A DNA stretch of 64,000 nt from positions 7,208-71,207 of the forward strand of contig CAWVFN010000061.1 of NCBI GenBank assembly GCA_963928475.1. Reading direction: 5' to 3'. Positions 1 through 64,000 of the stretch are shown here, piece by piece. The translations under genes and the position numbers were made by a program. This DNA comes from Bacillota bacterium (GTDB lineage Bacteria > Bacillota > Dehalobacteriia > UBA7702). How positions within the stretch are numbered: position 1 is the stretch's first letter; each line of letters begins with the position of its first letter. A model generated the notes under the pieces. That model had not been told where the DNA came from, did no database searches, and saw only the letters and a list, made by a program, of their open reading frames with translations.

Positions 1-8852: not shown

Positions 8853-10067
8853 ATGAATGTAGAAGGAAAATTACAGCTTAAAGAAGTGAATGCCGATGAT
8901 TTTGGGGCTATGCGCTCTCAGTTTTCGGCTATGAAACGTACTGTTGATGAATTATACAGCACTTCAGAAATGGCTATGTCCAGAAGTCAGTTAAATCATC
9001 TTATGCATGATTATTATGATCTTGGTACAATAGTTGATGCCTATGAAATTTTTGGTGGTTATGTAAACCGCAGCTTTGGTGTTATTATGGAGAAAGACGG
9101 AAAACTTACGGACTATTTCGTCAGAAAATATAAGAGAACTGTTACCTATAACGATATTGAGGTAGAACACAGCCTTCTGGAATATATTCTCTCCAATGGC
9201 ATGAAAGAAGCCAGCGGTGTTATCCGTACGAAGGACGGCGCTTCCTTTGTTGAGCTGGAGGAAGAAAAAGAAGGGGAACGGGTAAAGCGCTGCTTTGCCG
9301 TATATGATTTTTTAGATGGCGAAGATACCTATGATTGGATAAACACCAATATGACGCCAGAAGAAGACAGTGGATTTGCCCGTATTTTAGCGAAGTTTCA
9401 TAATTATGCCAACGGGTTTGACCCTGGTGCTAAAGAAGAGCCCCGTATTCTTGATTATGTAGTCAAATTTAAAGATATCTTTTCTAATTGCTATAAGGAT
9501 CTGGGAATTCCGGAAAATAACCGTTTCCTGCGTTTATGGAAGGAATCATTACCTTTCTTCCTGGAAATGTGCGACAAGGTCAAGGAAAATATTACTCCCG
9601 AATTGATTAAAGGAATGCCGGAAGTACCTTGTCATTGTGATATTCATCCTGGTAACGCTAAATGGAAAGATGGAAAATGCGTAGGACTCTTTGACTTTGA
9701 CTGGTCCAAATTAGATTACCGTCTTTTTGATGTTTGTTTTGCCTTAGTATATTCATGTTCCTCTTGGGAAGCTCAAACTGACGGACGTTTATGGTTTGAT
9801 CGTTTTGGCTATTATCTGGACGGCTATAATGGTTTCCTGAAGACTGAAGGTACCTTAACTCCTATAACAGACGAGGAAAAGAAAGCCTTCCCTTATATGA
9901 TGTTAGGTGCCGCTCTTTATTTGCTGAATTGGTCTGTTTGCTACTATGAAGATTGGGAAGATTATAACGAGTACGAATATTATTTCTACCTTACACATAT
10001 TGTAAAATTGCTTCATTATATAGATAATCATGCTGAAGATTTATATGAAGTAATAAAGAATGCCTAA
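8853..10067 (+). CDS. APH-family phosphotransferase (HCDIHPGN...FDFDWS catalytic/Mg-binding motifs). The substrate is unknown; it could be a small-molecule amino-alcohol kinase or CotS-like.
   Basis: The Pfam-APH-type motifs HxDxxxxN and DFD are present. Strong SD AAAAAGGAGGA 8 nt upstream of ATG 8853; the ORF-track start 8745 lacks an SD. Confidence 0.65.
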   Translation: MNVEGKLQLKEVNADDFGAMRSQFSAMKRTVDELYSTSEMAMSRSQLNHLMHDYYDLGTIVDAYEIFGGYVNRSFGVIMEKDGKLTDYFVRKYKRTVTYNDIEVEHSLLEYILSNGMKEASGVIRTKDGASFVELEEEKEGERVKRCFAVYDFLDGEDTYDWINTNMTPEEDSGFARILAKFHNYANGFDPGAKEEPRILDYVVKFKDIFSNCYKDLGIPENNRFLRLWKESLPFFLEMCDKVKENITPELIKGMPEVPCHCDIHPGNAKWKDGKCVGLFDFDWSKLDYRLFDVCFALVYSCSSWEAQTDGRLWFDRFGYYLDGYNGFLKTEGTLTPITDEEKKAFPYMMLGAALYLLNWSVCYYEDWEDYNEYEYYFYLTHIVKLLHYIDNHAEDLYEVIKNA

Positions 10068-10289
10068 GCCCTTTGGCAAAAAAACAAACTTTTTTAAAAA
10101 AAATTATACAAAACAGTGGAAATCCTCAGGGATATATAGTATAATAGTGGCAAGTGGAAAATTTGTTGAGTTAGGTTTTTGATTTGTGAACGGTTTTCTT
10201 AGAAAGACCGTTTCACATCTCAATTTTGGCAGACCTGCCATCTGCCGGTTTTATATTTATTAAAATTTTAAATGAAAGAAGGGATTTTA

Positions 10290-11393
10290 ATGGCAATTGG
10301 TACAAAAGACGTAACCAATGCGGCTGCGAGAGAGAAGTACAAACAAGCAAAATCTTCCTTTTTGAAAAAAGGTATTATCACTGCTTTAATCTCCGGTATT
10401 CTCTACGGTCTCTATTCCGCATTTCTCGTCGCTGGTGAAGGTGTAGGTAACTGGGTAGGCTTCTGGGAACTTGGTATTGCTGGTTCTATCCTTGGTTATT
10501 GCTTGCTCTGTGCTGTCGGCGCTGGTTTGAACGATACCTGTTCCGCTATTTGGCAGATCGTTATCGCTATTGTGAAGGGTAAATTTGGTGACTTTATCGC
10601 CACTTTGAAAACCAAACCCGGCGCTATCATGATCGGTGTTGCTTTAGCTGGTGGTCCTATCGCCGCTACCGCTTACAACGTAGGTTTGATGATGGCTGGT
10701 GGTATTGCCGCCGCTATCTCCGCTCTCTGTGCCGCTGTCGGTGCTATCATTGGCCGTGTTTTCCTGAAACAGCAGCTGAACCTCCGTATGTTCTGCGGTA
10801 TCGTAATCTGCTTTGCCTCCGCTGTTGTTATTGGCTGGACCAGTTTTGACGGCCTTGACATGAGCGCTTTCATCGGTTGCTGCATCGCTTTCATAGCCGC
10901 TCTTGGCTGGGGTATTGAAGGCAGCATCGGTGGTTATGCCACTTCCATGATTGATGATGATATCAGTATCACCATCCGTCAGTGCACATCTGGTCTTACC
11001 AACCTGATCATTGTTGTTCCTATCCTCTGCGTAATGACCAGAGCTATGTTAGATACTTCTGACATCTCCGGCAACATCTATGTTTACCTGGTAGGCGGAG
11101 CCATCGGCGGCGGCGCCATCATTTGGTTCATCTTCTCAGGTCTCTTCTGCGGTCAGTCCTTCCGTATGTGGTACAAAGGTAATGCTATGTGCGGTGCCGC
11201 TCTTGGTATGACCCTCAATGCCATGTATTCCTTCTGGGTACCTCTTTGCAGCTGGATCTTGATGGGTCTCATTCTTCCTTGGGATTATGCTCCCTTGAGC
11301 GCTACTCAGTGGATTGCCGCTATTGTTGAAGTATTCGGTATCTGGCTCATCGCGATGAACCCCTTAGATCTCTTCAGAAAGAAGGAGGCTTAA
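10290..11393 (+). CDS. Polytopic membrane protein, putative transporter of unknown family.
   Basis: About 10 hydrophobic Gly/Ala-rich segments. The likely start is ATG 10290 after GAAAGAAGGGA. Probably co-transcribed with the upstream kinase, since no sigma-54 box lies between them. Confidence 0.5.
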   Translation: MAIGTKDVTNAAAREKYKQAKSSFLKKGIITALISGILYGLYSAFLVAGEGVGNWVGFWELGIAGSILGYCLLCAVGAGLNDTCSAIWQIVIAIVKGKFGDFIATLKTKPGAIMIGVALAGGPIAATAYNVGLMMAGGIAAAISALCAAVGAIIGRVFLKQQLNLRMFCGIVICFASAVVIGWTSFDGLDMSAFIGCCIAFIAALGWGIEGSIGGYATSMIDDDISITIRQCTSGLTNLIIVVPILCVMTRAMLDTSDISGNIYVYLVGGAIGGGAIIWFIFSGLFCGQSFRMWYKGNAMCGAALGMTLNAMYSFWVPLCSWILMGLILPWDYAPLSATQWIAAIVEVFGIWLIAMNPLDLFRKKEA

Positions 11394-11397
11394 GATT

Positions 11398-11667
11398 ATG
11401 AAAAAACCGTTAAACTTTGCTATTTTAAAGTATATGACAACTGTGGATAAAGCCAATCCTGCTGATGTTGTAAAGGCCTTGAAACCTGAGTATCCCTCTC
11501 ATCGTAAACTCAACGAAAAGGATGTTCTCCAGTCCCTTATGACCGCTACTGAAAATGGTTTGTTAGTGGAAGAGTCTTATGAATTGGCCGCTAATGGAGA
11601 TTTGGTAATGTATTATGCCGCTCCTGACGAATGTAAAGCTATTATCAATAGCTATATCAAAGACTGA
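11398..11667 (+). CDS. Small hypothetical protein (89 aa) translationally coupled to the membrane protein.
   Basis: SD GGAGG and a 4-bp gap after the upstream stop. No recognisable motif. Confidence 0.4.
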   Translation: MKKPLNFAILKYMTTVDKANPADVVKALKPEYPSHRKLNEKDVLQSLMTATENGLLVEESYELAANGDLVMYYAAPDECKAIINSYIKD

Positions 11668-11688
11668 ACTTAAAGGTTACTATATAAC

Positions 11689-11722
11689 TGCCCAAAAGCT
11701 GCCCTATGGCAGCTTTTGGTGC
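11689..11722 (+). terminator. Rho-independent terminator CCAAAAGCTGCC-ctat-GGCAGCTTTTGG followed by a T-rich tail.
   Basis: Perfect 12-bp stem. Confidence 0.7.
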
Positions 11723-11803
11723 GGTTATTATCTTTTGCGAAATAAGTGGATTTTTGTCGATGTAAAAAGTAGGGGATCATTTTTCTGACTCTTGTCGGCG
11801 TAT

Positions 11804-11840
11804 ATGCAAAAACGACTTATTATGCAAAAACGACTTAGGC
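11804..11840. promoter_or_regulatory. Direct repeat 2x ATGCAAAAACGACTTA, 19 bp apart, about 190 bp upstream of the mttB2 sigma-54 promoter; candidate UAS.
   Basis: Shares the CGACTTA / TAAGTCG half-site with the palindrome at 5478-5493. Confidence 0.35.
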
Positions 11841-12020
11841 TTACTGGAAAAATAGCCTAATTATTTTATTTATTAGTTGTATTTAGGACAACTTATTTTT
11901 GAAAATTTTTATTAATAGCCGTTATAAAAGCCCTCTATAGTATGGCTTTTACAAGAAAGAGCTTGAACAAATTTAATTTTTATGGTGATTTTTTAATTTA
12001 TATTGCGAAATGGTTATAAA

Positions 12021-12036
12021 TGGCACGTTTTTTGCA
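12021..12036 (+). promoter_or_regulatory. Sigma-54 promoter TGGCACG-TTTT-TTGCA (perfect consensus) upstream of the second MttB-family gene.
   Basis: Exact YTGGCACG-N4-TTGCW match, about 108 bp before ATG 12144. Confidence 0.7.
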
Positions 12037-12143
12037 ATATTCAACTTATAGTTGTTTTCAAGAAGATTATTTTTGCTTACCCAGGGTGAGTATGATTATA
12101 AAATTATATTTTTTATAAATTATTGGGAGAGGAGTGTTATATA

Positions 12144-13586
12144 ATGTTAACACAAGAAGTAAAGTATTTGACACCTGAACAAAGACAAAGCGTTCATGAA
12201 GCTTCCATGCAGGTTTTGGAAGAAACCGGTCTTTTAGTCCATAATGAAAAGGCCAGAGAAATATTTAAGGAACATGGCTGCGATGTTGACGCTGAAGGTC
12301 ATGTAAAAATTCCCCATAAGGTAATTGAAGAAAAAATTAAATATTTCCAGCCTTCCTATACCTTTACCGCTCAGGATCCTGAATTTGATATTACCATTCC
12401 CGAAGAAGGCCCCTGTGTTGTAACAGCTAGCTCCGCGCCTTTCGTACTCGATCCTAAAACTAAGGAACAACGCCGTGCTACTTCTAAAGATATCGCTAAC
12501 ATTGCGTATCTTATTAATGAGCTCCCCGGCTTTAATGTATTTTCCATTTCTACTTTGGCTGATGATGCTCCTGAAGGTCAGTTCACTTTATCCAGATTCT
12601 ATCCTGCCTTGAAGAACTGCAAAAAACCTGTTCGTTCCAACACTGTTAATATGAAGGACTTAATGACCTGCTTGGAACTGGGTTATACTATTGCTGGCAG
12701 TGAAGAAGCTTATATGGAACGCCCCTTCATTAACCATCATTATTGCCCTGTGGTTTCTCCTCTGACCATGGATGTTGAATCCACTGAAGCTGTTACTTAT
12801 TTGGCACAAAAAGGTCTTCCTGTATACACCACAGTTGTTCCCAATGCTGGTATGACCTCTCCTATGAGTATGGTCGGTACTTTGGTAGTTGGCAACGCTG
12901 AATTCTTAGCTATCAACTGCTATTATCAGATGATTCGTGAAGGTATGCCTATTATCTATGCTTATCTCCCCACTGTTGCTGATATGAGAACTGGTAACTA
13001 TACTCCTGGTGCTGTTGAAACCGGTATTTTGGAAATGGCCCACACTGAAATGGCTGAATTCTACGGTGTTCCTTCCGGCGGTTACATTGGCTTGACCAAT
13101 GCTCACTGCAATGACGCTCAGAATGGTTATGAAGTAGCTCTTAATACTACTGGTGCTATGTTAGCTGGCGCTTCCCTCTTGAACATGGGTGGTCTTATCG
13201 ACAGCCTTACCACTTTCGATTTTGCTAAAGCTATCATCGATAATGAAGTAGCTATGAGCTTAAAGAGAATGAAACGTGGTATGGATTATGATGAAGCCGA
13301 CTTGAAAGAATGCATCGGTTTGATTGATAAGATCGGACCTGGTGGTCTTTACATGTCTGAAGAACATACCTTCAGAAATATGAAATCTATCGCTTATCTT
13401 ACTAATATTGGTTCCAGAGACGCTCGTGCTCAGTGGGATGGCAGACCCATCGAAGATAGATGCTATGACAAAGCTGACGAACTTCTCAGCAAACCCAATC
13501 CCGCCAGATTCTCTGACGAACTTGATGCTAAGATCAAAGCTAACTTCCCCGGTATTGTTGCTGGTGACGCTGTTTGGGATTATTAA
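12144..13586 (+). CDS. MttB-superfamily corrinoid methyltransferase without an amber codon (non-Pyl type, as in the quaternary-amine methyltransferases MtgB/MtcB/MtpB).
   Basis: Full-length 480 aa TIM-barrel MttB-like sequence (LTPEQRQSVHEASMQVLEETG...) with no in-frame TAG. SD GGGAGAGGAG upstream of ATG 12144. Confidence 0.8.
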   Translation: MLTQEVKYLTPEQRQSVHEASMQVLEETGLLVHNEKAREIFKEHGCDVDAEGHVKIPHKVIEEKIKYFQPSYTFTAQDPEFDITIPEEGPCVVTASSAPFVLDPKTKEQRRATSKDIANIAYLINELPGFNVFSISTLADDAPEGQFTLSRFYPALKNCKKPVRSNTVNMKDLMTCLELGYTIAGSEEAYMERPFINHHYCPVVSPLTMDVESTEAVTYLAQKGLPVYTTVVPNAGMTSPMSMVGTLVVGNAEFLAINCYYQMIREGMPIIYAYLPTVADMRTGNYTPGAVETGILEMAHTEMAEFYGVPSGGYIGLTNAHCNDAQNGYEVALNTTGAMLAGASLLNMGGLIDSLTTFDFAKAIIDNEVAMSLKRMKRGMDYDEADLKECIGLIDKIGPGGLYMSEEHTFRNMKSIAYLTNIGSRDARAQWDGRPIEDRCYDKADELLSKPNPARFSDELDAKIKANFPGIVAGDAVWDY

Positions 13587-13629
13587 TTTTCAAAGATGCT
13601 CCCTATTAGGAGCACAAAATAAAAGAACA

Positions 13630-13668
13630 AAGGCGCGCGTGTGTAAATCACGCGCGCCTTTCCTTATT
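13630..13668 (+). terminator. Rho-independent terminator AGGCGCGCGTG-tgtaaat-CACGCGCGCCT followed by TTTCCTT.
   Basis: GC-rich 11-bp stem. Confidence 0.7.
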
Positions 13669-13902
13669 GGTGAATTATTTATCTAATTAAAACAAATTTT
13701 ATTTATATAAAAATAAAAAATTTCCGGTATAATTTATTTTTGTCTTGGGTGCTCCCATAAGCAGGGGGAATAGTTTCTATGAGGAAAAATGCCAGTTTAT
13801 GGTGGTTTTATCCCTGAATTTAGCGATTGACAAAACAGTCATTTAAGGGTATGATTAAGTCGTATAGAAAGGTATTTTTTAACTGTTGGGGGTAAGAGAG
13901 TA

Positions 13903-14541
13903 ATGGCTTTAATATTTTTTGACTATGATGGAGTAGTCGTGGATTCCTTGGCGGTGGAAACTAAAAATTTTGTGTCCGCGTGCCACGAAGTTGGTATAGA
14001 TGCTGTTAATACCAGTGATGATATGGCAAAGCTAAGTGAAGGCAATTTTTATCAGGGTCTAATGGATTGGGGCGTGCCCCAGGATAAGCTTAAGGTTGCC
14101 ATGGATATATACGCCCAGAAAAAAGAGTCCCCGGATTTTCATGTAGATGCTCACAAGCCCATTGTAAAGTTATTAAAAAAATTAACAAAGCATTATCCCG
14201 TCTATGTGGTAACATCCAATACCTCAAATACTGTTGAACGCATAATGGCGGAAAACGGTGTAGAGGGTATAAGAGAGGTCTTAGGAGCGGAAAAAGAGAC
14301 CAGCAAGATTCTTAAGTTACATAAAGTAATGGCTCAGTATCCTGGGGAAAAGACCATTTTTGTAGGGGATACTAAAGGCGATATGGTTGAAGCCGCTGAG
14401 GCTGGAATAGATGTGCGTATTGGTGTTACCTGGGGTTGGCAGAAGCCTTGGATCGTGGCATCTGGTAATCCTGATTATATATTTGATGATTTTTCTACTT
14501 TACGGGCTTGGTTTAAAGGTTTTATGAAGGTGACAAAATAG
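13903..14541 (+). CDS. HAD-superfamily hydrolase (phosphatase; PGP/PchP-like subfamily).
   Basis: Motif I FFDYDGVVVDS, motif III K, motif IV GDTKGD. Ends with a TAG stop. Confidence 0.7.
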   Translation: MALIFFDYDGVVVDSLAVETKNFVSACHEVGIDAVNTSDDMAKLSEGNFYQGLMDWGVPQDKLKVAMDIYAQKKESPDFHVDAHKPIVKLLKKLTKHYPVYVVTSNTSNTVERIMAENGVEGIREVLGAEKETSKILKLHKVMAQYPGEKTIFVGDTKGDMVEAAEAGIDVRIGVTWGWQKPWIVASGNPDYIFDDFSTLRAWFKGFMKVTK

Positions 14542-14572
14542 TCTAAAAAAGTCGAAAAAATAATATAGTCAA

Positions 14573-14605
14573 GTCAAATATGATTTTATAAGTCATTTTT
14601 GACTT
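14573..14605. promoter_or_regulatory. Two tandem AAGTC-N6-GA(C/T)TT units (AAGTCAAATATGATTT and AAGTCATTTTTGACTT); candidate UAS for the eut sigma-54 promoter.
   Basis: Located 75-105 bp upstream of the -24 element. Same motif as at 3078, 5478 and 8591-8624. Confidence 0.45.
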
Positions 14606-14676
14606 GGACGAATAACGACAGATCGAGGGACAGCAGGTAAGACCCACTGTGCCACGGGGTGAAAAAAAAGGGTTTT

Positions 14677-14692
14677 TGGCATGAAAATTGCA
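14677..14692 (+). promoter_or_regulatory. Sigma-54 promoter TGGCATG-AAAA-TTGCA upstream of eutS.
   Basis: Consensus -24/-12 with GG-N10-GC spacing, 109 bp upstream of the eutS GTG. Confidence 0.65.
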
Positions 14693-14800
14693 GTATATAT
14701 TAATGCTGAAAAAGCGTTTTCTCTTTAAAAATCTAAGATTTTGGAGGTGAAGACATAGCATCCGCCGACGCGGGCTTATTAAGGAAAGGGCGGTGAAAAA

Positions 14801-15160
14801 GTGGTTTACGACGGAGATGCCAATGAAGGCAAACAACGTGTTATACAGGAATATGTTCCTGGGAAGCAGGTTACGCTTTTACATGTTATCGCCCAACCAG
14901 TTGACGATGTTTACGATAAGTTAGGTTTGCCCCATGACGGGGCTATAGGTATTTTGACCTTAACTCCTGGTGAAACCGCGATTATTGCCGGAGATATAGC
15001 CACAAAGGCCGGGGAGGTACGCATTGGTTTTTTAGATCGTTTTACCGGCGCGCTGACAATTACCGGTGATGTGGCAAGTGTAACGACATCCTTAAAGGCC
15101 GTAAATGAGTATCTGGAAACAGTATTAGGATATTCTCCGGCGCCGCTGACTAAATCATGA
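14801..15160 (+). CDS. eutS: EutS/PduU-type circularly permuted BMC shell protein.
   Basis: RVIQEYVPGKQVTLLHVIAQP...GILTLTPGETAIIAGDIATKAG matches E. coli EutS nearly residue for residue. GTG start. Confidence 0.85.
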   Translation: MVYDGDANEGKQRVIQEYVPGKQVTLLHVIAQPVDDVYDKLGLPHDGAIGILTLTPGETAIIAGDIATKAGEVRIGFLDRFTGALTITGDVASVTTSLKAVNEYLETVLGYSPAPLTKS

Positions 15161-15600
15161 AGAAACGCATTATGGTTGTGGGTCCGGTAGGAACCGGCAA
15201 ATCAACTTTGTTGCATACCCTTTATCATGGTAAAGGGGTAACTAAGACCCAGAGCTTGGAATTTGAGGCCAATTCTATTGATACTCCGGGAGAATTTGTG
15301 GAAAATCCATTTTATCATCATTGTCTTTTTGCCACGGCTTTAGAAGCGGATCTAATCATTTTTTTGCAGGATGCCACAATTGATCGTCTTTTGTTTCCGC
15401 CGGGGTTTGCTACGGGATTTCCCAAGCCCTCTATTGGTGTAGTGACTAAGATTGATAAGGAAGGCGCCGATGTAGATAGATCAATATCTATTTTAAAGAC
15501 TCTGGAAACAACGGAAGATGTGTATATTCCAATTTCTTCTGTTACTGGTGCGGGCCTTGAAGAATTAAGAGAATTTGTTGAGAATTTTTTTAGCGAATAA
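15157..15600 (+). CDS. eutP: EutP/PduV-family small GTPase.
   Basis: P-loop GPVGTGKST and DTPGE motifs. 147 aa. Confidence 0.85.
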   Translation: MKKRIMVVGPVGTGKSTLLHTLYHGKGVTKTQSLEFEANSIDTPGEFVENPFYHHCLFATALEADLIIFLQDATIDRLLFPPGFATGFPKPSIGVVTKIDKEGADVDRSISILKTLETTEDVYIPISSVTGAGLEELREFVENFFSE

Positions 15601-15667
15601 TTAGTGTTTATAAATTTATCTTTTATATATTTATTAATACAGTAACCACGATTAAGGAGGTTTAAGA

Positions 15668-17026
15668 ATGAAGCTAAAAGCTAACGTCTACGGCACAGTT
15701 TTTACTTTTAAATCTGTGGCAGAGGTTCTGGCCAAGGCTAATGAAGTTAAAGCCGGCGATACCCTTCAGGGTGTGGCAGCGGAATCTCAGACCGAGAGAG
15801 TTGCGGCAAAGTTAGTACTCAGCCGCCTGACTTTGGAGGATATTTACGAAAATCCAGTAATTCCCTATGAAAAGGATGAAGTTACCCGTATCATCTATGA
15901 TGATATTAATAAATCTACTTATAATAAATATAAGAATTATACTATCGGCGCTATCCGTGAGTTTGTTCTTTCCCAGCCTGAATATGAAGTTCTCAAACTG
16001 GGCCGCGGCATGACTTCGGAAATGATTGCCGGTGTTGCGAAGATCATGAGCAACATGGACTTGGTAGCTGCCGCTTCCAAGCTCCGTCCTACCAGCCGCT
16101 GCAATACCACTATGGGTATAAAAGGCACGATTGCTTACAGAAATCAGCCTAACCATACTACCGACGATGTCAATGGTATTATGGCTTCTATGAAGGAAGG
16201 TTTTACCTATGGTTCCGGCGATGCTGTCATTGGTATTAACCCGGTAGAAGATAATCCGGAAAATACAGCTTATTTGTTAAAAACAGCCCATGAATTTATG
16301 GAAAAATGGGAAATTCCTACCCAGGCTTGTGTTTTAGCCCATGTTACCACTCAGATGAAGGCTCAGGAATTAGGCGCTCCTATCGATGTTTTCTTCCAAT
16401 CCATTTCTGGTACCCAAGCTACCAATGAAGCCTTTGGTATTGACGCCGCTCTCCTCAGCGAAGCTAGAGAAGCCGCTCGTCTTGGCGGGACAAGCTTAGG
16501 ACCTAATTTCATGTATTTTGAAACAGGTCAGGGTTCCGAGTTATCTCTGGAAGGCGATGAAGGCGTTGACGAAATGACTTTGGAAGCCAGAACCTATGGC
16601 TTTGGCCGTCACTTCCAGCCTTTTATGGTAAACAATGTATCCGGTTTTATTGGACCTGAAACTATTTATGATGGACGTGAAGTTGTCCGGGCCGACTTGG
16701 AAGACTTGTTTATGGGTAAACTTCATGGTCTGCCCATGGGTATCGCTCCCTGTTATACCAATCACATGAACGCTGACCAGAACGACCAAGAAAACGGTAC
16801 CATGCTTTGTGCCATGGCTGGTTCCTTCTATTTCATGGGCGTACCCGGCGGCGACGATGTTATGCTGAACTATCAGGATACCAGTTACCATGATGACGCC
16901 ACTGTCCGTGAGGTTTTAGGTTTACGTCCCTTGCCTGAATTTGAAAAATGGATGGAAAAAATGGGCTTAATGGAAGACGGCCATCTCACTCCCATTGCCG
17001 GTGATCCGTCTATCTTTGATAAATAA
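15668..17026 (+). CDS. eutB: Ethanolamine ammonia-lyase large subunit.
   Basis: MKLKANVYGTVFTFKSVAEVLAKANE...SGD..QGVAA aligns with EutB along its full length. 452 aa. Confidence 0.95.
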   Translation: MKLKANVYGTVFTFKSVAEVLAKANEVKAGDTLQGVAAESQTERVAAKLVLSRLTLEDIYENPVIPYEKDEVTRIIYDDINKSTYNKYKNYTIGAIREFVLSQPEYEVLKLGRGMTSEMIAGVAKIMSNMDLVAAASKLRPTSRCNTTMGIKGTIAYRNQPNHTTDDVNGIMASMKEGFTYGSGDAVIGINPVEDNPENTAYLLKTAHEFMEKWEIPTQACVLAHVTTQMKAQELGAPIDVFFQSISGTQATNEAFGIDAALLSEAREAARLGGTSLGPNFMYFETGQGSELSLEGDEGVDEMTLEARTYGFGRHFQPFMVNNVSGFIGPETIYDGREVVRADLEDLFMGKLHGLPMGIAPCYTNHMNADQNDQENGTMLCAMAGSFYFMGVPGGDDVMLNYQDTSYHDDATVREVLGLRPLPEFEKWMEKMGLMEDGHLTPIAGDPSIFDK

Positions 17027-17035
17027 TGGAGGTGA

Positions 17036-17935
17036 ATGAAGGTGCCAGATTATAATAACGAAATGGAAAGAAAGATAGTCGAGTCGGTACTTGCCGAATT
17101 ACGTAAAAATGGCGGTGCTACTCCTCAGACTACAGTTAGCATAAATACTCCAAGCTCCGGCTCAGTTTTCGATGATGGTGTTATCGAGCTCCCGGACATC
17201 AGTGTTCCCATGGTTGATAATCCCTATAATCAATCCTCTTTGGAAGCTATGAAGAGAATTACTAACGCTCGTATCGCTTTGGGACGTTGCGGAACCAGAC
17301 AGAAAACAGATCCTCTTATCCGTTTCTTGGCTGACCATGCCGCGGCTCGCGACGCTGTTTTCCTTGATGTTAGTGAAGACTTTCTGAAAAACAACAATTT
17401 GGAAATAGTGACAACTGAGGCCGCTACTAAAGAACAATTCCTGACAGAACCTAACCGTGGTACCGTCTTAAGCGCTGATGGCAGACGTATATTAAACCAG
17501 GTTTGCAAAAAGGGTGTACAGGTACAGATCATTGTTACCGATGGTTTGAGTTCCAGAGCTATTGAAAGAAATATTGAGGATATCATGCCTCCTCTTCTCA
17601 ATGGTTTGCAGGGTCTTGGCGTTACTGTAGGAACCCCTGTTTTCATTAAGAACGGCCGTGTTCGTGTAATGGATGACGTGGGTATGGAATTAGGCTGTGA
17701 TGTGGTAGTAAACCTCATTGGTGAAAGACCTGGTCTTGGTACTGCCAGCAGTATGAGCGCTTATCTTATTTATAAACCTACCAAGGATACAGTGGAAGCT
17801 GACAGAACTTTGATTTCCAATATTTATAAGGGTGGTACTCCTCCGGTAGAAGCTGGCGCTCAATTAGTTGAATTGATTAAAAATATTCTTAAACATAAAG
17901 CCAGCGGTGTTAAACTTAATGAGCTGACTAAATAA
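17036..17935 (+). CDS. eutC: Ethanolamine ammonia-lyase small subunit with an N-terminal amphipathic helix (encapsulation-peptide-like).
   Basis: Conserved RIALGRCGTR and ERPGLG motifs. N-terminus is MERKIVESVLAELRK. Confidence 0.9.
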   Translation: MKVPDYNNEMERKIVESVLAELRKNGGATPQTTVSINTPSSGSVFDDGVIELPDISVPMVDNPYNQSSLEAMKRITNARIALGRCGTRQKTDPLIRFLADHAAARDAVFLDVSEDFLKNNNLEIVTTEAATKEQFLTEPNRGTVLSADGRRILNQVCKKGVQVQIIVTDGLSSRAIERNIEDIMPPLLNGLQGLGVTVGTPVFIKNGRVRVMDDVGMELGCDVVVNLIGERPGLGTASSMSAYLIYKPTKDTVEADRTLISNIYKGGTPPVEAGAQLVELIKNILKHKASGVKLNELTK

Positions 17936-17960
17936 ATTTTATTTAAGAGTTTAGGGAAAG

Positions 17961-19439
17961 GTGGTGTTTGCCATTAGCGTAGCTGAACAAAAGATTATAA
18001 GCGTTGGCATTGATATTGGTACCACCACAACCCAATTAGTTCTCAGTCGTTTAACTGTAAGGAATTCCGCTCCCGCCTCAGTAATTCCCCATATGGAGAT
18101 TTCCGACAGGGAAGTGCTTTACCGCAGTGATATTCATTTTACACCCATTGATGATCATTTGCTTATTGACGCAGAGGCGGTGGCTGATATTATTGCTGAA
18201 GAGTACAAGCGGGCCGGAATGAATCCCTGGGATGTAGAAACCGGAGCTGTAATTATTACTGGTGAAACCGCCAAAAAGGAAAATGCGGCTAATATATTGG
18301 AATCAGTTTCTGAATATGCCGGCGATTTTGTGGTAGCTACCGCCGGAGTTAATTTGGAATCTATTCTAGCCGGACGCGGTTCCGGTGCCGCGGGATTTTC
18401 CGAGGAGCATCATAAAGTGTACGCCAATATAGACGTAGGCGGCGGTACCGCTAACATAGGTGTTTTTGAGGGTGGCAGAGTCATAGATGCAGCTTGTATC
18501 AATGTAGGCGGTCACCTTATCGAGTTTGAGAAAGGCGGCGATACTATAACGTATGTCGCCCCTCCGGCTCAGCGGGTACTGAACCATTTAGGCTTGGATT
18601 TACAGATAGGCCAAAAGGTCACCCAGAAACAGCTGATAACTGTAGCGGAAACCATGGCTGACCTCTGTGTGGAATCCATCGTTCAGCGTACTCCCGGCTC
18701 TCTCTTGACAGAGCTTCTGATGACCCCGGCTTTGAAAACTGATTATGAAATATATGAAGTTGTGATTTCCGGCGGGGTAGCGGATTATGTATACAGCGAC
18801 TTTGAACCTGTTTCTATCTCTGAGATGACTCAATACGGCGATATAGGTCCCGTTCTTGGCTGGGCATTACGGCGGAAATTTAAGGAAGCCGGAGTATCCT
18901 TAGCCAAGCCCTTGGAAACTATTAGGGCAACAGTAATCGGGGCTGGTATCCACTCTATGAACATCAGCGGCAGTACCATTCATGTTGATGAGGAAACATT
19001 GCCTTTAAAAAACATTATGGTATTATCTCCCTTTGCCAAGGGTAATATGCCAGATGACATTCAAGTTATAGCTCAGACTATTAAAGAGCATGTAGGGCGC
19101 ATCAGCAGTGAAGATCCAGATAAAATGCTGGCTATATATATTGATGAACCCGCAGATGTTACATATAAAGCCATACATGATTTGGCAAAAGGAATTTGCG
19201 ATGGTATGGCGGAATACTTAAGATATAGGGCCGTACTGATAGTTGTATTAGGCGCTGACTGCGGCAAGGCTTTAGGTCAGTGTTTGGAAATAGAGACCAA
19301 TCATCATGTTGAATTGGTTTGTGTAGACCAGATCCAAGTTGACGAAGGCGACTACATAGATATAGGCAGTCCCATTATGGGCGGGCGGGTAGTCCCAGTA
19401 GTTGTAAAGACTTTGGTGTTTGATAAAGGAAACAATTAA
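17961..19439 (+). CDS. eutA: Ethanolamine ammonia-lyase reactivating factor EutA.
   Basis: SVGIDIGTTTTQLVLSRL actin-fold ATPase motif. 492 aa. GTG start after AGGGAAAGG. Confidence 0.9.
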   Translation: MVFAISVAEQKIISVGIDIGTTTTQLVLSRLTVRNSAPASVIPHMEISDREVLYRSDIHFTPIDDHLLIDAEAVADIIAEEYKRAGMNPWDVETGAVIITGETAKKENAANILESVSEYAGDFVVATAGVNLESILAGRGSGAAGFSEEHHKVYANIDVGGGTANIGVFEGGRVIDAACINVGGHLIEFEKGGDTITYVAPPAQRVLNHLGLDLQIGQKVTQKQLITVAETMADLCVESIVQRTPGSLLTELLMTPALKTDYEIYEVVISGGVADYVYSDFEPVSISEMTQYGDIGPVLGWALRRKFKEAGVSLAKPLETIRATVIGAGIHSMNISGSTIHVDEETLPLKNIMVLSPFAKGNMPDDIQVIAQTIKEHVGRISSEDPDKMLAIYIDEPADVTYKAIHDLAKGICDGMAEYLRYRAVLIVVLGADCGKALGQCLEIETNHHVELVCVDQIQVDEGDYIDIGSPIMGGRVVPVVVKTLVFDKGNN

Positions 19440-19452
19440 GGAGGTAAAATAA

Positions 19453-20115
19453 ATGGCACTATTAGATCCTGTAAAACCGAAAGTGTTATCCACAAAATTC
19501 ATTCCCAGTGTGGCTACGGATTTAAGAAAAGACTTGGGCATGACAGACTATGAACAAAGTATTGCCATGTTCACCTGTGATATCGATGATTGCGCGTATA
19601 CGGCCATCGATGAAGCTACTAAAAAAGCGGAAGTTAGGGTTGTTTACGCGAAATCCTTCTATGCTGGCGCCGCTCATTCTTCCGGTCCTCTTTCCGGTGA
19701 ATTTATTGGTATTTTAGCCGGTCCCAATCCTGCTGAAACCAAGGCCGGCCTCAATGCGGCCGTTCAATATTTAGCGGAGGAAGCATGGTTCTATTCTGCC
19801 GATGATAACGACAGCATAGTATATTTTGCTCATACAATTTCTCGTACTGGCAGTTATCTTTCTGAATGCGCCGGAATTCCGGAAGGTCAGCCTTTGGCCT
19901 ACTTGATCGCTCCTCCCATTGAAGCGGTATTCGGCGTTGATGCCGCCATCAAAGCGGCTGATGTAACTATGCCTTTGTGGTATGGTCCTCCTACAGAAAC
20001 TAACTTTGGCGGAGCTCTCTTAACAGGTAGTCAAAGTGCTTGTAAAGCCGCGACGGAAGCTTTTAGAGACGCTGTTATCGCTGTGGCCAGAACTCCCCAT
20101 GACTTTGATCTTTAA
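19453..20115 (+). CDS. eutL: EutL tandem-BMC-domain (pseudohexameric, BMC-T) shell protein.
   Basis: VVYAKSFYAGAAHSSGPLSGE...GPNPAE aligns with EutL. 220 aa. Confidence 0.9.
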   Translation: MALLDPVKPKVLSTKFIPSVATDLRKDLGMTDYEQSIAMFTCDIDDCAYTAIDEATKKAEVRVVYAKSFYAGAAHSSGPLSGEFIGILAGPNPAETKAGLNAAVQYLAEEAWFYSADDNDSIVYFAHTISRTGSYLSECAGIPEGQPLAYLIAPPIEAVFGVDAAIKAADVTMPLWYGPPTETNFGGALLTGSQSACKAATEAFRDAVIAVARTPHDFDL

Positions 20116-20170
20116 TTGAATCATCAGCGATTCTTAAGATTTTAGATTTTAGGAAGGGAGGTAAGATAAT

Positions 20171-21223
20171 TTGAAAGTAGTAACCGAAGCTGAATTACGT
20201 GACATATATAAAAAGGCACCCTTTACCTCCTTTGATTTGCCTTCCGGCATGAAATTGACTCCTGCCGCCTCCCAATTTTTGAGCGAACGTAAAATACGAG
20301 TTTTGCGCGATGGTGTTTCCGAAAGTCAATTAGCCCAGGAAGACCGGCGCTACAATATATCGGCGCCGACTCCGGCTTATCCTAAAGTGCCGCCGAAGCC
20401 TCAGCCTTTATCCGCCGGTAACTTCTCTAATAGTGGCAATGTGGTAATAACGGAAAGCTCACCGCCTGTAACTCAGGTTAACAATGGATATCAGCAGCCA
20501 GTGATACAGCAATACCAGCAGCAGGTGGAGCAAAGTCAAGCTCCCCAGCAGTTCGGGGTTCCTGCGTCCCAGAATACAGTCGTAAGTGAACCGCAGTCCC
20601 AGACTATAGTAACCCAAGGAGGAAACAATAATACTATGGGTGGCAATGTCATGGCTAATGATACTACCGTTCAAAATATGGACAGATCCCATGTAAACAC
20701 TGAGAAACCTGAACATATGACCCATTTACGCGGTGCCGAACTGGTACCCAAAACTCATCCGATGATTGCTTTTAGAGGCCAATTGGATATATTTGAGGGT
20801 GTTGTTCTAAAAGGAATTATCAGTGCGGAAAATGATGGTTTTAAAGGTTTAGCTCGGGATTTAACTGAGTTATTAGAATGCTCTCGTAAAATAATGCGGG
20901 CTGAAGTCCGTCAGGAGCCTTTGGAGCCTATCAATATCTGTGGTTGGGATGCGGCGGAAATAAGAGACCGCTCTCATTATCCCAATAAATATTACGATGC
21001 TAACCACTTTACTCCCCAGCCTGAGCACGGTAAAATTATGGCGGAACTAAACTATATGCGCGCCGTGGCCAGACAAATGGAATTAGCTGCCGCCCATGCT
21101 TTTTATAAGGAAGACGGCAGTACGGACAGAGATGATATACTTCAGGCTGTAAACCGTTTCAGCAGTGTGATATATGTATTTATGCTGCAGCTGCTGGGAG
21201 GAGTTTATAAGTATGGATGTTAA
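20171..21223 (+). CDS. eutT: EutT-type ATP:cob(I)alamin adenosyltransferase with an expanded Q/P-rich linker of about 100 aa.
   Basis: The N-terminus (VVTEAELR...LTPAASQFLSERKIRV) and C-terminus (HMTHL...NRFSSVIYVFMLQLL) match E. coli EutT. The middle is a low-complexity Q/P/N insertion. TTG start. Confidence 0.75.
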   Translation: MKVVTEAELRDIYKKAPFTSFDLPSGMKLTPAASQFLSERKIRVLRDGVSESQLAQEDRRYNISAPTPAYPKVPPKPQPLSAGNFSNSGNVVITESSPPVTQVNNGYQQPVIQQYQQQVEQSQAPQQFGVPASQNTVVSEPQSQTIVTQGGNNNTMGGNVMANDTTVQNMDRSHVNTEKPEHMTHLRGAELVPKTHPMIAFRGQLDIFEGVVLKGIISAENDGFKGLARDLTELLECSRKIMRAEVRQEPLEPINICGWDAAEIRDRSHYPNKYYDANHFTPQPEHGKIMAELNYMRAVARQMELAAAHAFYKEDGSTDRDDILQAVNRFSSVIYVFMLQLLGGVYKYGC

Positions 21224-21235
21224 TATGGTGATAAT

Positions 21236-22105
21236 GTGAAAGAATTAAAAGAGGCTAATGCCTTAATTGCGGCTTACGATAAAACTTTCAAAAAGCCGAA
21301 AAAGGCAGCTAAAGGGAAAAAAATATATACCGGGGTGGACTTGGGCACAGCCTACATTGTTCTGGCAGTTGTTGATGAGGACGGCACTCCCTTAGCCGGA
21401 GCCATGGAATTTGCGGAAGTTGTGAAAGACGGTTTAGTCGTTGATTATAACGGCGCTATGCAAATTGTGAAAAAGCTGAAGCATCAAATTGAGGAATCCA
21501 TAGGCGCTGAGCTTGAAATTGCCGGTGTAGCCTATCCTCCTGGTACGAATTCCGGAGATTGCCGCGCTATACGTTATGTGGCCGAGGCCTGCGGTTTCCA
21601 TGTAGAATACACCATGGATGAACCTACAGCGGCCAATAATGTCCTCAATATAGAAAACGGCGCGGTTGTTGATATCGGCGGCGGTACCACAGGTATAGCG
21701 GTGCTGAAAGAGGGCAAAGTCGTATTTGTCGATGACGAACCCTCCGGCGGTACCCATTTAAGTTTGGTAATAGCCGGCGCTAAAGGTATCAAATTCTTAG
21801 AAGCTGAAGAGCTGAAAAAGGATAAAGCGGAACATAAAGAACTTATGCCCCTGGTAAGACCTGTTTTTGAGAAAATGGGCAGTATAGTTAGGCGCTGTAT
21901 AGAAGGATATCAAATAGATACTATCTATCTTGTTGGCGGTACCTGCTGTTTTGAAGGGGTAGAGAAAGTATTGCAAAAACAGCTTAAAACAACAGTTGTT
22001 AAACCTGATAATCCCATGTTAGTTACTCCCTTGGGTATTGCTCTCGGCAGTATGAAGCAAGGTCAGGCGGAGGAAAGCTATTATGACGATGATTACGATT
22101 ATTAA
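21236..22105 (+). CDS. eutJ: EutJ (actin/Hsp70-fold chaperone-like protein).
   Basis: GVDLGTAYIVLAV and DIGGGTTGIAV phosphate-binding motifs. 289 aa. GTG start. Confidence 0.85.
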   Translation: MKELKEANALIAAYDKTFKKPKKAAKGKKIYTGVDLGTAYIVLAVVDEDGTPLAGAMEFAEVVKDGLVVDYNGAMQIVKKLKHQIEESIGAELEIAGVAYPPGTNSGDCRAIRYVAEACGFHVEYTMDEPTAANNVLNIENGAVVDIGGGTTGIAVLKEGKVVFVDDEPSGGTHLSLVIAGAKGIKFLEAEELKKDKAEHKELMPLVRPVFEKMGSIVRRCIEGYQIDTIYLVGGTCCFEGVEKVLQKQLKTTVVKPDNPMLVTPLGIALGSMKQGQAEESYYDDDYDY

Positions 22106-22120
22106 GAAAGGACTGAGGCC

Positions 22121-22420
22121 ATGAAAATCGGCAGAGTAATCGATAATATCTGGGCAACCAGAAAAGAAGAAACTTTGCGCAGTACGAAGCTGATGATCGT
22201 TCAAGTGCTGGATACACCGGCAGATTTGGAAAATCCTGCTAATAACGGCGGTAAGGTACTGATAGCTGCTGATATTATCGGGGCTGGAATAGGTGAATTA
22301 GTAATCGTAGTTGGCGGCAGTTCCGCACGTCGGGCAGGCGGTTATGACAGCAATGTTCCCGTTGACGCTATGATTGTCGGTATAATAGATGAAAACGAAT
22401 GGGGTAAAACTAAGGAGTAA
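22121..22420 (+). CDS. eutN: EutN/CcmL/PduN pentameric vertex protein (BMC-V).
   Basis: 99 aa. The MKIGRVIDNIWATRK...KLMIVQ pattern is typical of BMC-V. Confidence 0.85.
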   Translation: MKIGRVIDNIWATRKEETLRSTKLMIVQVLDTPADLENPANNGGKVLIAADIIGAGIGELVIVVGGSSARRAGGYDSNVPVDAMIVGIIDENEWGKTKE

Positions 22421-22423
22421 GCT

Positions 22424-23758
22424 ATGACCCAAGATATTATTAAAAAAATTAGAGATGCCGGGGTCGTAGGTGCGGGTGGCGCAGGCTTTCCCAGCCATGT
22501 AAAACTTGCGGCTCAAGCGGAAGTGGTTGTCACCAATGGCGCGGAATGTGAACCTCTGCTCCGAGTTGACCAGCAACTTATGGTTGTACGCGCCGAAGAA
22601 ATGGTGCATGGTTTGGAGTTGGCGGTTTCCGTTACTGGTGCCAAAGAAGGTATTATAGCTATTAAAGGTAAACATAAAGAAGCTATAGCCACTTTGCAAA
22701 AAGCTATTGCCGGAAAAGATAATTTACGTATTCATATTTTGGATGACTTTTATCCTGCCGGTGATGAACCTATTACCCTTTATGAATCTACTGGTCGTTT
22801 AGTTCCCCAAGGCGGTATTCCTATCGCAGTAGGGGCAGTAGTAACCAATACTGAAACATTAATCAATATCTGTAATGCCGAAAAAGGAATCCCGGTAACG
22901 GATACTTATATCACCCTATGCGGTGCCGTGCCTAAGCCAGTAACGGTAAAAGTGCCGGTAGGTATCACAGTACGGGAAGCCTTTGCCTTAGCTGGTGTTA
23001 AAGATTTCAGTAATTACGGTATAATAGACGGCGGTCCTATGATGGGCGGACTTTTGGAGGATGTCGATACTCCGGTAGCGAAAACATCTAAAGGCTATAT
23101 CCTGTTGCCTAAGGATCATAAGCTGATTACAAAACGGAGTATGGAGATGTCCACTATCACCAGACAGGCCCAGGCAGCTTGTATACAGTGCCGTATGTGT
23201 ACAGATCTTTGCCCCCGCTATCTGATTGGACATCATATTGAGCCTCATCTCATAATGCGAGCTTTAAAATATGGTGAAAACGCGGTAGAAACTTTGAGAA
23301 TGGCTTTTGCTTGTTCTGAATGCGGTATGTGCGAACAGTTCTCCTGTCCAGCAGATATTTCTCCCAGAACAGTGAATGCTAATATGAAGAAAATTCTGTC
23401 GGAAAAAGGTATTAAGCCTCTTGATCCTCCGACGGATCAAAAAGTTAATAAAAATCAGACCAGCAGAAAAGTACCTTCCAAACGTGTGGTCAACCGCATT
23501 GGTCTGGCTCGTTATGATAAAGACGCTCCCCTGGAAGAATTAACAGTTACTTATAAACGCGTAACGATTCCCTTAAAACAACATGTTGGCGCTCCCACCC
23601 AGCCCATTGTTAAAGTTGGTCAGAGTGTTAAACGCGGTGATATTATCGGCGAGGTTCCGGAAAAAGCCTTAGGGGCTCCGGTACACGCCAGTATAGACGG
23701 TGTGGTAGAAGCCATTACCGATAAGGGAATAATTATTAGTCAAGGGGGTGTAAGCTGA
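22424..23758 (+). CDS. PduS-like RnfC-family flavo-iron-sulfur oxidoreductase (putative cobalamin reductase).
   Basis: GAGGAGFPSHVKL NADH-binding motif and two Cx2Cx2Cx3CP 4Fe-4S motifs. 444 aa. Confidence 0.75.
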   Translation: MTQDIIKKIRDAGVVGAGGAGFPSHVKLAAQAEVVVTNGAECEPLLRVDQQLMVVRAEEMVHGLELAVSVTGAKEGIIAIKGKHKEAIATLQKAIAGKDNLRIHILDDFYPAGDEPITLYESTGRLVPQGGIPIAVGAVVTNTETLINICNAEKGIPVTDTYITLCGAVPKPVTVKVPVGITVREAFALAGVKDFSNYGIIDGGPMMGGLLEDVDTPVAKTSKGYILLPKDHKLITKRSMEMSTITRQAQAACIQCRMCTDLCPRYLIGHHIEPHLIMRALKYGENAVETLRMAFACSECGMCEQFSCPADISPRTVNANMKKILSEKGIKPLDPPTDQKVNKNQTSRKVPSKRVVNRIGLARYDKDAPLEELTVTYKRVTIPLKQHVGAPTQPIVKVGQSVKRGDIIGEVPEKALGAPVHASIDGVVEAITDKGIIISQGGVS

Positions 23759-24306
23759 TGATAAGAGCTATAGGTTTGGTAGAATTTACCAGTATAGCAA
23801 GGGGTATAGAGGCTGCCGATGCCATGCTGAAAGCCGCCACAATCGAGCTTTTAGACGCTAAACCAATTTGCCCTGGTAAATATATAGTGTTAATTTGCGG
23901 TGATGTAAGTGCCGTAGAGAATTCCGTCAGAGCCGGTAAAAATATCGGTGAAGGTTGCGTAGTAGATGATTTCGTCATCCCCAACGTACACCCCTCGGTA
24001 ATAAAAGCTATTTCCTGCTCTACAATGGTATATGATTTAGAGGCATTAGGTGTCATTGAATCTTTTGCCATTGCTTCCCTGATAGTCTCGGCTGATGCCG
24101 CGGTAAAAACAGGTGAGGTTGAGTTGATTGAAGTAAGAGTAGGCATGGGTATTGGCGGAAAATCCTTTGTTACCCTTACAGGCGATGTCGGTGCTGTAAA
24201 ATCGGCTATTAACGCTGGTTCCCAGGCTTGCCGGGAAAAAGGTATGTTAGTAGAAACAGTAGTAATACCTTCGCCGCATAAAGAGTTAAAGAATTCAATT
24301 TTATAA
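23758..24306 (+). CDS. PduT-like tandem-BMC-domain shell protein, with a Cys in the ICPGK loop that may ligate an Fe-S centre.
   Basis: Two BMC domains in 182 aa. The MIRAIGLVEFTSIARGIEAADAMLKAA...PICPGKY stretch aligns with PduT, including the Cys38-equivalent residue. Confidence 0.8.
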   Translation: MIRAIGLVEFTSIARGIEAADAMLKAATIELLDAKPICPGKYIVLICGDVSAVENSVRAGKNIGEGCVVDDFVIPNVHPSVIKAISCSTMVYDLEALGVIESFAIASLIVSADAAVKTGEVELIEVRVGMGIGGKSFVTLTGDVGAVKSAINAGSQACREKGMLVETVVIPSPHKELKNSIL

Positions 24307-24355
24307 CATTTAAATTTAATATTAAGATTTTTAGAATTTGAGGAGGTGAAAAGAT

Positions 24356-25396
24356 TTGACGAAGAGACTTATTTCTGTACTTGATATCAAAACCTTGTTT
24401 GAACAAGGTCAGAAAGAACTTTGCCTGGATGATGACGCTATTGTAACTCCGGCGGCTAGAGATACCGCTGTTGAATATGGCATTAAAATACAAAGAGGCG
24501 GTATAGTACCTTGTACAGCCACTGTAGCACCGCCAGTTCAAGTTACTCCTGTAGCTCAGCCGGCTCCTGTGGTTACCGCCGCTCCTGCCGTACAACCTTA
24601 CCAGGCTTCTCCTGCGGCTTCACCGGTGGTAACAGCTGGCCCTATAGTAAACCGTTCTCAGGCGGTTTCCCCAGCGACAAAATGTCCGCCGGTACCTGGT
24701 TATAGGGAAGATAATACTTTAATTACTTCTCCCTGGCCGGAACTGAAGCCCATTCCCTGTTCGGTTGCTACCCAATCGACTCCTTCAGCTCAAACTGTTC
24801 CCTGGCCTAAAGCTAATCCTGTGGCCTTCCAGGCTATTGCCGGCGGCAATGGTCCTGTGACTCCCCAGGCAGCACCTGCTCCTGTAGTATCTAATAATCA
24901 GAATGCTGCTCAAGGTGTTGACAGCGATCTGGTAGCTCAGATTGTGCAGCAGGTTATGCAGCAGATGAATGGCGGTCAATGTGCCGCTGCTCCCTGTCCC
25001 CAAGCTGATTTAGTTAGAGCTATTGATCCAGAAACCGGCTTTATGCTTATCAAAGGCAACAGCATAAAGATGGATGTCTTTAATGACGGTGAAAAGGATC
25101 GTCCTGGCGTTTACATTAAAGAACTGACTAATCCACAGGAAAGTCCTAACATGACTTCAGGTTTCATGGCTTTAGATCACTCTGATCTTACCTGGACTTT
25201 GACCTATGATGAAATGGATTACGTAATTGATGGTACTCTGGAATTTATTGTTAACGGTAAAAAATATACAGGGCTCCCTGGTGATGTGTTCTACATCCCC
25301 GCCAATACTACAGTAACCTTCACAACACCTGATACTACAAAGTTCTTCTTTGTAACTTATCCTGCTAACTGGGCTGAACTCAGTGGCGCTAAATAA
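24356..25396 (+). CDS. eutQ: EutQ (cupin-fold acetate kinase) with an expanded P/A/V/Q-rich linker of about 150 aa.
   Basis: The N-terminus (LISVLDIK...IVTPAARDTAVEYGI) and the C-terminal cupin (FMALDHSDLTWTLTYDEMDYVIDG...GDVFYIP) match EutQ. TTG start after AGGAGGTG. Confidence 0.8.
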   Translation: MTKRLISVLDIKTLFEQGQKELCLDDDAIVTPAARDTAVEYGIKIQRGGIVPCTATVAPPVQVTPVAQPAPVVTAAPAVQPYQASPAASPVVTAGPIVNRSQAVSPATKCPPVPGYREDNTLITSPWPELKPIPCSVATQSTPSAQTVPWPKANPVAFQAIAGGNGPVTPQAAPAPVVSNNQNAAQGVDSDLVAQIVQQVMQQMNGGQCAAAPCPQADLVRAIDPETGFMLIKGNSIKMDVFNDGEKDRPGVYIKELTNPQESPNMTSGFMALDHSDLTWTLTYDEMDYVIDGTLEFIVNGKKYTGLPGDVFYIPANTTVTFTTPDTTKFFFVTYPANWAELSGAK

Positions 25397-25451
25397 AGTA
25401 TAACAATTTATCTATTAAAATAATTGATTTGATAAACAGGAGGAATTTTAA

Positions 25452-25736
25452 ATGACTAATATCGCATTAGGAATGATCGAAACCAAAGGTTTAGTTGGCT
25501 CCATTGAAGCGGCTGATGCCATGGTTAAAGCAGCGAACGTAACTTTGATTGGTAAAGTACATGTTGGCGGCGCTTATGTAACTGTTATGGTTCGTGGCGA
25601 TGTTGGCGCTGTTAAAGCCGCTACTGACGCTGGTGCCGCTGCTGCTCAGAGAGTCGGTGAACTCATTTCCGTACACGTAATTCCCAGACCCCATTCGGAA
25701 GTGGAATACATCTTGCCTAAACTCGGTGCTGAATAA
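25452..25736 (+). CDS. eutM: BMC-H hexameric shell protein (EutM/PduA type).
   Basis: 94 aa canonical BMC domain ([27 protein letters not shown]). Confidence 0.9.
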
Positions 25737-25768
25737 GATATCGATTTATTAGGTAAGGGGTTGAGATT

Positions 25769-26404
25769 ATGAATGGACAAAATATAGCCTTAGGCATGAT
25801 TGAAACCAAAGGCTTAGTCGGTTCTATTGAGGCCGCTGATGCCATGGTCAAGGCAGCCAACGTAACTTTGATTGGCAAAGTCCATATTGGCGGCGCCTAT
25901 GTGACTGTTATGGTTCGTGGTGATGTCGGCGCTGTTAAGGCCGCTACTGACGCTGGTGCCGCTGCCGCGCAAAGAGTCGGCGAACTTATCTCTGTTCACG
26001 TAATTCCCAGACCCCATTCGGAAGTAGAATTTATTCTGCCTTCTCTAACTTTTGATGATGAGGATGATACTCCTTCTCCACCGGATGACGGTGGGGAAGG
26101 GGAAACCCCTGATGAATCTGAAGATAGGGAAGAAACTCCCGCTCCTGATGAGACCTCTGAAAACTCTTCCCAGGAAGAGGAAAAAGACGTCTCAGCGGTT
26201 GAAAAAGATGAAGCTGAAGCTGAGGAAATAACCGCTCAGGAACTATCCGTCAGAGCCGAGTTAGAAGGAATGGCGGTCAAAGAATTAAGGAAAATAGCTC
26301 GTCAGACCGAGGGAATCGGTATAATGGGGAGAAAGATTTCCGTAGCCAATAAGAGTCTTCTGATTCAGGAGATTACTAAAGCCAGATTGAATAAAGCAAA
26401 ATAA
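25769..26404 (+). CDS. BMC-H domain fused to an acidic disordered linker and a C-terminal SAP/Rho-N-like helix-extension-helix motif (EutK-like shell protein).
   Basis: The first 85 aa are about 97% identical to the preceding EutM. They are followed by a D/E/P/S-rich stretch and then [35 protein letters not shown], which matches the ELxxlAxxxGIxGxSxMRKxxLIxxI pattern of the Rho N-terminal / SAP domain. Confidence 0.7.
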
Positions 26405-26509
26405 GGCTTGTATAATTTAGCTTAATTTAGCATGAAAGTGCTAAGTTCTATTTAGTATACCTAATTTTGGTGTATGCGGAGATATTTTATACGAAAGGGG
26501 GACTAACTT

Positions 26510-27973
26510 TTGACTCTCGATTACGATTTAAGAATAATCCAGGAAACAAGGGATTTAGCTCGTAAAGCCAAAGAAGCCCAGGCTATACTTGCCACTTTCT
26601 CTCAGGAAAAATTGGATGAGATAGTGAAAGCTATGTCTGAAGCTGTAATCGCCAATGCTGAATGGTTGGCAAGGATGGCTTGCGATGAAACAAAATATGG
26701 TATTTATGAAGATAAAGTTATCAAAAATACCTTTGCTGCCAGAGAAGTTTATGAATATATTAAAGATATGAAAACTACGGGCTTCATTAAAGAGGATCCC
26801 GTAAATAAAATTTACGAATACGCTATGCCCGTTGGTGTTATTATGGGTATTATTCCCACAACTAACCCCACCTCCACCCTTATCCATAACGCTATGTGCG
26901 CTGTTAAGAGTGGTAACGCCATAGTATTTTCACCCCATCCCAACGCGGTGAAATGTTCAGTTGCTTCCGCCCAGGTTATGATGGACGCTGCGGCGAAAGT
27001 TGGCGCTCCTGACGGCATTATCAGCTGTCTGACCAAGGTAAGTATGGAAGGTGCCGATGCTCTGATGCATAACGATAATATTGATGTTATCGTTGCTACC
27101 GGCGGCCCCGGACTGGTAAAATCCGCTTACAGCGCTGGTAAACCCGCTTTAGGTGTTGGTGCTGGTAACGTACCTGCTTTTATCGAACGTACAGCTAATG
27201 TTAAGAAAGCCGTTCATGATATTGTTACCAGTAAGACCTTTGATAATGGTATGATTTGCGCTTCTGAACAAGCGATTATTGCTGACTTGCCTGTAAAGGA
27301 TCAAGTTGTGGCGGAATTGAAGGCTCAGGGTTGCTATATCATGAATGAGGAAGAATCCGATAAGGTAGCTAAACTCATCATGACTCCCACCAATGGTATG
27401 AATGCGGCTTATGTAGGTAAAACCGCTTGTTATCTGGCGGAACACGCTGGTATTAATGTTCCCGCCGGTACCAAGCTTCTTATCGCGCCTATGGACGGTT
27501 ATGGTAAAGAGTATCCTCTTTCCCATGAAAAGCTTACCACTGTTTTGGGCTTCTATTGTGTTAAGGATTGGCATGATGCCTGCGAACTGTGCAGAGGTCT
27601 TCTCAGCATTGGCGGTATTGGTCACTCTCTGGTTATTCACAGCCAGGATGATACTATTATCCGCAAATTTGCTGAAAAACCTGTATCCCGTATTTTGGTC
27701 AATACTCCTGGTTCTCTTGGCGGTATTGGCTATACCACCAGTATTTCTCCTTCTCTCACTTTGGGTTGCGGTACTTGTGGCGGCAGCAGTCTCGATGAAA
27801 ACCTTACTCCTTTGCACTTGATCAATGTTAAAAAATTGGCTTATGGTACCTGTGATGCCAATTTTGCCCCGGCTGAAACCAGCGCTCCTGCTGCGCAGCC
27901 TAATTGCGGAGCTACCGCTGATGTTATCACTGACGTTGTTAAACAGGTGTTAGCCCAGCTGCAGTCCCGGTAA
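26510..27973 (+). CDS. eutE: CoA-acylating acetaldehyde dehydrogenase EutE.
   Basis: Aldehyde dehydrogenase fold with the catalytic Cys in NGMICASEQ. 487 aa. TTG start. Confidence 0.85.
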   Translation: MTLDYDLRIIQETRDLARKAKEAQAILATFSQEKLDEIVKAMSEAVIANAEWLARMACDETKYGIYEDKVIKNTFAAREVYEYIKDMKTTGFIKEDPVNKIYEYAMPVGVIMGIIPTTNPTSTLIHNAMCAVKSGNAIVFSPHPNAVKCSVASAQVMMDAAAKVGAPDGIISCLTKVSMEGADALMHNDNIDVIVATGGPGLVKSAYSAGKPALGVGAGNVPAFIERTANVKKAVHDIVTSKTFDNGMICASEQAIIADLPVKDQVVAELKAQGCYIMNEEESDKVAKLIMTPTNGMNAAYVGKTACYLAEHAGINVPAGTKLLIAPMDGYGKEYPLSHEKLTTVLGFYCVKDWHDACELCRGLLSIGGIGHSLVIHSQDDTIIRKFAEKPVSRILVNTPGSLGGIGYTTSISPSLTLGCGTCGGSSLDENLTPLHLINVKKLAYGTCDANFAPAETSAPAAQPNCGATADVITDVVKQVLAQLQSR

Positions 27974-27985
27974 GGGGTGATTAGC

Positions 27986-28639
27986 ATGAATGAACAGGAT
28001 TTATCGGCTTTGATCGCTAAATTAGTTAAAGAACAGCTAGATAAGGCAATGCCGGCGGCGGAAGCTAATATGGTTCCCGTTGGTATTTCCAATCATCATA
28101 TTCATCTTAGCCAGGAAGATTTTGAGACTCTTTTTGGTAAAGGGGCGACGATGACCCATTTTAAGGATCTTTCTCAGCCAGGTCAATTTGCCTGTAAAGA
28201 GGTTATGACCGTGGTTGGTCCTGGCGGTGCTATTGAGCGTGTTCGTCTTTTAGGACCTGCCAGAAAGCAAAGCCAAGTGGAAGTTTCCGTGGCAGACTGC
28301 TTTAAATTGGGGATTCAAGCTCCCTTACGTGATTCAGGAGATCTAACAGGTTCTGCTGGTGTGACACTTGTTGGTCCTAAGGGAAGTGTCACCTTGGATG
28401 AAGGCTGTATTATCGCTATCAAGCATATTCATATGCACACCAGCGACGCCGCAAGACTTGGTTTAAAGGATAAGGACAAGGTCAATGTTAAGACCTGTAC
28501 ACCTCGGGGCATCATCTTCCTGGAAGTTTTGATTCGTGTCAGTGATAATTTCAAACTGGAAATGCACGTTGATATGGATGAAGCCAATGCCGCGTCTTTA
28601 AAGAATGGCGATATGGTGCAGATAATAGGCAAATGTTAA
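27986..28639 (+). CDS. pduL: PduL-type phosphotransacylase with an N-terminal encapsulation-peptide-like helix.
   Basis: Two PduL repeats (GISNHHIHLSQEDF and IAIKHIHMHTSDAARLGL). N-terminus EQDLSALIAKLVKEQL. ATG 27986 follows AAGGGG; the ORF-track start is GTG 27977. Confidence 0.8.
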   Translation: MNEQDLSALIAKLVKEQLDKAMPAAEANMVPVGISNHHIHLSQEDFETLFGKGATMTHFKDLSQPGQFACKEVMTVVGPGGAIERVRLLGPARKQSQVEVSVADCFKLGIQAPLRDSGDLTGSAGVTLVGPKGSVTLDEGCIIAIKHIHMHTSDAARLGLKDKDKVNVKTCTPRGIIFLEVLIRVSDNFKLEMHVDMDEANAASLKNGDMVQIIGKC

Positions 28640-28666
28640 CTAATGAAAATATGTCATAAATAAAAT

Positions 28667-28705
28667 GAGAGGGTATCTTATAGTAGTAAGATACCCTCTT
28701 TAATT
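28667..28705. terminator. Hairpin GAGAGGGTATCTTA-N6-TAAGATACCCTCT followed by TTTAATT, between convergent genes.
   Basis: Perfect 13-bp stem. Confidence 0.65.
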
Positions 28706-28751
28706 ATGTTAAAATTATAATTTTTTTGATTCAAAGGTTGTTTTATTTTAT

Positions 28752-29738
28752 TTAATCGTCATCGGTACTGGCGTGGATATCAATGGCGGTATCAGCCCAG
28801 TCCAGCGGCAGAGTAAGATCAAAGTTATCCATGACCTCTGAATTATAGTAAATATTGCTTTCGCTTATAGTTTCATAGGGTAGCTCTTCAGCGGTAGCTT
28901 CTCCCTTAAGAATTTTTGCTGCCATTATGCCTGTTTCTTTTCCCAGTTCCTCATAATCAATGCCAACGGCGGCAACGCATCCTTTTTTAACCTGCTCTAT
29001 TTCACTGCCGAAGACAGGGACTTGCAGGGCATTAGCTTTATTTAAAATAGTCCTTAAGGAGCCAACCACAGTATTGTCGGTAAGATTGCTGATGCAGTCA
29101 ACTTCCAAAAGGAGATTATCAGCGGCGAGAGGAACATCGGAAGAATTTGAGATTGGGCTTTCCACGATTTCAAAACCATATTGTGGCGCCAGGGCTTTAT
29201 ATTCTTCCAGAGCGGAAAGTGAATTAGCTTCTGAGGTACAGTACATAATGCCTATAGTTTGTGCTTCTGGCAATAAAGTGCGAATTACTTGCAGCTGCTC
29301 TTCCACCGCCAATTTATCACTGGTACCGGTAACATTTCCTTCAGTGAGCGCAGCTGCTTCAGGATCTGTTACAGCCGCGAAAACTGTGGGAATATCTGTT
29401 CCCTCTGTGGCTTTAAGGGCACTTTGAGCCATAGGCGTGGCGATGGCGCAGATCATATCCACCTCCTGAGCTACTAAGCTTTCGGCTGCGTGTTCAGAGG
29501 TTTCGATATCAAATTCGCCATTTTCATAGACGACTTCCAAATTATCACCTCTCACTATACCTTCTTCCTCTAAGCCTTCTAAAAATCCTTTACGGCAGTT
29601 AGATAAGGAAGTATGATCGCCAAATTGAGCGATACCTATTTTATAGGCCATTTCCTCTTCCTCACTATCGTTGTTGCCGCAGGCTGTAAAGGCAAAGAGT
29701 AGAGAACAGCAAAGTAATAAAGCTAATATTTTTTTCAT
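28752..29738 (-). CDS. ABC-transporter substrate-binding lipoprotein (BMP / COG2984-like), orphan (no permease or ATPase nearby).
   Basis: Lipobox LLFAFTAC and a periplasmic-binding-protein fold pattern. 328 aa. Confidence 0.6.
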   Translation of the reverse strand: MKKILALLLCCSLLFAFTACGNNDSEEEEMAYKIGIAQFGDHTSLSNCRKGFLEGLEEEGIVRGDNLEVVYENGEFDIETSEHAAESLVAQEVDMICAIATPMAQSALKATEGTDIPTVFAAVTDPEAAALTEGNVTGTSDKLAVEEQLQVIRTLLPEAQTIGIMYCTSEANSLSALEEYKALAPQYGFEIVESPISNSSDVPLAADNLLLEVDCISNLTDNTVVGSLRTILNKANALQVPVFGSEIEQVKKGCVAAVGIDYEELGKETGIMAAKILKGEATAEELPYETISESNIYYNSEVMDNFDLTLPLDWADTAIDIHASTDDD

Positions 29739-29763
29739 GTTCTTATCTCCTCTTTATAAACTA

Positions 29764-31137
29764 TTAAATGCGGGGGAGAGAAGCAAAACCTTTCTCAAGA
29801 TCCTCATCAGTGGGTACAAAATCCTGCATTTCACCATTATTATAGGACATATAAGCTGTCATGTCAAAGTAACCTGTACCGGTAAGTCCGAAAACAATTT
29901 TTTTCTTTTCTCCGGTTTCTTTACATTTTATGGCTTCATCCATAGCTACCTTAATAGCGTGGCTGGATTCTGGCGCCGGCAAAGTTCCTTCGCAGCGAGC
30001 GAAGGTAGTAGCGGCTTCAAAGACTTCGCTTTGTTTAACGGAAACAGCGCTCATATAGCCATCGTGATAGAGTTTGGATACTATAGGACTCATGCCATGA
30101 TAGCGTAAGCCGCCGGCATGATTAGGAGAGGGCATAAAACCGCTGCCTAAAGTATACATTTTCATAAGTGGCGTTGTTTTTCCTGTATCGCCGAAATCCA
30201 GGGCATATTTGCCTCTGGTTAGGGAAGGACAGGAGGCCGGTTCAACAGCGATAAATTCAATATTATTTTTACCTTCTATTTTATCTGCCATATAGGGTGA
30301 GATAAGACCGCCTAAATTGGAACCGCCGCCGGCACAGCCGATGATAATATCAGGTTCCACGTCATATTTTTCTAAAGCTGTTTTTAACTCGATTCCGATA
30401 ATGGATTGATGTAATATTACATGGTTAAGTACACTGCCTAAAACATAGCGGCAGTTATCGGTTTTTAAAGCTGTTTCCATAGCTTCGGAAATGGCGCAGC
30501 CTAAGGAGCCGCCGGTTTCGGGATTTTCCGCTAAGATTTTTCTGCCTGCTTCTGTGGTATCCGAGGGGGAAGGGATAACTTTACCGCCGTAGGTTTCAAT
30601 AACAGCTTTACGATAAGGTTTTTGCTGGGCGGAAACTTTTACCATATAGACGGTGAGATCTATACCATAAAAAGCGCAGGCCATAGCTAAAGCCGTGCCC
30701 CATTGTCCGGCTCCTGTTTCAGTGGTCAGGGATGTTAATCCTTGTTCTTTAGCGTAATAGACCTGAGCGGCGGCGGAATTTAATTTATGAGAGCCGGAGG
30801 TATTATTTCCCTCAAACTTATAATAAATTTCCGCTGGCGTATCTAAGATTCGTTCTAAGTTATAGGCTCTGGTTACTGGGGAGGGACGATACATTTTATA
30901 GAAATTCTGTATTTCCTCGGGGATTTCTATATAGCGGTCATCGTTATTTAATTCCTGTTCTATAAGAGCGTCGCAAAATACTGGTTTTAGATCCTGTGCT
31001 GTACAAGCTTTGCCAGTGGCGGGATTAATAAAGGGTTCTGGTTTTTCTTTCATTGCCGCTCTGACGTTAAACCAGCTTGTAGGCATCTCGTTTTCTTCTA
31101 AAAATATTTTGTAGGGTACTTTTGTCATCTTTTTCAT
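29764..31137 (-). CDS. TrpB2-type tryptophan synthase beta-like PLP enzyme.
   Basis: PLP lysine region FEGNNTSGSHKLN and the GGGSN glycine loop, about 450 aa. Start ATG 31137 after AAAGAAAGG; the ORF-track start is further upstream. Confidence 0.75.
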   Translation of the reverse strand: MKKMTKVPYKIFLEENEMPTSWFNVRAAMKEKPEPFINPATGKACTAQDLKPVFCDALIEQELNNDDRYIEIPEEIQNFYKMYRPSPVTRAYNLERILDTPAEIYYKFEGNNTSGSHKLNSAAAQVYYAKEQGLTSLTTETGAGQWGTALAMACAFYGIDLTVYMVKVSAQQKPYRKAVIETYGGKVIPSPSDTTEAGRKILAENPETGGSLGCAISEAMETALKTDNCRYVLGSVLNHVILHQSIIGIELKTALEKYDVEPDIIIGCAGGGSNLGGLISPYMADKIEGKNNIEFIAVEPASCPSLTRGKYALDFGDTGKTTPLMKMYTLGSGFMPSPNHAGGLRYHGMSPIVSKLYHDGYMSAVSVKQSEVFEAATTFARCEGTLPAPESSHAIKVAMDEAIKCKETGEKKKIVFGLTGTGYFDMTAYMSYNNGEMQDFVPTDEDLEKGFASLPRI

Positions 31138-31189
31138 CCTTTCTTTGGGTTGCTTTCCCAATGTAAATTTTTTAGTACCTGTCATGGTA

Positions 31190-31500
31190 TAGAAGATTTC
31201 GGGATAAAAGCGGCAAATAAAAAAATCTTTGTCCTTCTAAGGGACAAAGACTATATCTCTGCGGTACCACCCAAATTGCCTTTTACGGCCTCTTCTTTCA
31301 TATACCATCATATATGCCGCCTTGATAACGGGCACGGTTCCCGTCAGCGCCTACTTCCTTTTGGTTTCGGGCTGCCCTCGAAAGTCCATTCACCGATACC
31401 ACGCATATCCCACTTCCAGCAACGGGGACTCTCTGTTTGCGCTTTTGTGACGGTTACTACTCTTTCTCATCAGTTTAAGCATTTAATTGTTAAACATGAT
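31190..31500 (-). promoter_or_regulatory. T-box riboswitch leader (probable Trp specifier UGG) with a terminator hairpin, upstream of trpB2.
   Basis: Minus-strand read shows the conserved T-box AAUUUGGGUGGUACCGCAG (forward 31260-31278) and the terminator UCUUUGUCCCUUAGAAGGACAAAGA plus U7. Also present: a UGAUGA...AGAGUAG Stem-I GA/AGVGA motif, GCUGGA (UGG then A) in a specifier-like position, and a GCCCGUUA F-box. Sigma-70 promoter TTGACA-N17-TATCAT at 31496-31524. Confidence 0.7.
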
Positions 31501-31787
31501 ACCCTTATTTTTTATTTTTGTCAAGAGGTAATAAAAATTTTTTTTATTTCCGGTTATGGTTTTGTATTATTCATCATAGAATAGGGTTTGATTGTTATTT
31601 TTCCATTGTGATCATAGAATCAGTTTATACTGGCAGTTTAGCAATAGAGCCTTTTAAAAGGCAGTAGTCTGACAAGGACTTTGCCTTTGTCTGTAGAATT
31701 AATAAAGATAGAATTATAATAGCAAAACACGGGTGATATTTTTCAATAGTTTAGGTTAGTTGCTGGTCTTGGAGGTCATATAAAGCA

Positions 31788-32465
31788 ATGATTTTAGAAA
31801 AGAAGTCTTCATATTTGAATTTAAAAAATATTAAGTTAGATGAGAACCAAGAAAAGGTTTTTGGTTCCTTACAGGAGTATTTAGAAATGTGTCATTTGTA
31901 CAGAGCCGCCATGAGTGAACTCGGTACGAAATTAGAAAATTTAGATGAAGAATTTCATATTTGTTATGATCGCAATCCCATACATCACATGGAATCGCGT
32001 TTAAAGTCTCCACAAAGTATCATCAATAAACTTGAAAAGAAGGGCCGGGAGATAAGTTTAGCCTCAGCCAAAAAAAATATTACGGATATAGCTGGTATAA
32101 GGGTCATATGTTATTATATTCAGGATATTTATTCCTTAGTTGATCTTTTAGTAGCCAGAGGCGATATTTGTCTGATAGGTAAAGCTGACTATATAGAGGC
32201 GCCTAAGGCTACAGGCTACCGCAGTGTACATTTAGATGTTTCTGTACCTGTTTGTATGGCAGGCAAGACAGAAGATGTGCCGGTGGAAATTCAGATACGC
32301 ACCATAGCCATGGATTTTTGGGCCAGTTTAGAGCATCAGCTGAGATATAAAGCCCCGGAAAAGGTTCCTGTTTTACTAAGGGCTCAGCTTAAGGACTGCG
32401 CTCAGACTATTGCTGATATAGACAGAAAAATGGAGGAAATATATTTGGAATTGAAAAATCTTTAA
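31788..32465 (+). CDS. Small alarmone synthetase (RelA/SpoT-domain (p)ppGpp synthetase, RelQ/RelP-like).
   Basis: Synthetase-domain motifs DIAGIRVICYY and RSVHLDV. 225 aa. Confidence 0.8.
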   Translation: MILEKKSSYLNLKNIKLDENQEKVFGSLQEYLEMCHLYRAAMSELGTKLENLDEEFHICYDRNPIHHMESRLKSPQSIINKLEKKGREISLASAKKNITDIAGIRVICYYIQDIYSLVDLLVARGDICLIGKADYIEAPKATGYRSVHLDVSVPVCMAGKTEDVPVEIQIRTIAMDFWASLEHQLRYKAPEKVPVLLRAQLKDCAQTIADIDRKMEEIYLELKNL

Positions 32466-32504
32466 GCGCCTTTGCTGCGGGGTAATTTGTTTAACGTCTC
32501 ATTA

Positions 32505-32545
32505 TTAGAGAGGATATGACATTAATGTCATATCCTCTTTTTTTA
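32505..32545 (+). terminator. Hairpin AGAGAGGATATGACATT/AATGTCATATCCTCT followed by a T7 run.
   Basis: Perfect 15-bp stem. Confidence 0.7.
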
Positions 32546-32713
32546 TTATTGGTTTTCTGTTGTTTTGTAATGATAGTCAAGGATTTAGGTCAGCGCTGTG
32601 GCTAAAATCTTAGTTTTATACAGTTAGCGGAGATATGACAGTATGCAGTGGGGGAACAGATAATAAGAAGATAAAAGCGAAAATAGTAAAGTAAGTTTTG
32701 CTGTCTGGGTTTA

Positions 32714-33613
32714 TTAGGAAAAAGCTGAGCTAAAGTCATCTTTAGCCAAATTGATAAAGGTTTTTAAGCGTGGTTGTCCCGCCAATTTTTTATAGTAGAC
32801 GCCATAAGATATGGGTTCCCCGTCCTTAATTGGTATACAAGCGAGACTTGGATCATGGATGGGGATATTTTTTGGTATAATCGCTGTGCCATACCCTCCT
32901 ATACTGAGTGTAACAGCGGTTTCTGCTGAGTCGCAGAGAAAAAAATCCAAAATAGACCTGTCTTCAATGGCTTGATGTTGTACCTGCCTTAAGGCATCGG
33001 GGCATTTCCAAGGTTCCATGACAATTAAAGTTTCTTTTTTTAATTCCTCCATCTGGACAGCGGACTTTTTAGCTAAAGGATGGTTAGCTGAAGTTACCGC
33101 CATTATCGGTATTTTGGCTAACTCGGCGTATTTAAAATATTTTTTTAAGCCTTTATCCTGGAAAGTCACGATCACATCTAAGCTTTCTTCCATTAACTGC
33201 TGATAGATATGTCGAAAAGGTATAACCTGAAATATTGGATAGATATCAGGAAATAGGTTGTGCATTTCTTGCAGTACCTGGGCAAATTGGCGGATTTCGT
33301 TATGGGCGTGACAGCCTATCACAAATTTTACTCTGGTATCTTCAAAGGAATCAGCTCCTCGTTTTTTAGCTCCTTCTAAAATTTGGATCACGTTTTTTGC
33401 GTCATTTATAAAAAAAAGACCAGCTCTGGTTAGTTCGACTGTCCTTGTTGTCCGATTGAATAATTTAAAGTTAAGTTCTGCCTCTAAGGAGCGTATTTGC
33501 TGAGTAACAGCTGGCTGGGTGATGTTTAACTGCTGAGCGGCTTTGGCAAAATTGAGAGTTTCGGCAACAGTTAAAAAACAAGTGAGCTGTGTCGTATTCA
33601 TAATATATACCAC
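32714..33613 (-). CDS. LysR-family transcriptional regulator.
   Basis: N-terminal HTH LNFAKAAQQLNITQPAVTQQIRSLE. 299 aa. Divergent from the ABC exporter genes. Confidence 0.85.
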   Translation of the reverse strand: MVYIMNTTQLTCFLTVAETLNFAKAAQQLNITQPAVTQQIRSLEAELNFKLFNRTTRTVELTRAGLFFINDAKNVIQILEGAKKRGADSFEDTRVKFVIGCHAHNEIRQFAQVLQEMHNLFPDIYPIFQVIPFRHIYQQLMEESLDVIVTFQDKGLKKYFKYAELAKIPIMAVTSANHPLAKKSAVQMEELKKETLIVMEPWKCPDALRQVQHQAIEDRSILDFFLCDSAETAVTLSIGGYGTAIIPKNIPIHDPSLACIPIKDGEPISYGVYYKKLAGQPRLKTFINLAKDDFSSAFS

Positions 33614-34077
33614 CTATATATTAATAATAATTATTTATTAATTATAACATATTCTAAATTCACTTTCAACGCTAAATACCTTATCATATTTATAGGGGAT
33701 TATATTATTATACCTCTAATAGATATATTTTAATAAGTGGCTATTTATATTTTTAAGCAACCATTATAGCTGTAAAGGCAAACTACTTATGCTCTGCCTT
33801 TACTGAGGATATTATTGGAGAAAACTCATCTTCACCTTTGGGGATTCTAAGATAGCTTTTTCTTGTTAAGGCTATCAGGGAAATCTATTTTTATTAACGT
33901 CAGAAAGTGCGGTTTAAGTAAATTTCTGTTTAAGGGAAGAAGGGTGAGAAATTTATTAGCTTAGTCTCAATGCTTGTTAGTTCATTGTTTTACTCTATTT
34001 TTTTGAGGCTGTGAGAGGAGTGATTTTCAGAGATATTGTAATGATTTAAATTGTAAATAAGGAGCTTAGTTATTGCT

Positions 34078-35838
34078 ATGTTAAGACTACTTAGATATTT
34101 AAAGGATTATAAAAAGAATGCGGTTTTAACTCCGCTTTTAGTCATATTTGAAACAGTGGGTGAATTATTGTTAACTTTGACTATAGGTCGTTTTATTGAT
34201 GAGTTAGCTAATTCCAGCGCCAATATGACTATGATTTGCCGTTATGGCCTTGTATTATTGGTTATAGCCTTATTTTGTTTTGTCTTTGGCACTCTTTCTG
34301 GCTGGGAATCGGTTAAAGCTGCGGCTGGTTTAGCGAAAAACTTGCGTAATAAGATGTTTGGTCAAATTCAAGATTTTTCCTTTACCAATATAGATAAATT
34401 TTCCGCCAACAGCTTGGTAACCCGTATGACTACCGATGTTACCAATTTACAAAACGCCTTTATGATGACGTTACGAGTAGCGGCCAAATCACCGGTTTCC
34501 ATAATTTGCGCCTTAATAATGGCTTTTCACACAAATTGGCGTTTAGGGCTTATTTATATTGTTTTAATTCCCTGTTTATTTATAGGTCTCATTATCATTG
34601 CCAGATTGACCTACCCAATTTTTCAGCGGGTGTTCAGAACCTATGACCGTTTAAACGGTATAGTAAGGGAAAATTTGCATGGTATTCGTGTTGTTAAGGG
34701 CTTTGTCCGTGAAGACTATGAGTCTGTAAAATTTGAAAATGTTTCTGGTGAAATCAGAAAGGATTTCACCAAAGCTGAGACTTTAATAGCCTTTAACCCT
34801 TTTATGATGCAATTTTCCATATACCTTTCCCTAATTTTGATTGCCTGGTTTTCCGCTAAAGCCATTGTTGGTTCAGCTAACGGCACTGTGGTTACTGGTA
34901 TAGCCATGACCACAGGCGAGCTGCAGAATATGATTACCTATTCCATGATGATCTTGATGTCTCTGATGATGTTATCCTTAATTTATGTGATGATGATGAT
35001 GTCACGTGAATCAGTACATAGGATTAAGGAAGTATTGGCGGAAGAACCTAATATTAAGGCCCCGGAACAAGGTTTAAGGGAAGTAAGAGATGGTGAGATC
35101 ATTTTTAATAACATAGGATTTAGTTATAGCGGAGACGCTCATAAGCTTTGTTTAAGTGATATTAACTTACATATTGCTTCCGGTGAGACTATTGGCATTA
35201 TTGGTGGTACCGGTTCAGGTAAAACCTCATTAATTCAGTTAATCCCCAGACTTTATGACGTAACATTAGGCAGTATAAAAGTAGGCGGTAGAGATATAAG
35301 GGATTATGATTTGACCTCTCTGCGTAAGGCTGTAGCTGTTGTACCCCAAAAGAATCTTCTTTTTGCCGACACGATAAAGGAAAATTTGCGCTGGGGTAAA
35401 GCCGATGCTACTGACGAGGAGATAGTTGCCGTTTGCAAGCAGGCTCAAGCTCATGATTTTATCAGCGCCTTTCCAGATGGCTATGATACTTACATTGAGC
35501 AAGGCGGTACAAATGTTTCTGGAGGTCAGAAACAGAGGCTGTGTATCGCCAGGGCCTTACTTAAGGAGCCTAAGGTTTTAATTTTGGATGATTCGACCAG
35601 CGCTGTTGATACTAAGACCGATGCCTTAATACGTCAAGCTTTTCGTTCTTATATTCCGGAGACCACAAAAATTATTATTGCCCAGAGAGTTTCTTCGGTA
35701 CAGGATGCAGATAGAATCATTGTTATGTCGGGCGGCAGGATCAGCGCGGTAGGCAAACATGATGAGCTTCTGGCCTCCAGTGATATTTATCGGGAAGTTT
35801 ATGAATCCCAGTTGAAAGGAGGCGGTACAGATGAGTAA
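34078..35838 (+). CDS. ABC exporter, fused permease-ATPase (heterodimer partner 1).
   Basis: Six TM helices followed by Walker A GGTGSGKTS, signature LSGGQKQR and Walker B ILDDSTSAVD. Confidence 0.85.
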   Translation: MLRLLRYLKDYKKNAVLTPLLVIFETVGELLLTLTIGRFIDELANSSANMTMICRYGLVLLVIALFCFVFGTLSGWESVKAAAGLAKNLRNKMFGQIQDFSFTNIDKFSANSLVTRMTTDVTNLQNAFMMTLRVAAKSPVSIICALIMAFHTNWRLGLIYIVLIPCLFIGLIIIARLTYPIFQRVFRTYDRLNGIVRENLHGIRVVKGFVREDYESVKFENVSGEIRKDFTKAETLIAFNPFMMQFSIYLSLILIAWFSAKAIVGSANGTVVTGIAMTTGELQNMITYSMMILMSLMMLSLIYVMMMMSRESVHRIKEVLAEEPNIKAPEQGLREVRDGEIIFNNIGFSYSGDAHKLCLSDINLHIASGETIGIIGGTGSGKTSLIQLIPRLYDVTLGSIKVGGRDIRDYDLTSLRKAVAVVPQKNLLFADTIKENLRWGKADATDEEIVAVCKQAQAHDFISAFPDGYDTYIEQGGTNVSGGQKQRLCIARALLKEPKVLILDDSTSAVDTKTDALIRQAFRSYIPETTKIIIAQRVSSVQDADRIIVMSGGRISAVGKHDELLASSDIYREVYESQLKGGGTDE

Positions 35839-37693
35839 ATTACAAAAGGGAACAGTGGCTCGTTTGCTGTCATATATTACTAAGCGTCATAAAAAAGAGT
35901 TTACTTTTGTGGTATTGTGTATTCTCATCAGCGTAAGTGCCGCTATGATTGGCAGTCTTTTTATACAGATCATAATCGATGACTATATTTGGGGCATGCT
36001 GGAAACCGGTGAGAATATGTTTGATGGTCTTTTCTTTGTTTTAGTGCTTATGGCCATCGTTTATCTTTTGGGTGCCATTGGTACGTTGTTCTATAATAGG
36101 GTAATAGCTATAGTAGGTCAAAAAGTTTTAAAGGAGATAAGGGATGATCTGTTTATAAAAATGCAGACCCTGCCTTTAAGTTATTTTGATACCCATACCC
36201 ATGGTGATATCATGAGTGTATATACCAATGATACCGACACTTTGCGTCAGTTTATAGCGCAGAGTTTACCTATGATGATTTCTTCGTTAGTAACTATAGT
36301 TTTTTCTTTTTGTGTTATGATTTATTTCAATGTAGTGTTAGCGTTTATTGTTTTGCTTTTATCTCTTATTATGATTTTAACCGGCAGAGTTATGGTAAAA
36401 CACAGCGGTGCTTATTTTACCAAGCAGCAGTCATCCATGGGCAAAGTTGACGGTTATATTGAAGAGATATTTAGCGGTCTTAAGGTGGTAAAGATATTCT
36501 GTCATGAGGATGCGGCAAAAGAGAGATTAGGAGAGCTTAATAGCGAATTATATGATAATTCTTTGATGGCCGGCGGTATTTCCATGGTAATGATGCCGGT
36601 AATGTCGGCCTTTGGTAATTTGCAATACTTGATTGTTGCCGTGGTCGGCGGCGGCATGGCTTTATTTGGCACTGGTATTGTTACCACAACCATAGGTACT
36701 TTGATATCTTTTTTAAGTTTGGTACGTCAGTTTTCCACCTCCATTACCCAAACAGCTCAACAGATGAACAGTGCTGTTTTAGGTATTGCCGGAGCCGGCC
36801 GGATTTTTGAGTTAATGGACAATGAGTCAGAAAAGGATAATGGTTATGTAACATTAGTACGGGTAAAAGAGGAAAAGGGCGAATTAAGAGAATGCAGCCA
36901 TGGCGGCATATACGCCTGGAAAGAGACGGGTGATGATGGCTCTGTAACCTATACCCAGCTGCAGGGAAATGTGGTTTTTGACCATGTTAATTTCAGTTAT
37001 GACGGCAGAAAAACAGTGCTCCATGATATTTCTCTTTACGCCAAACCTGGTCAGAAAATAGCTTTAGTTGGTGCTACCGGTGCTGGTAAAACTACGATCA
37101 CGAATTTGATTAACCGTTTTTATGACTTATCCGAGGGAACAATAACTTATGATGGTATTGATATTACCAAGATTAAAAAGGCGGATTTACGCAGATCCCT
37201 GGGTATTGTTTTGCAGGATGTAAATCTTTTTACCGGCACTATCCTGGATAATATCCGTTATGGCCGTTTAGAAGCCACCGATGAAGAGTGTATAGCGGCG
37301 GCAAAATTATCTGGGGCTGATGATTTTATAAGGCGTCTTCCTCAAGGTTATCAAACTGTTATTGTAGGTGATAACAATAATCTTTCTCAGGGTCAGTGTC
37401 AGCTTCTTTCCATTGCCCGGGCAGCTGTGGCCGATCCTCCTGTTATGATTTTGGATGAAGCCACTTCCTCCATTGATACCAGGACAGAAGAGTTGGTACA
37501 AAAAGGCATGGATAGGCTGATGCAGGGGAGAACCGTATTTGTTATTGCCCACAGATTATCGACAGTCAGAAATTCTCAAGCCATCATGGTCTTGTCATAT
37601 GGTGAAATTATTGAACGAGGCAGCCATGAGCAGTTACTTGCGGCCAAGGGACAGTACTATCAGCTCTATACCGGTGCTTTTGAATTGGAGTAA
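35831..37693 (+). CDS. ABC exporter, fused permease-ATPase (heterodimer partner 2).
   Basis: TM domain followed by Walker A GATGAGKTT and a degenerate signature LSQGQCQL. Overlaps the upstream gene by 8 bp. Confidence 0.85.
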   Translation: MSKLQKGTVARLLSYITKRHKKEFTFVVLCILISVSAAMIGSLFIQIIIDDYIWGMLETGENMFDGLFFVLVLMAIVYLLGAIGTLFYNRVIAIVGQKVLKEIRDDLFIKMQTLPLSYFDTHTHGDIMSVYTNDTDTLRQFIAQSLPMMISSLVTIVFSFCVMIYFNVVLAFIVLLLSLIMILTGRVMVKHSGAYFTKQQSSMGKVDGYIEEIFSGLKVVKIFCHEDAAKERLGELNSELYDNSLMAGGISMVMMPVMSAFGNLQYLIVAVVGGGMALFGTGIVTTTIGTLISFLSLVRQFSTSITQTAQQMNSAVLGIAGAGRIFELMDNESEKDNGYVTLVRVKEEKGELRECSHGGIYAWKETGDDGSVTYTQLQGNVVFDHVNFSYDGRKTVLHDISLYAKPGQKIALVGATGAGKTTITNLINRFYDLSEGTITYDGIDITKIKKADLRRSLGIVLQDVNLFTGTILDNIRYGRLEATDEECIAAAKLSGADDFIRRLPQGYQTVIVGDNNNLSQGQCQLLSIARAAVADPPVMILDEATSSIDTRTEELVQKGMDRLMQGRTVFVIAHRLSTVRNSQAIMVLSYGEIIERGSHEQLLAAKGQYYQLYTGAFELE

Positions 37694-37837
37694 CAATATT
37701 TAGCAGCTGCCTGTCAAAGCTGATATAATTTTTAGTCTTGGCAAGAAGGAGGTATTTCCCTCCTCTGGCTTTAGTCTATGAGCATCGACTGGGCTTGATA
37801 TGAGGTAAACAGCAGAATGCCTCGACTTTAACCCAAG

Positions 37838-37880
37838 TAAAAACAGCCTGTCCTTAATAACGGCAGGCTGTTTATGTATT
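37838..37880. terminator. Hairpin AAACAGCCTGTCC-N7-GGCAGGCTGTTT between the ABC operon and the convergent typA.
   Basis: 12-bp stem with one mismatch, followed by a T-rich tail. Confidence 0.5.
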
Positions 37881-37940
37881 ATTTGCTTATTGAATAAATT
37901 TTTTCTCCAACCACTTTAGTGGCTGAATCTGTATAGATCA

Positions 37941-39770
37941 TTATTGATTATTCTTGTTGTGTTTCTGGGCTTTAGCTCTTTGAGCGTGATCCAAAATCCG
38001 TTTTCTGATTCGGAAATTTTCTGGTGTAACCTCTAAAAGCTCATCGTCATTCATAGCTTCCAAGGCTTCTTCCAAACTTAAACGCAGAGGCGGCGATAGG
38101 CGCAAAGCCTCATCACTGCCGGCTGCCCTGGTATTGGTAGCCTGCTTCTTTTTACAGACATTGACGGTGATATCCTCTGTTTTGGGAGAGAATCCTACTA
38201 CCATCCCAGCGTAGACCTTTTCTCCGGGTCCGATAAGGAGAGCTCCTCTTTCCTGGGCATTGTAAAGGCCGTAAGTAATACTTTCCCCTGTTTCGAAGGC
38301 AATAAGGGAACCATTGCTTCTTTTCATAATATCGCCTTTATAAGGTCCATAATTAGCGAATACGGCGTTTAATATACCTTCTCCTCTGGTATTAGTCAGG
38401 AATTCACTGCGGTAGCCGAAAAGTCCCCGGCTGGGAATGATAAATTCCATTTTTATTCTGGAACCCTGGGGCTGCATACCTCGTAGTTCCCCTTTGCGTG
38501 TACCCATACTTTCCATAACAGTACCCATATATTCCTCGGGCACGTCAATTACCAGTTCCTCGTAGGGTTCCAGTTTTTTATCATTGACGGTTTTATACAG
38601 TACTTTAGGGGTGCTGACTTGGAACTCATAGCCTTCTCTGCGCATATTTTCAATGAGTATAGACAGGTGCATTTCCCCGCGTCCCATCACCCGAAAGCTC
38701 TCGGAGCTTTCTGTTTCATCCACATGTAGTGATACATCTTTCAATAATTCCCTAAAGAGCCTGTCCCTTAGTTGACGGGATGTGACATATTTCCCTTCCT
38801 GACCGGCAAAGGGACTGTCATTAACGGAGAAAGTCATTTCTACTGTTGGTTCGGAGATTTTAACAAAGGGCAGAGCTTCCACTAAATCTGGAGAACAAAC
38901 AGTATTGCCTATATTTACCCCTTCAATGCCGGAAAAGGAAACAATATCGCCGGCCTTAGCCATATCTACCGGTACTTTATCAAGTCCCTCGATTTGATAG
39001 ACAGCTGTTATTTTTGCTTTAGTGGCGGCGTTTTCGTTAAAATAGTCGCAGACAGATACTTCCTGGTTTTGATGGATTGTACCCCGTTCTATACGGCCTA
39101 TAGCTATACGTCCTACATACTCATTGTAGTCAATAGAGGATACTAAAACCTGCAGGGGAGCATCAGGCTCTCCCTCTGGCGGATCAATATAATCCAAGAT
39201 AGTGTCAAAAAGAGGAGTCAGATCTTTGCCGGGCTTTTCATAATCAAAGGTAGCCGTACCTTCTCTGCCAGAACAGTAAATAAAGGGACTATCAAGTTGT
39301 TCCTCACTGGCACCGAGATCCATAAGTAATTCTAAAACCTCGTCTTCTACTTCTTCAATACGGCGGTCTGGGCGATCGATTTTATTGATAAGGACGATTA
39401 CTTTATGATCGAGATCCAGGGCTTTCTGTAAAACAAAGCGAGTTTGGGGCATAGGTCCCTCTGAGGCGTCTACTAAAAGGACAACGCCGTTTACCATTTT
39501 TAAGACTCGTTCCACTTCACCGCCGAAATCGGCGTGTCCTGGTGTATCTACGATATTGATTTTGACATCCTTATAATGAACAGAGGTATTTTTTGAGAGA
39601 ATAGTTATACCTCTTTCCCTTTCTAAATCATTGGAATCCATGACTCTTTCCTGAACCACCTGATTTTTTCTAAAGGTACCGCTTTGGCTCAGCATATGGT
39701 CAACTAAGGTGGTTTTGCCATGGTCAACATGGGCTATGATGGCTATATTACGTAAATCTTCTCGTTTCAA
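37941..39770 (-). CDS. typA: Translational GTPase TypA/BipA.
   Basis: [20 protein letters not shown]1 motif and the EF-G-like domain order. 609 aa. Confidence 0.9.
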
Positions 39771-39911
39771 GGTAAAACCTCCAATAATAAGAATATATCT
39801 ATTATTTTTCGCAAAAACATATTATACACCAAAAAGAGACAAAAGACAAGATAACGCTGTATATCTTTTCAAGTCATAATTTACCTTGAAGATTTATTGT
39901 GACAGGGGAAA

Positions 39912-39945
39912 TAAAAAAAGCCCCGTTTACGGGGCTTTTTGATTT
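39912..39945 (-). terminator. Terminator AAAAAGCCCCG-ttta-CGGGGCTTTTT after the second eutBC operon.
   Basis: Perfect 11-bp stem with flanking A/T runs, immediately downstream of the eutC2 stop. Confidence 0.75.
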
Positions 39946-39954
39946 GAGTTGATT

Positions 39955-40842
39955 TTAAAGCACCAAATCCAGACCACTGGTTTTTTGAGTAATGATTTTT
40001 TCCACTAGGCTGGCGATTTGAGCACCGGCTTCTACCGGCGGAATACCGCCCTTGTGGATATTAGAGATCATGGTGCGCTGAGCTTCTACTGTTTCCATGG
40101 TAGGATGATAGGTAAGATAGGCGCTCATGCTTTCAGCTGTGCCTAAACCTGGTCTTTCACCGATAAGTAAAAGAATCAATTCAGGTTTCAGAATCTCGCC
40201 GATACAGTTAACTATACCCACACGAGCATTCTTAACAAAAATATCCTTACCTAAGTTATAGCCTAAATTTTGTAAACCTTGCTTGCAAACGGTGAGAACG
40301 TCTTGGATATTGGCGTCTATGGCTTTGGCGCTCAAACCGTCACCGACAACGATTTGTACCTGCGCTCCCTGGGGAGCTTCCTGTTTCAATTTGGCAATAC
40401 TGTCATCAGAGAGTACGCGTCCCAGGTCAGGTCTGGTCAAAAATTCATCTTTATCAGCTACTTTTGATTCTAATTGGAGGAATCCCATAGAATCTAAAAT
40501 ACCTTGATCTACATGGCTGAGAACAGCATCTTGAGCAACGCCGTGGTCGGCCCGGAATTTTAACATAGTTTTAGTCAACGGACGGGTACCTGTGCGCCAT
40601 ACGCCGATACGGGCAGAGGTGCTTTGCATCATATCTTCATAGGCGGCTCTGTTTTGGGGATTAGGAACCATCAGAGGATTGCCGAACTGGGATATATCAG
40701 GTACTTCACCGGTAGATACTACGGAAGGAGTGGCGCTGACGGTATTATTAGCCGGAGCGGAAGGAGCGGCGGGAGCCACACCGTTGGAGTTTAACTGCTG
40801 GATAACAGATTGTACTAAATTCTGGATTTCTTGATTATTCAT
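39955..40842 (-). CDS. Ethanolamine ammonia-lyase small subunit, second (divergent) copy, with an N-terminal amphipathic helix and an A/P-rich linker.
   Basis: RIGVWRTGTR and ERPGLG motifs. N-terminus QEIQNLVQSVIQQL. About 50% identity to copy 1. Confidence 0.85.
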   Translation of the reverse strand: MNNQEIQNLVQSVIQQLNSNGVAPAAPSAPANNTVSATPSVVSTGEVPDISQFGNPLMVPNPQNRAAYEDMMQSTSARIGVWRTGTRPLTKTMLKFRADHGVAQDAVLSHVDQGILDSMGFLQLESKVADKDEFLTRPDLGRVLSDDSIAKLKQEAPQGAQVQIVVGDGLSAKAIDANIQDVLTVCKQGLQNLGYNLGKDIFVKNARVGIVNCIGEILKPELILLLIGERPGLGTAESMSAYLTYHPTMETVEAQRTMISNIHKGGIPPVEAGAQIASLVEKIITQKTSGLDLVL

Positions 40843-40854
40843 TTTCTTGCCTCC

Positions 40855-42216
40855 TTACATCAATACCGAAGCGTCGCCCGCTAATTTGGTGAGGCGGCCG
40901 TTTTCCATTAAGCCGAGTTTTTCCATCCAGGCCTCAAATTCAGCCAAAGGACGGGTTTTAGATATGGCTCTTAAAGAAGCTATATCATGATAGCTGGTGC
41001 TCTGATAGTTCAACATAATATCGTCGCCCATAGGCACGCCCATGAAATAGTTGCAGCCAGCGGTAGTAAGGAGAACAGCCAAGTCTTCCAAGTCATTTTG
41101 GTCGGCTTTCATGTGATTGGTATAGCAAACATCAACGCCCATAGGTACACCGGTAAGTTTGCCCATAAAGTGGTCTTCTAAGCCGGCTCTGGTAACTTGT
41201 TTGCTGTCATAGAGATATTCAGGTCCGATAAAGCCTACAACAGTGTTGACGAGGAAAGGTTGATATCTTTTAGCAAAGCCGTAGCAACGCGCTTCCAGAG
41301 TTACCTGATCGGCGCCGCCGTGGGCTTCTGAGGATAATTCAGAACCTTGTCCAGTTTCAAAGTACATAATATTAGGACCTTCACTGCTGTTATATTTAAG
41401 TCCCATTTCTCTGGCTTCCGCCAGTATTTTACCATCTATGCCAAAGGCGGTATTGGCTGCTTCAGTCCCGGCAATACTTTGGAATATGCAGCCGGTACGG
41501 GCGCCGTCCTCAATAGCTTTCATTTGGGTGGTGACGTGGGAGAGTACGCAGATTTGAGTTGGTATTTCCCATTTATCAACAAATTCATTTACAGCGTCAA
41601 GCAGTCTTTTAGTGCCGACTTGATTGTCCTCAACGGGGTTAATACCGATAACCGCATCACCAATACCGTAGGTGAGACCGCTTCTCATTGAGGCCAGGAT
41701 GCCGTTTACATCATCGGTGGGGTGGTTGGGCTGTAAGCGAACAGCCAGTCGTCCTTCTTCCCCGATGGTGGTATGGCAATGGGCAGTAACCCTTAATTTT
41801 TGTGCGGCCAGTATCAAGTCAATATTGGACATGATTTTGGCGGCGGCGGCTACCATTTCACTGGTGAGACCGCGGCTTAGTCTTCTTAGGTCAGCGCCGG
41901 TAACCTCATCGGAGAGTATATATTCTCTTAACGCTTCCACTGTCCAGTTTTTGATCTCATTATAAATTGTAAGATTGAGATCGTCCTGAATAATCCTGGT
42001 AACTTCATCTTCTTCATAGGGAATAACAGGGTTATTACGCAAATCTTCCAGAGTGAGCTCGGAAAGCACGGCTTTGGCCGCTACTCTTTCGGCTACGCTG
42101 TGAGCCGCCACTTCTGCCAAGATATCGCCGGATTTTTCTTCGTTAGCTTTTGCCAAGACGTCTTTCACGTCGCGGAACTGGTAAGAATTGCCAAATAATT
42201 TTGTGCTTAATCGCAT
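40855..42216 (-). CDS. Ethanolamine ammonia-lyase large subunit, second (divergent) copy.
   Basis: MRLSTKLFGNSYQFRDVKDVLAKANEEKSGD... is collinear with EutB and roughly 65% identical to copy 1. Confidence 0.9.
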   Translation of the reverse strand: MRLSTKLFGNSYQFRDVKDVLAKANEEKSGDILAEVAAHSVAERVAAKAVLSELTLEDLRNNPVIPYEEDEVTRIIQDDLNLTIYNEIKNWTVEALREYILSDEVTGADLRRLSRGLTSEMVAAAAKIMSNIDLILAAQKLRVTAHCHTTIGEEGRLAVRLQPNHPTDDVNGILASMRSGLTYGIGDAVIGINPVEDNQVGTKRLLDAVNEFVDKWEIPTQICVLSHVTTQMKAIEDGARTGCIFQSIAGTEAANTAFGIDGKILAEAREMGLKYNSSEGPNIMYFETGQGSELSSEAHGGADQVTLEARCYGFAKRYQPFLVNTVVGFIGPEYLYDSKQVTRAGLEDHFMGKLTGVPMGVDVCYTNHMKADQNDLEDLAVLLTTAGCNYFMGVPMGDDIMLNYQSTSYHDIASLRAISKTRPLAEFEAWMEKLGLMENGRLTKLAGDASVLM

Positions 42217-42479
42217 CTCTCCACCTCATTTTTCTGTAAAGATTGAACTAAATTGTTTGTTCTTCTTTTTATCTATATTATTGTTCTACTCAAGAAGGAC
42301 AATTCCTTTTATATTATAGTGTTTTTTTGCTAAAAAGGCAATATCCTATAGGTTATTTTCTTGAAAAAGGTGGAATTTTATGTTCCGAAAAGTCATGGTA
42401 TTTCTTGACAAAGAAAAAATGATATTTTAAAATGCTTTTATGCCATGTAAGTTTTTATATTAGGAGAGGAGATAGGCTA

Positions 42480-43223
42480 ATGAAAAAAATAGCAGCGCTT
42501 TTATTGCTTTGTTTTTGCGCTTTTTGTTTCTGCGCCTGTGTGGCTTCGGATTTAGAGGATAAAGGTACTGATTTCGCTGAAGCCGTGTTTGCCAGGGATT
42601 ACGACAGAGCCGCTGAGCAAATGACGGAAAATATGGTTATAAATATGAGTGAGGATGTTATGACGGAATTAGCTGACGCGGCAGAGGATCAGTTTGGCGC
42701 TTTTGATTCTGTGTCTTCGGTAACTATAGGCAGTGATCCAGATTATCCTGACCATACTATAGCCAAGGTAAAGGTAAAGTTGGCGGATAGCTATATAATT
42801 ATGGAGTTAGCCTATAATGAGTCTCAGCAGGTAGATGGTATTAATATTTTGGCTACCGAGGAAATGGCTGGTGCCAGTGGTACAGAAGAAGCCAACAGTG
42901 GTGCATCGGTGAACAGTACGCCTACTGCCTCAGATCGTGGAACCGCTGCCAAAGCTTTTTTAACAGCTGTCTTTAGTGGAGATATGGAAACAGCCACGGC
43001 GTATTTAGGTGAGGATACGCAAAGTGACAGTGCTGTTACATCTATCGCGGCCATGGTTACTGAGGCTGAGTCGAATTACGGTGCTTATGAAGAAATAGGC
43101 GCTGTAAACGATAGTGGTGATACAGTTTTAGTCAATGTGTTATTTACTGACGGCTCGTCTATGTTTGAGATAAGCTTTGATGATAATAATAAAATAGTAG
43201 GTTTTTCCATCTATGCCCAATAA
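42480..43223 (+). CDS. Lipoprotein with two internal repeats of about 100 aa (DUF3887/DUF4878-like).
   Basis: Signal peptide plus lipobox (LLLCFCAFCFCAC). SD AGGAGAGGAG upstream of ATG 42480; the ORF-track start is further upstream. Confidence 0.5.
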   Translation: MKKIAALLLLCFCAFCFCACVASDLEDKGTDFAEAVFARDYDRAAEQMTENMVINMSEDVMTELADAAEDQFGAFDSVSSVTIGSDPDYPDHTIAKVKVKLADSYIIMELAYNESQQVDGINILATEEMAGASGTEEANSGASVNSTPTASDRGTAAKAFLTAVFSGDMETATAYLGEDTQSDSAVTSIAAMVTEAESNYGAYEEIGAVNDSGDTVLVNVLFTDGSSMFEISFDDNNKIVGFSIYAQ

Positions 43224-43245
43224 GTTATAAAGAAAAAGAAAGAAG

Positions 43246-44094
43246 ATGATACTATTGCCGGGCTTAGTTTTGGAGGGTGGTGGTTTCCGGGGTGTTTTCA
43301 CTCAAGGAGTACTTGACGCTCTTTTAGATCATGGGATTATGTTTCCTTATGTTGTTGGTGTATCTGCCGGTATCAGTAATGGTTTTTCCTATGTCAATGG
43401 TCAAAGAGGCAGGAACTGGGAGATAGCTGAAAAGTATTATAATGATAAGCGATATTATGGTTATGGTAATTACTTAAAAAATAAGTCTGTATTTGGCTTG
43501 GAGTTTATGTTTGAAACCGTACCTAATGAGCTTATACCCTACGATTACGAGGCCTTAAGAGATTACCAGGGAACAGCTCTTATCGGAGTTACCCATGGTG
43601 TAAGCGGTGAGGCTCGGTTTTTCACCCAGGATCCTGATGATAAAACTAATTTATTGCTTAGGGCCACCTGTTCAATTCCTTTTTTCTTCCCGCCGGTAAA
43701 AATTGATGGCGAAGATTATTTTGACGGTGGTGTGGCGGATCCCATTCCCATAGAGAAGTCCATAGCTGACGGTAATGAAAAAAATTTGATTGTGCTGACA
43801 CAGCCTGTTGGTTATAGAAAAACTCTTTCCCGCACCAATGTCCGGGGTGCTAAGATTTTGAAAAAGCAGTATCCTGGTATTGCTAAAGTAATGCTGGAGC
43901 GTCATGAGATATATAACCGACAGCTGGACTATTGTGGAAAACTGGCCAAAAGCGACAATACGGTAGTGCTTTATCCTAAGAAAGCCACTGTTGTCAGTCG
44001 TTTTGAGCGCAATGTCAAGAAGCTGCGTTTACTATATGAAGACGGATATGTGGCTGCGGAGTCCAATATGACAGCGATAAAGAATTTGTTTTAA
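43246..44094 (+). CDS. Patatin-like phospholipase.
   Basis: Oxyanion GGGFRG and nucleophile GVSAG motifs, plus a DGG catalytic Asp. 282 aa. Confidence 0.8.
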   Translation: MILLPGLVLEGGGFRGVFTQGVLDALLDHGIMFPYVVGVSAGISNGFSYVNGQRGRNWEIAEKYYNDKRYYGYGNYLKNKSVFGLEFMFETVPNELIPYDYEALRDYQGTALIGVTHGVSGEARFFTQDPDDKTNLLLRATCSIPFFFPPVKIDGEDYFDGGVADPIPIEKSIADGNEKNLIVLTQPVGYRKTLSRTNVRGAKILKKQYPGIAKVMLERHEIYNRQLDYCGKLAKSDNTVVLYPKKATVVSRFERNVKKLRLLYEDGYVAAESNMTAIKNLF

Positions 44095-44268
44095 GAGAGA
44101 GCGGGGATTTTTCCCCGCTGTTTTATGCGATTTTTTAGTCAATATGGTGTCATATTTAAGTAAATTTGTTATATTTATATAAAATCTCTGGTACAGTCTG
44201 CCAATGTGTGCTATAATATTGCTCAGTGAAATAAGACTTGGAGTTGGAATTTTCGGGGAGATGTGTAA

Positions 44269-46053
44269 ATGAAGAAACTGTTATTTTTAATGAGCTTATG
44301 TCTGACAATAATTGTTTTCGCCTTACCCCTTGGGGTTGTTGCCGCTGAGGATAATGGCGGCGGACCCTGGGTAATTAAAATAAAGGACAGTGTCAGTTCT
44401 TTTTCGGCTTTGTCCGGTACAATCAATGGCATAGATGAGGAAGATTCTCTTGAGTACGAAAAAATAGGTGACTCTTTATACTGTGTTACTGATGATTACG
44501 AAGCTGCTCAGGCTTTAGCTGACAGCGGTGTAGCGGAATATGTGGAAGAAACTACTTATAGTTATCTTTCCTATGTTCCTAATGATAGATTATACGCGCC
44601 TTCTGGCAGTGGTTCTTCCGCCAGCAGTTATCAGTACGCTCTCAAGTTGCTTAACGCTGAGCAAGGCTGGGATATAACTCGGGGTAGTAATGATGTACGT
44701 ATAGTAGTTATTGACAGTGGTTTTGATTACAGTCATGAAGACGGCGCTAATATTAAGGCAGGTTACGACTATATTGATAACAGGACCAATACCTATGATT
44801 ATTCCTGGCACGGTACTGCCTGCGCTGGTATTATAGGAGCCACTACAGGCAACAGTCTGGGAATAGCCGGTGCCGCCCCTAATTGTCAGGTATATATGCT
44901 TCGTTGTTTTGGTTTAAAAGATAACGAGCAGGGCGGTGATAACATGGCTATAGCAAAGGCCATCAGAGACGCGGTAGATGTCTATGACGCCGATGTCATA
45001 AGCATGAGCTTTGGTTCTCTTTATAATCCCACCTATTTATATGACGCTGTTAAGTATGCCTATGATAAAGGTGTGATAATGGTGGCGGCTACTGGCAATA
45101 CCGGTGCTGATTATGGCTATGCCAAGAATAAGCTGGAGTATCCAGCCGCCTATGATGAGGTAATAGGCGTGGCTTCCGTAGATTGGACTAAGGAAGCAGC
45201 GGCTACCTCCACAAAGAACAAATCCACCTATGTCTCAGCCCCTGGTTGTTCTATTTTGACCTTAGGCAACACCAAGAAATACGCTAACTATATATCCGCT
45301 GATGGTACATCCTTTGCTACTCCTTATGTAGCATCTTTGGCGGCTTTGGCCTTAAGTATTGATCCTTCTTTGACGCCGGATGATTTCCGTGTAGCTTTAC
45401 GGCATACCTCCGATGACAGGGGTGCTGCTGGCTATGACTATAGCTATGGTTATGGTATTGTGAATTATGGCGCTCTTTTAACCATGGTATCTGAGGGCAA
45501 ATTTTTAGATGTCCCAGAGGGCAAATGGTACAGTGAGGCTGTATATGATCTTAAGAGCTTAAATATTCTTAATGGCCGCAGTAAGTTTTATTTTGAGCCG
45601 GCCGGCACCATCAAACGCTGTGAATTCGCCACAATATTAGCGAAGATGTCAGGTGATGATTTATCTTCTTATAACAGCCAGAGTGGTTTCAGTGATATCA
45701 AGTCTACTGACTGGTTTGCCAATTATATGAACTGGGGTATATCTAAAGGCATAATTAAAGGTTATGGTGATGGTACTGCCAGGCCTAGCGCTTACATTAC
45801 CAGAGAAGAGATGTGCGTAATGTTTAACAGGTATATAGCGATGAAAGGTGTTGCTTTAACCGATAACGGCGCTGGTATGAACTTTAGCGATGTAGGCAAA
45901 ATCTCTGATTGGGCCTATGCTGATGTGGCTGAATTGGTCAGCGGCGGTATAATTGAAGGCAACGATGATAATACCTTTAATCCTTTGGGCAATTCTTCCC
46001 GGGCTGAGGTTGCGGTAATGATTGATAGATTTATCAAGGCTTACGGCAGCTGA
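44269..46053 (+). CDS. Secreted subtilisin-like S8 serine protease with three C-terminal SLH domains.
   Basis: Signal peptide; catalytic D (VIDSGFD), H (HGTACAG) and S (GTSFATPYVAS); three SLH-type repeats (FLDVPEGKWYSEAV..., FSDIKSTDWFANYM..., FSDVGKISDWAYADV...). Confidence 0.85.
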   Translation: MKKLLFLMSLCLTIIVFALPLGVVAAEDNGGGPWVIKIKDSVSSFSALSGTINGIDEEDSLEYEKIGDSLYCVTDDYEAAQALADSGVAEYVEETTYSYLSYVPNDRLYAPSGSGSSASSYQYALKLLNAEQGWDITRGSNDVRIVVIDSGFDYSHEDGANIKAGYDYIDNRTNTYDYSWHGTACAGIIGATTGNSLGIAGAAPNCQVYMLRCFGLKDNEQGGDNMAIAKAIRDAVDVYDADVISMSFGSLYNPTYLYDAVKYAYDKGVIMVAATGNTGADYGYAKNKLEYPAAYDEVIGVASVDWTKEAAATSTKNKSTYVSAPGCSILTLGNTKKYANYISADGTSFATPYVASLAALALSIDPSLTPDDFRVALRHTSDDRGAAGYDYSYGYGIVNYGALLTMVSEGKFLDVPEGKWYSEAVYDLKSLNILNGRSKFYFEPAGTIKRCEFATILAKMSGDDLSSYNSQSGFSDIKSTDWFANYMNWGISKGIIKGYGDGTARPSAYITREEMCVMFNRYIAMKGVALTDNGAGMNFSDVGKISDWAYADVAELVSGGIIEGNDDNTFNPLGNSSRAEVAVMIDRFIKAYGS

Positions 46054-46065
46054 TTTTGACAAAAT

Positions 46066-46108
46066 TAAAGATCCTCCTCAATTAAGGTTGAGGAGGATCT
46101 TTTTATAT
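46066..46108. terminator. Hairpin AAAGATCCTCCTCAA-ttaagg-TTGAGGAGGATCTTT; bidirectional.
   Basis: Perfect 15-bp stem followed by TTTTATATT. Confidence 0.7.
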
Positions 46109-46125
46109 TAGGCTTTATACAGCGA

Positions 46126-47850
46126 TCAATCAGAGAAGAAGAGGGAACCGCCGATAAATTCCCGCAGAAGTGAGGCGGGAGGAACATCAGCGGCGTCTAT
46201 GGGTTTAATAAAATCAAGGATTCCCAAGAGCCGTTTTGTTTCATGATAATATTTATCTTTGGTAGTGACTTGTTCCAATTTAGGCATAATAAGAGGTTTA
46301 AGAACCGCCAATTCGTAAATGAGGGCTGTATTGATAAAGTAATCAGCGTTTTCCTGGTAAGGGAAGATATTGACGCTTTCACCTTTTTGTACTGATTCCC
46401 AGCGCTGCATGGTTTCTCCAGGGGTGGTATTGCGGAATTGCATATCCCTGGTCATTCTGCGGATCAGTCTGTTATCTGTACTGGATATGGGGTTGAATCT
46501 ATCAATGTTCAGCTGGGTAAGGGGGCTGATGTATATGCGCTTTTTATTTTGGTCCGGCACGCTTTGGGCGATGCGGTCATTGAGACAGTGTATACCCTCA
46601 ACGATGAGTATTTGCTTAGGTTCCATTTTTAAGATTCGCGTTCTTTCAGAACGTTCACCTGATTGAAAATCAAAAATCGGTGAGGCGACGGTTTCCCCTT
46701 TGGCTAATTTGGCAAGGTGGCTGTCAAAGAGCTCCAGGTCAATAGCGTTTATATTTTCAAAGTCGTATTCACCTTTTTCATCAACTGGGGTATAGCGGCG
46801 ATCCACAAAATAGTCATCCATAGCTATAGTTACCGGTTCTATGCCGTTGATCTGGAAACAGATGCTCAGTTTATGAGAAAGGGTGGTTTTCCCTGAGGAA
46901 GATGGTCCGGCAATAAGGATAAGGCGATTGTTGTCTATGTCGCTGATAATATCTTTAACTATTTCATAGATGCTTTGGCTCTGCATGGCTTCAGCCATTT
47001 CAATAATATGCCGGATTTTGCCTGTTTCTATCGCGTGGTTAAGTTTGCTTATGCTATCTATTTTCAAGGCGTCGGTCCAGTTGTCATAGCTGTTGAAGAG
47101 TATGGATATACGTGAATTGCCATTAAAGCTCTCAGTGGTTTTAGGCGCGTCAGTAGTGGGGCCCAGGAGCACAAAACCATCTTCAAAAAAAGTTAAGTCA
47201 AAAAAAGGCAGCTGCCGGCAGTTAGTAGCTAAAGTTCCTACTAATGCCTCTACGGTAGTGTCTAACTCATGGAAAAACATAGTGCGCTGAGAGGAAGCTT
47301 CCAATAATTCAGCGCTGGTTTCTTCTCCCCGCTGTTTATAGAAATATATGGCGTCCTCACTAAAGATGGGGATTTTGATTATTGGGGTTTCCTCCTTGAT
47401 AAGACGCTGCATTTCTGCTTTAAGACAGTCAAGCTCTTTAGGGCTTAGCGGTTTTTTCCCCCGGCTTTGACAGAATGTGCCGCTGCCTAAAGAGTGCTTG
47501 ATGTGCAGCTCCCTCTGGGGCAAAACATTATTGTGAGCTGCCAGCAAGAGTAAACGCTGACTGTGACGGTAGATTCTTATGCCTATTTGGCTGGTAATGT
47601 CTACCCATTCTATTTCGCAGCTGGCTATTAAGGTATAATCTAACCCCTGAAGATAGCCGTTAACATAAGCCGCCACAATGGGAATACTATAATCCCAATG
47701 CTGTTTTTGCTTTTGGGGTGTTTTATTATCGTCAGCCTCTAAAGCTGCTTTTTTATTAAGGGAATTTAATATTTCCTCTAAGGTAATACCGTAGTTAAAA
47801 ATATATTTATTACCCTTAATGGTAATCTGTATGATATTTTCTTTTCTCAT
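46126..47850 (-). CDS. Uridine-kinase-family nucleoside kinase fused to an N-terminal ThrRS/TGS-like domain.
   Basis: C-terminal P-loop GPSSSGKTT and Udk-like fold. 574 aa. Confidence 0.55.
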   Translation of the reverse strand: MRKENIIQITIKGNKYIFNYGITLEEILNSLNKKAALEADDNKTPQKQKQHWDYSIPIVAAYVNGYLQGLDYTLIASCEIEWVDITSQIGIRIYRHSQRLLLLAAHNNVLPQRELHIKHSLGSGTFCQSRGKKPLSPKELDCLKAEMQRLIKEETPIIKIPIFSEDAIYFYKQRGEETSAELLEASSQRTMFFHELDTTVEALVGTLATNCRQLPFFDLTFFEDGFVLLGPTTDAPKTTESFNGNSRISILFNSYDNWTDALKIDSISKLNHAIETGKIRHIIEMAEAMQSQSIYEIVKDIISDIDNNRLILIAGPSSSGKTTLSHKLSICFQINGIEPVTIAMDDYFVDRRYTPVDEKGEYDFENINAIDLELFDSHLAKLAKGETVASPIFDFQSGERSERTRILKMEPKQILIVEGIHCLNDRIAQSVPDQNKKRIYISPLTQLNIDRFNPISSTDNRLIRRMTRDMQFRNTTPGETMQRWESVQKGESVNIFPYQENADYFINTALIYELAVLKPLIMPKLEQVTTKDKYYHETKRLLGILDFIKPIDAADVPPASLLREFIGGSLFFSD

Positions 47851-47864
47851 ATTTTAGCCCCCTT

Positions 47865-48968
47865 TTATGGGTTCAGGCCCTGTAATTCCGGGAGGAGAAA
47901 TAGTCCGTCTTTACGTATAAGTTTGTCGTCAAACCAGATTTCCCCGCCTCCCATTTCCGCGGTTTGAATTAAGACTAAATCCCAGTGTATAGCGCTTTTA
48001 TTGCCGTTATAGGCGTCATCATAGGAGGAACCTGGGGTAAAATGAAGGGAGCCTGCTATTTTTTCATCAAATAAAATGTCACCCATGGCTTCTTTGATTT
48101 GGGGATTTACACCCAAAGCAAATTCGCCCACATAACGGCTGCCTTGATCCGTATCAAAAATTTTATTACATTTTTCTGTATTATTGGAAGTAGCCTTAAT
48201 TATTTTGCCATTCTCAAAGGTCAGTTCCATATTGGTAAAGATGAAACCATCGTGAGGCGAGGGAGTATTATAGCGAATGACGCCGTTGACACTGTCTTTT
48301 ACCGGCGCTGTATAGACCTCGCCATCGGGGATATTGCGTTTTCCTGAGCATTTGCGTACAGGTATATCTTTAATGGAAAAGCATATGTCGGTTCCGGGTC
48401 CTTTTATATGTACTTTATCTGTTTTTTCCATTAGTTCAACAAGGGGATCCATGGATTTATCCATAGACTTATAGTCTACGGTGCATACGTTGAAGAAATA
48501 GTCTTCAAAGGCTTCTGTGGACATGCCTGCCATTTGAGCCATGGAGTCATTGGGATAGCGTAGAATCACCCATTTAGTTTTCGGCACTCTGATTTTGCCG
48601 TGTACCGGCTCCCAGAGCAGGGTGGAATTAAGCTCATGTTTTTCACCGGGTACGTCTTTCAGGGTATAGCAGTTATCCCCGGAGCGGATACCTATATAGG
48701 CATCCATCTGCGACATCTGCAACTCTTCCCATTGGCGTTGGCAGTTAAAGGTTTCAGCTGTGGCTCCTTTTAAAAAAGCAGCCTCCAGTTTAGGATTTTC
48801 CACCTGTAAAAAAGGTATCGCACCTACGGAGTAAGCCTGTTCAATCAATTCTATAGCTAAGTTATCGGCACTGCCAATAACGTTAATTAAGACCTTTTCA
48901 CCTGCTTTTAATTGAGTGGAGTAATTTATTAACAGTTCAGCCAATTCTTTACATCTTTTATCTCTCAT
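47865..48968 (-). CDS. M29-family aminopeptidase (AmpS/PepS type).
   Basis: Collinear with thermophilic aminopeptidase II over about 367 aa. Perfect SD AGGAGGT upstream of ATG 48968. Confidence 0.7.
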   Translation of the reverse strand: MRDKRCKELAELLINYSTQLKAGEKVLINVIGSADNLAIELIEQAYSVGAIPFLQVENPKLEAAFLKGATAETFNCQRQWEELQMSQMDAYIGIRSGDNCYTLKDVPGEKHELNSTLLWEPVHGKIRVPKTKWVILRYPNDSMAQMAGMSTEAFEDYFFNVCTVDYKSMDKSMDPLVELMEKTDKVHIKGPGTDICFSIKDIPVRKCSGKRNIPDGEVYTAPVKDSVNGVIRYNTPSPHDGFIFTNMELTFENGKIIKATSNNTEKCNKIFDTDQGSRYVGEFALGVNPQIKEAMGDILFDEKIAGSLHFTPGSSYDDAYNGNKSAIHWDLVLIQTAEMGGGEIWFDDKLIRKDGLFLLPELQGLNP

Positions 48969-49223
48969 AATTACCTCCTGGTGAATGTTTTCTATAATAT
49001 TATATATATTATTATACCACATGATACTGGTAAAGAAAAGAAAAAGCCCTATGCTCCTTTTTTATTGCTGTTTTTATTCTTATGGCCGCTTCTTGGTACT
49101 ATCTTTGGAATTTTGGCATAATATATATTGGCGGCGGCAAAAGCTGGCTGAAATTTAAAAAAAAGTAAAAAAAGATATCGTTTTTCTTTCATATTTGTGA
49201 TAAAATGTAGAAAGGATGATTTT

Positions 49224-49490
49224 GTGTCTGATCCACAAAAAACAGTATTCGCATTTCCCTCAATCCATCACAGTTTGGAGGGGGAAGATATATTTACTAA
49301 AGCTGGTATAGACTTTGATTTTATGCAGATTCCCAGTTCAGCTGGTCTCAGCTGCGGCACTGGTTTAGCGGTGGCTGGGGAAAAGGGAGACGAGGCCAAA
49401 GGTCTCCTATTAAAAAACAGAGTACCTTTAGCCGGTGTTTATTTTGTTTTTCCTGACGGCGGCTGGAAGAAAACCAGAAGATTTTTTTGA
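49224..49490 (+). CDS. DUF3343-family small protein.
   Basis: About 89 aa with CGTGLAV. GTG 49224 follows AAAGGATGA; the ORF-track start is an upstream GTG. Confidence 0.45.
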   Translation: MSDPQKTVFAFPSIHHSLEGEDIFTKAGIDFDFMQIPSSAGLSCGTGLAVAGEKGDEAKGLLLKNRVPLAGVYFVFPDGGWKKTRRFF

Positions 49491-50635
49491 ACACAGAGGC
49501 GATATTTACATTGATATTCCGAAACGAAGAATTTGAAATAGACGATAGTTCTCTTTTGACTTGGGCTGAGGAGTGGGGTATAAGCGGTGATTTGCGAAAA
49601 AAGCATTTGCTGCAAAGTCTCATTTACAGCGATAATGTGCTGAGCAGGGGCGCTTTGCGGGGTGATGACTTAGTTAATTCTCAGTTATGGCAAATAGCGG
49701 TAAAGGAATTAGAGACCATTAAACGCCTTTCCTCTCACAGCGGTATCGCGGCTCTGGAGGATTATATCCCCGCTAACAGCAAATGCCGCTGGAAAAAAAG
49801 GGAGGAGGCTCTATTCCAGAGTTTTTTAAGAGATAACCCCGATATTTTTCTCATTAATCTGGTTGAGTATTATAAGAAACGCGGTTACGGCGATTTTGCT
49901 TTTTATCCTTTTTTTCGCTGGGATAATGGTCTTATACCCATAAAACATCCAGATTTGGTTAAATTCAGTAATTTGGTGGGATATGAGAGACAAAAGACAA
50001 AAATATGCAGAAATACTGAGGGGTTTTTAAAGGGTGCCGCCGCCAATAACGTGCTTTTATATGGTGAGAGAGGTACTGGCAAGTCATCTACCATAAAGGC
50101 TATTGGCACTCGATATTACTCGAAAGGTTTACGCTTAGTGGAGATTGAGCGCAATAATCTCCCTTCTCTGCCCGCGCTTTTCCGCTGCTTAGAAGATATT
50201 GCCCTCCATTTTATAGTTTATATAGATGATTTATCCTTTGATAGTGAAGAGGGTGATTATAAAACCTTAAAGGCTTTCCTTGAGGGAGGATTGTCTAAAA
50301 CCGGTGATAATGTACTTATTTACGCTACGTCCAACCGACGTCATCTTGTTAGGGAAACCTGGGACGAGCGCAAAGGCGAGGAAGTTAATGTCCGGGAAAA
50401 TTCTGATGAAGTTCTTTCTCTATCCCATCGTTTTGGTTTAACTATAGCCTACATGAACCCGGATCAAGAAGAATTTCTTAATATTGTTAGCCACTTAGCG
50501 GCCGGACGGGGATTGCGTATTCCTGAGGATTATCTCAGACAGGAGGCTCTGACCTGGGTGCGTTGGCAGCATAATCTTTCCGGACGCACCGCCGTGCAGT
50601 TTATTAACGATTTAGAGGTACGTGATCTTACTTAA
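49487..50635 (+). CDS. DUF815-type AAA+ ATPase.
   Basis: Walker A GERGTGKSS and Walker B VYIDDLSF. The start codon is uncertain (TTG). Confidence 0.6.
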   Translation: MNTEAIFTLIFRNEEFEIDDSSLLTWAEEWGISGDLRKKHLLQSLIYSDNVLSRGALRGDDLVNSQLWQIAVKELETIKRLSSHSGIAALEDYIPANSKCRWKKREEALFQSFLRDNPDIFLINLVEYYKKRGYGDFAFYPFFRWDNGLIPIKHPDLVKFSNLVGYERQKTKICRNTEGFLKGAAANNVLLYGERGTGKSSTIKAIGTRYYSKGLRLVEIERNNLPSLPALFRCLEDIALHFIVYIDDLSFDSEEGDYKTLKAFLEGGLSKTGDNVLIYATSNRRHLVRETWDERKGEEVNVRENSDEVLSLSHRFGLTIAYMNPDQEEFLNIVSHLAAGRGLRIPEDYLRQEALTWVRWQHNLSGRTAVQFINDLEVRDLT

Positions 50636-50661
50636 AAATCACCTAAAAGAGGAGAAAGAAA

Positions 50662-51288
50662 ATGGAAAATCAGGTTGAGAGCAGAATCCAGGAGGTCTTG
50701 AAGAGCCTGGAATACAATGGTTTTAAAGCAAAATATTTTCCCTACAGGGATGATGCTGTTAAATATATATTGAATAGCATTTCTTCTGGCCAAACAGTGG
50801 GAATAGGCGGTTCTATGACTATAAAAACCTTGGACTTGCCTTCTAAAATAGAGGAAAACGGCGGCATTGTGCTAGATCACAGTACTGGGGCTACACCTGA
50901 GGAAAAGCATAAAATTTGTTTAGCTGAGGGACGAGCCGATGTATTTCTAACTTCTACTAATGCTTTGACAGAAAAGGGTTACTTGGTTAACTGTGACGGT
51001 AAAGGCAATAGGGTAGCGGCTATGATCTTTGGACCCCGCCGGGTAATTCTGGTAGCGGGAAAAAATAAAATATGCGCCGATATTGAAGAGGCTATGGATA
51101 GAATCGTCAATCTGGCCGCGGCGCCTAATGCCAAAAGGCTGAATCTATCTACACCCTGTGTTTCCACGGGTCGCTGTATGGATTGTAATTCCCCGGATCG
51201 TATATGCCGTGCCTATACAATATTGAAACGCCCAAGTCTGGGAATGGATTTTACCGTAGTTATCATTGGTGAAAATTTAGGATTTTAA
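50662..51288 (+). CDS. LUD-domain protein (LutC/YkgG-like).
   Basis: About 208 aa with GIGGSMT and a C-terminal Cys pair; typical LUD fold markers. Confidence 0.55.
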   Translation: MENQVESRIQEVLKSLEYNGFKAKYFPYRDDAVKYILNSISSGQTVGIGGSMTIKTLDLPSKIEENGGIVLDHSTGATPEEKHKICLAEGRADVFLTSTNALTEKGYLVNCDGKGNRVAAMIFGPRRVILVAGKNKICADIEEAMDRIVNLAAAPNAKRLNLSTPCVSTGRCMDCNSPDRICRAYTILKRPSLGMDFTVVIIGENLGF

Positions 51289-51305
51289 GATGTGAGGTTC
51301 TGAAG

Positions 51306-52316
51306 ATGAAAAAACGTTCAAACAGAGAAGCCTATGAAAAACGTAAAGGAAGGATCAACTCCGCCGCTATGACCCAGGCCTATAATAAAGAGGAAAATAG
51401 TCCTGTTTCAGTACAGGCTGATCCTCCTGAAACCCAGGAAGAAAGGAATAAAAAAGCCGCAGAAAATAAGCAGTTTGCCGATATTAAGGAGCGGACAAGC
51501 AGCAGGGATACTAAAGTACCTAATGCTCCCCGTCATAAAGCGGCAAAAAAACGGAAAAGCGGAACCGGTAAAGCCGTAGTGATTGGTATTGCAGTAGTTA
51601 TTCTGGCGATTGCCCTTTTTGCCGCCTTGTATTCTACCTTTGGCGGCAATGATCCTTTAACTGCTTCCTTTACCTTTAACTCTGCTACCGCGACAATAGG
51701 CAATGAAGCTGTGACTATGGATAATTCCGTTTACGAAGAAGATGGTACGGCTATGGCTCCCCTGAATGGTATTGGTGAAATCCTGTCTGTCACTGTTAAA
51801 ATGAAGGAAGGCGATGATAAGGCCACAGTGAAAGGAAATGGCGTTAAGCTTAAATTTACTGTTGGTGATCCCAATGTGGAAGTAAATGGCGAGTCCGAGG
51901 AATGGCCGGCGGCGGCTGTTGTTAAAGATGGCGTTGTTTACGTTCCTTTAGTTGCTTTTTGTCATGATTTTGGTTATAAAACAGCTTATGCCGCCTCTAT
52001 TTCACGGGTATATGTTTTTACCGATGACAGCGATAACAAAGCTCCTACCGCTACCTTAACTACGGATAAGGATACTTATGAGGTTGGCGAGACCGTTACC
52101 TACCAAGCTGAGGCGGAAGATCCTGACGGCGATGAAATAGTTGAGTGGACCTGGGAAAATCATCAGGAATATTTTGAGGAACCGGGAGAAGTCACAATCA
52201 CTCTTACAGTAATGGATGATAAAGGGGCTGTTTCTGATCCTGTTTCTAAAACTATTACTATTGTTGAACCTGAACCGACATATGAGGAACCAGTAACCCA
52301 GGAAGAATCTGAGTAA
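51306..52316 (+). CDS. Membrane-anchored protein with a copper-amine-oxidase-N-terminal-like stalk domain and a PKD-like domain.
   Basis: Basic N-terminus, one TM helix (VVIGIAVVILAIALFAALY), the characteristic GVVYVPLVAFCHDFGY pattern, and a C-terminal DPDGDEIVEW repeat. Confidence 0.5.
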   Translation: MKKRSNREAYEKRKGRINSAAMTQAYNKEENSPVSVQADPPETQEERNKKAAENKQFADIKERTSSRDTKVPNAPRHKAAKKRKSGTGKAVVIGIAVVILAIALFAALYSTFGGNDPLTASFTFNSATATIGNEAVTMDNSVYEEDGTAMAPLNGIGEILSVTVKMKEGDDKATVKGNGVKLKFTVGDPNVEVNGESEEWPAAAVVKDGVVYVPLVAFCHDFGYKTAYAASISRVYVFTDDSDNKAPTATLTTDKDTYEVGETVTYQAEAEDPDGDEIVEWTWENHQEYFEEPGEVTITLTVMDDKGAVSDPVSKTITIVEPEPTYEEPVTQEESE

Positions 52317-52334
52317 TTGTATTTATTTTAACAA

Positions 52335-52370
52335 TAAAAAAGCAGCGGCTAAGCCGCTGCTTTTTTTCTT
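52335..52370. terminator. Hairpin AAAAAGCAGCGGC-taa-GCCGCTGCTTTTT; bidirectional.
   Basis: Perfect 13-bp stem flanked by A and T runs. Confidence 0.75.
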
Positions 52371-52378
52371 TTTACAGA

Positions 52379-54064
<1,686 letters not shown>

Positions 54065-54167
54065 TCATTTCATATGATTTTTAGAGAAGGTGTTGGTCCT
54101 CTCTTCTTTACAATATGGTTTATCCTTCTTTTTTGTGCGGATTTTTGAGAAAAATAGGGGGTATGAA

Positions 54168-55256
54168 ATGATAACGATTAGCCTGTGTATGATAGTAAAG
54201 AATGAAAGCGGTGTTTTAGGCCGCTGTCTTGATTCTATAAAAGATTTGGTAGATGAGATTATAGTAGTTGATACTGGTTCTGAGGATGATACTATAGATG
54301 TAGCCCGGAAGCGAGGCGCCAAGATTTTTTCATATCCTTGGCGCGATAATTTCAGCGCGGCCCGTAATTTTTCTTTTTCTAAGGCCGCTATGGATTATAT
54401 TCTTTGGTTAGACGCTGATGATGTACTGGAGCCGGAGGACAGAGAGAAGTTTAGAAATTTAAAGGAAGTTTTATCTTCTGATATTTCTGTTGTCAATATG
54501 TTGTATAACGCTGGTTTTGATAGAAAGGGTAAAGTGACTTTTTCTTACAGGAGAGAGCGTCTTTTACGCCGCCGCGATAATTTTCAGTGGCAGGGAGCTG
54601 TTCATGAGGCCATTACACCCAGGGGCAAGGTTTTAGATACGGATATTGCTATAACCCATCGTAAGGAGGGTGCAGGTGATCCTGACCGTAATTTGCGCAT
54701 CTATGAGAAGCAGATAGCGATGGGCAAAACTTTAGAGCCTCGGGAAAAGTTTTATTATGGACGCGAATTGATGTTTCATAATCTTTGGTCCCAGGCCATT
54801 AGGGTTTTAGAGGATTTTTTGGTTACCCCCGGTGCCTGGTTAGAGAACCAGGTCAGTGCTTGTTTGGATTTATCTCGCTGTTATCAGAGTATAGGTGATG
54901 AGAGAGGGGAGATAGAATCTTTGCTTAAATCCTTATCATATGATGAGCCCAGAGCGGAGTTGTGTTGTGCCATAGGCAGTTGGTGGCTGCGTCATTCTGG
55001 TTGGCGTCAAAGTGAGTTTTGGTACAGGACGGCTTTAGACTGCGATGCCCAGGCTCATCCCGGCGCCTTTGTTTCTTTAGCTTGTTATGATTATATACCT
55101 AATATACAGTTGGCTGTGATTTATGATAAGTTGGGACGGTTAGCCGAGGCCGCTGCCGCCAATGAGGCGGCTGGTAAAGTTCGTCCTGATGATCCTTCCT
55201 ATCTCCATAATAAGGCTTACTTCGATAATAAACTTAAGGAGGCGGAGAAAAAATAG
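54168..55256 (+). CDS. Family-2 glycosyltransferase with a C-terminal TPR-like region, divergent from the collagen-like gene.
   Basis: GT2 motifs MIVKNE and DTGSEDDT (DxD), plus an LDADD-like motif in WLDADDVLE. ATG 54168 follows TAGGGGG. TAG stop. Confidence 0.75.
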   Translation: MITISLCMIVKNESGVLGRCLDSIKDLVDEIIVVDTGSEDDTIDVARKRGAKIFSYPWRDNFSAARNFSFSKAAMDYILWLDADDVLEPEDREKFRNLKEVLSSDISVVNMLYNAGFDRKGKVTFSYRRERLLRRRDNFQWQGAVHEAITPRGKVLDTDIAITHRKEGAGDPDRNLRIYEKQIAMGKTLEPREKFYYGRELMFHNLWSQAIRVLEDFLVTPGAWLENQVSACLDLSRCYQSIGDERGEIESLLKSLSYDEPRAELCCAIGSWWLRHSGWRQSEFWYRTALDCDAQAHPGAFVSLACYDYIPNIQLAVIYDKLGRLAEAAAANEAAGKVRPDDPSYLHNKAYFDNKLKEAEKK

Positions 55257-55312
55257 ATTAGGATAAGTAATATTTTTGCGCCGTCATACTAAATATTAAT
55301 AGAGGTGTAGCG

Positions 55313-56137
55313 ATGAAAAAAAAGATCTCAATAATAATTATGACGGTGTTTTGTTCTGTATTTTTTGGCTGTTGGGGAGCTGCGGCTGATGATTCCCTGG
55401 TGCCGCCGGAGATAAAGGCTGATGCCGGTTTGATTCTGAATTTAGAAAATAACCAGGTACTCTGGGAGAAGGAAGGCTGGGCGCCTATGGCTCCCGCCAG
55501 TTTAATTAAACTGTTGAACATACTTACAGCTTATCCTTATATAGATTTTAGTGATAAGGCGTCTATAGGTCCTTTAGTTGATCATCTTTACGCTGGTCAG
55601 CTTTTAGGTTTGCATTCTGGAGATATTGTTGAGACTGGGGAACTGATTTATGGCATGATGTTATATTCCGCTAATGACGCCGCTGTAGCCATGGCTGATT
55701 ATTTAACCTCAGATGAGGATTTCTATTGTAAGCTTATGGATAAAAAAGCTTGGGCCTTAGGAGCTGTAGACACTGTTTCCATTAACTCTAATGGTTATTC
55801 TGATACAGCGCAGAAGACTACGGCCTATGATTTAGCTATTATCGGAGCGGCTTTTATGTCTGAGGATAAGCTGGCTGCTATTGCCGGCACGGCGAGTCAT
55901 ACTTTTGCCTGGTTTGAGCCTAAAAAAGAATTACCTTTAACCAATATAAACCGCTTTATTTTTTCCTATGCCGGAGCGACGGGATTAAAAACAGGTACTA
56001 CTGACATGGCTGGTAAATGTTTGATTGCCACGGCTCAGAGAGATGGGGATAGTTTATTAGTTGTCGCCTTAAACAGCTCTCAGCGCTATGAGGATTGTAC
56101 CAAAATGATGGATTATGGCTTTGCCTTGCTGGAATAA
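55313..56137 (+). CDS. D-alanyl-D-alanine carboxypeptidase-like serine peptidase (S11 / low-molecular-weight PBP).
   Basis: Signal peptide and the SxxK (ASLIK), SxN (SAND) and KTG (LKTGTT) motifs. Confidence 0.7.
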   Translation: MKKKISIIIMTVFCSVFFGCWGAAADDSLVPPEIKADAGLILNLENNQVLWEKEGWAPMAPASLIKLLNILTAYPYIDFSDKASIGPLVDHLYAGQLLGLHSGDIVETGELIYGMMLYSANDAAVAMADYLTSDEDFYCKLMDKKAWALGAVDTVSINSNGYSDTAQKTTAYDLAIIGAAFMSEDKLAAIAGTASHTFAWFEPKKELPLTNINRFIFSYAGATGLKTGTTDMAGKCLIATAQRDGDSLLVVALNSSQRYEDCTKMMDYGFALLE

Positions 56138-56154
56138 GGCGGAAAATCAGCTTA

Positions 56155-56190
56155 CTAAAAAACGCCCTGTTTTACAGGGCGTAATTTATA
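56155..56190. terminator. Hairpin AAAAAACGCCCTG-tttta-CAGGGCGT; bidirectional.
   Basis: 9-bp GC-rich stem. Confidence 0.6.
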
Positions 56191-56635
56191 TATTTTTATG
56201 TTTTTTTATTTCTCCGGTGGCCAGTTCATCGCAGCGGTTATTGAGTTGGTTATCACTGTGTCCTTTAACTTTTATCCAGGTTATTTGGTGCCGTTCATTT
56301 TGCAGGATCAGTTCCTGCCATAATTCCTTATTGGCTACTGGCTCTTTTTTACTGTTAAGCCAGGAATTTTTTTGCCAATTATATATCCAGCCATCGTTAA
56401 AGCCGCGTATAAGATAGGCGCTGTCGCTGTAGAGACAAACCTGGCAGGGTTCCTTTAGTCTTTTCAGACTTTCCAGCGCCGCGGTAAGTTCCATAATATT
56501 ATTGGTGGTGCAGGGATCATAACCGCTTATCTCTTTGCGTATGCCTTTAAATTCCAGAATAGCGCCCCAGCCGCCGGGCCCCGGGTTGCCGGAGCAGGCT
56601 CCGTCGGTATAGATAGTTACTGATTTCATTAACAT
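56186..56635 (-). CDS. rnhA: Ribonuclease HI.
   Basis: IYTDGACSGNPGPGGWG motif. 149 aa. Confidence 0.9.
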   Translation of the reverse strand: MLMKSVTIYTDGACSGNPGPGGWGAILEFKGIRKEISGYDPCTTNNIMELTAALESLKRLKEPCQVCLYSDSAYLIRGFNDGWIYNWQKNSWLNSKKEPVANKELWQELILQNERHQITWIKVKGHSDNQLNNRCDELATGEIKKHKNI

Positions 56636-56639
56636 CTCC

Positions 56640-57734
56640 TTAAACGTTAAAACGGAAATTGACTATATCGCCGTCAGCCATTATGTATTCTTTCCCTTCT
56701 AAACGCAGAAGTCCCTGTTCTTTACCTTTAGCCATGGTTTGGCATTTTACTAAATCATCGTAGGCTATGAGTTCAGCTCTGATAAAGCCTCGTTCAATAT
56801 CGGAGTGGATTTTCCCAGCCGCTTTTTTCGCTGTTAATCCTTGTCTTATGGTCCAGGCTTTTACCTCGTCTTCACCGGCGGTGAGGAAAGAGATGAGTCC
56901 CAAACTTTTGTAAACTGTTTGAGCAAGGCGGTTAATGCCCGGTTCAGTAATATTGAGATCCTCTAAAAAGATGTCTCTGTCCTCTTCCTCCAGCTGTGCT
57001 ATTTCCCCTTCGGTTTGAGCGCATATTTCTAAAAGTTCTCTTTTTGTGTCTTTAGCGTACTGGTATAAGTAGTCTTTATTGGGATATTCGCCGCTTTTAA
57101 ATTGTTCCTCATCCAGATTTACCACTAAAACCATGGGTTTATTGGTGAGAAAAGAAAGATGTACTACAGCTTCTAACTCTTCCTCACTGAGCTCTAAAGA
57201 ACTCATGGGGATTTCTTCTTCCAGAGCGGCTTTGATTTTTTCCAAAACCGGCTCTTCCAATTGATTTTCTATCTTTTTTTTGCTCTGGCTTTTTATGCGT
57301 GAGAGTCTGGTTTCGCATATATCCAAGTCGGCCAGGAGGAGTTCTGTGTCGATAGTATCTATATCCCGTTTTATATCTATGCTGTCGTCTACATGGATGA
57401 TGTCATCGTTTTCAAAGGCTCGCAGGACATGTACTAAGATATCCGCTTCGCCAATGGCTTTTAAGAAGCTATTACCGGTACCTTCTCCTTTGCTGGCTCC
57501 CTGTACTAAGCCGGGAATATCTATTACTTCCAGCTGAGCGTAGGTTTTTTTCTTAGGTTTATACATATCAGCCAAAAAATCGACTCTTTTATCGGGTATA
57601 AAGGCTATGCCTTCGTTGGCATGGGTTTTGCCTGTATAGAATGTACTTGTTTCCATTTCCTGGCCTGTTAATAGGTTAAATAAGGTGGTTTTTCCCGTCA
57701 TGGGTAAACCTACGATACCGCAAGATAACGCCAT
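56640..57734 (-). CDS. ychF: Ribosome-binding ATPase YchF (Obg family).
   Basis: G1 GLPMTGKTT, a TGS-like C-terminus, 364 aa. Confidence 0.85.
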   Translation of the reverse strand: MALSCGIVGLPMTGKTTLFNLLTGQEMETSTFYTGKTHANEGIAFIPDKRVDFLADMYKPKKKTYAQLEVIDIPGLVQGASKGEGTGNSFLKAIGEADILVHVLRAFENDDIIHVDDSIDIKRDIDTIDTELLLADLDICETRLSRIKSQSKKKIENQLEEPVLEKIKAALEEEIPMSSLELSEEELEAVVHLSFLTNKPMVLVVNLDEEQFKSGEYPNKDYLYQYAKDTKRELLEICAQTEGEIAQLEEEDRDIFLEDLNITEPGINRLAQTVYKSLGLISFLTAGEDEVKAWTIRQGLTAKKAAGKIHSDIERGFIRAELIAYDDLVKCQTMAKGKEQGLLRLEGKEYIMADGDIVNFRFNV

Positions 57735-57887
57735 AGTATCTGGCCTCCTGAGTCAAATATTTTTCAATATTTTATTATAACTGAGAAATAGAGGTTTTAC
57801 AAGACTATTTACCTTTTTATCTTTTTAAGGTAAAATATATTGATAAGGATTTTTAGGCTTTAAACCAGAATTCAAGTGGGTGAAAAT

Positions 57888-58634
57888 ATGAATGATAAAG
57901 AATTACGCGGTTTGCTGCGGGATTTTAAGGATAATAAGGTAAGTGAGGCTGAGATCATAGAGAGATGGTCCAGGGAGAATTTTCGTGATTTGGGTTTCGC
58001 CAAGGTAGACCACGCCCGGGAAAAACGCTGCGGTTTTCCTGAAGTTATTTACTGCGCTGGAAAAACCACTGCTCAAGCCGCTGCAATTTTGCGGGAGCTT
58101 TATAAAAACAGTGATGATAATATTTTAGCCACTAGGTGTGACGAGGAAGTATACGAGGCGGTAAAAGATGAGATCGAAGAAGCGGTTTATCATCCCTTAG
58201 CCCGTATTATCACTGTTTATAAGAAGGAGCGGCAGGCACAAGGTTCCATAGCGGTTATTTCCGCTGGTACCTCAGATATGCCCATAGCTGAGGAGGCTGC
58301 TTTAACTGCGGAGATCATGGGAAATAAGGTGAGCCGTTATTATGATGTAGGCGTAGCTGGTATCCACCGTCTTATGGCATATAGAGAAGAAATAGAAAAG
58401 GCCAGAGTGCTAATAGTCTTAGCTGGCATGGACGGCGCTCTGCCCAGTGTGATCGGTGGTTTATTTAAAAAACCCATAATAGCGGTGCCTACTTCTGTGG
58501 GATACGGTGCTAATTTTGGCGGTTTAGCGCCATTGTTGGCGATGCTTAACTCCTGTGCTTCCGGTATTACCGTAGTAAATATAGATAACGGTTTTGGTGC
58601 AGCTTATGCTGGTTCTTTAATTAATAAACTGTAA
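57888..58634 (+). CDS. larB: LarB-like PurE-family carboxylase/hydrolase (nickel-pincer cofactor biosynthesis); orphan here.
   Basis: PurE-like GTSDMP motif and a LarB-type N-terminal extension. Confidence 0.55.
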   Translation: MNDKELRGLLRDFKDNKVSEAEIIERWSRENFRDLGFAKVDHAREKRCGFPEVIYCAGKTTAQAAAILRELYKNSDDNILATRCDEEVYEAVKDEIEEAVYHPLARIITVYKKERQAQGSIAVISAGTSDMPIAEEAALTAEIMGNKVSRYYDVGVAGIHRLMAYREEIEKARVLIVLAGMDGALPSVIGGLFKKPIIAVPTSVGYGANFGGLAPLLAMLNSCASGITVVNIDNGFGAAYAGSLINKL

Positions 58635-58730
58635 TACCGGCAAAATGACACGATATTTTAATAAGTTTTGTGTTATAATATTAATGATACTTTATTCCGC
58701 TATAGACGAAAGTAATTACAGTGAGGTATA

Positions 58731-59906
58731 ATGAGAAAAATACACAGGATAGCGCAGGAATACTCTATTCCTCTGATTATAGGTATTGTTGCCGCTCTGT
58801 TCTGGGCTAATATTTCCCCAACCACATATGAACACTTTATTCACTTCCCTATATTCAAAGATGTGACCCTGCATTTTTTAGTAGAGGATGTTTTTATGGT
58901 GTTCTTTTTTGCCACTGCGGCTGTGGAGATAGTGGAGTCTTTACTGCCCGGAGGTTCATTAAATCCCTTAAAGCGGGCGGTAAATCCTCTTATCGCCACG
59001 GTTGGAGGAGTTGTTGGTCCGGTAGCGGTGTATCTTCTTTTAAATATGTTTATAGGTAAGGGAGAATACGCTGTCGGCTGGGGTATACCCGCAGCTACGG
59101 ATATAGCTATTGCCTGGCTGGCGGCTAAACTTGTTTTTGGTGATGGTCATCCGGCCATAAAATATTTACTTTTACTGGCTATTGCCGATGATGCTGTCGG
59201 CTTGATTATTATAGCTGTTTTTTATCCTTCCGGTCCTGTGTTGCCACAGTTTCTGCTGTTATGTTTATTAGGGATGTCAGTGGCCTTAACTTTAAGGCTT
59301 ATGAAGGTCAATTCTTATATATGGTATCTCCTTTTAGGCGGTATTCCTGCCTGGCTTGGTCTCTATTTCGCTAATATTCACGCTTCCCTGGCTCTGGTTT
59401 TGATAATTCCGTTTTTACCGGCAGTTCCTGAAGATGTCACCGATATTGACGATGAGGATGATGAAAGGGCCTTGGAAAAATTTAACCGTCATTGGAAACC
59501 AGTGGTGGATTATGGCTTATTCTTTTTCGGACTTTGCAACGCCGGTGTGGAATTGTCTAATCTGGGCATACTGACTTTTTTGGTGCTCATCGCCCTAATT
59601 GCGGGAAAATGCGGCGGTATATTCCTTTTTGGCTATCTTGGCAATATTGCCGGCTTTGATTTGCCTAAAGGGATGGGACGCCGGGATTTAGCCGTGGTTG
59701 GGCTGATAGCTGGTATTGGTTTAACCGTTGCTCTCTTTGTTTGCAATTCCGCCTTTAGTGATCCCTCTTTGCAGGGAGCCGCTAAAATGGGGGCTTTATT
59801 TAGTATAATAGCCGGTCCTTTAGCTTATATAGCCGCTAAGATTTTAGGTATTAGACGCTATCGAGCTGGGGAACTGATGCGTCCTTTCCATGATGATTTA
59901 CGCTAA
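58731..59906 (+). CDS. nhaA: Na+/H+ antiporter NhaA.
   Basis: About 12 TM helices with the AIADDAVGLIIIA motif. 391 aa. Confidence 0.8.
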   Translation: MRKIHRIAQEYSIPLIIGIVAALFWANISPTTYEHFIHFPIFKDVTLHFLVEDVFMVFFFATAAVEIVESLLPGGSLNPLKRAVNPLIATVGGVVGPVAVYLLLNMFIGKGEYAVGWGIPAATDIAIAWLAAKLVFGDGHPAIKYLLLLAIADDAVGLIIIAVFYPSGPVLPQFLLLCLLGMSVALTLRLMKVNSYIWYLLLGGIPAWLGLYFANIHASLALVLIIPFLPAVPEDVTDIDDEDDERALEKFNRHWKPVVDYGLFFFGLCNAGVELSNLGILTFLVLIALIAGKCGGIFLFGYLGNIAGFDLPKGMGRRDLAVVGLIAGIGLTVALFVCNSAFSDPSLQGAAKMGALFSIIAGPLAYIAAKILGIRRYRAGELMRPFHDDLR

Positions 59907-59953
59907 GGGGCAGGTTTAAACAGGTTTGCAGGTGCTGTGCTTAGGAGGGAAAT

Positions 59954-60640
59954 ATGGATTTAAAAGATATGCTCCGTGATAAGGTTGATCAGTGGGGCGG
60001 AGATCTTTTTGGTGTCGCTGACTTAACGCCTTTTACAAAGGAGATAGAGACTATTTACGGTCAAGCTTTTTCAGGTTATAATCAAGGTGTATCCTTTGCC
60101 GTTTTCCTGCCGTCTCCAGTAGTTGATGAATTATTGTCGGGACCAAGTCATACCTATTTGGCTTATTATGATGTAGCCAACGCTTTAATTAATCAGATAG
60201 GTCTGCGGCTCTGTAATTATTTGGTGAAAGAGGGTTTTAAAGCTTTTCCCATTCCCGCTTCTCAAAGAGCTGGTGAATCAAAAGAGGGGAGTATTTTTAG
60301 TCATCGTATGGCGGCGGAATTGGCTGGTTTAGGCTGGATCGGCAAGAGCTGTTCTCTGGTAAATGAGAAGGTAGGTCCCCGTTTGCGTTTAGGTACGGTT
60401 TTAACCAATACTTCTATGGACTGTGATGAACCGGTGGAAAACAAGTGTGGGGATTGCCAGGCTTGTACTAAGGCTTGTCCTGCCCAGGCTATTTTGGGAC
60501 AGTCTTATCAACGGGATCAGGATTTAGCGGAAAGATTTAGTTTTAAGCGCTGTAATGACTATTTAACCGAAGTACGACAGACTTTCGGTAAAAGAATATG
60601 TGGAAAATGTATAGCTGTTTGTCCTTATGGCAGAAGCTAA
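59954..60640 (+). CDS. 4Fe-4S ferredoxin-domain protein (epoxyqueuosine-reductase-like C-terminus).
   Basis: CGDCQACTKACP and CGKCIAVCP motifs. Confidence 0.45.
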   Translation: MDLKDMLRDKVDQWGGDLFGVADLTPFTKEIETIYGQAFSGYNQGVSFAVFLPSPVVDELLSGPSHTYLAYYDVANALINQIGLRLCNYLVKEGFKAFPIPASQRAGESKEGSIFSHRMAAELAGLGWIGKSCSLVNEKVGPRLRLGTVLTNTSMDCDEPVENKCGDCQACTKACPAQAILGQSYQRDQDLAERFSFKRCNDYLTEVRQTFGKRICGKCIAVCPYGRS

Positions 60641-60672
60641 AGCCGGGCAGCTGAAGGAAAGGAGATAATATT

Positions 60673-61125
60673 ATGACAATTGCGGAAAAACCCTGGAATA
60701 TGCCTGTAGTGGATGAGGAGATTTTGGATACTAATTCTGGAGATGATGTGGAGTATGCTACTAAATCTTTGGATTTGGGTGGAGAAAATCCCACTATATG
60801 CTATTTTATAGATTCAGATACCATGGGTCAGGGAGATAAAGACTTAGGCGTCGATTTGCTGACTAAGTTTTTTAGTGCCATGAATGATAAATGTATGCAT
60901 CCAGACTATGTAATCTTGGTCAACAGAGGTGTTTATCTGGCTCAGGGAGATAAGGAGACTTCCGCTTGTTTGAATTCCTTAGTTAAACGAGGTACCAAAA
61001 TTTTGGTTTCTCAGGAGAGCGTCAATTACTATGAATTGAATGGTCAGATCAGTGTAGGAGAGTTGACATCTTTATCGGAAATACTTATCATCATTAACGG
61101 CATTGACAAAGTTGTGACCCTGTGA
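60673..61125 (+). CDS. DsrE/DsrF-like (YedF C-terminal-like) protein.
   Basis: About 150 aa. The assignment from a weak fold pattern is uncertain. Confidence 0.3.
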   Translation: MTIAEKPWNMPVVDEEILDTNSGDDVEYATKSLDLGGENPTICYFIDSDTMGQGDKDLGVDLLTKFFSAMNDKCMHPDYVILVNRGVYLAQGDKETSACLNSLVKRGTKILVSQESVNYYELNGQISVGELTSLSEILIIINGIDKVVTL

Positions 61126-61126
61126 G

Positions 61127-61783
61127 GTGATTATGGCTTTTTGGGAAAAGCTCAAAGGTAAAAAGAAAAAACCAACATCAGTTATTTGTTCAAATGTGGA
61201 ATTCCAGGAAGCGCCCAGACCTCATGAGGCGGTAAATAAAAGCAGGGAACTAAAACAGCTTTTAGCCGGCAGGATAGAGCCTTTAGAGGCGGAAAGAGCC
61301 ATAGAAGCCTTTATTGCTGATGGCTGGGATACTGTGAATTCCCATATCCGTCCTCTGATTCTGGGACAATCTCCCGGGGCGCCTTGGGTATTAGGGAAAA
61401 TATTTTCTTTTTTCCCAGGGGAAAGCGCTGCTTATTTAGATGAGTATGAGAGTATTCCGGTAAAAATATTGTTTTTACTTATGGAAGCTGTAGGCAGAGG
61501 ACATGAGCAACAGGTAACAGCTATTTTATTGGAACTTCTGCCTCAATTAGATAAAGATGATTTACCTGAGGCTTTGGAGCTTTTAGGTAAATTTCCCACG
61601 TCTGAAGGGAATAAGAGGCTGGCTTCTTTCTTAGAGGGTGATGATTGGCGTTTGGTGGTAAAAGCCGCCTCAGCTTTGGAAAAAGCTGGAGCCTATGAAT
61701 ACCGTGATCAGATAGAGGCTTCTGCTAAAAGAGGCGGTATCATAGAGAGTTCCCTCAAGGAAATATTACAAAGGATGTCATGA
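61127..61783 (+). CDS. Hypothetical protein with possible HEAT-like repeats.
   Basis: No diagnostic motif. Good coding periodicity and translational coupling with the upstream gene. Confidence 0.4.
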   Translation: MIMAFWEKLKGKKKKPTSVICSNVEFQEAPRPHEAVNKSRELKQLLAGRIEPLEAERAIEAFIADGWDTVNSHIRPLILGQSPGAPWVLGKIFSFFPGESAAYLDEYESIPVKILFLLMEAVGRGHEQQVTAILLELLPQLDKDDLPEALELLGKFPTSEGNKRLASFLEGDDWRLVVKAASALEKAGAYEYRDQIEASAKRGGIIESSLKEILQRMS

Positions 61784-61784
61784 T

Positions 61785-62642
61785 ATGTGGTCTGATTTAG
61801 TGACAAAAATAAATGATATTCCCGGTCTTGCCAGTTTAATAACTATCGTTATTACAATTATACTGGGATTTCTAATATATAAAATAAGCTCTGGTTTAGT
61901 GAACCGCACCTTTAATAATCGTCTTTCTCAGCGTGCTGACAGTAATAATAGACGTATGACCCTGAACCATCTTATCAACAGTATCATCAAATATGTATTG
62001 GTTTTTATTGTAGCTGTGATAATTCTGGGGCAATTCGGTGTTAATGTAGCTTCTATTTTGGCTGCCGCTGGCGTTGTGGGACTGGCTGTTAGCTTTGGGG
62101 CTCAGGCTCTGGTTAAGGATGTTTTTACCGGATTCTTTATCATTCTGGAAGATCAATATAACGTAGGTGAGTACGTCTCAATTAATAATCATTTAGGTAC
62201 CGTAGCGGAGGTGGGAATCAGGATTACGAAGCTCAACGGCGCCGATGGTGAGTTATATATCATTCCCAACGGCTCCATAGTTGACGTATCTAATTATTGC
62301 CGTAATAATATCAGGGTAATAATTGATCAGGCGGTATCTTATGACAGCGATATAGACGCCGCTGAGGAGATTATGAAAAAGGCGGCAGATGAGTATTATC
62401 GGTTAAATAAGGATGATTTCGCCGAGTCTCCTTCTGTTTTAGGGGTACAGGCTTTAATGGACAGCTCTGTTACTTTACGTCTTATTGCCTATACAATACC
62501 TATGCGTCAATGGGATGTGGAACGGGGTTTGCGTAAAGCCATTAAACAAGCCCTTGATGAAGGCGGCATTAAGATTCCCTTTCCTGTTTATGAAATTATC
62601 CGGGATCCGTCTGTTGGTAATGGCGAGGAGGAAGAACAGTGA
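61785..62642 (+). CDS. MscS-family mechanosensitive channel.
   Basis: Three TM helices followed by an MscS beta-domain pattern. 285 aa. Confidence 0.75.
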   Translation: MWSDLVTKINDIPGLASLITIVITIILGFLIYKISSGLVNRTFNNRLSQRADSNNRRMTLNHLINSIIKYVLVFIVAVIILGQFGVNVASILAAAGVVGLAVSFGAQALVKDVFTGFFIILEDQYNVGEYVSINNHLGTVAEVGIRITKLNGADGELYIIPNGSIVDVSNYCRNNIRVIIDQAVSYDSDIDAAEEIMKKAADEYYRLNKDDFAESPSVLGVQALMDSSVTLRLIAYTIPMRQWDVERGLRKAIKQALDEGGIKIPFPVYEIIRDPSVGNGEEEEQ

Positions 62643-62836
62643 TAGATTTCCGCGTTGGTGACATTATTCGTTTAAAGAAACCTCATCCCTGTGGCGGTTA
62701 TGAGTGGGAGATTATCCGTTTAGGCGCTGATTTGCGCCTTAAATGTCTTACCTGCGGTCACTGTGTGATGCTGCCTCGGAGTGAGGTAGAACGGCGGCTG
62801 AAAAAAATTGTAACCACCTCCTCTGAAAAGCAATAA
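62639..62836 (+). CDS. DUF951-family small protein.
   Basis: 65 aa with GDIIRLKKPHPCG...CLTCGH. Confidence 0.6.
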   Translation: MIDFRVGDIIRLKKPHPCGGYEWEIIRLGADLRLKCLTCGHCVMLPRSEVERRLKKIVTTSSEKQ

Positions 62837-62841
62837 AACTA

Positions 62842-62870
62842 TTGCATAAAGTAAAAACATATGCTATAAT
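62842..62870 (+). promoter_or_regulatory. Sigma-70-type promoter TTGCAT-N17-TATAAT for rpsF-ssb-rpsR, followed by a structured leader.
   Basis: Read from sequence. Confidence 0.5.
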
Positions 62871-62945
62871 ATCATAGTTATCCCTGCCCCGGGAGATTTT
62901 AAAAGAATCAGGGGCCGTTAGTCCAGAGGGAGGAGGTGTTTTAGG

Positions 62946-63233
62946 ATGCGCAATTATGAAACCATGTATGTGCTTCGTCCGGAAATGGATGAGGAACAGG
63001 TAAACGCCGCGGTTGAAAAATTCTCCGGTATTATTGCCGCTAATGGTGGCGAAGTCACCAAAGTGGAACATTGGGGAAAAAGACGTTTAGCCTATGAGGT
63101 AAAAAAATTGCGGGAAGGTTATTATGTACTTTGCTATTTCACAGGCGGTACTGAACTTCCTAAAGAACTCGAAAGAAATTTCAAAATTTCTGACGAAGTT
63201 ATTAGATTCCTGGTTATCCGGGAAGGTGAATAA
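62946..63233 (+). CDS. rpsF: 30S ribosomal protein S6.
   Basis: MRNYETMYVLRPEMDEEQ N-terminus and SD GGGAGGAGG. 95 aa. Confidence 0.95.
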   Translation: MRNYETMYVLRPEMDEEQVNAAVEKFSGIIAANGGEVTKVEHWGKRRLAYEVKKLREGYYVLCYFTGGTELPKELERNFKISDEVIRFLVIREGE

Positions 63234-63250
63234 AGAAATCAGGTGTTAAT

Positions 63251-63646
63251 ATGCTTAATAGAATAGTAATAATTGGCCGTTTAACACGAGATCCGGAATT
63301 GCGTTCTACTGCCAGCGGCATACCGGTAGCTACCTTTACTTTAGCTGTGGACCGGAACTATAAGACCGCTGCCGGAGAAAAGGAAACCGATTTTATCCCT
63401 GTAGTGGTCTGGCGTCAATTAGCTGAAACCTGCGGACGTTATCTGTCCAAGGGTAAGCTGGCTGCAGTTGACGGTCGCTTGCAGATGAGAAATTATCAGG
63501 CTCAGGACGGCACCAGACGCGTAGCCGCTGAAGTAGTGGCTGAAAATGTTCGTTTCCTTTCGCCTAAAGATTCCGGTTCCGGCAGTGGCTATAATCCTGA
63601 TATGTCTGAGGTAGAAATGGCTCCCTTAGATGATATGCCCTTTTAA
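63251..63646 (+). CDS. ssb: Single-stranded DNA-binding protein.
   Basis: OB-fold N-terminus and an acidic C-terminal DDMPF tail. Confidence 0.9.
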   Translation: MLNRIVIIGRLTRDPELRSTASGIPVATFTLAVDRNYKTAAGEKETDFIPVVVWRQLAETCGRYLSKGKLAAVDGRLQMRNYQAQDGTRRVAAEVVAENVRFLSPKDSGSGSGYNPDMSEVEMAPLDDMPF

Positions 63647-63661
63647 GAAAGGAGAATTCGC

Positions 63662-63907
63662 ATGGCTGAAAGAATGTCTCGTCCCCGCGGCGGCCGCAGA
63701 GTAAGAAGAAAAGTCTGTGCCTTTTGTGTGGACAAAGTAGACTATATTGATTATAAAGATGTAAATCGCTTGAAAAAATATGTGAGCGAACGGGGTAAGA
63801 TTTTACCCAGAAGAATATCTGGTAATTGCGCTAAACACCAGAGAGCTTTGACTCTGGCGATTAAGCGCGCAAGACAGATTGCCTTATTGCCTTATACCAC
63901 AGAGTAA
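63662..63907 (+). CDS. rpsR: 30S ribosomal protein S18.
   Basis: [45 protein letters not shown]. Confidence 0.95.
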
Positions 63908-63917
63908 TTGAAGTTTT

Positions 63918-63945
63918 TAAGCCCCGATTATTAATCGGGGCTTAT
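63918..63945 (+). terminator. Terminator AAGCCCCGATTA/TAATCGGGGCTT.
   Basis: Perfect 12-bp palindrome after rpsR. Confidence 0.7.
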
Positions 63946-64000
63946 CTATAATACTATAGATTGTGTATTTATGGGGAGTGATAGAGTGTCTCTCACAGAA

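Follow-up and report, generated by a model that had tools for sequence, protein, structure and literature searches.

An EUT2D-type ethanolamine microcompartment operon encodes a shell protein with a predicted helix-extension-helix tail, a candidate tether to nucleic acid

The window, by which we mean the whole 64,000-nucleotide stretch of Bacillota DNA that was analysed, contains an ethanolamine microcompartment operon. Its genes run in the order EutS, EutP, EutB, EutC, EutA, EutL, EutT-like adenosyltransferase, EutJ, and EutN, followed by PduS, PduT, EutQ, a BMC-H gene, a fusion of BMC-H to a helix-extension-helix (HeH) domain, acetaldehyde dehydrogenase, and PduL. The operon, two marker genes beside it, and the individual features considered here are as follows.

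8745..10067, + strand: PF01636 (APH) kinase-family gene, EUT2D marker (APH 4.9e-17)
12123..13586, + strand: non-pyrrolysine MttB-family methyltransferase homolog, EUT2D marker (PF06253 8.7e-74)
14801..28639, + strand: EUT2D-type ethanolamine microcompartment operon, whole (Pfam and NCBIfam scans; matching order in related genomes)
22424..23758, + strand: PduS-type Fe-S flavoprotein, 444 aa (Complex1_51K 1.5e-44, RnfC_N 1.9e-16, Fer4_17 3.4e-15)
23758..24306, + strand: PduT-type tandem-BMC (BMC-T) shell protein (two BMC domains, 4.7e-50)
24356..25396, + strand: EutQ cupin (EutQ Pfam model on residues 189-341, 1.7e-32)
25452..25736, + strand: BMC-H (H1), 94 aa, major ("basal") hexamer type (BMC 2.6e-28; NCBIfam EutM 1.1e-37)
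25769..26044, + strand: BMC domain of the fusion (H2), residues 1-92 (BMC 9.8e-28, residues 7-82)
26045..26224, + strand: acidic disordered linker of the fusion, residues 93-152 (charge count; pLDDT 49-60)
26225..26404, + strand: predicted C-terminal HeH (Rho-N/SAP-like) domain of the fusion, residues 153-211 plus stop codon

The original prediction, made from the sequence alone, had called this shell and redox module unusual for holding PduS- and PduT-like genes in a eut operon. All five genes of the module lie at the coordinates first given. PduS and PduT have the domain architectures expected of them, but PduS in eut loci is a catalogued hallmark: among eut locus types, it is encoded only by EUT2B and EUT2D, the latter additionally having a PF01636 kinase and an MttB homolog (Axen 2014, Text S1). 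The window has EutABC, a PduL-type phosphotransacylase and a PduS homolog, and the kinase and the MttB homolog (PF06253) lie within the locus or next to it. A second APH (PF01636) match lies at 7385-8353, and the ORF at 10272-11393 had no Pfam match. Most of these genes (EutABC, the PduL-type phosphotransacylase, PduS, the PF01636 kinase, and the MttB homolog), along with EutJ, EutP, and EutT, are shared with the EUT2D locus type, found for example in Thermincola potens JR. The fusion family described below is also represented in the T. potens JR genome. The window may depart from EUT2D as catalogued (Axen 2014): where that type has a PocR-domain regulator in place of a two-component system, the upstream ORFs scanned gave no PocR match and a sigma-54/PAS activator lies upstream (3942-5465), and the operon shows no acetate kinase gene. 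Among the genomes fetched, the identical gene order recurs in about 27 other species genomes, mostly Peptococcaceae-like. Because EUT2B and EUT2D are catalogued, a model named "eut_PduT" already exists in NCBIfam, and the gene order recurs in this way, the locus is not unusual, and the impression that PduS and PduT are an oddity in a eut operon has to be corrected; a gene order already common and catalogued had been named by the original prediction as its own refutation. This stretch holds the shell and redox genes of a catalogued EUT2D-type ethanolamine microcompartment operon, from a gut Peptococcaceae-like bacterium.

Within this part, the PduS-type product carries Complex1_51K, SLBB, Fer4_17, and RnfC_N in the order of the PduS architecture in Pfam, with SLBB falling just under its threshold (1.1e-4, 22.4 vs 27 bits). 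The PduT-type product has the tandem BMC fold and matched PDB entry 3nwg at 7e-73. When aligned to Citrobacter freundii PduT (3pac) and to 3n79, it keeps the ICPGK motif and, within PICPGKY, the pore cysteine Cys38, so the Fe-S-ligating residue predicted from the sequence is conserved. TIGR02526 "eut_PduT" was its best NCBIfam model and covered the full length, at 137 bits against an equivalog cut-off of 250.3. PduS and PduT are the usual Fe-S redox pair of EUT2D, with presumed roles in reducing corrinoid and in passing electrons across the shell. EutQ here includes a low-complexity linker as well as about 185 aa of N-terminal sequence; a common encapsulation motif in the N-termini of EutQ and the adenosyltransferase was considered and dropped, as BLASTP found no similarity between them.

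The two BMC-H genes downstream are nearly the same in protein but not in DNA. H2 scored 96.4 bits as a single BMC domain (PF00936; cut-off 24.5), and both paralogs have the KAAN and PRPH motifs (VKAANV, IPRPH). They are identical at 86 of 90 aligned residues and at 84 of 86 in the core (97.7%), while their DNA is 85.2% identical with differences almost all at third codon positions, in agreement with the 97% and about 85% first estimated and with the mostly synonymous changes noted then. The corresponding rates are dN 0.0105 and dS 0.79 (NG86). Across 12 genomes, the H1 core protein sequence is invariant and the protein identity of H1 and H2 within a genome ranges from 96.5 to 100%. Judged from these substitutions, the pair is under strong purifying selection, as had been proposed. 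Recent duplication, as a source of the identity, was rejected because dS is 0.79 and orthologs are closer to each other than paralogs. Plain retention of an ancestral sequence was likewise rejected, since distant EUT2D loci carry divergent pairs: there the neighboring BMC-H shares only 55-77% identity with the BMC domain of the fusion, and H2 of the window is about 90% identical to their first gene and about 57% to their fusion gene. From these comparisons we infer an ancient swap, in which the BMC domain of the fusion gene was replaced by one of the major-hexamer type, a refinement of the original prediction that makes the near-identity of H1 and H2 derived.

The fusion itself (25769-26404) is a protein of 211 aa, composed of the BMC-H domain, an acidic linker of about 60 aa and a basic HeH domain of about 50 aa. 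The acidic stretch described earlier is borne out by the count of 27 D/E against 3 K/R in the 60 residues from 93 to 152 (net charge about -25). Residues 160-211 have 12 K/R against 5 D/E, and the tail in the window has a net charge of about +6 to +7. In the AlphaFold2 model, pLDDT is about 97 for the BMC domain, 49-60 for the linker, and 93.8-97 for the C-terminal domain, with C-terminal helices at 156-166, 170-179, 188-192, and 195-210.

We evaluated the resemblance of this domain to Rho-N and SAP using sequence profiles and structure comparison. Rho_N (PF07498) was the best Pfam match of the isolated tail, covering profile positions 1-41 of 43 (E 0.022), but at 15.1 bits it stays below the gathering threshold of 24.9, and a scan of the full-length protein gave no Rho_N match. 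Of 96 homologs, nine matched Rho_N with E<=0.01, and the strongest of these matches reached 1.3e-5. Using hhalign, the tail aligned in register with residues 3-44 of Escherichia coli Rho (E 0.03), the N-terminal helix bundle; a profile of 69 tails had no match among PDB sequences. Two helices with an extended loop that superpose on the fold are found in the AlphaFold2 model (pLDDT 93.8), and the top Foldseek matches of this model were all Rho, at a TM score of 0.70 and a non-significant E of about 1. The tail domain is confidently predicted to be a helix-extension-helix of the Rho-N/SAP/LEM fold class. Of the motif first proposed, the fold stands as a model and in the homologs that match Rho_N, whereas membership of Rho_N does not extend to the window tail under the Pfam threshold. 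Compared with Rho_N, the inter-helix loop is about five residues longer and has its own conserved motif, G-x-x-I-x-G-R-E-I-S-K-A-N-K, and the domain sits at the C-terminus of a shell protein rather than at the N-terminus of a helicase.

A word-indexed search had returned one relative and made the fusion tail appear rare; its gene looked split, but the split proved to be an assembly artefact with an N-gap and a Nextera adapter remnant. The appearance of rarity was overturned by an exhaustive HMM search, which placed the tail in 142 clusters (50% identity); a BMC domain is present in 105. By a locus search with a 10-sequence tail alignment, the tail is encoded in at least 144 species genomes, and because it is conserved in so many, it is not a chance feature. 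The invariant tail positions in the family are L-R...R...G-R. Fusions were found in EUT2D, glycyl-radical and fragmented (FRAG-like) shell loci of several phyla, and, against the view that such a fusion is unusual, the family is large and has members in several BMC types. In the literature we searched, there was no description of a microcompartment shell protein with a Rho_N, SAP, or helix-extension-helix domain. The BMC-H-HeH fusion is, then, apparently both widespread and undescribed.

We propose that the fusion, incorporated in shell facets, may tether the organelle to nucleic acid on its cytosolic side (nucleoid DNA, perhaps RNA), a reading based on analogy with EutK and one that we consider evenly balanced between right and wrong. 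The fusion has a BMC domain matching that of the major hexamer and would for this reason slot into shell facets and, by analogy, possibly into mixed hexamers. In solved shell structures, the concave face of BMC-H bears both termini and points outward to the cytosol, and therefore the linker arm and the HeH domain would project outward from the shell. The HeH domain could then bind a polyanionic partner in the cytosol, most probably nucleoid DNA and possibly RNA, and such binding would space and partition the organelles, the role assigned to EutK in Salmonella. Selection on the tail, as seen in its 142 clusters, its at least 144 species genomes, and its invariant residues, argues for this reading, as does the basic character of the tail, which is net positive in 82% of the family and has conserved Arg/Lys positions. 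Against it count the sub-threshold Rho_N score, the lack of a PDB match for the 69-tail profile, and the 18% of tails that are not clearly basic. RNA binding in Rho, moreover, is chiefly the work of the OB fold and not of the N-terminal helix bundle, and the linker, at its net charge, could neutralise or mask the HeH domain.

HeH domains may also bind proteins, as LEM does BAF and the SAP domain of MANF does BiP. The tail could be a protein-protein adaptor recruiting a cytosolic partner such as a positioning ATPase, the EutP/PduV GTPase, or the Hsp70/actin-like EutJ. The EUT2D and glycyl-radical loci bearing the fusion do encode EutJ and EutP, but neither is found within 10 kb in the 48 FCB-group loci that have it. 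In structure, the domain most resembles parts of proteins that handle nucleic acids, and the conserved Arg/Lys and net positive charge suit a polyanion. We consider an adaptor unlikely.

We see somewhat less chance still that linker and tail form an electrostatic or steric brush, which would prevent aggregation or tune shell assembly, with the domain serving as a cap or as a fold-back partner of the acidic arm. The acidic linker adjoining a basic domain in the window, its predicted disorder, and the acidity of half of the family linkers are consistent with a brush. Yet the linkers vary from 9 to 231 aa in length and from -76 to +10 in charge, while the conserved part is the 50-aa domain with its invariant residues, and a brush alone needs no conserved fold. 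A tail in the lumen, acting like an encapsulation peptide as a cargo scaffold or recruiter, is very improbable: an organising role has been discussed for C-terminal extensions of shell proteins, and EutQ and the adenosyltransferase of this operon carry long linkers themselves, but BMC-H termini lie on the cytosol-facing side, the domain is folded, polar, and basic rather than being an amphipathic helix, and EUT2D, glycyl-radical, and FRAG-like loci have no common cargo.

To our knowledge, EutK and PduK alone have been implicated in the spacing and inheritance of catabolic microcompartments. A compact and conserved Rho-N/SAP-like domain with four invariant residues, on a flexible arm, is a concrete and easily testable candidate for this role, and it occurs on the hexamers of several microcompartment types that are unrelated to each other, FRAG-like shells among them. 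Extending the nucleic acid tether in this direction, the HeH tail might be a built-in nucleoid (or RNA) anchor on the shell exterior, which positions and inherits organelles without a ParA-type ATPase (the operon showed no ParA-like gene). Such an anchor would serve at least three microcompartment classes (EUT2D, glycyl-radical, FRAG-like) in Bacillota and the Bacteroidota/Ignavibacteriota group, as a counterpart of EutK with an unrelated fold. This wider proposal is tentative, and we regard it as rather doubtful in full.

EutK is the best functional model for the fusion because its deletion mislocalises organelles to the poles. In Salmonella, Eut microcompartments are static at the poles when eutK is deleted, and the basic C-terminal domain of EutK has been proposed to bind nucleotides (PMC12487888). 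Like the fusion, EutK of Salmonella and E. coli (EUT1) joins a single BMC-H domain through a flexible linker to a small, basic, helical domain whose fold class is of the nucleic-acid-binding kind, and both are encoded in an ethanolamine operon. The suggestion of a possible EutK analogue is thus reasonable in architecture, with tails unrelated in sequence. EutK_C (PF16365) did not match the fusion tail at E<=10, and the NCBIfam EutK model (NF012010) aligned only at positions 4-89 of 166, the BMC part, with 74.5 vs 218 bits; EutK is absent here. The tails are non-homologous and differ in fold, being helix-extension-helix in the fusion and helix-turn-helix in EutK, and the linker is strongly acidic only in the fusion. 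The fusion has a BMC domain of the major-hexamer type, whereas EutK behaves as a monomer in vitro (PMC12058022).

PduK and CmcE are, like the fusion, accessory hexamer proteins whose C-terminal arm is disordered. PduK influences where Pdu organelles lie in the cell (PMC12487888), and canonical and C-terminally extended BMC-H proteins form mixed hexamers in the PduJ/PduK and CmcA/CmcE pairs (PMC12058022). The extension of PduK has a Cys-rich putative Fe-S motif and no HeH domain, and it is unrelated in sequence to the tail of the fusion. In carboxysomes, the McdA/McdB system ties the shell to the nucleoid and so provides for organelle spacing and inheritance. That system consists of two proteins, a ParA-type ATPase and a separate adaptor, whereas in the fusion the putative DNA-contacting module is part of the shell protein.

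ORF listing together with Pfam/NCBIfam scans delimited a single plus-strand eut operon at 14801-28639 and confirmed the coordinates and gene descriptions of the original prediction.

Genes of the eut operon, in order
First gene, +, EutS, shell protein
Second gene, +, EutP, GTPase
After EutP, +, EutB and EutC, ethanolamine ammonia-lyase
After EutC, +, EutA, reactivase
After EutA, +, EutL, shell protein
20171-21223, +, EutT-like adenosyltransferase with a long Q/P-rich linker
After the adenosyltransferase, +, EutJ, Hsp70/actin-like
After EutJ, +, EutN, shell pentamer
22424-23758, +, PduS, four-domain architecture (Complex1_51K, SLBB, Fer4_17, RnfC_N)
23758-24306, +, PduT-like tandem BMC protein, PDB 3nwg match at 7e-73
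24356-25396, +, EutQ
25452-25736, +, H1, BMC-H of 94 aa
25769-26404, +, H2, BMC-H with tail, 211 aa
Downstream of H2, +, acetylating acetaldehyde dehydrogenase
Downstream of H2, last listed gene, +, PduL

The PduT-like protein keeps the ICPGK cysteine when aligned to Citrobacter PduT. In both the adenosyltransferase and EutQ, an N-terminal stretch of ~45 aa is joined to the catalytic domain by a low-complexity linker of 120-140 aa rich in Q/P/A/V; BLASTP found no similarity between the two N-termini.

Comparison with the catalogued EUT types matched the operon to EUT2D, an ethanolamine microcompartment locus type. PduS is encoded by EUT2B and EUT2D loci, EUT2D loci have a PF01636 kinase and an MttB homolog (PF06253) as extras, and the Thermincola potens EUT2D locus also encodes EutJ, EutP, EutT, and PduL (Axen et al., 2014, PMC4207490). 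The window carries exactly these extras, with an MttB homolog at 12123-13586 and PF01636-family genes at 8745-10067 and 7385-8353, and NCBIfam includes a model named eut_PduT. The order EutB-C-A-L, adenosyltransferase, EutJ, EutN, PduS, PduT, EutQ, BMC-H, BMC-H with tail, aldehyde dehydrogenase, PduL was found in about 27 further species genomes among those fetched, a count from the species-representative genome scan that includes both the full order and the order cut at contig ends. Carriers belong to Peptococcaceae, Clostridia, and Desulfitobacteriaceae and include Candidatus Formimonas warabiya, Dehalobacterium, and Desulfitispora; the nearest genome is DXZC01000054.1, a human-gut Peptococcaceae MAG. 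Because the locus type is catalogued and its gene order recurrent, the claim of an unusual operon fails: the PduS/PduT genes and their arrangement are those of a known locus type.

The region upstream of the operon (3942-14541) encodes a sigma-54/PAS activator, a choline/ethanolamine-kinase-like gene (7385-8353, minus strand), a PF01636 kinase, a non-pyrrolysine MttB homolog, and a HAD phosphatase; two ORFs at 10272-11667 had no family match. As a set, these genes could act as a route that feeds in methylated or phosphorylated ethanolamines. A further MttB-family methyltransferase gene (5659-7170, plus strand) has an in-frame TAG at 6655-6657, exactly at the start of an Rfam PYLIS_3 element (6655-6754), which indicates that the enzyme contains pyrrolysine and hence that the organism decodes UAG as pyrrolysine. 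Near the left window end, a large serine recombinase (863-2308, plus strand; Resolvase, Recombinase, and Zn_ribbon_recom) is a possible border marker of a mobile element. About 11 kb downstream of the eut operon, the opposite strand encodes a second EutB/EutC pair (39958-42225, minus strand; phmmer E 3.6e-185 and 3.4e-74), an arrangement also seen in five relatives (L009-L011, L014, L015). A T-box leader (31237-31479, minus strand, 94.9 bits) precedes genes for a PLP-dependent enzyme (29764-31185) and an ABC substrate-binding protein. Local G+C peaks at 0.54 in 52001-54000, against ~0.42 elsewhere, and no Rfam families were found in that segment.

The tandem BMC-H genes bore out the predicted purifying selection without recent duplication. 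Over an 86-codon core, H1 and H2 differ at two amino acids and at ~13% of nucleotides (dN 0.0105, dS 0.79), and within 12 genomes of the window clade the paralogs are 96.5-100% identical in protein and 81-91% in DNA. Comparison of the window with its nearest relative puts orthologs (H1-H1 93%, H2-H2 88%) closer together than paralogs (84-87%), and the pair is therefore older than the species split. The H1-type and fusion genes are only 51-77% identical in more distant EUT2D-type and in all Bacteroidota/Ignavibacteriota loci. The near-identity of the two BMC domains is derived: the window H2 domain is ~90% identical to the first gene of distant loci and only ~57% to their fusion gene, so the original fusion domain was replaced by an H1-type domain in the clade ancestor. 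The S/H residue in RPH[S/H]EVE co-varies between the paralogs in almost every genome (one exception, L007, has A in H1 and H in H2), a sign of some concerted evolution. The tandem pair is thus a clean example of purifying selection, made more interesting by the ancient replacement of a domain.

The H2 tail comprises an acidic linker (residues 93-152, 27 D/E vs 3 K/R, predicted disordered, pLDDT 49-60) and a terminal domain (residues 153-211) with pLDDT ~97 in the full-length AlphaFold2 model and 93.8 when folded alone. Foldseek returned Rho for all top matches (query-normalised TM 0.70), with E-values not significant for a domain so short. Rho_N was the top Pfam match of the isolated tail (E 0.022, profile positions 1-41 of 43), but its 15.1 bits fall short of the 24.9-bit threshold; SAP and EutK_C were unmatched. 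When the tail family was compared by hhalign with E. coli Rho residues 1-67, Rho residues 3-44 aligned in register (E 0.03, loop five residues longer). The Rho-N/SAP-like tail is real, and its reading as a helix-extension-helix (HeH) domain is supported by the predicted fold and only marginally by sequence.

A word-indexed search with the tail found one relative only, the orthologous fusion gene in DXZC01000054.1 (L001). It is called as two ORFs of 150 aa and 77 aa, a split that we rejected as a gene-caller artifact because ten N's followed by TATAAGAGACAG, a scaffold gap and Nextera adapter remnant, lie inside the gene (5525-5545). Searching 1.84 billion representatives exhaustively with an HMM recovered 142 tail clusters at E<=1e-3, 105 of which had an N-terminal BMC domain and the tail match at the extreme C-terminus; the remaining clusters look mostly like fragments. 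Among 96 full-length members, L173, R174, R178, and G187 are invariant and V170, A177, R188, I190, S191, A193, and L198 nearly so (consensus L-E-x-M-x-V-x-E-L-R-x-L-A-R-x-x-x-G-x-x-I-x-G-R-E-I-S-x-A-N-K), and Pfam Rho_N was detected in nine at E<=0.01. Linker length varies between 9 and 231 aa, with half of the linkers acidic, and the tail carries a net positive charge in 82% of members. Public records label members only as "BMC domain-containing protein", "microcompartments protein", or "EutM"; the family to which H2 belongs is widespread and has no name in databases. The HeH domain also occurs occasionally outside shell proteins: in the metagenome proteins P0136 and P0093, as read from the sequence by eye, it follows an L21-like N-terminus in one and sits between a membrane anchor and an apparent SPOR-type C-terminal region in the other.

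One peptide pattern alone identified the fusion in at least 144 species genomes, and the 80 loci that we fetched fell into three contexts. The first is EUT2D-type operons. The second is loci in Lacrimispora, Hungatella, and a Paenibacillaceae-labelled MAG, which are GRM1-like because they encode a PFL-like glycyl-radical enzyme and activase, an Fe-alcohol dehydrogenase, and two aldehyde dehydrogenases. In the third (48 loci within L016-L078, from Bacteroidota, Ignavibacteriota, Fidelibacterota, and Rhodothermaceae), the BMC-H and BMC-H-HeH pair lies amid conserved housekeeping genes, with RelA, RuvX, and amylase upstream in Ignavibacteria, and a YbbR-like gene (26 of 48) and PdxJ (30 of 48) downstream. 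Almost no other shell genes or pathway enzymes were found within 10 kb of these pairs; the exceptions are L069, with EutN, PduS, and PduT directly downstream of the fusion, and L041, with an EutN-like ORF ~7 kb upstream. This context matches the dispersed "FRAG" shells reported in Ignavibacteriae and related phyla, in a study that also noted BMC-H proteins extended at the C-terminus by as many as 200 residues, which cluster in the tree, and nothing further on them (Sutter et al., 2021). In the long-read MAG locus L057 (6618-7647), four ORFs make up a fragmented PduS, which probably reflects indel errors rather than a pseudogene.

Beyond the demonstrated domain architecture, predicted fold and structural neighbours, conservation and charge, and spread across cargo-unrelated loci, we propose how the family may act. 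H2 would be incorporated into shell facets because it has a BMC domain of the major-hexamer type, and its tail would be displayed outward because BMC-H termini in solved shells lie on the concave, cytosol-facing side. The HeH domain would bind a polyanion, most likely nucleoid DNA, and so space and partition the organelles. Alternatively, it could be an adaptor for a protein such as EutJ; binding to Hsp70 nucleotide-binding domains is known for some SAP domains. An electrostatic brush and a luminal scaffold are the other rival roles for the tail.

Mixed hexamers of canonical and C-terminally extended BMC-H proteins are known for PduJ/PduK and CmcA/CmcE (PMC12058022). Polyanion binding and spacing draws its strongest support from analogy with EutK, which is absent from the window operon: in Salmonella, Eut organelles stay static at the poles once eutK is deleted, and the authors proposed that its basic C-terminal domain is a nucleotide binder acting in a ParB- or McdAB-like manner (PMC12487888). 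In the searchable literature, no paper linked microcompartments to Rho_N, SAP, Rho termination factor, or helix-extension-helix. H2 is a shell hexamer whose C-terminus bears an accessory domain. In architecture it is like EutK, but its tail has a different fold and is unrelated to EutK_C.

Follow-up and report, generated by a model that had tools for sequence, protein, structure and literature searches.

EUT2-type ethanolamine utilization loci are usually, though not invariably, regulated by the EutV/EutW two-component system, in many cases together with an AdoCbl riboswitch. For lyases encoded elsewhere, Sutter et al. 2021 (PMC8217296) described "EUT module" satellites composed of EutA/B/C and EutL, by which a bacterial microcompartment (BMC) built for another purpose was proposed to gain ethanolamine as an additional substrate; a satellite BMC locus is defined there as a distal locus that includes one or more shell protein genes. 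Ravcheev et al. 2019 (PMC6620236) found lyases without an associated BMC in 39 of 646 gut genomes. For Pelobacter carbinolicus, which carries duplicate fused eutBC genes 70% identical to each other, Aklujkar et al. 2012 (PMC3543383) raised the idea that one paralog acts as a choline trimethylamine-lyase. Save for this untested suggestion, full-text literature searches found no published EutB-family enzyme acting on methylated ethanolamines or choline. Choline demethylation by MthK and MthB of Eubacterium limosum proceeds through phosphocholine and ends at dimethylaminoethanol, and no lyase or microcompartment was described with the mth cluster (Jiang et al. 2025, PMC12155760).

The window analyzed here, a 64,000-nucleotide stretch of contig CAWVFN010000061.1 from a Bacillota bacterium, encodes two EutBC pairs: eutB1/eutC1 inside a BMC operon and an orphan pair, eutB2/eutC2, outside it. 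The features of the orphan pair are as follows.

40855..42216, minus strand: eutB2, predicted D-type (canonical) ethanolamine ammonia-lyase large subunit, 453 aa; Pfam EutB 711 bits
39955..40842, minus strand: eutC2, small subunit, 295 aa; Pfam EutC 274 bits, NCBIfam EutC 295 bits
42313..42341, minus strand: sigma-70-like promoter of eutB2C2, TTGCCT-17-TATAAT
39915..39940, minus strand: intrinsic terminator of eutB2C2, 11-bp stem with 6 G-C, 4-nt loop, T run

Both orphan reading frames are intact at these positions, as a sequence-only reading of the same DNA had proposed in describing a complete second pair on the minus strand, away from the operon. The eutC2 start lies 12 nt past eutB2, with the two subunits side by side, and both proteins score well above the Pfam cut-offs (25 for EutB, 25.8 for EutC) and the NCBIfam cut-offs (EutB2, 677 bits against 554; EutC2, 295 bits against 230). 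A ribosome-binding site, GAGGTGGAGAG, is found immediately 5′ of the eutB2 ATG; when the upstream region was aligned across eight genomes, only this site and a promoter-like AGGA...TAGAAT motif were kept. The terminator-like hairpin lies 15 nt 3′ of the eutC2 stop. No shell gene, eutA, transporter or -24/-12 element flanks the pair, no sigma-54-type element precedes eutB2, and no BMC-domain open reading frame was found between 28640 and 46053. The gap from the operon end (28639) to eutC2 (39955) is 11.3 kb. The terminator, the separation (put at 11 kb) and the lack of shell, eutA and sigma-54 signals beside the pair had all been read correctly from the letters alone. Control of eutB2 by a leader RNA was considered and rejected: Rfam at gathering thresholds gave only T-box and PYLIS matches, both elsewhere in the window, and in a permissive scan of 39700-42700 only the terminator hairpin was matched, by generic sub-threshold matches.

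Against Listeria EutB (2QEZ) and E. coli EutB (3ABO), the orphan large subunit scored 702 and 601 bits, respectively, with EutB1 lower against the same solved lyases (576 and 525 bits). In E. coli numbering, Arg160, Gln162, Asn193, Glu287 and Asp362 are the residues reported to bind substrate (Shibata et al. 2010; Mori et al. 2014), with Asp362 presumably binding the substrate amine. EutB2 retains all five (R160, Q162, N193, E287 and D362), the Asp362 codon falling at 41131-41133 within the motif MGVDVCYTNH. Judged by its sequence, eutB2C2 very probably encodes a functional canonical lyase. The earlier idea of the orphan as the divergent copy, possibly with a new substrate, is not supported by this comparison, since EutB2 scores higher against both structures and keeps Asp362, whereas it is EutB1 that is substituted there.

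Seven related gut genomes (L001-L007) carry the orphan pair in synteny, with its place beside typA conserved and eutB2 orthologs 82-88% identical. Recent horizontal transfer, an outcome that the sequence-only reading had named as telling against its own interpretation, is ruled out by this synteny, by saturated dS and by an unremarkable G+C content (0.47, vs 0.44-0.46 for the BMC operon). In relatives such as Sporomusa and Desulfosporosinus, the D-type enzyme is embedded in a full second BMC locus of its own, and the window pair has no such neighbours, as might be expected of a functionless leftover from a lost classical EUT2 operon; we consider it very improbable, however, that the pair is either such a leftover or a recent acquisition, given frames uninterrupted in eight lineages and dN/dS values of about 0.05-0.09 (about 0.05 for eutB2) that indicate strong purifying selection. 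Descent from a lost operon may well be true, yet it implies no loss of function.

The operon pair lies in the following setting.

14801..28639, plus strand: BMC operon, EUT2-type shell, lyase and enzyme gene set
15668..17026, plus strand: eutB1, AP-type large subunit, 452 aa; motif PMGIAPCYTNH
17036..17935, plus strand: eutC1, small subunit partner of EutB1
17961..19439, plus strand: eutA, Pfam EutA 581 bits; sole reactivase gene in the window

The first part of the operon encodes EutS-like, EutP, EutB1, EutC1, EutA, EutL, adenosyltransferase and EutJ proteins, and the remainder EutN, PduS-like, BMC-T, EutQ, EutM, EutK-like, aldehyde dehydrogenase and PduL proteins. The gene set expected of the EUT2 type (BMC-H/BMC-P/BMC-T, EutA/B/C, acylating aldehyde dehydrogenase and phosphotransacylase) is present, and the gene order recurs in Thermincola, Desulfitibacter and close relatives. 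No response regulator or histidine kinase (EutVW) was seen among the scanned open reading frames of the window, nor any AdoCbl riboswitch in the window at Rfam thresholds; a PAS sigma-54 activator appears to control the operon. The different regulation suggested earlier for the two pairs is thus borne out, the orphan having a sigma-70-like promoter and the operon a sigma-54-type one, and because the promoter type of the orphan differs from that of the shell genes, their co-expression is not assured. The window gave no further EutA, so that this single reactivase is presumably common to both lyases.

EutB1 and EutB2 are 62% identical and EutC1 and EutC2 45%, slightly below the 65% and 50% first estimated. 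An AlphaFold model of EutB1 (pLDDT 88) has the same fold as 3ABO_A (TM-score 0.96), and EutB1 holds four of the five substrate-binding residues; position 362 is Ala and the next residue Pro (Ala360-Pro361 of EutB1, E. coli positions 362-363, codons 16745-16750). Among aligned EutB sequences, position 362 was Asp in all 149 sequences of the D-type and Ala in all 67 of the AP-type, each of the latter with Pro at position 363, and the best 120 EutB1 homologs read MG[IL]APCYTNH without exception. Further AP-clade-specific changes are L322M, T325N, V327S and Y334T; in the AlphaFold model, with closeness judged by secondary-structure adjacency, all four positions sit on the barrel strand and loop adjoining the strand that carries residue 362. 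The suggestion of substrate divergence between the pairs stands in part: it is precisely at the presumed amine-contact residue that one active site departs from the other, although the change lies in the operon copy and not in the orphan.

On these sequence grounds, EutB1 should not be assumed to act on the same substrate as ethanolamine ammonia-lyase. Both pairs could still be ethanolamine ammonia-lyases, with an AP-type site that is rewired but equivalent and differences only in kinetics, cofactor handling or regulation. Such equivalence would fit the finding that EutB1 and EutB2 pass the same Pfam and NCBIfam EutB models (EutC1 and EutC2 likewise for EutC), as well as the identity of the other catalytic and radical-chemistry residues in both types, 362 being the exception. 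A new Asp at position 345 (G345D), found in 85% of AP-type sequences, could also compensate and restore ethanolamine binding. We nevertheless regard a shared substrate as unlikely, since the residue lost is the one that we take to bind the amine and is invariant throughout the D-type set.

A neighbour-joining tree of 216 EutB sequences, built with columns 362 and 363 masked, recovered the AP clade as monophyletic. The midpoint root parts this clade from all D-type sequences, E. coli included, and EutB1 and EutB2 lie one on each side of the deepest division of the tree, in agreement with the old paralogy that had been proposed for them. The operon enzyme belongs to an old, apparently undescribed AP-type subfamily without the aspartate presumed to hold the amine. 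Within the D-type sequences, EutB2 clusters with EutBs of Firmicutes BMC operons, apart from the short-locus clade. As a separate observation, Pfam and NCBIfam call both types EutB, which hides the family split.

The two types also occur together elsewhere. The order EutA-EutB[D]-EutB[AP]-EutL was found in tandem at nine loci; six of these were inspected, and five have one EutC, with two EutC fragments in the sixth (L061). Both types lie within one operon at L048, L069, L090, L091 and L101. In Carboxydothermus (L177), a D-type pair heads the AP-type operon, and its large subunit is the closest outgroup relative of EutB2 (74% identical), whereas Sporomusa acidovorans has one complete BMC locus per type. 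That the types are kept together in one genome, often in one operon and sharing EutC in 5/6 tandem loci, argues against redundancy and hence against a common substrate.

The N termini of both small subunits were then compared.

40792..40833, minus strand: putative encapsulation peptide of eutC2, codons 4-17 (QEIQNLVQSVIQQL), followed by a Pro/Ala/Ser-rich linker
17069-17110, plus strand: putative encapsulation helix of eutC1, residues 12-25

As had been noted from the letters, both EutC proteins begin with an amphipathic helix, with hydrophobic moments of 0.54 and 0.60 (the latter for EutC2 residues 4-17). Residues 4-17 of Salmonella EutC, which we take to be its encapsulation signal, give 0.61. 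An encapsulation peptide was understood as an amphipathic helix of ~15-20 residues at one end of the protein, connected to the enzyme through a linker of low conservation, and EutC2 follows this pattern: the NNQ[DE]IQxIVxSV motif of its helix is kept in 7/7 orthologs in the related gut genomes, and the adjacent linker diverges. Taken from the sequence, the orphan lyase is probably cargo of the microcompartment. A free cytosolic lyase that scavenges ethanolamine nitrogen independently of the organelle, like the short eutBC loci of many bacteria, would account for the pair's own sigma-70-like promoter and terminator and for the lack of an adjoining shell gene, eutA or transporter; non-BMC lyases are, moreover, common (PMC6620236), and short EutA-EutB-EutC loci were also present in our metagenome set (L118-L147). 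It is nonetheless a doubtful reading, because the EutC2 helix is preserved while the linker drifts, because EutB2 groups with BMC-operon enzymes and has its 74% relative inside such an operon, and because a cytosolic enzyme would still require the EutA of the operon.

Upstream of the BMC operon lies an island of choline and trimethylamine genes.

3942..5465, plus strand: sigma-54 activator with PAS domains, Pfam Sigma54_activat 225 bits; likely island regulator
5610..5625, plus strand: weaker sigma-54-like element TGGTATGGTATTTGCA, two mismatches, preceding pyrrolysine mttB
5659..7170, plus strand: pyrrolysine trimethylamine methyltransferase MttB, in-frame UAG at 6655-6657
7385..8353, minus strand: choline/ethanolamine kinase family protein, Pfam Choline_kinase 82 bits
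8460..8475, minus strand: sigma-54-type promoter preceding the choline kinase gene
8700..8715, plus strand: sigma-54-type promoter preceding the APH-family kinase gene
8745..10067, plus strand: APH-family kinase, positional counterpart of MthK, Pfam APH 63 bits; weak homoserine-kinase similarity
10272..11393, plus strand: polytopic membrane protein, probable transporter, nine hydrophobic segments; no Pfam match
12021..12036, plus strand: perfect sigma-54-type promoter TGGCACGTTTTTTGCA preceding the non-pyrrolysine MttB-family gene
12123..13586, plus strand: non-pyrrolysine MttB-family methyltransferase, MthB-like, Pfam MTTB 249 bits, full length
13903..14541, plus strand: HAD-family phosphatase, Pfam HAD_2, between the methyltransferase gene and the BMC operon
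14677..14692, plus strand: sigma-54-type promoter TGGCATGAAAATTGCA preceding the BMC operon

Five sigma-54-type elements head the five transcription units of the island, four of them within one mismatch of consensus. The mttB gene appears as two MTTB open reading frames in one frame across the UAG, followed by an Rfam PYLIS_3 element (62.8 bits, cut-off 38), so that a full-length MTTB homolog, one in-frame UAG and a PYLIS element, as expected for pyrrolysine MttB, are all found. The non-pyrrolysine MttB-family protein is 64% identical to a Sporomusa malonica protein from an APH-MTTB-corrinoid-pterin operon; E. limosum MthB was absent among its best 120 matches. No gene for a corrinoid protein, a pterin-binding protein or a methyl-tetrahydrofolate methyltransferase was found in the window. 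It is EutB1, not EutB2, that is the copy linked to these methylamine and choline genes.

In the AP sub-clade nearest to the window, an MttB-family gene was found within 10 kb in 10/10 distinct contexts (the window, L085, L087, L175, L083/L084, L177, L081, L176, L088 and L089). The MttB gene is split by an in-frame stop in six of them (the window, L085, L087, L175, L083 and L177), the Rfam PYLIS scan having covered the window only, and in L081 an MttB fragment at the edge stands beside a PylS-like gene. Most of the ten also have an APH or choline kinase, an HAD protein and a PAS sigma-54 activator. Cultured carriers of this island include Thermincola potens, Desulfosporosinus orientis and Sporomusa acidovorans, and it is present in a Desulfitibacter related to Desulfitibacter alkalitolerans. 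The activator family flanks AP-type operons in L081, L083, L175, L176 and L177; APH and MTTB genes are adjacent in L088, L089, L176 and L178; an HAD gene holds the same position in L085, L087 and L175 and lies near these genes in L176 and L178; and an EamA gene of L175 takes the place of the membrane protein of the window. This consistent tie of the window-like sub-clade to trimethylamine and phosphocholine methyltransferase genes is a further point against equivalent substrates for the two types. The other two AP sub-clades, on the side of equivalence, occur in classical ethanolamine operons without methyltransferase neighbours, so the choline link is not universal, and one D-type operon (L017) is also near pyrrolysine mttB and choline kinase genes. 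A Fisher test for methyltransferase plus kinase genes within 10 kb (AP-type 6/30, D-type 1/123, p = 2e-4) is conservative and is biased by how loci were gathered and truncated; the association with methyltransferase genes is rested on the per-clade description rather than on this test.

Because the operon sits in a sigma-54 regulon with trimethylamine MttB, two kinases, a transporter, an MthB-like methyltransferase and a phosphatase, its AP-type lyase probably cleaves N-methylated ethanolamines; on sequence and gene context together, we put about even weight on a different, N-methylated substrate for this enzyme. In the proposed scheme, eutB2C2 would be the organism's canonical adenosylcobalamin-dependent ethanolamine ammonia-lyase, a two-gene unit under a sigma-70-type promoter. 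The N-terminal helix of EutC2 would most likely deliver it into the only microcompartment of the window, where it may share the EutA reactivase, adenosyltransferase, aldehyde dehydrogenase and PduL of the operon. EutB1C1 would cleave choline-derived dimethylaminoethanol, N-methylethanolamine or choline to a methylamine and acetaldehyde, and the orphan D-type enzyme would cleave free or fully demethylated ethanolamine. As a whole, this picture of a canonical orphan lyase and an AP-type lyase for N-methylated ethanolamines in one organelle is somewhat favored on balance. Its extension to the family, with AP-type EutBC as coenzyme-B12-dependent lyases that release tri-, di- or monomethylamine and acetaldehyde from choline, dimethylaminoethanol or N-methylethanolamine within microcompartments, many of them dual-lyase organelles with a D-type enzyme, is offered more tentatively.

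By itself, the orphan pair is an ordinary lyase, though unusually placed, and its value lies in exposing a family split concealed by annotation. Should the AP-type act on choline-derived amino alcohols, anaerobes could complete choline degradation in a B12-dependent way after dimethylaminoethanol, the end point of the one pathway characterised so far. Anaerobes of the gut and of sediments would then also break down choline and form methylamines independently of CutC, with a bearing on estimates of gut trimethylamine production, and the window would clearly exemplify a single microcompartment with two signature enzymes for different substrates.

With EutBC of E. coli, Salmonella and Listeria (3ABO, 2QEZ), EutB2C2 shares the two-subunit layout, full-length homology, the five substrate-binding residues and the EutC targeting helix, but differs in being set apart from eutA and all shell genes; EutB1 shares the fold and differs by Ala-Pro at 362-363, V327S, Y334T and T325N. 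The "EUT module" satellites resemble the orphan pair in placing a signature lyase gene at a distance from the main locus, yet the pair, having no shell protein gene (or EutA), falls outside the satellite-locus definition of Sutter et al. Firmicutes EUT2 loci share with the window operon the shell set EutS, L, M, N and K-like, together with PduL, EutA, EutJ, EutP, EutQ and an aldehyde dehydrogenase with a C-terminal helix; the window operon differs by its AP-type lyase, PduS-like and PduT-like genes and PAS sigma-54 activator, and by the lack of EutVW and riboswitch. Pelobacter carbinolicus likewise has two lyase paralogs per genome, although there the large and small subunits are fused, and neither eutA nor a microcompartment setting was described. 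The arrangement of kinase, transporter (of the EamA type in E. limosum, a probable one in the window) and non-pyrrolysine MttB-family genes is common to the window and the E. limosum MthK/MthB/MthC/MthA system, to which the window adds a phosphatase, pyrrolysine MttB and an AP-type microcompartment, without a local corrinoid protein gene. CutC has no gene in the window and, as a glycyl radical enzyme, bears no relation to the AP-type enzyme in sequence or cofactor. Were the AP-type enzyme to cleave choline or partly demethylated derivatives of it, it would share with the CutC microcompartment both encapsulation and the same overall reaction, yielding a methylamine and acetaldehyde.

The window carries two ethanolamine ammonia-lyase gene pairs, both complete. 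The second, the orphan pair eutB2 and eutC2, had been placed outside the microcompartment (BMC) operon by a sequence-only reading, and both open reading frames and their flanking signals could be confirmed.

42341-42313, minus strand: sigma-70-like promoter of eutB2, TTGCCT-17-TATAAT; a strong ribosome-binding site also precedes eutB2
40855-42216, minus strand: eutB2, 453 aa, far above Pfam and NCBIfam cut-offs
39955-40842, minus strand: eutC2, 295 aa, 12 nt after eutB2, far above Pfam and NCBIfam cut-offs
39940-39915, minus strand: terminator-like hairpin after eutC2, an 11-bp G+C-rich stem with a T run

The pair passed every sequence test for EutBC, and the next gene, typA, has a promoter-like site of its own. 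As had been claimed along with the terminator, neither a shell gene nor eutA nor a -24/-12 element was seen near the orphan pair. The description as two divergent pairs also stood, but the identities, put at about 65% for EutB and 50% for EutC, were measured slightly lower, at 62 and 45%, respectively.

The other pair, eutB1 and eutC1, lies in the BMC operon, which together with upstream methylamine and kinase genes makes up an island under sigma-54-type promoters.

Upstream of the BMC operon: PHP-domain protein, beginning the island
3942-5465: PAS-domain sigma-54 activator
5610-5625: weaker sigma-54-type element, before mttB
5659-7170, plus strand: mttB, trimethylamine methyltransferase, with an in-frame UAG at 6655-6657 and an Rfam PYLIS_3 element
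7385-8353, minus strand: choline kinase
8460-8475, minus strand: sigma-54-type -24/-12 element, before the choline kinase
8700-8715: sigma-54-type -24/-12 element, before the APH kinase
8745-10067: APH-family kinase
10272-11393: membrane protein with nine segments
12021-12036: sigma-54-type -24/-12 element, before the MttB-family methyltransferase
12123-13586: MttB-family methyltransferase, non-pyrrolysine
13903-14541: HAD phosphatase
14677-14692: sigma-54-type -24/-12 element, before the BMC operon
14801-28639, plus strand: BMC operon, 16 genes
15668-17026, plus strand: eutB1, in the BMC operon
17036-17935, plus strand: eutC1, in the BMC operon

The operon encodes EutS-, L-, M-, N- and K-like shell proteins, EutP, EutA (the single eutA gene in the window), an adenosyltransferase, EutJ, PduS- and PduT-like proteins, EutQ, an aldehyde dehydrogenase and PduL. 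Long N-terminal extensions without a Pfam match were observed on the adenosyltransferase (20171-21223, 350 aa; 313–375 aa among the close relatives L165-L174) and on EutQ (24356-25396, 346 aa; 314–356 aa among the same relatives). The sigma-54 promoter pattern matched six times in the window, against 2.0 matches expected by chance, and four of the six are rightly placed and oriented in the island. Each island transcription unit has one sigma-54-type element, and the PAS-domain activator adjoins them; the suggestion of different regulation was supported, with a sigma-70-like promoter at the orphan pair and a sigma-54-type one at the BMC operon. Because mttB carries the in-frame UAG and PYLIS_3, the organism probably decodes pyrrolysine; the window itself has neither pyl biosynthesis genes nor tRNA genes (searched with ARAGORN). 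A large serine recombinase (863-2308, plus strand) occupies the left edge, where G+C is low (0.32); the PHP gene follows about 800 bp downstream.

Comparison with solved structures showed that the orphan EutB2 is nearer to these enzymes than the operon copy is. Against Listeria EutB (2QEZ), EutB2 scored 702 bits and EutB1 576 bits; against E. coli EutB (3ABO), the scores were 601 and 525 bits, respectively. In a scan with one genome per species, relatives of EutB2 beyond its own clade were 67–74% identical, almost all of them in classical Firmicutes ethanolamine BMC operons, to whose EutBs EutB1 is only about 59–60% identical. The relatives of EutB1 (68–96% identical) belong to Desulfitibacter, Dehalobacterium, Zhaonella, Thermincola, Carboxydothermus, Desulfosporosinus and Sporomusa. 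Functional divergence is probable, as had been proposed, but it had been placed on the wrong copy, EutB1 being the divergent one. The orphan pair is best read as the organism's canonical ethanolamine lyase.

The substrate hydroxyl is reportedly bound by Glu287, Arg160 and Asn193 (E. coli numbering), and the amino group by Glu287, Gln162 and Asp362. Both window copies keep Arg160, Gln162, Asn193 and Glu287. The comparison of active-site residues that had been proposed did separate them at 362–363, where EutB2 has Asp-Val (MGVDVCYTNH; D-type, with Asp362) and EutB1, lacking Asp362, has Ala-Pro (MGIAPCYTNH; AP-type). Ala-Pro was present in all 120 of the nearest EutB1 homologues. An alignment of 216 EutB sequences, drawn from the analysed loci, the homologue list and E. 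coli, has Asp at position 362 in 149 and Ala in the remaining 67. Of the other active-site residues compared, positions 160, 162, 193, 245–247, 285–290, 326, 329, 401 and 402 are invariant in both types, as are 365–368 in AP-type and in all D-type sequences except one. Further changes specific to the AP clade are V327S, Y334T, G345D, T325N, L322M, S296L, C311T and Gln at 376.

A neighbour-joining tree was built with columns 362 and 363 masked, and the 67 AP-type sequences still formed one pure clade. The midpoint root separated this clade from every D-type sequence, that of E. coli included, in agreement with the old paralogy that had been suspected, although faster evolution of the AP clade could exaggerate the depth of the split. 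An AlphaFold model of EutB1 (mean pLDDT 88, pTM 0.90) gave a TM-score of 0.96 to 3ABO chain A. In this model positions 322–327 form the barrel strand before the one carrying 359–364, with 334 in the loop after strand 322–327, so that the diagnostic changes, judged by secondary structure and the geometry of a TIM barrel, would cluster on two adjacent strands and a loop at the barrel's active-site end. The sole model segment with pLDDT below 50 is the loop PGGDDVMLSY (residues 393–402, window 16844-16873), which includes a conserved Met and Leu beside the substrate site.

D-type and AP-type EutBs usually come together. The tandem EutA-EutB[D]-EutB[AP]-EutL was found in nine loci (L014, L061, L080, L093, L098, L099, L100, L102 and L110), all of them classical ethanolamine operons with the D-type gene first and the AP-type second. 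A single EutC was present in five of the six tandem loci inspected, the sixth (L061, a short contig) having two EutC fragments; two large subunits with one common small subunit point to a difference that sits in the substrate-binding subunit. Five further loci have both types in separate places of one BMC operon, and Sporomusa acidovorans has one complete BMC locus per type. In Carboxydothermus ferrireducens (L177, 6704-9038) the AP-type operon starts with a D-type eutBC pair that shares 74% identity with EutB2 and directly follows a sigma-54 activator and a pyrrolysine mttB, a position that may be the ancestral one of the orphan pair. A main alternative is that both lyases act on one substrate and are set apart by regulation or kinetics alone; the lasting co-occurrence of the two types argues against such redundancy.

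Orthologues of EutB2, 82–88% identical, were found in seven genome bins from chicken, rumen and human gut, with the same neighbours: typA on one flank and, on the opposite flank, genes for a DUF3887 protein, a patatin-like phospholipase and an S8 protease. There is saturation at synonymous sites (pS 0.70–0.79), with an eutB2 dN of 0.08–0.14 and, where computable, dN/dS of about 0.05 for eutB2 and 0.09 for eutC2. Residues 1–17 of EutC2 make up an amphipathic helix resembling the Salmonella EutC targeting signal; the helix is kept in all seven orthologues, the linker after it is not, and similar helices occur on both EutCs of the Carboxydothermus locus. On the favoured reading, the orphan pair has a promoter of its own for expression, and its product most likely enters the sigma-54-controlled microcompartment, where the common EutA reactivase and downstream enzymes would serve it. 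The main alternative to loading is an enzyme free in the cytosol, encoded as it is with no shell gene next to it; the retained helix speaks for encapsulation.

In three bins (L003-L005) only about 2.3 kb separates typA from the 3' end of a same-type BMC operon, which is convergent with the orphan pair; in the window the distance between operon end and typA is about 9 kb (28752-37693). The extra stretch holds genes for an ABC substrate-binding protein, for a PLP enzyme preceded by a T-box leader, for a small protein of the RelA/SpoT family and for a LysR regulator, as well as two genes for ABC exporters, and the closer relatives L166, L169 and L170 have intermediate versions. The T-box (31237-31479, minus strand; 94.9 bits, cut-off 93) lies upstream of the PLP enzyme, of the PALP family (29764-31185), and the substrate-binding protein. 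Divergent from eutB2, at 42432-44094 (plus strand), are the DUF3887 protein, with a hydrophobic N-terminus, and the patatin-like phospholipase, a neighbourhood kept in L001 and L002 and possibly linking phospholipid breakdown to ethanolamine supply. Farther on, a collagen-repeat protein with a BclA C-terminal domain (52379-54064, minus strand) accounts for a local G+C rise to 0.54 and suggests a spore former with an exosporium.

The island gene families also flank AP-type operons of S. acidovorans, Thermincola potens and four metagenome contigs, and a Desulfitibacter genome has an AP-type operon with a layout identical to that of the window. The flanks comprise APH, MTTB, two corrinoid proteins, a pterin-binding methyltransferase and HAD in Desulfosporosinus orientis, and PylC, PylD, a corrinoid protein and pyrrolysine MttB in C. 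ferrireducens. Counting the window, such neighbours were present in all 10 distinct contexts of the AP sub-clade nearest to it. No methyltransferase neighbours were found for the two AP sub-clades in classical operons, and one D-type operon (L017) does have one, which limits the choline link to the window-like sub-clade.

The most likely substrate of the AP-type lyase, judged from active site and neighbours, would be an amine with a methylated nitrogen, as Asp to Ala at the amine-binding site would remove a hydrogen-bond acceptor and open space. Choline might be cleaved directly to trimethylamine, to be used by the adjacent pyrrolysine MttB. Alternatively, a kinase step, MthB-like demethylation and dephosphorylation by the HAD enzyme might first turn choline into dimethylaminoethanol or N-methylethanolamine, for the lyase to cleave. 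Both routes would fit the island neighbours. A B12-dependent lyase for choline-derived amines is a testable prediction that would matter if confirmed, its support so far being comparative.

In Eubacterium limosum, choline is demethylated via phosphocholine by MthK, a kinase related to APH, and by MthB of the MttB family, with dimethylaminoethanol as product, and co-localised homologues occur in Desulfitibacter, Sporomusa malonica and Ca. Formimonas (Jiang et al. 2025, PMC12155760). The window methyltransferase is 64% identical to its S. malonica homologue, which belongs to an APH-MTTB-corrinoid-pterin operon close to a HAD gene, and is a candidate orthologue of E. limosum MthB. As relevant precedents, Methanococcoides demethylates choline stepwise to ethanolamine, and Ca. 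Formimonas converts it to acetate and monomethylamine, a route via glycine betaine being proposed by its authors. In Pelobacter carbinolicus, duplicated eutBC has been raised as a possible, putative choline lyase (Aklujkar et al. 2012, PMC3543383). A full-text literature search, with most subscription journals outside it, returned no description of the Ala-Pro EutB subfamily, an absence that is not conclusive, nor of a EutB-family enzyme acting on methylated ethanolamines. Under the definition of Sutter et al. 2021 (PMC8217296) the orphan pair is not a satellite BMC locus, because it is without a shell gene; it resembles instead the "EUT modules" of the same study, which were proposed to add ethanolamine use to other microcompartments.
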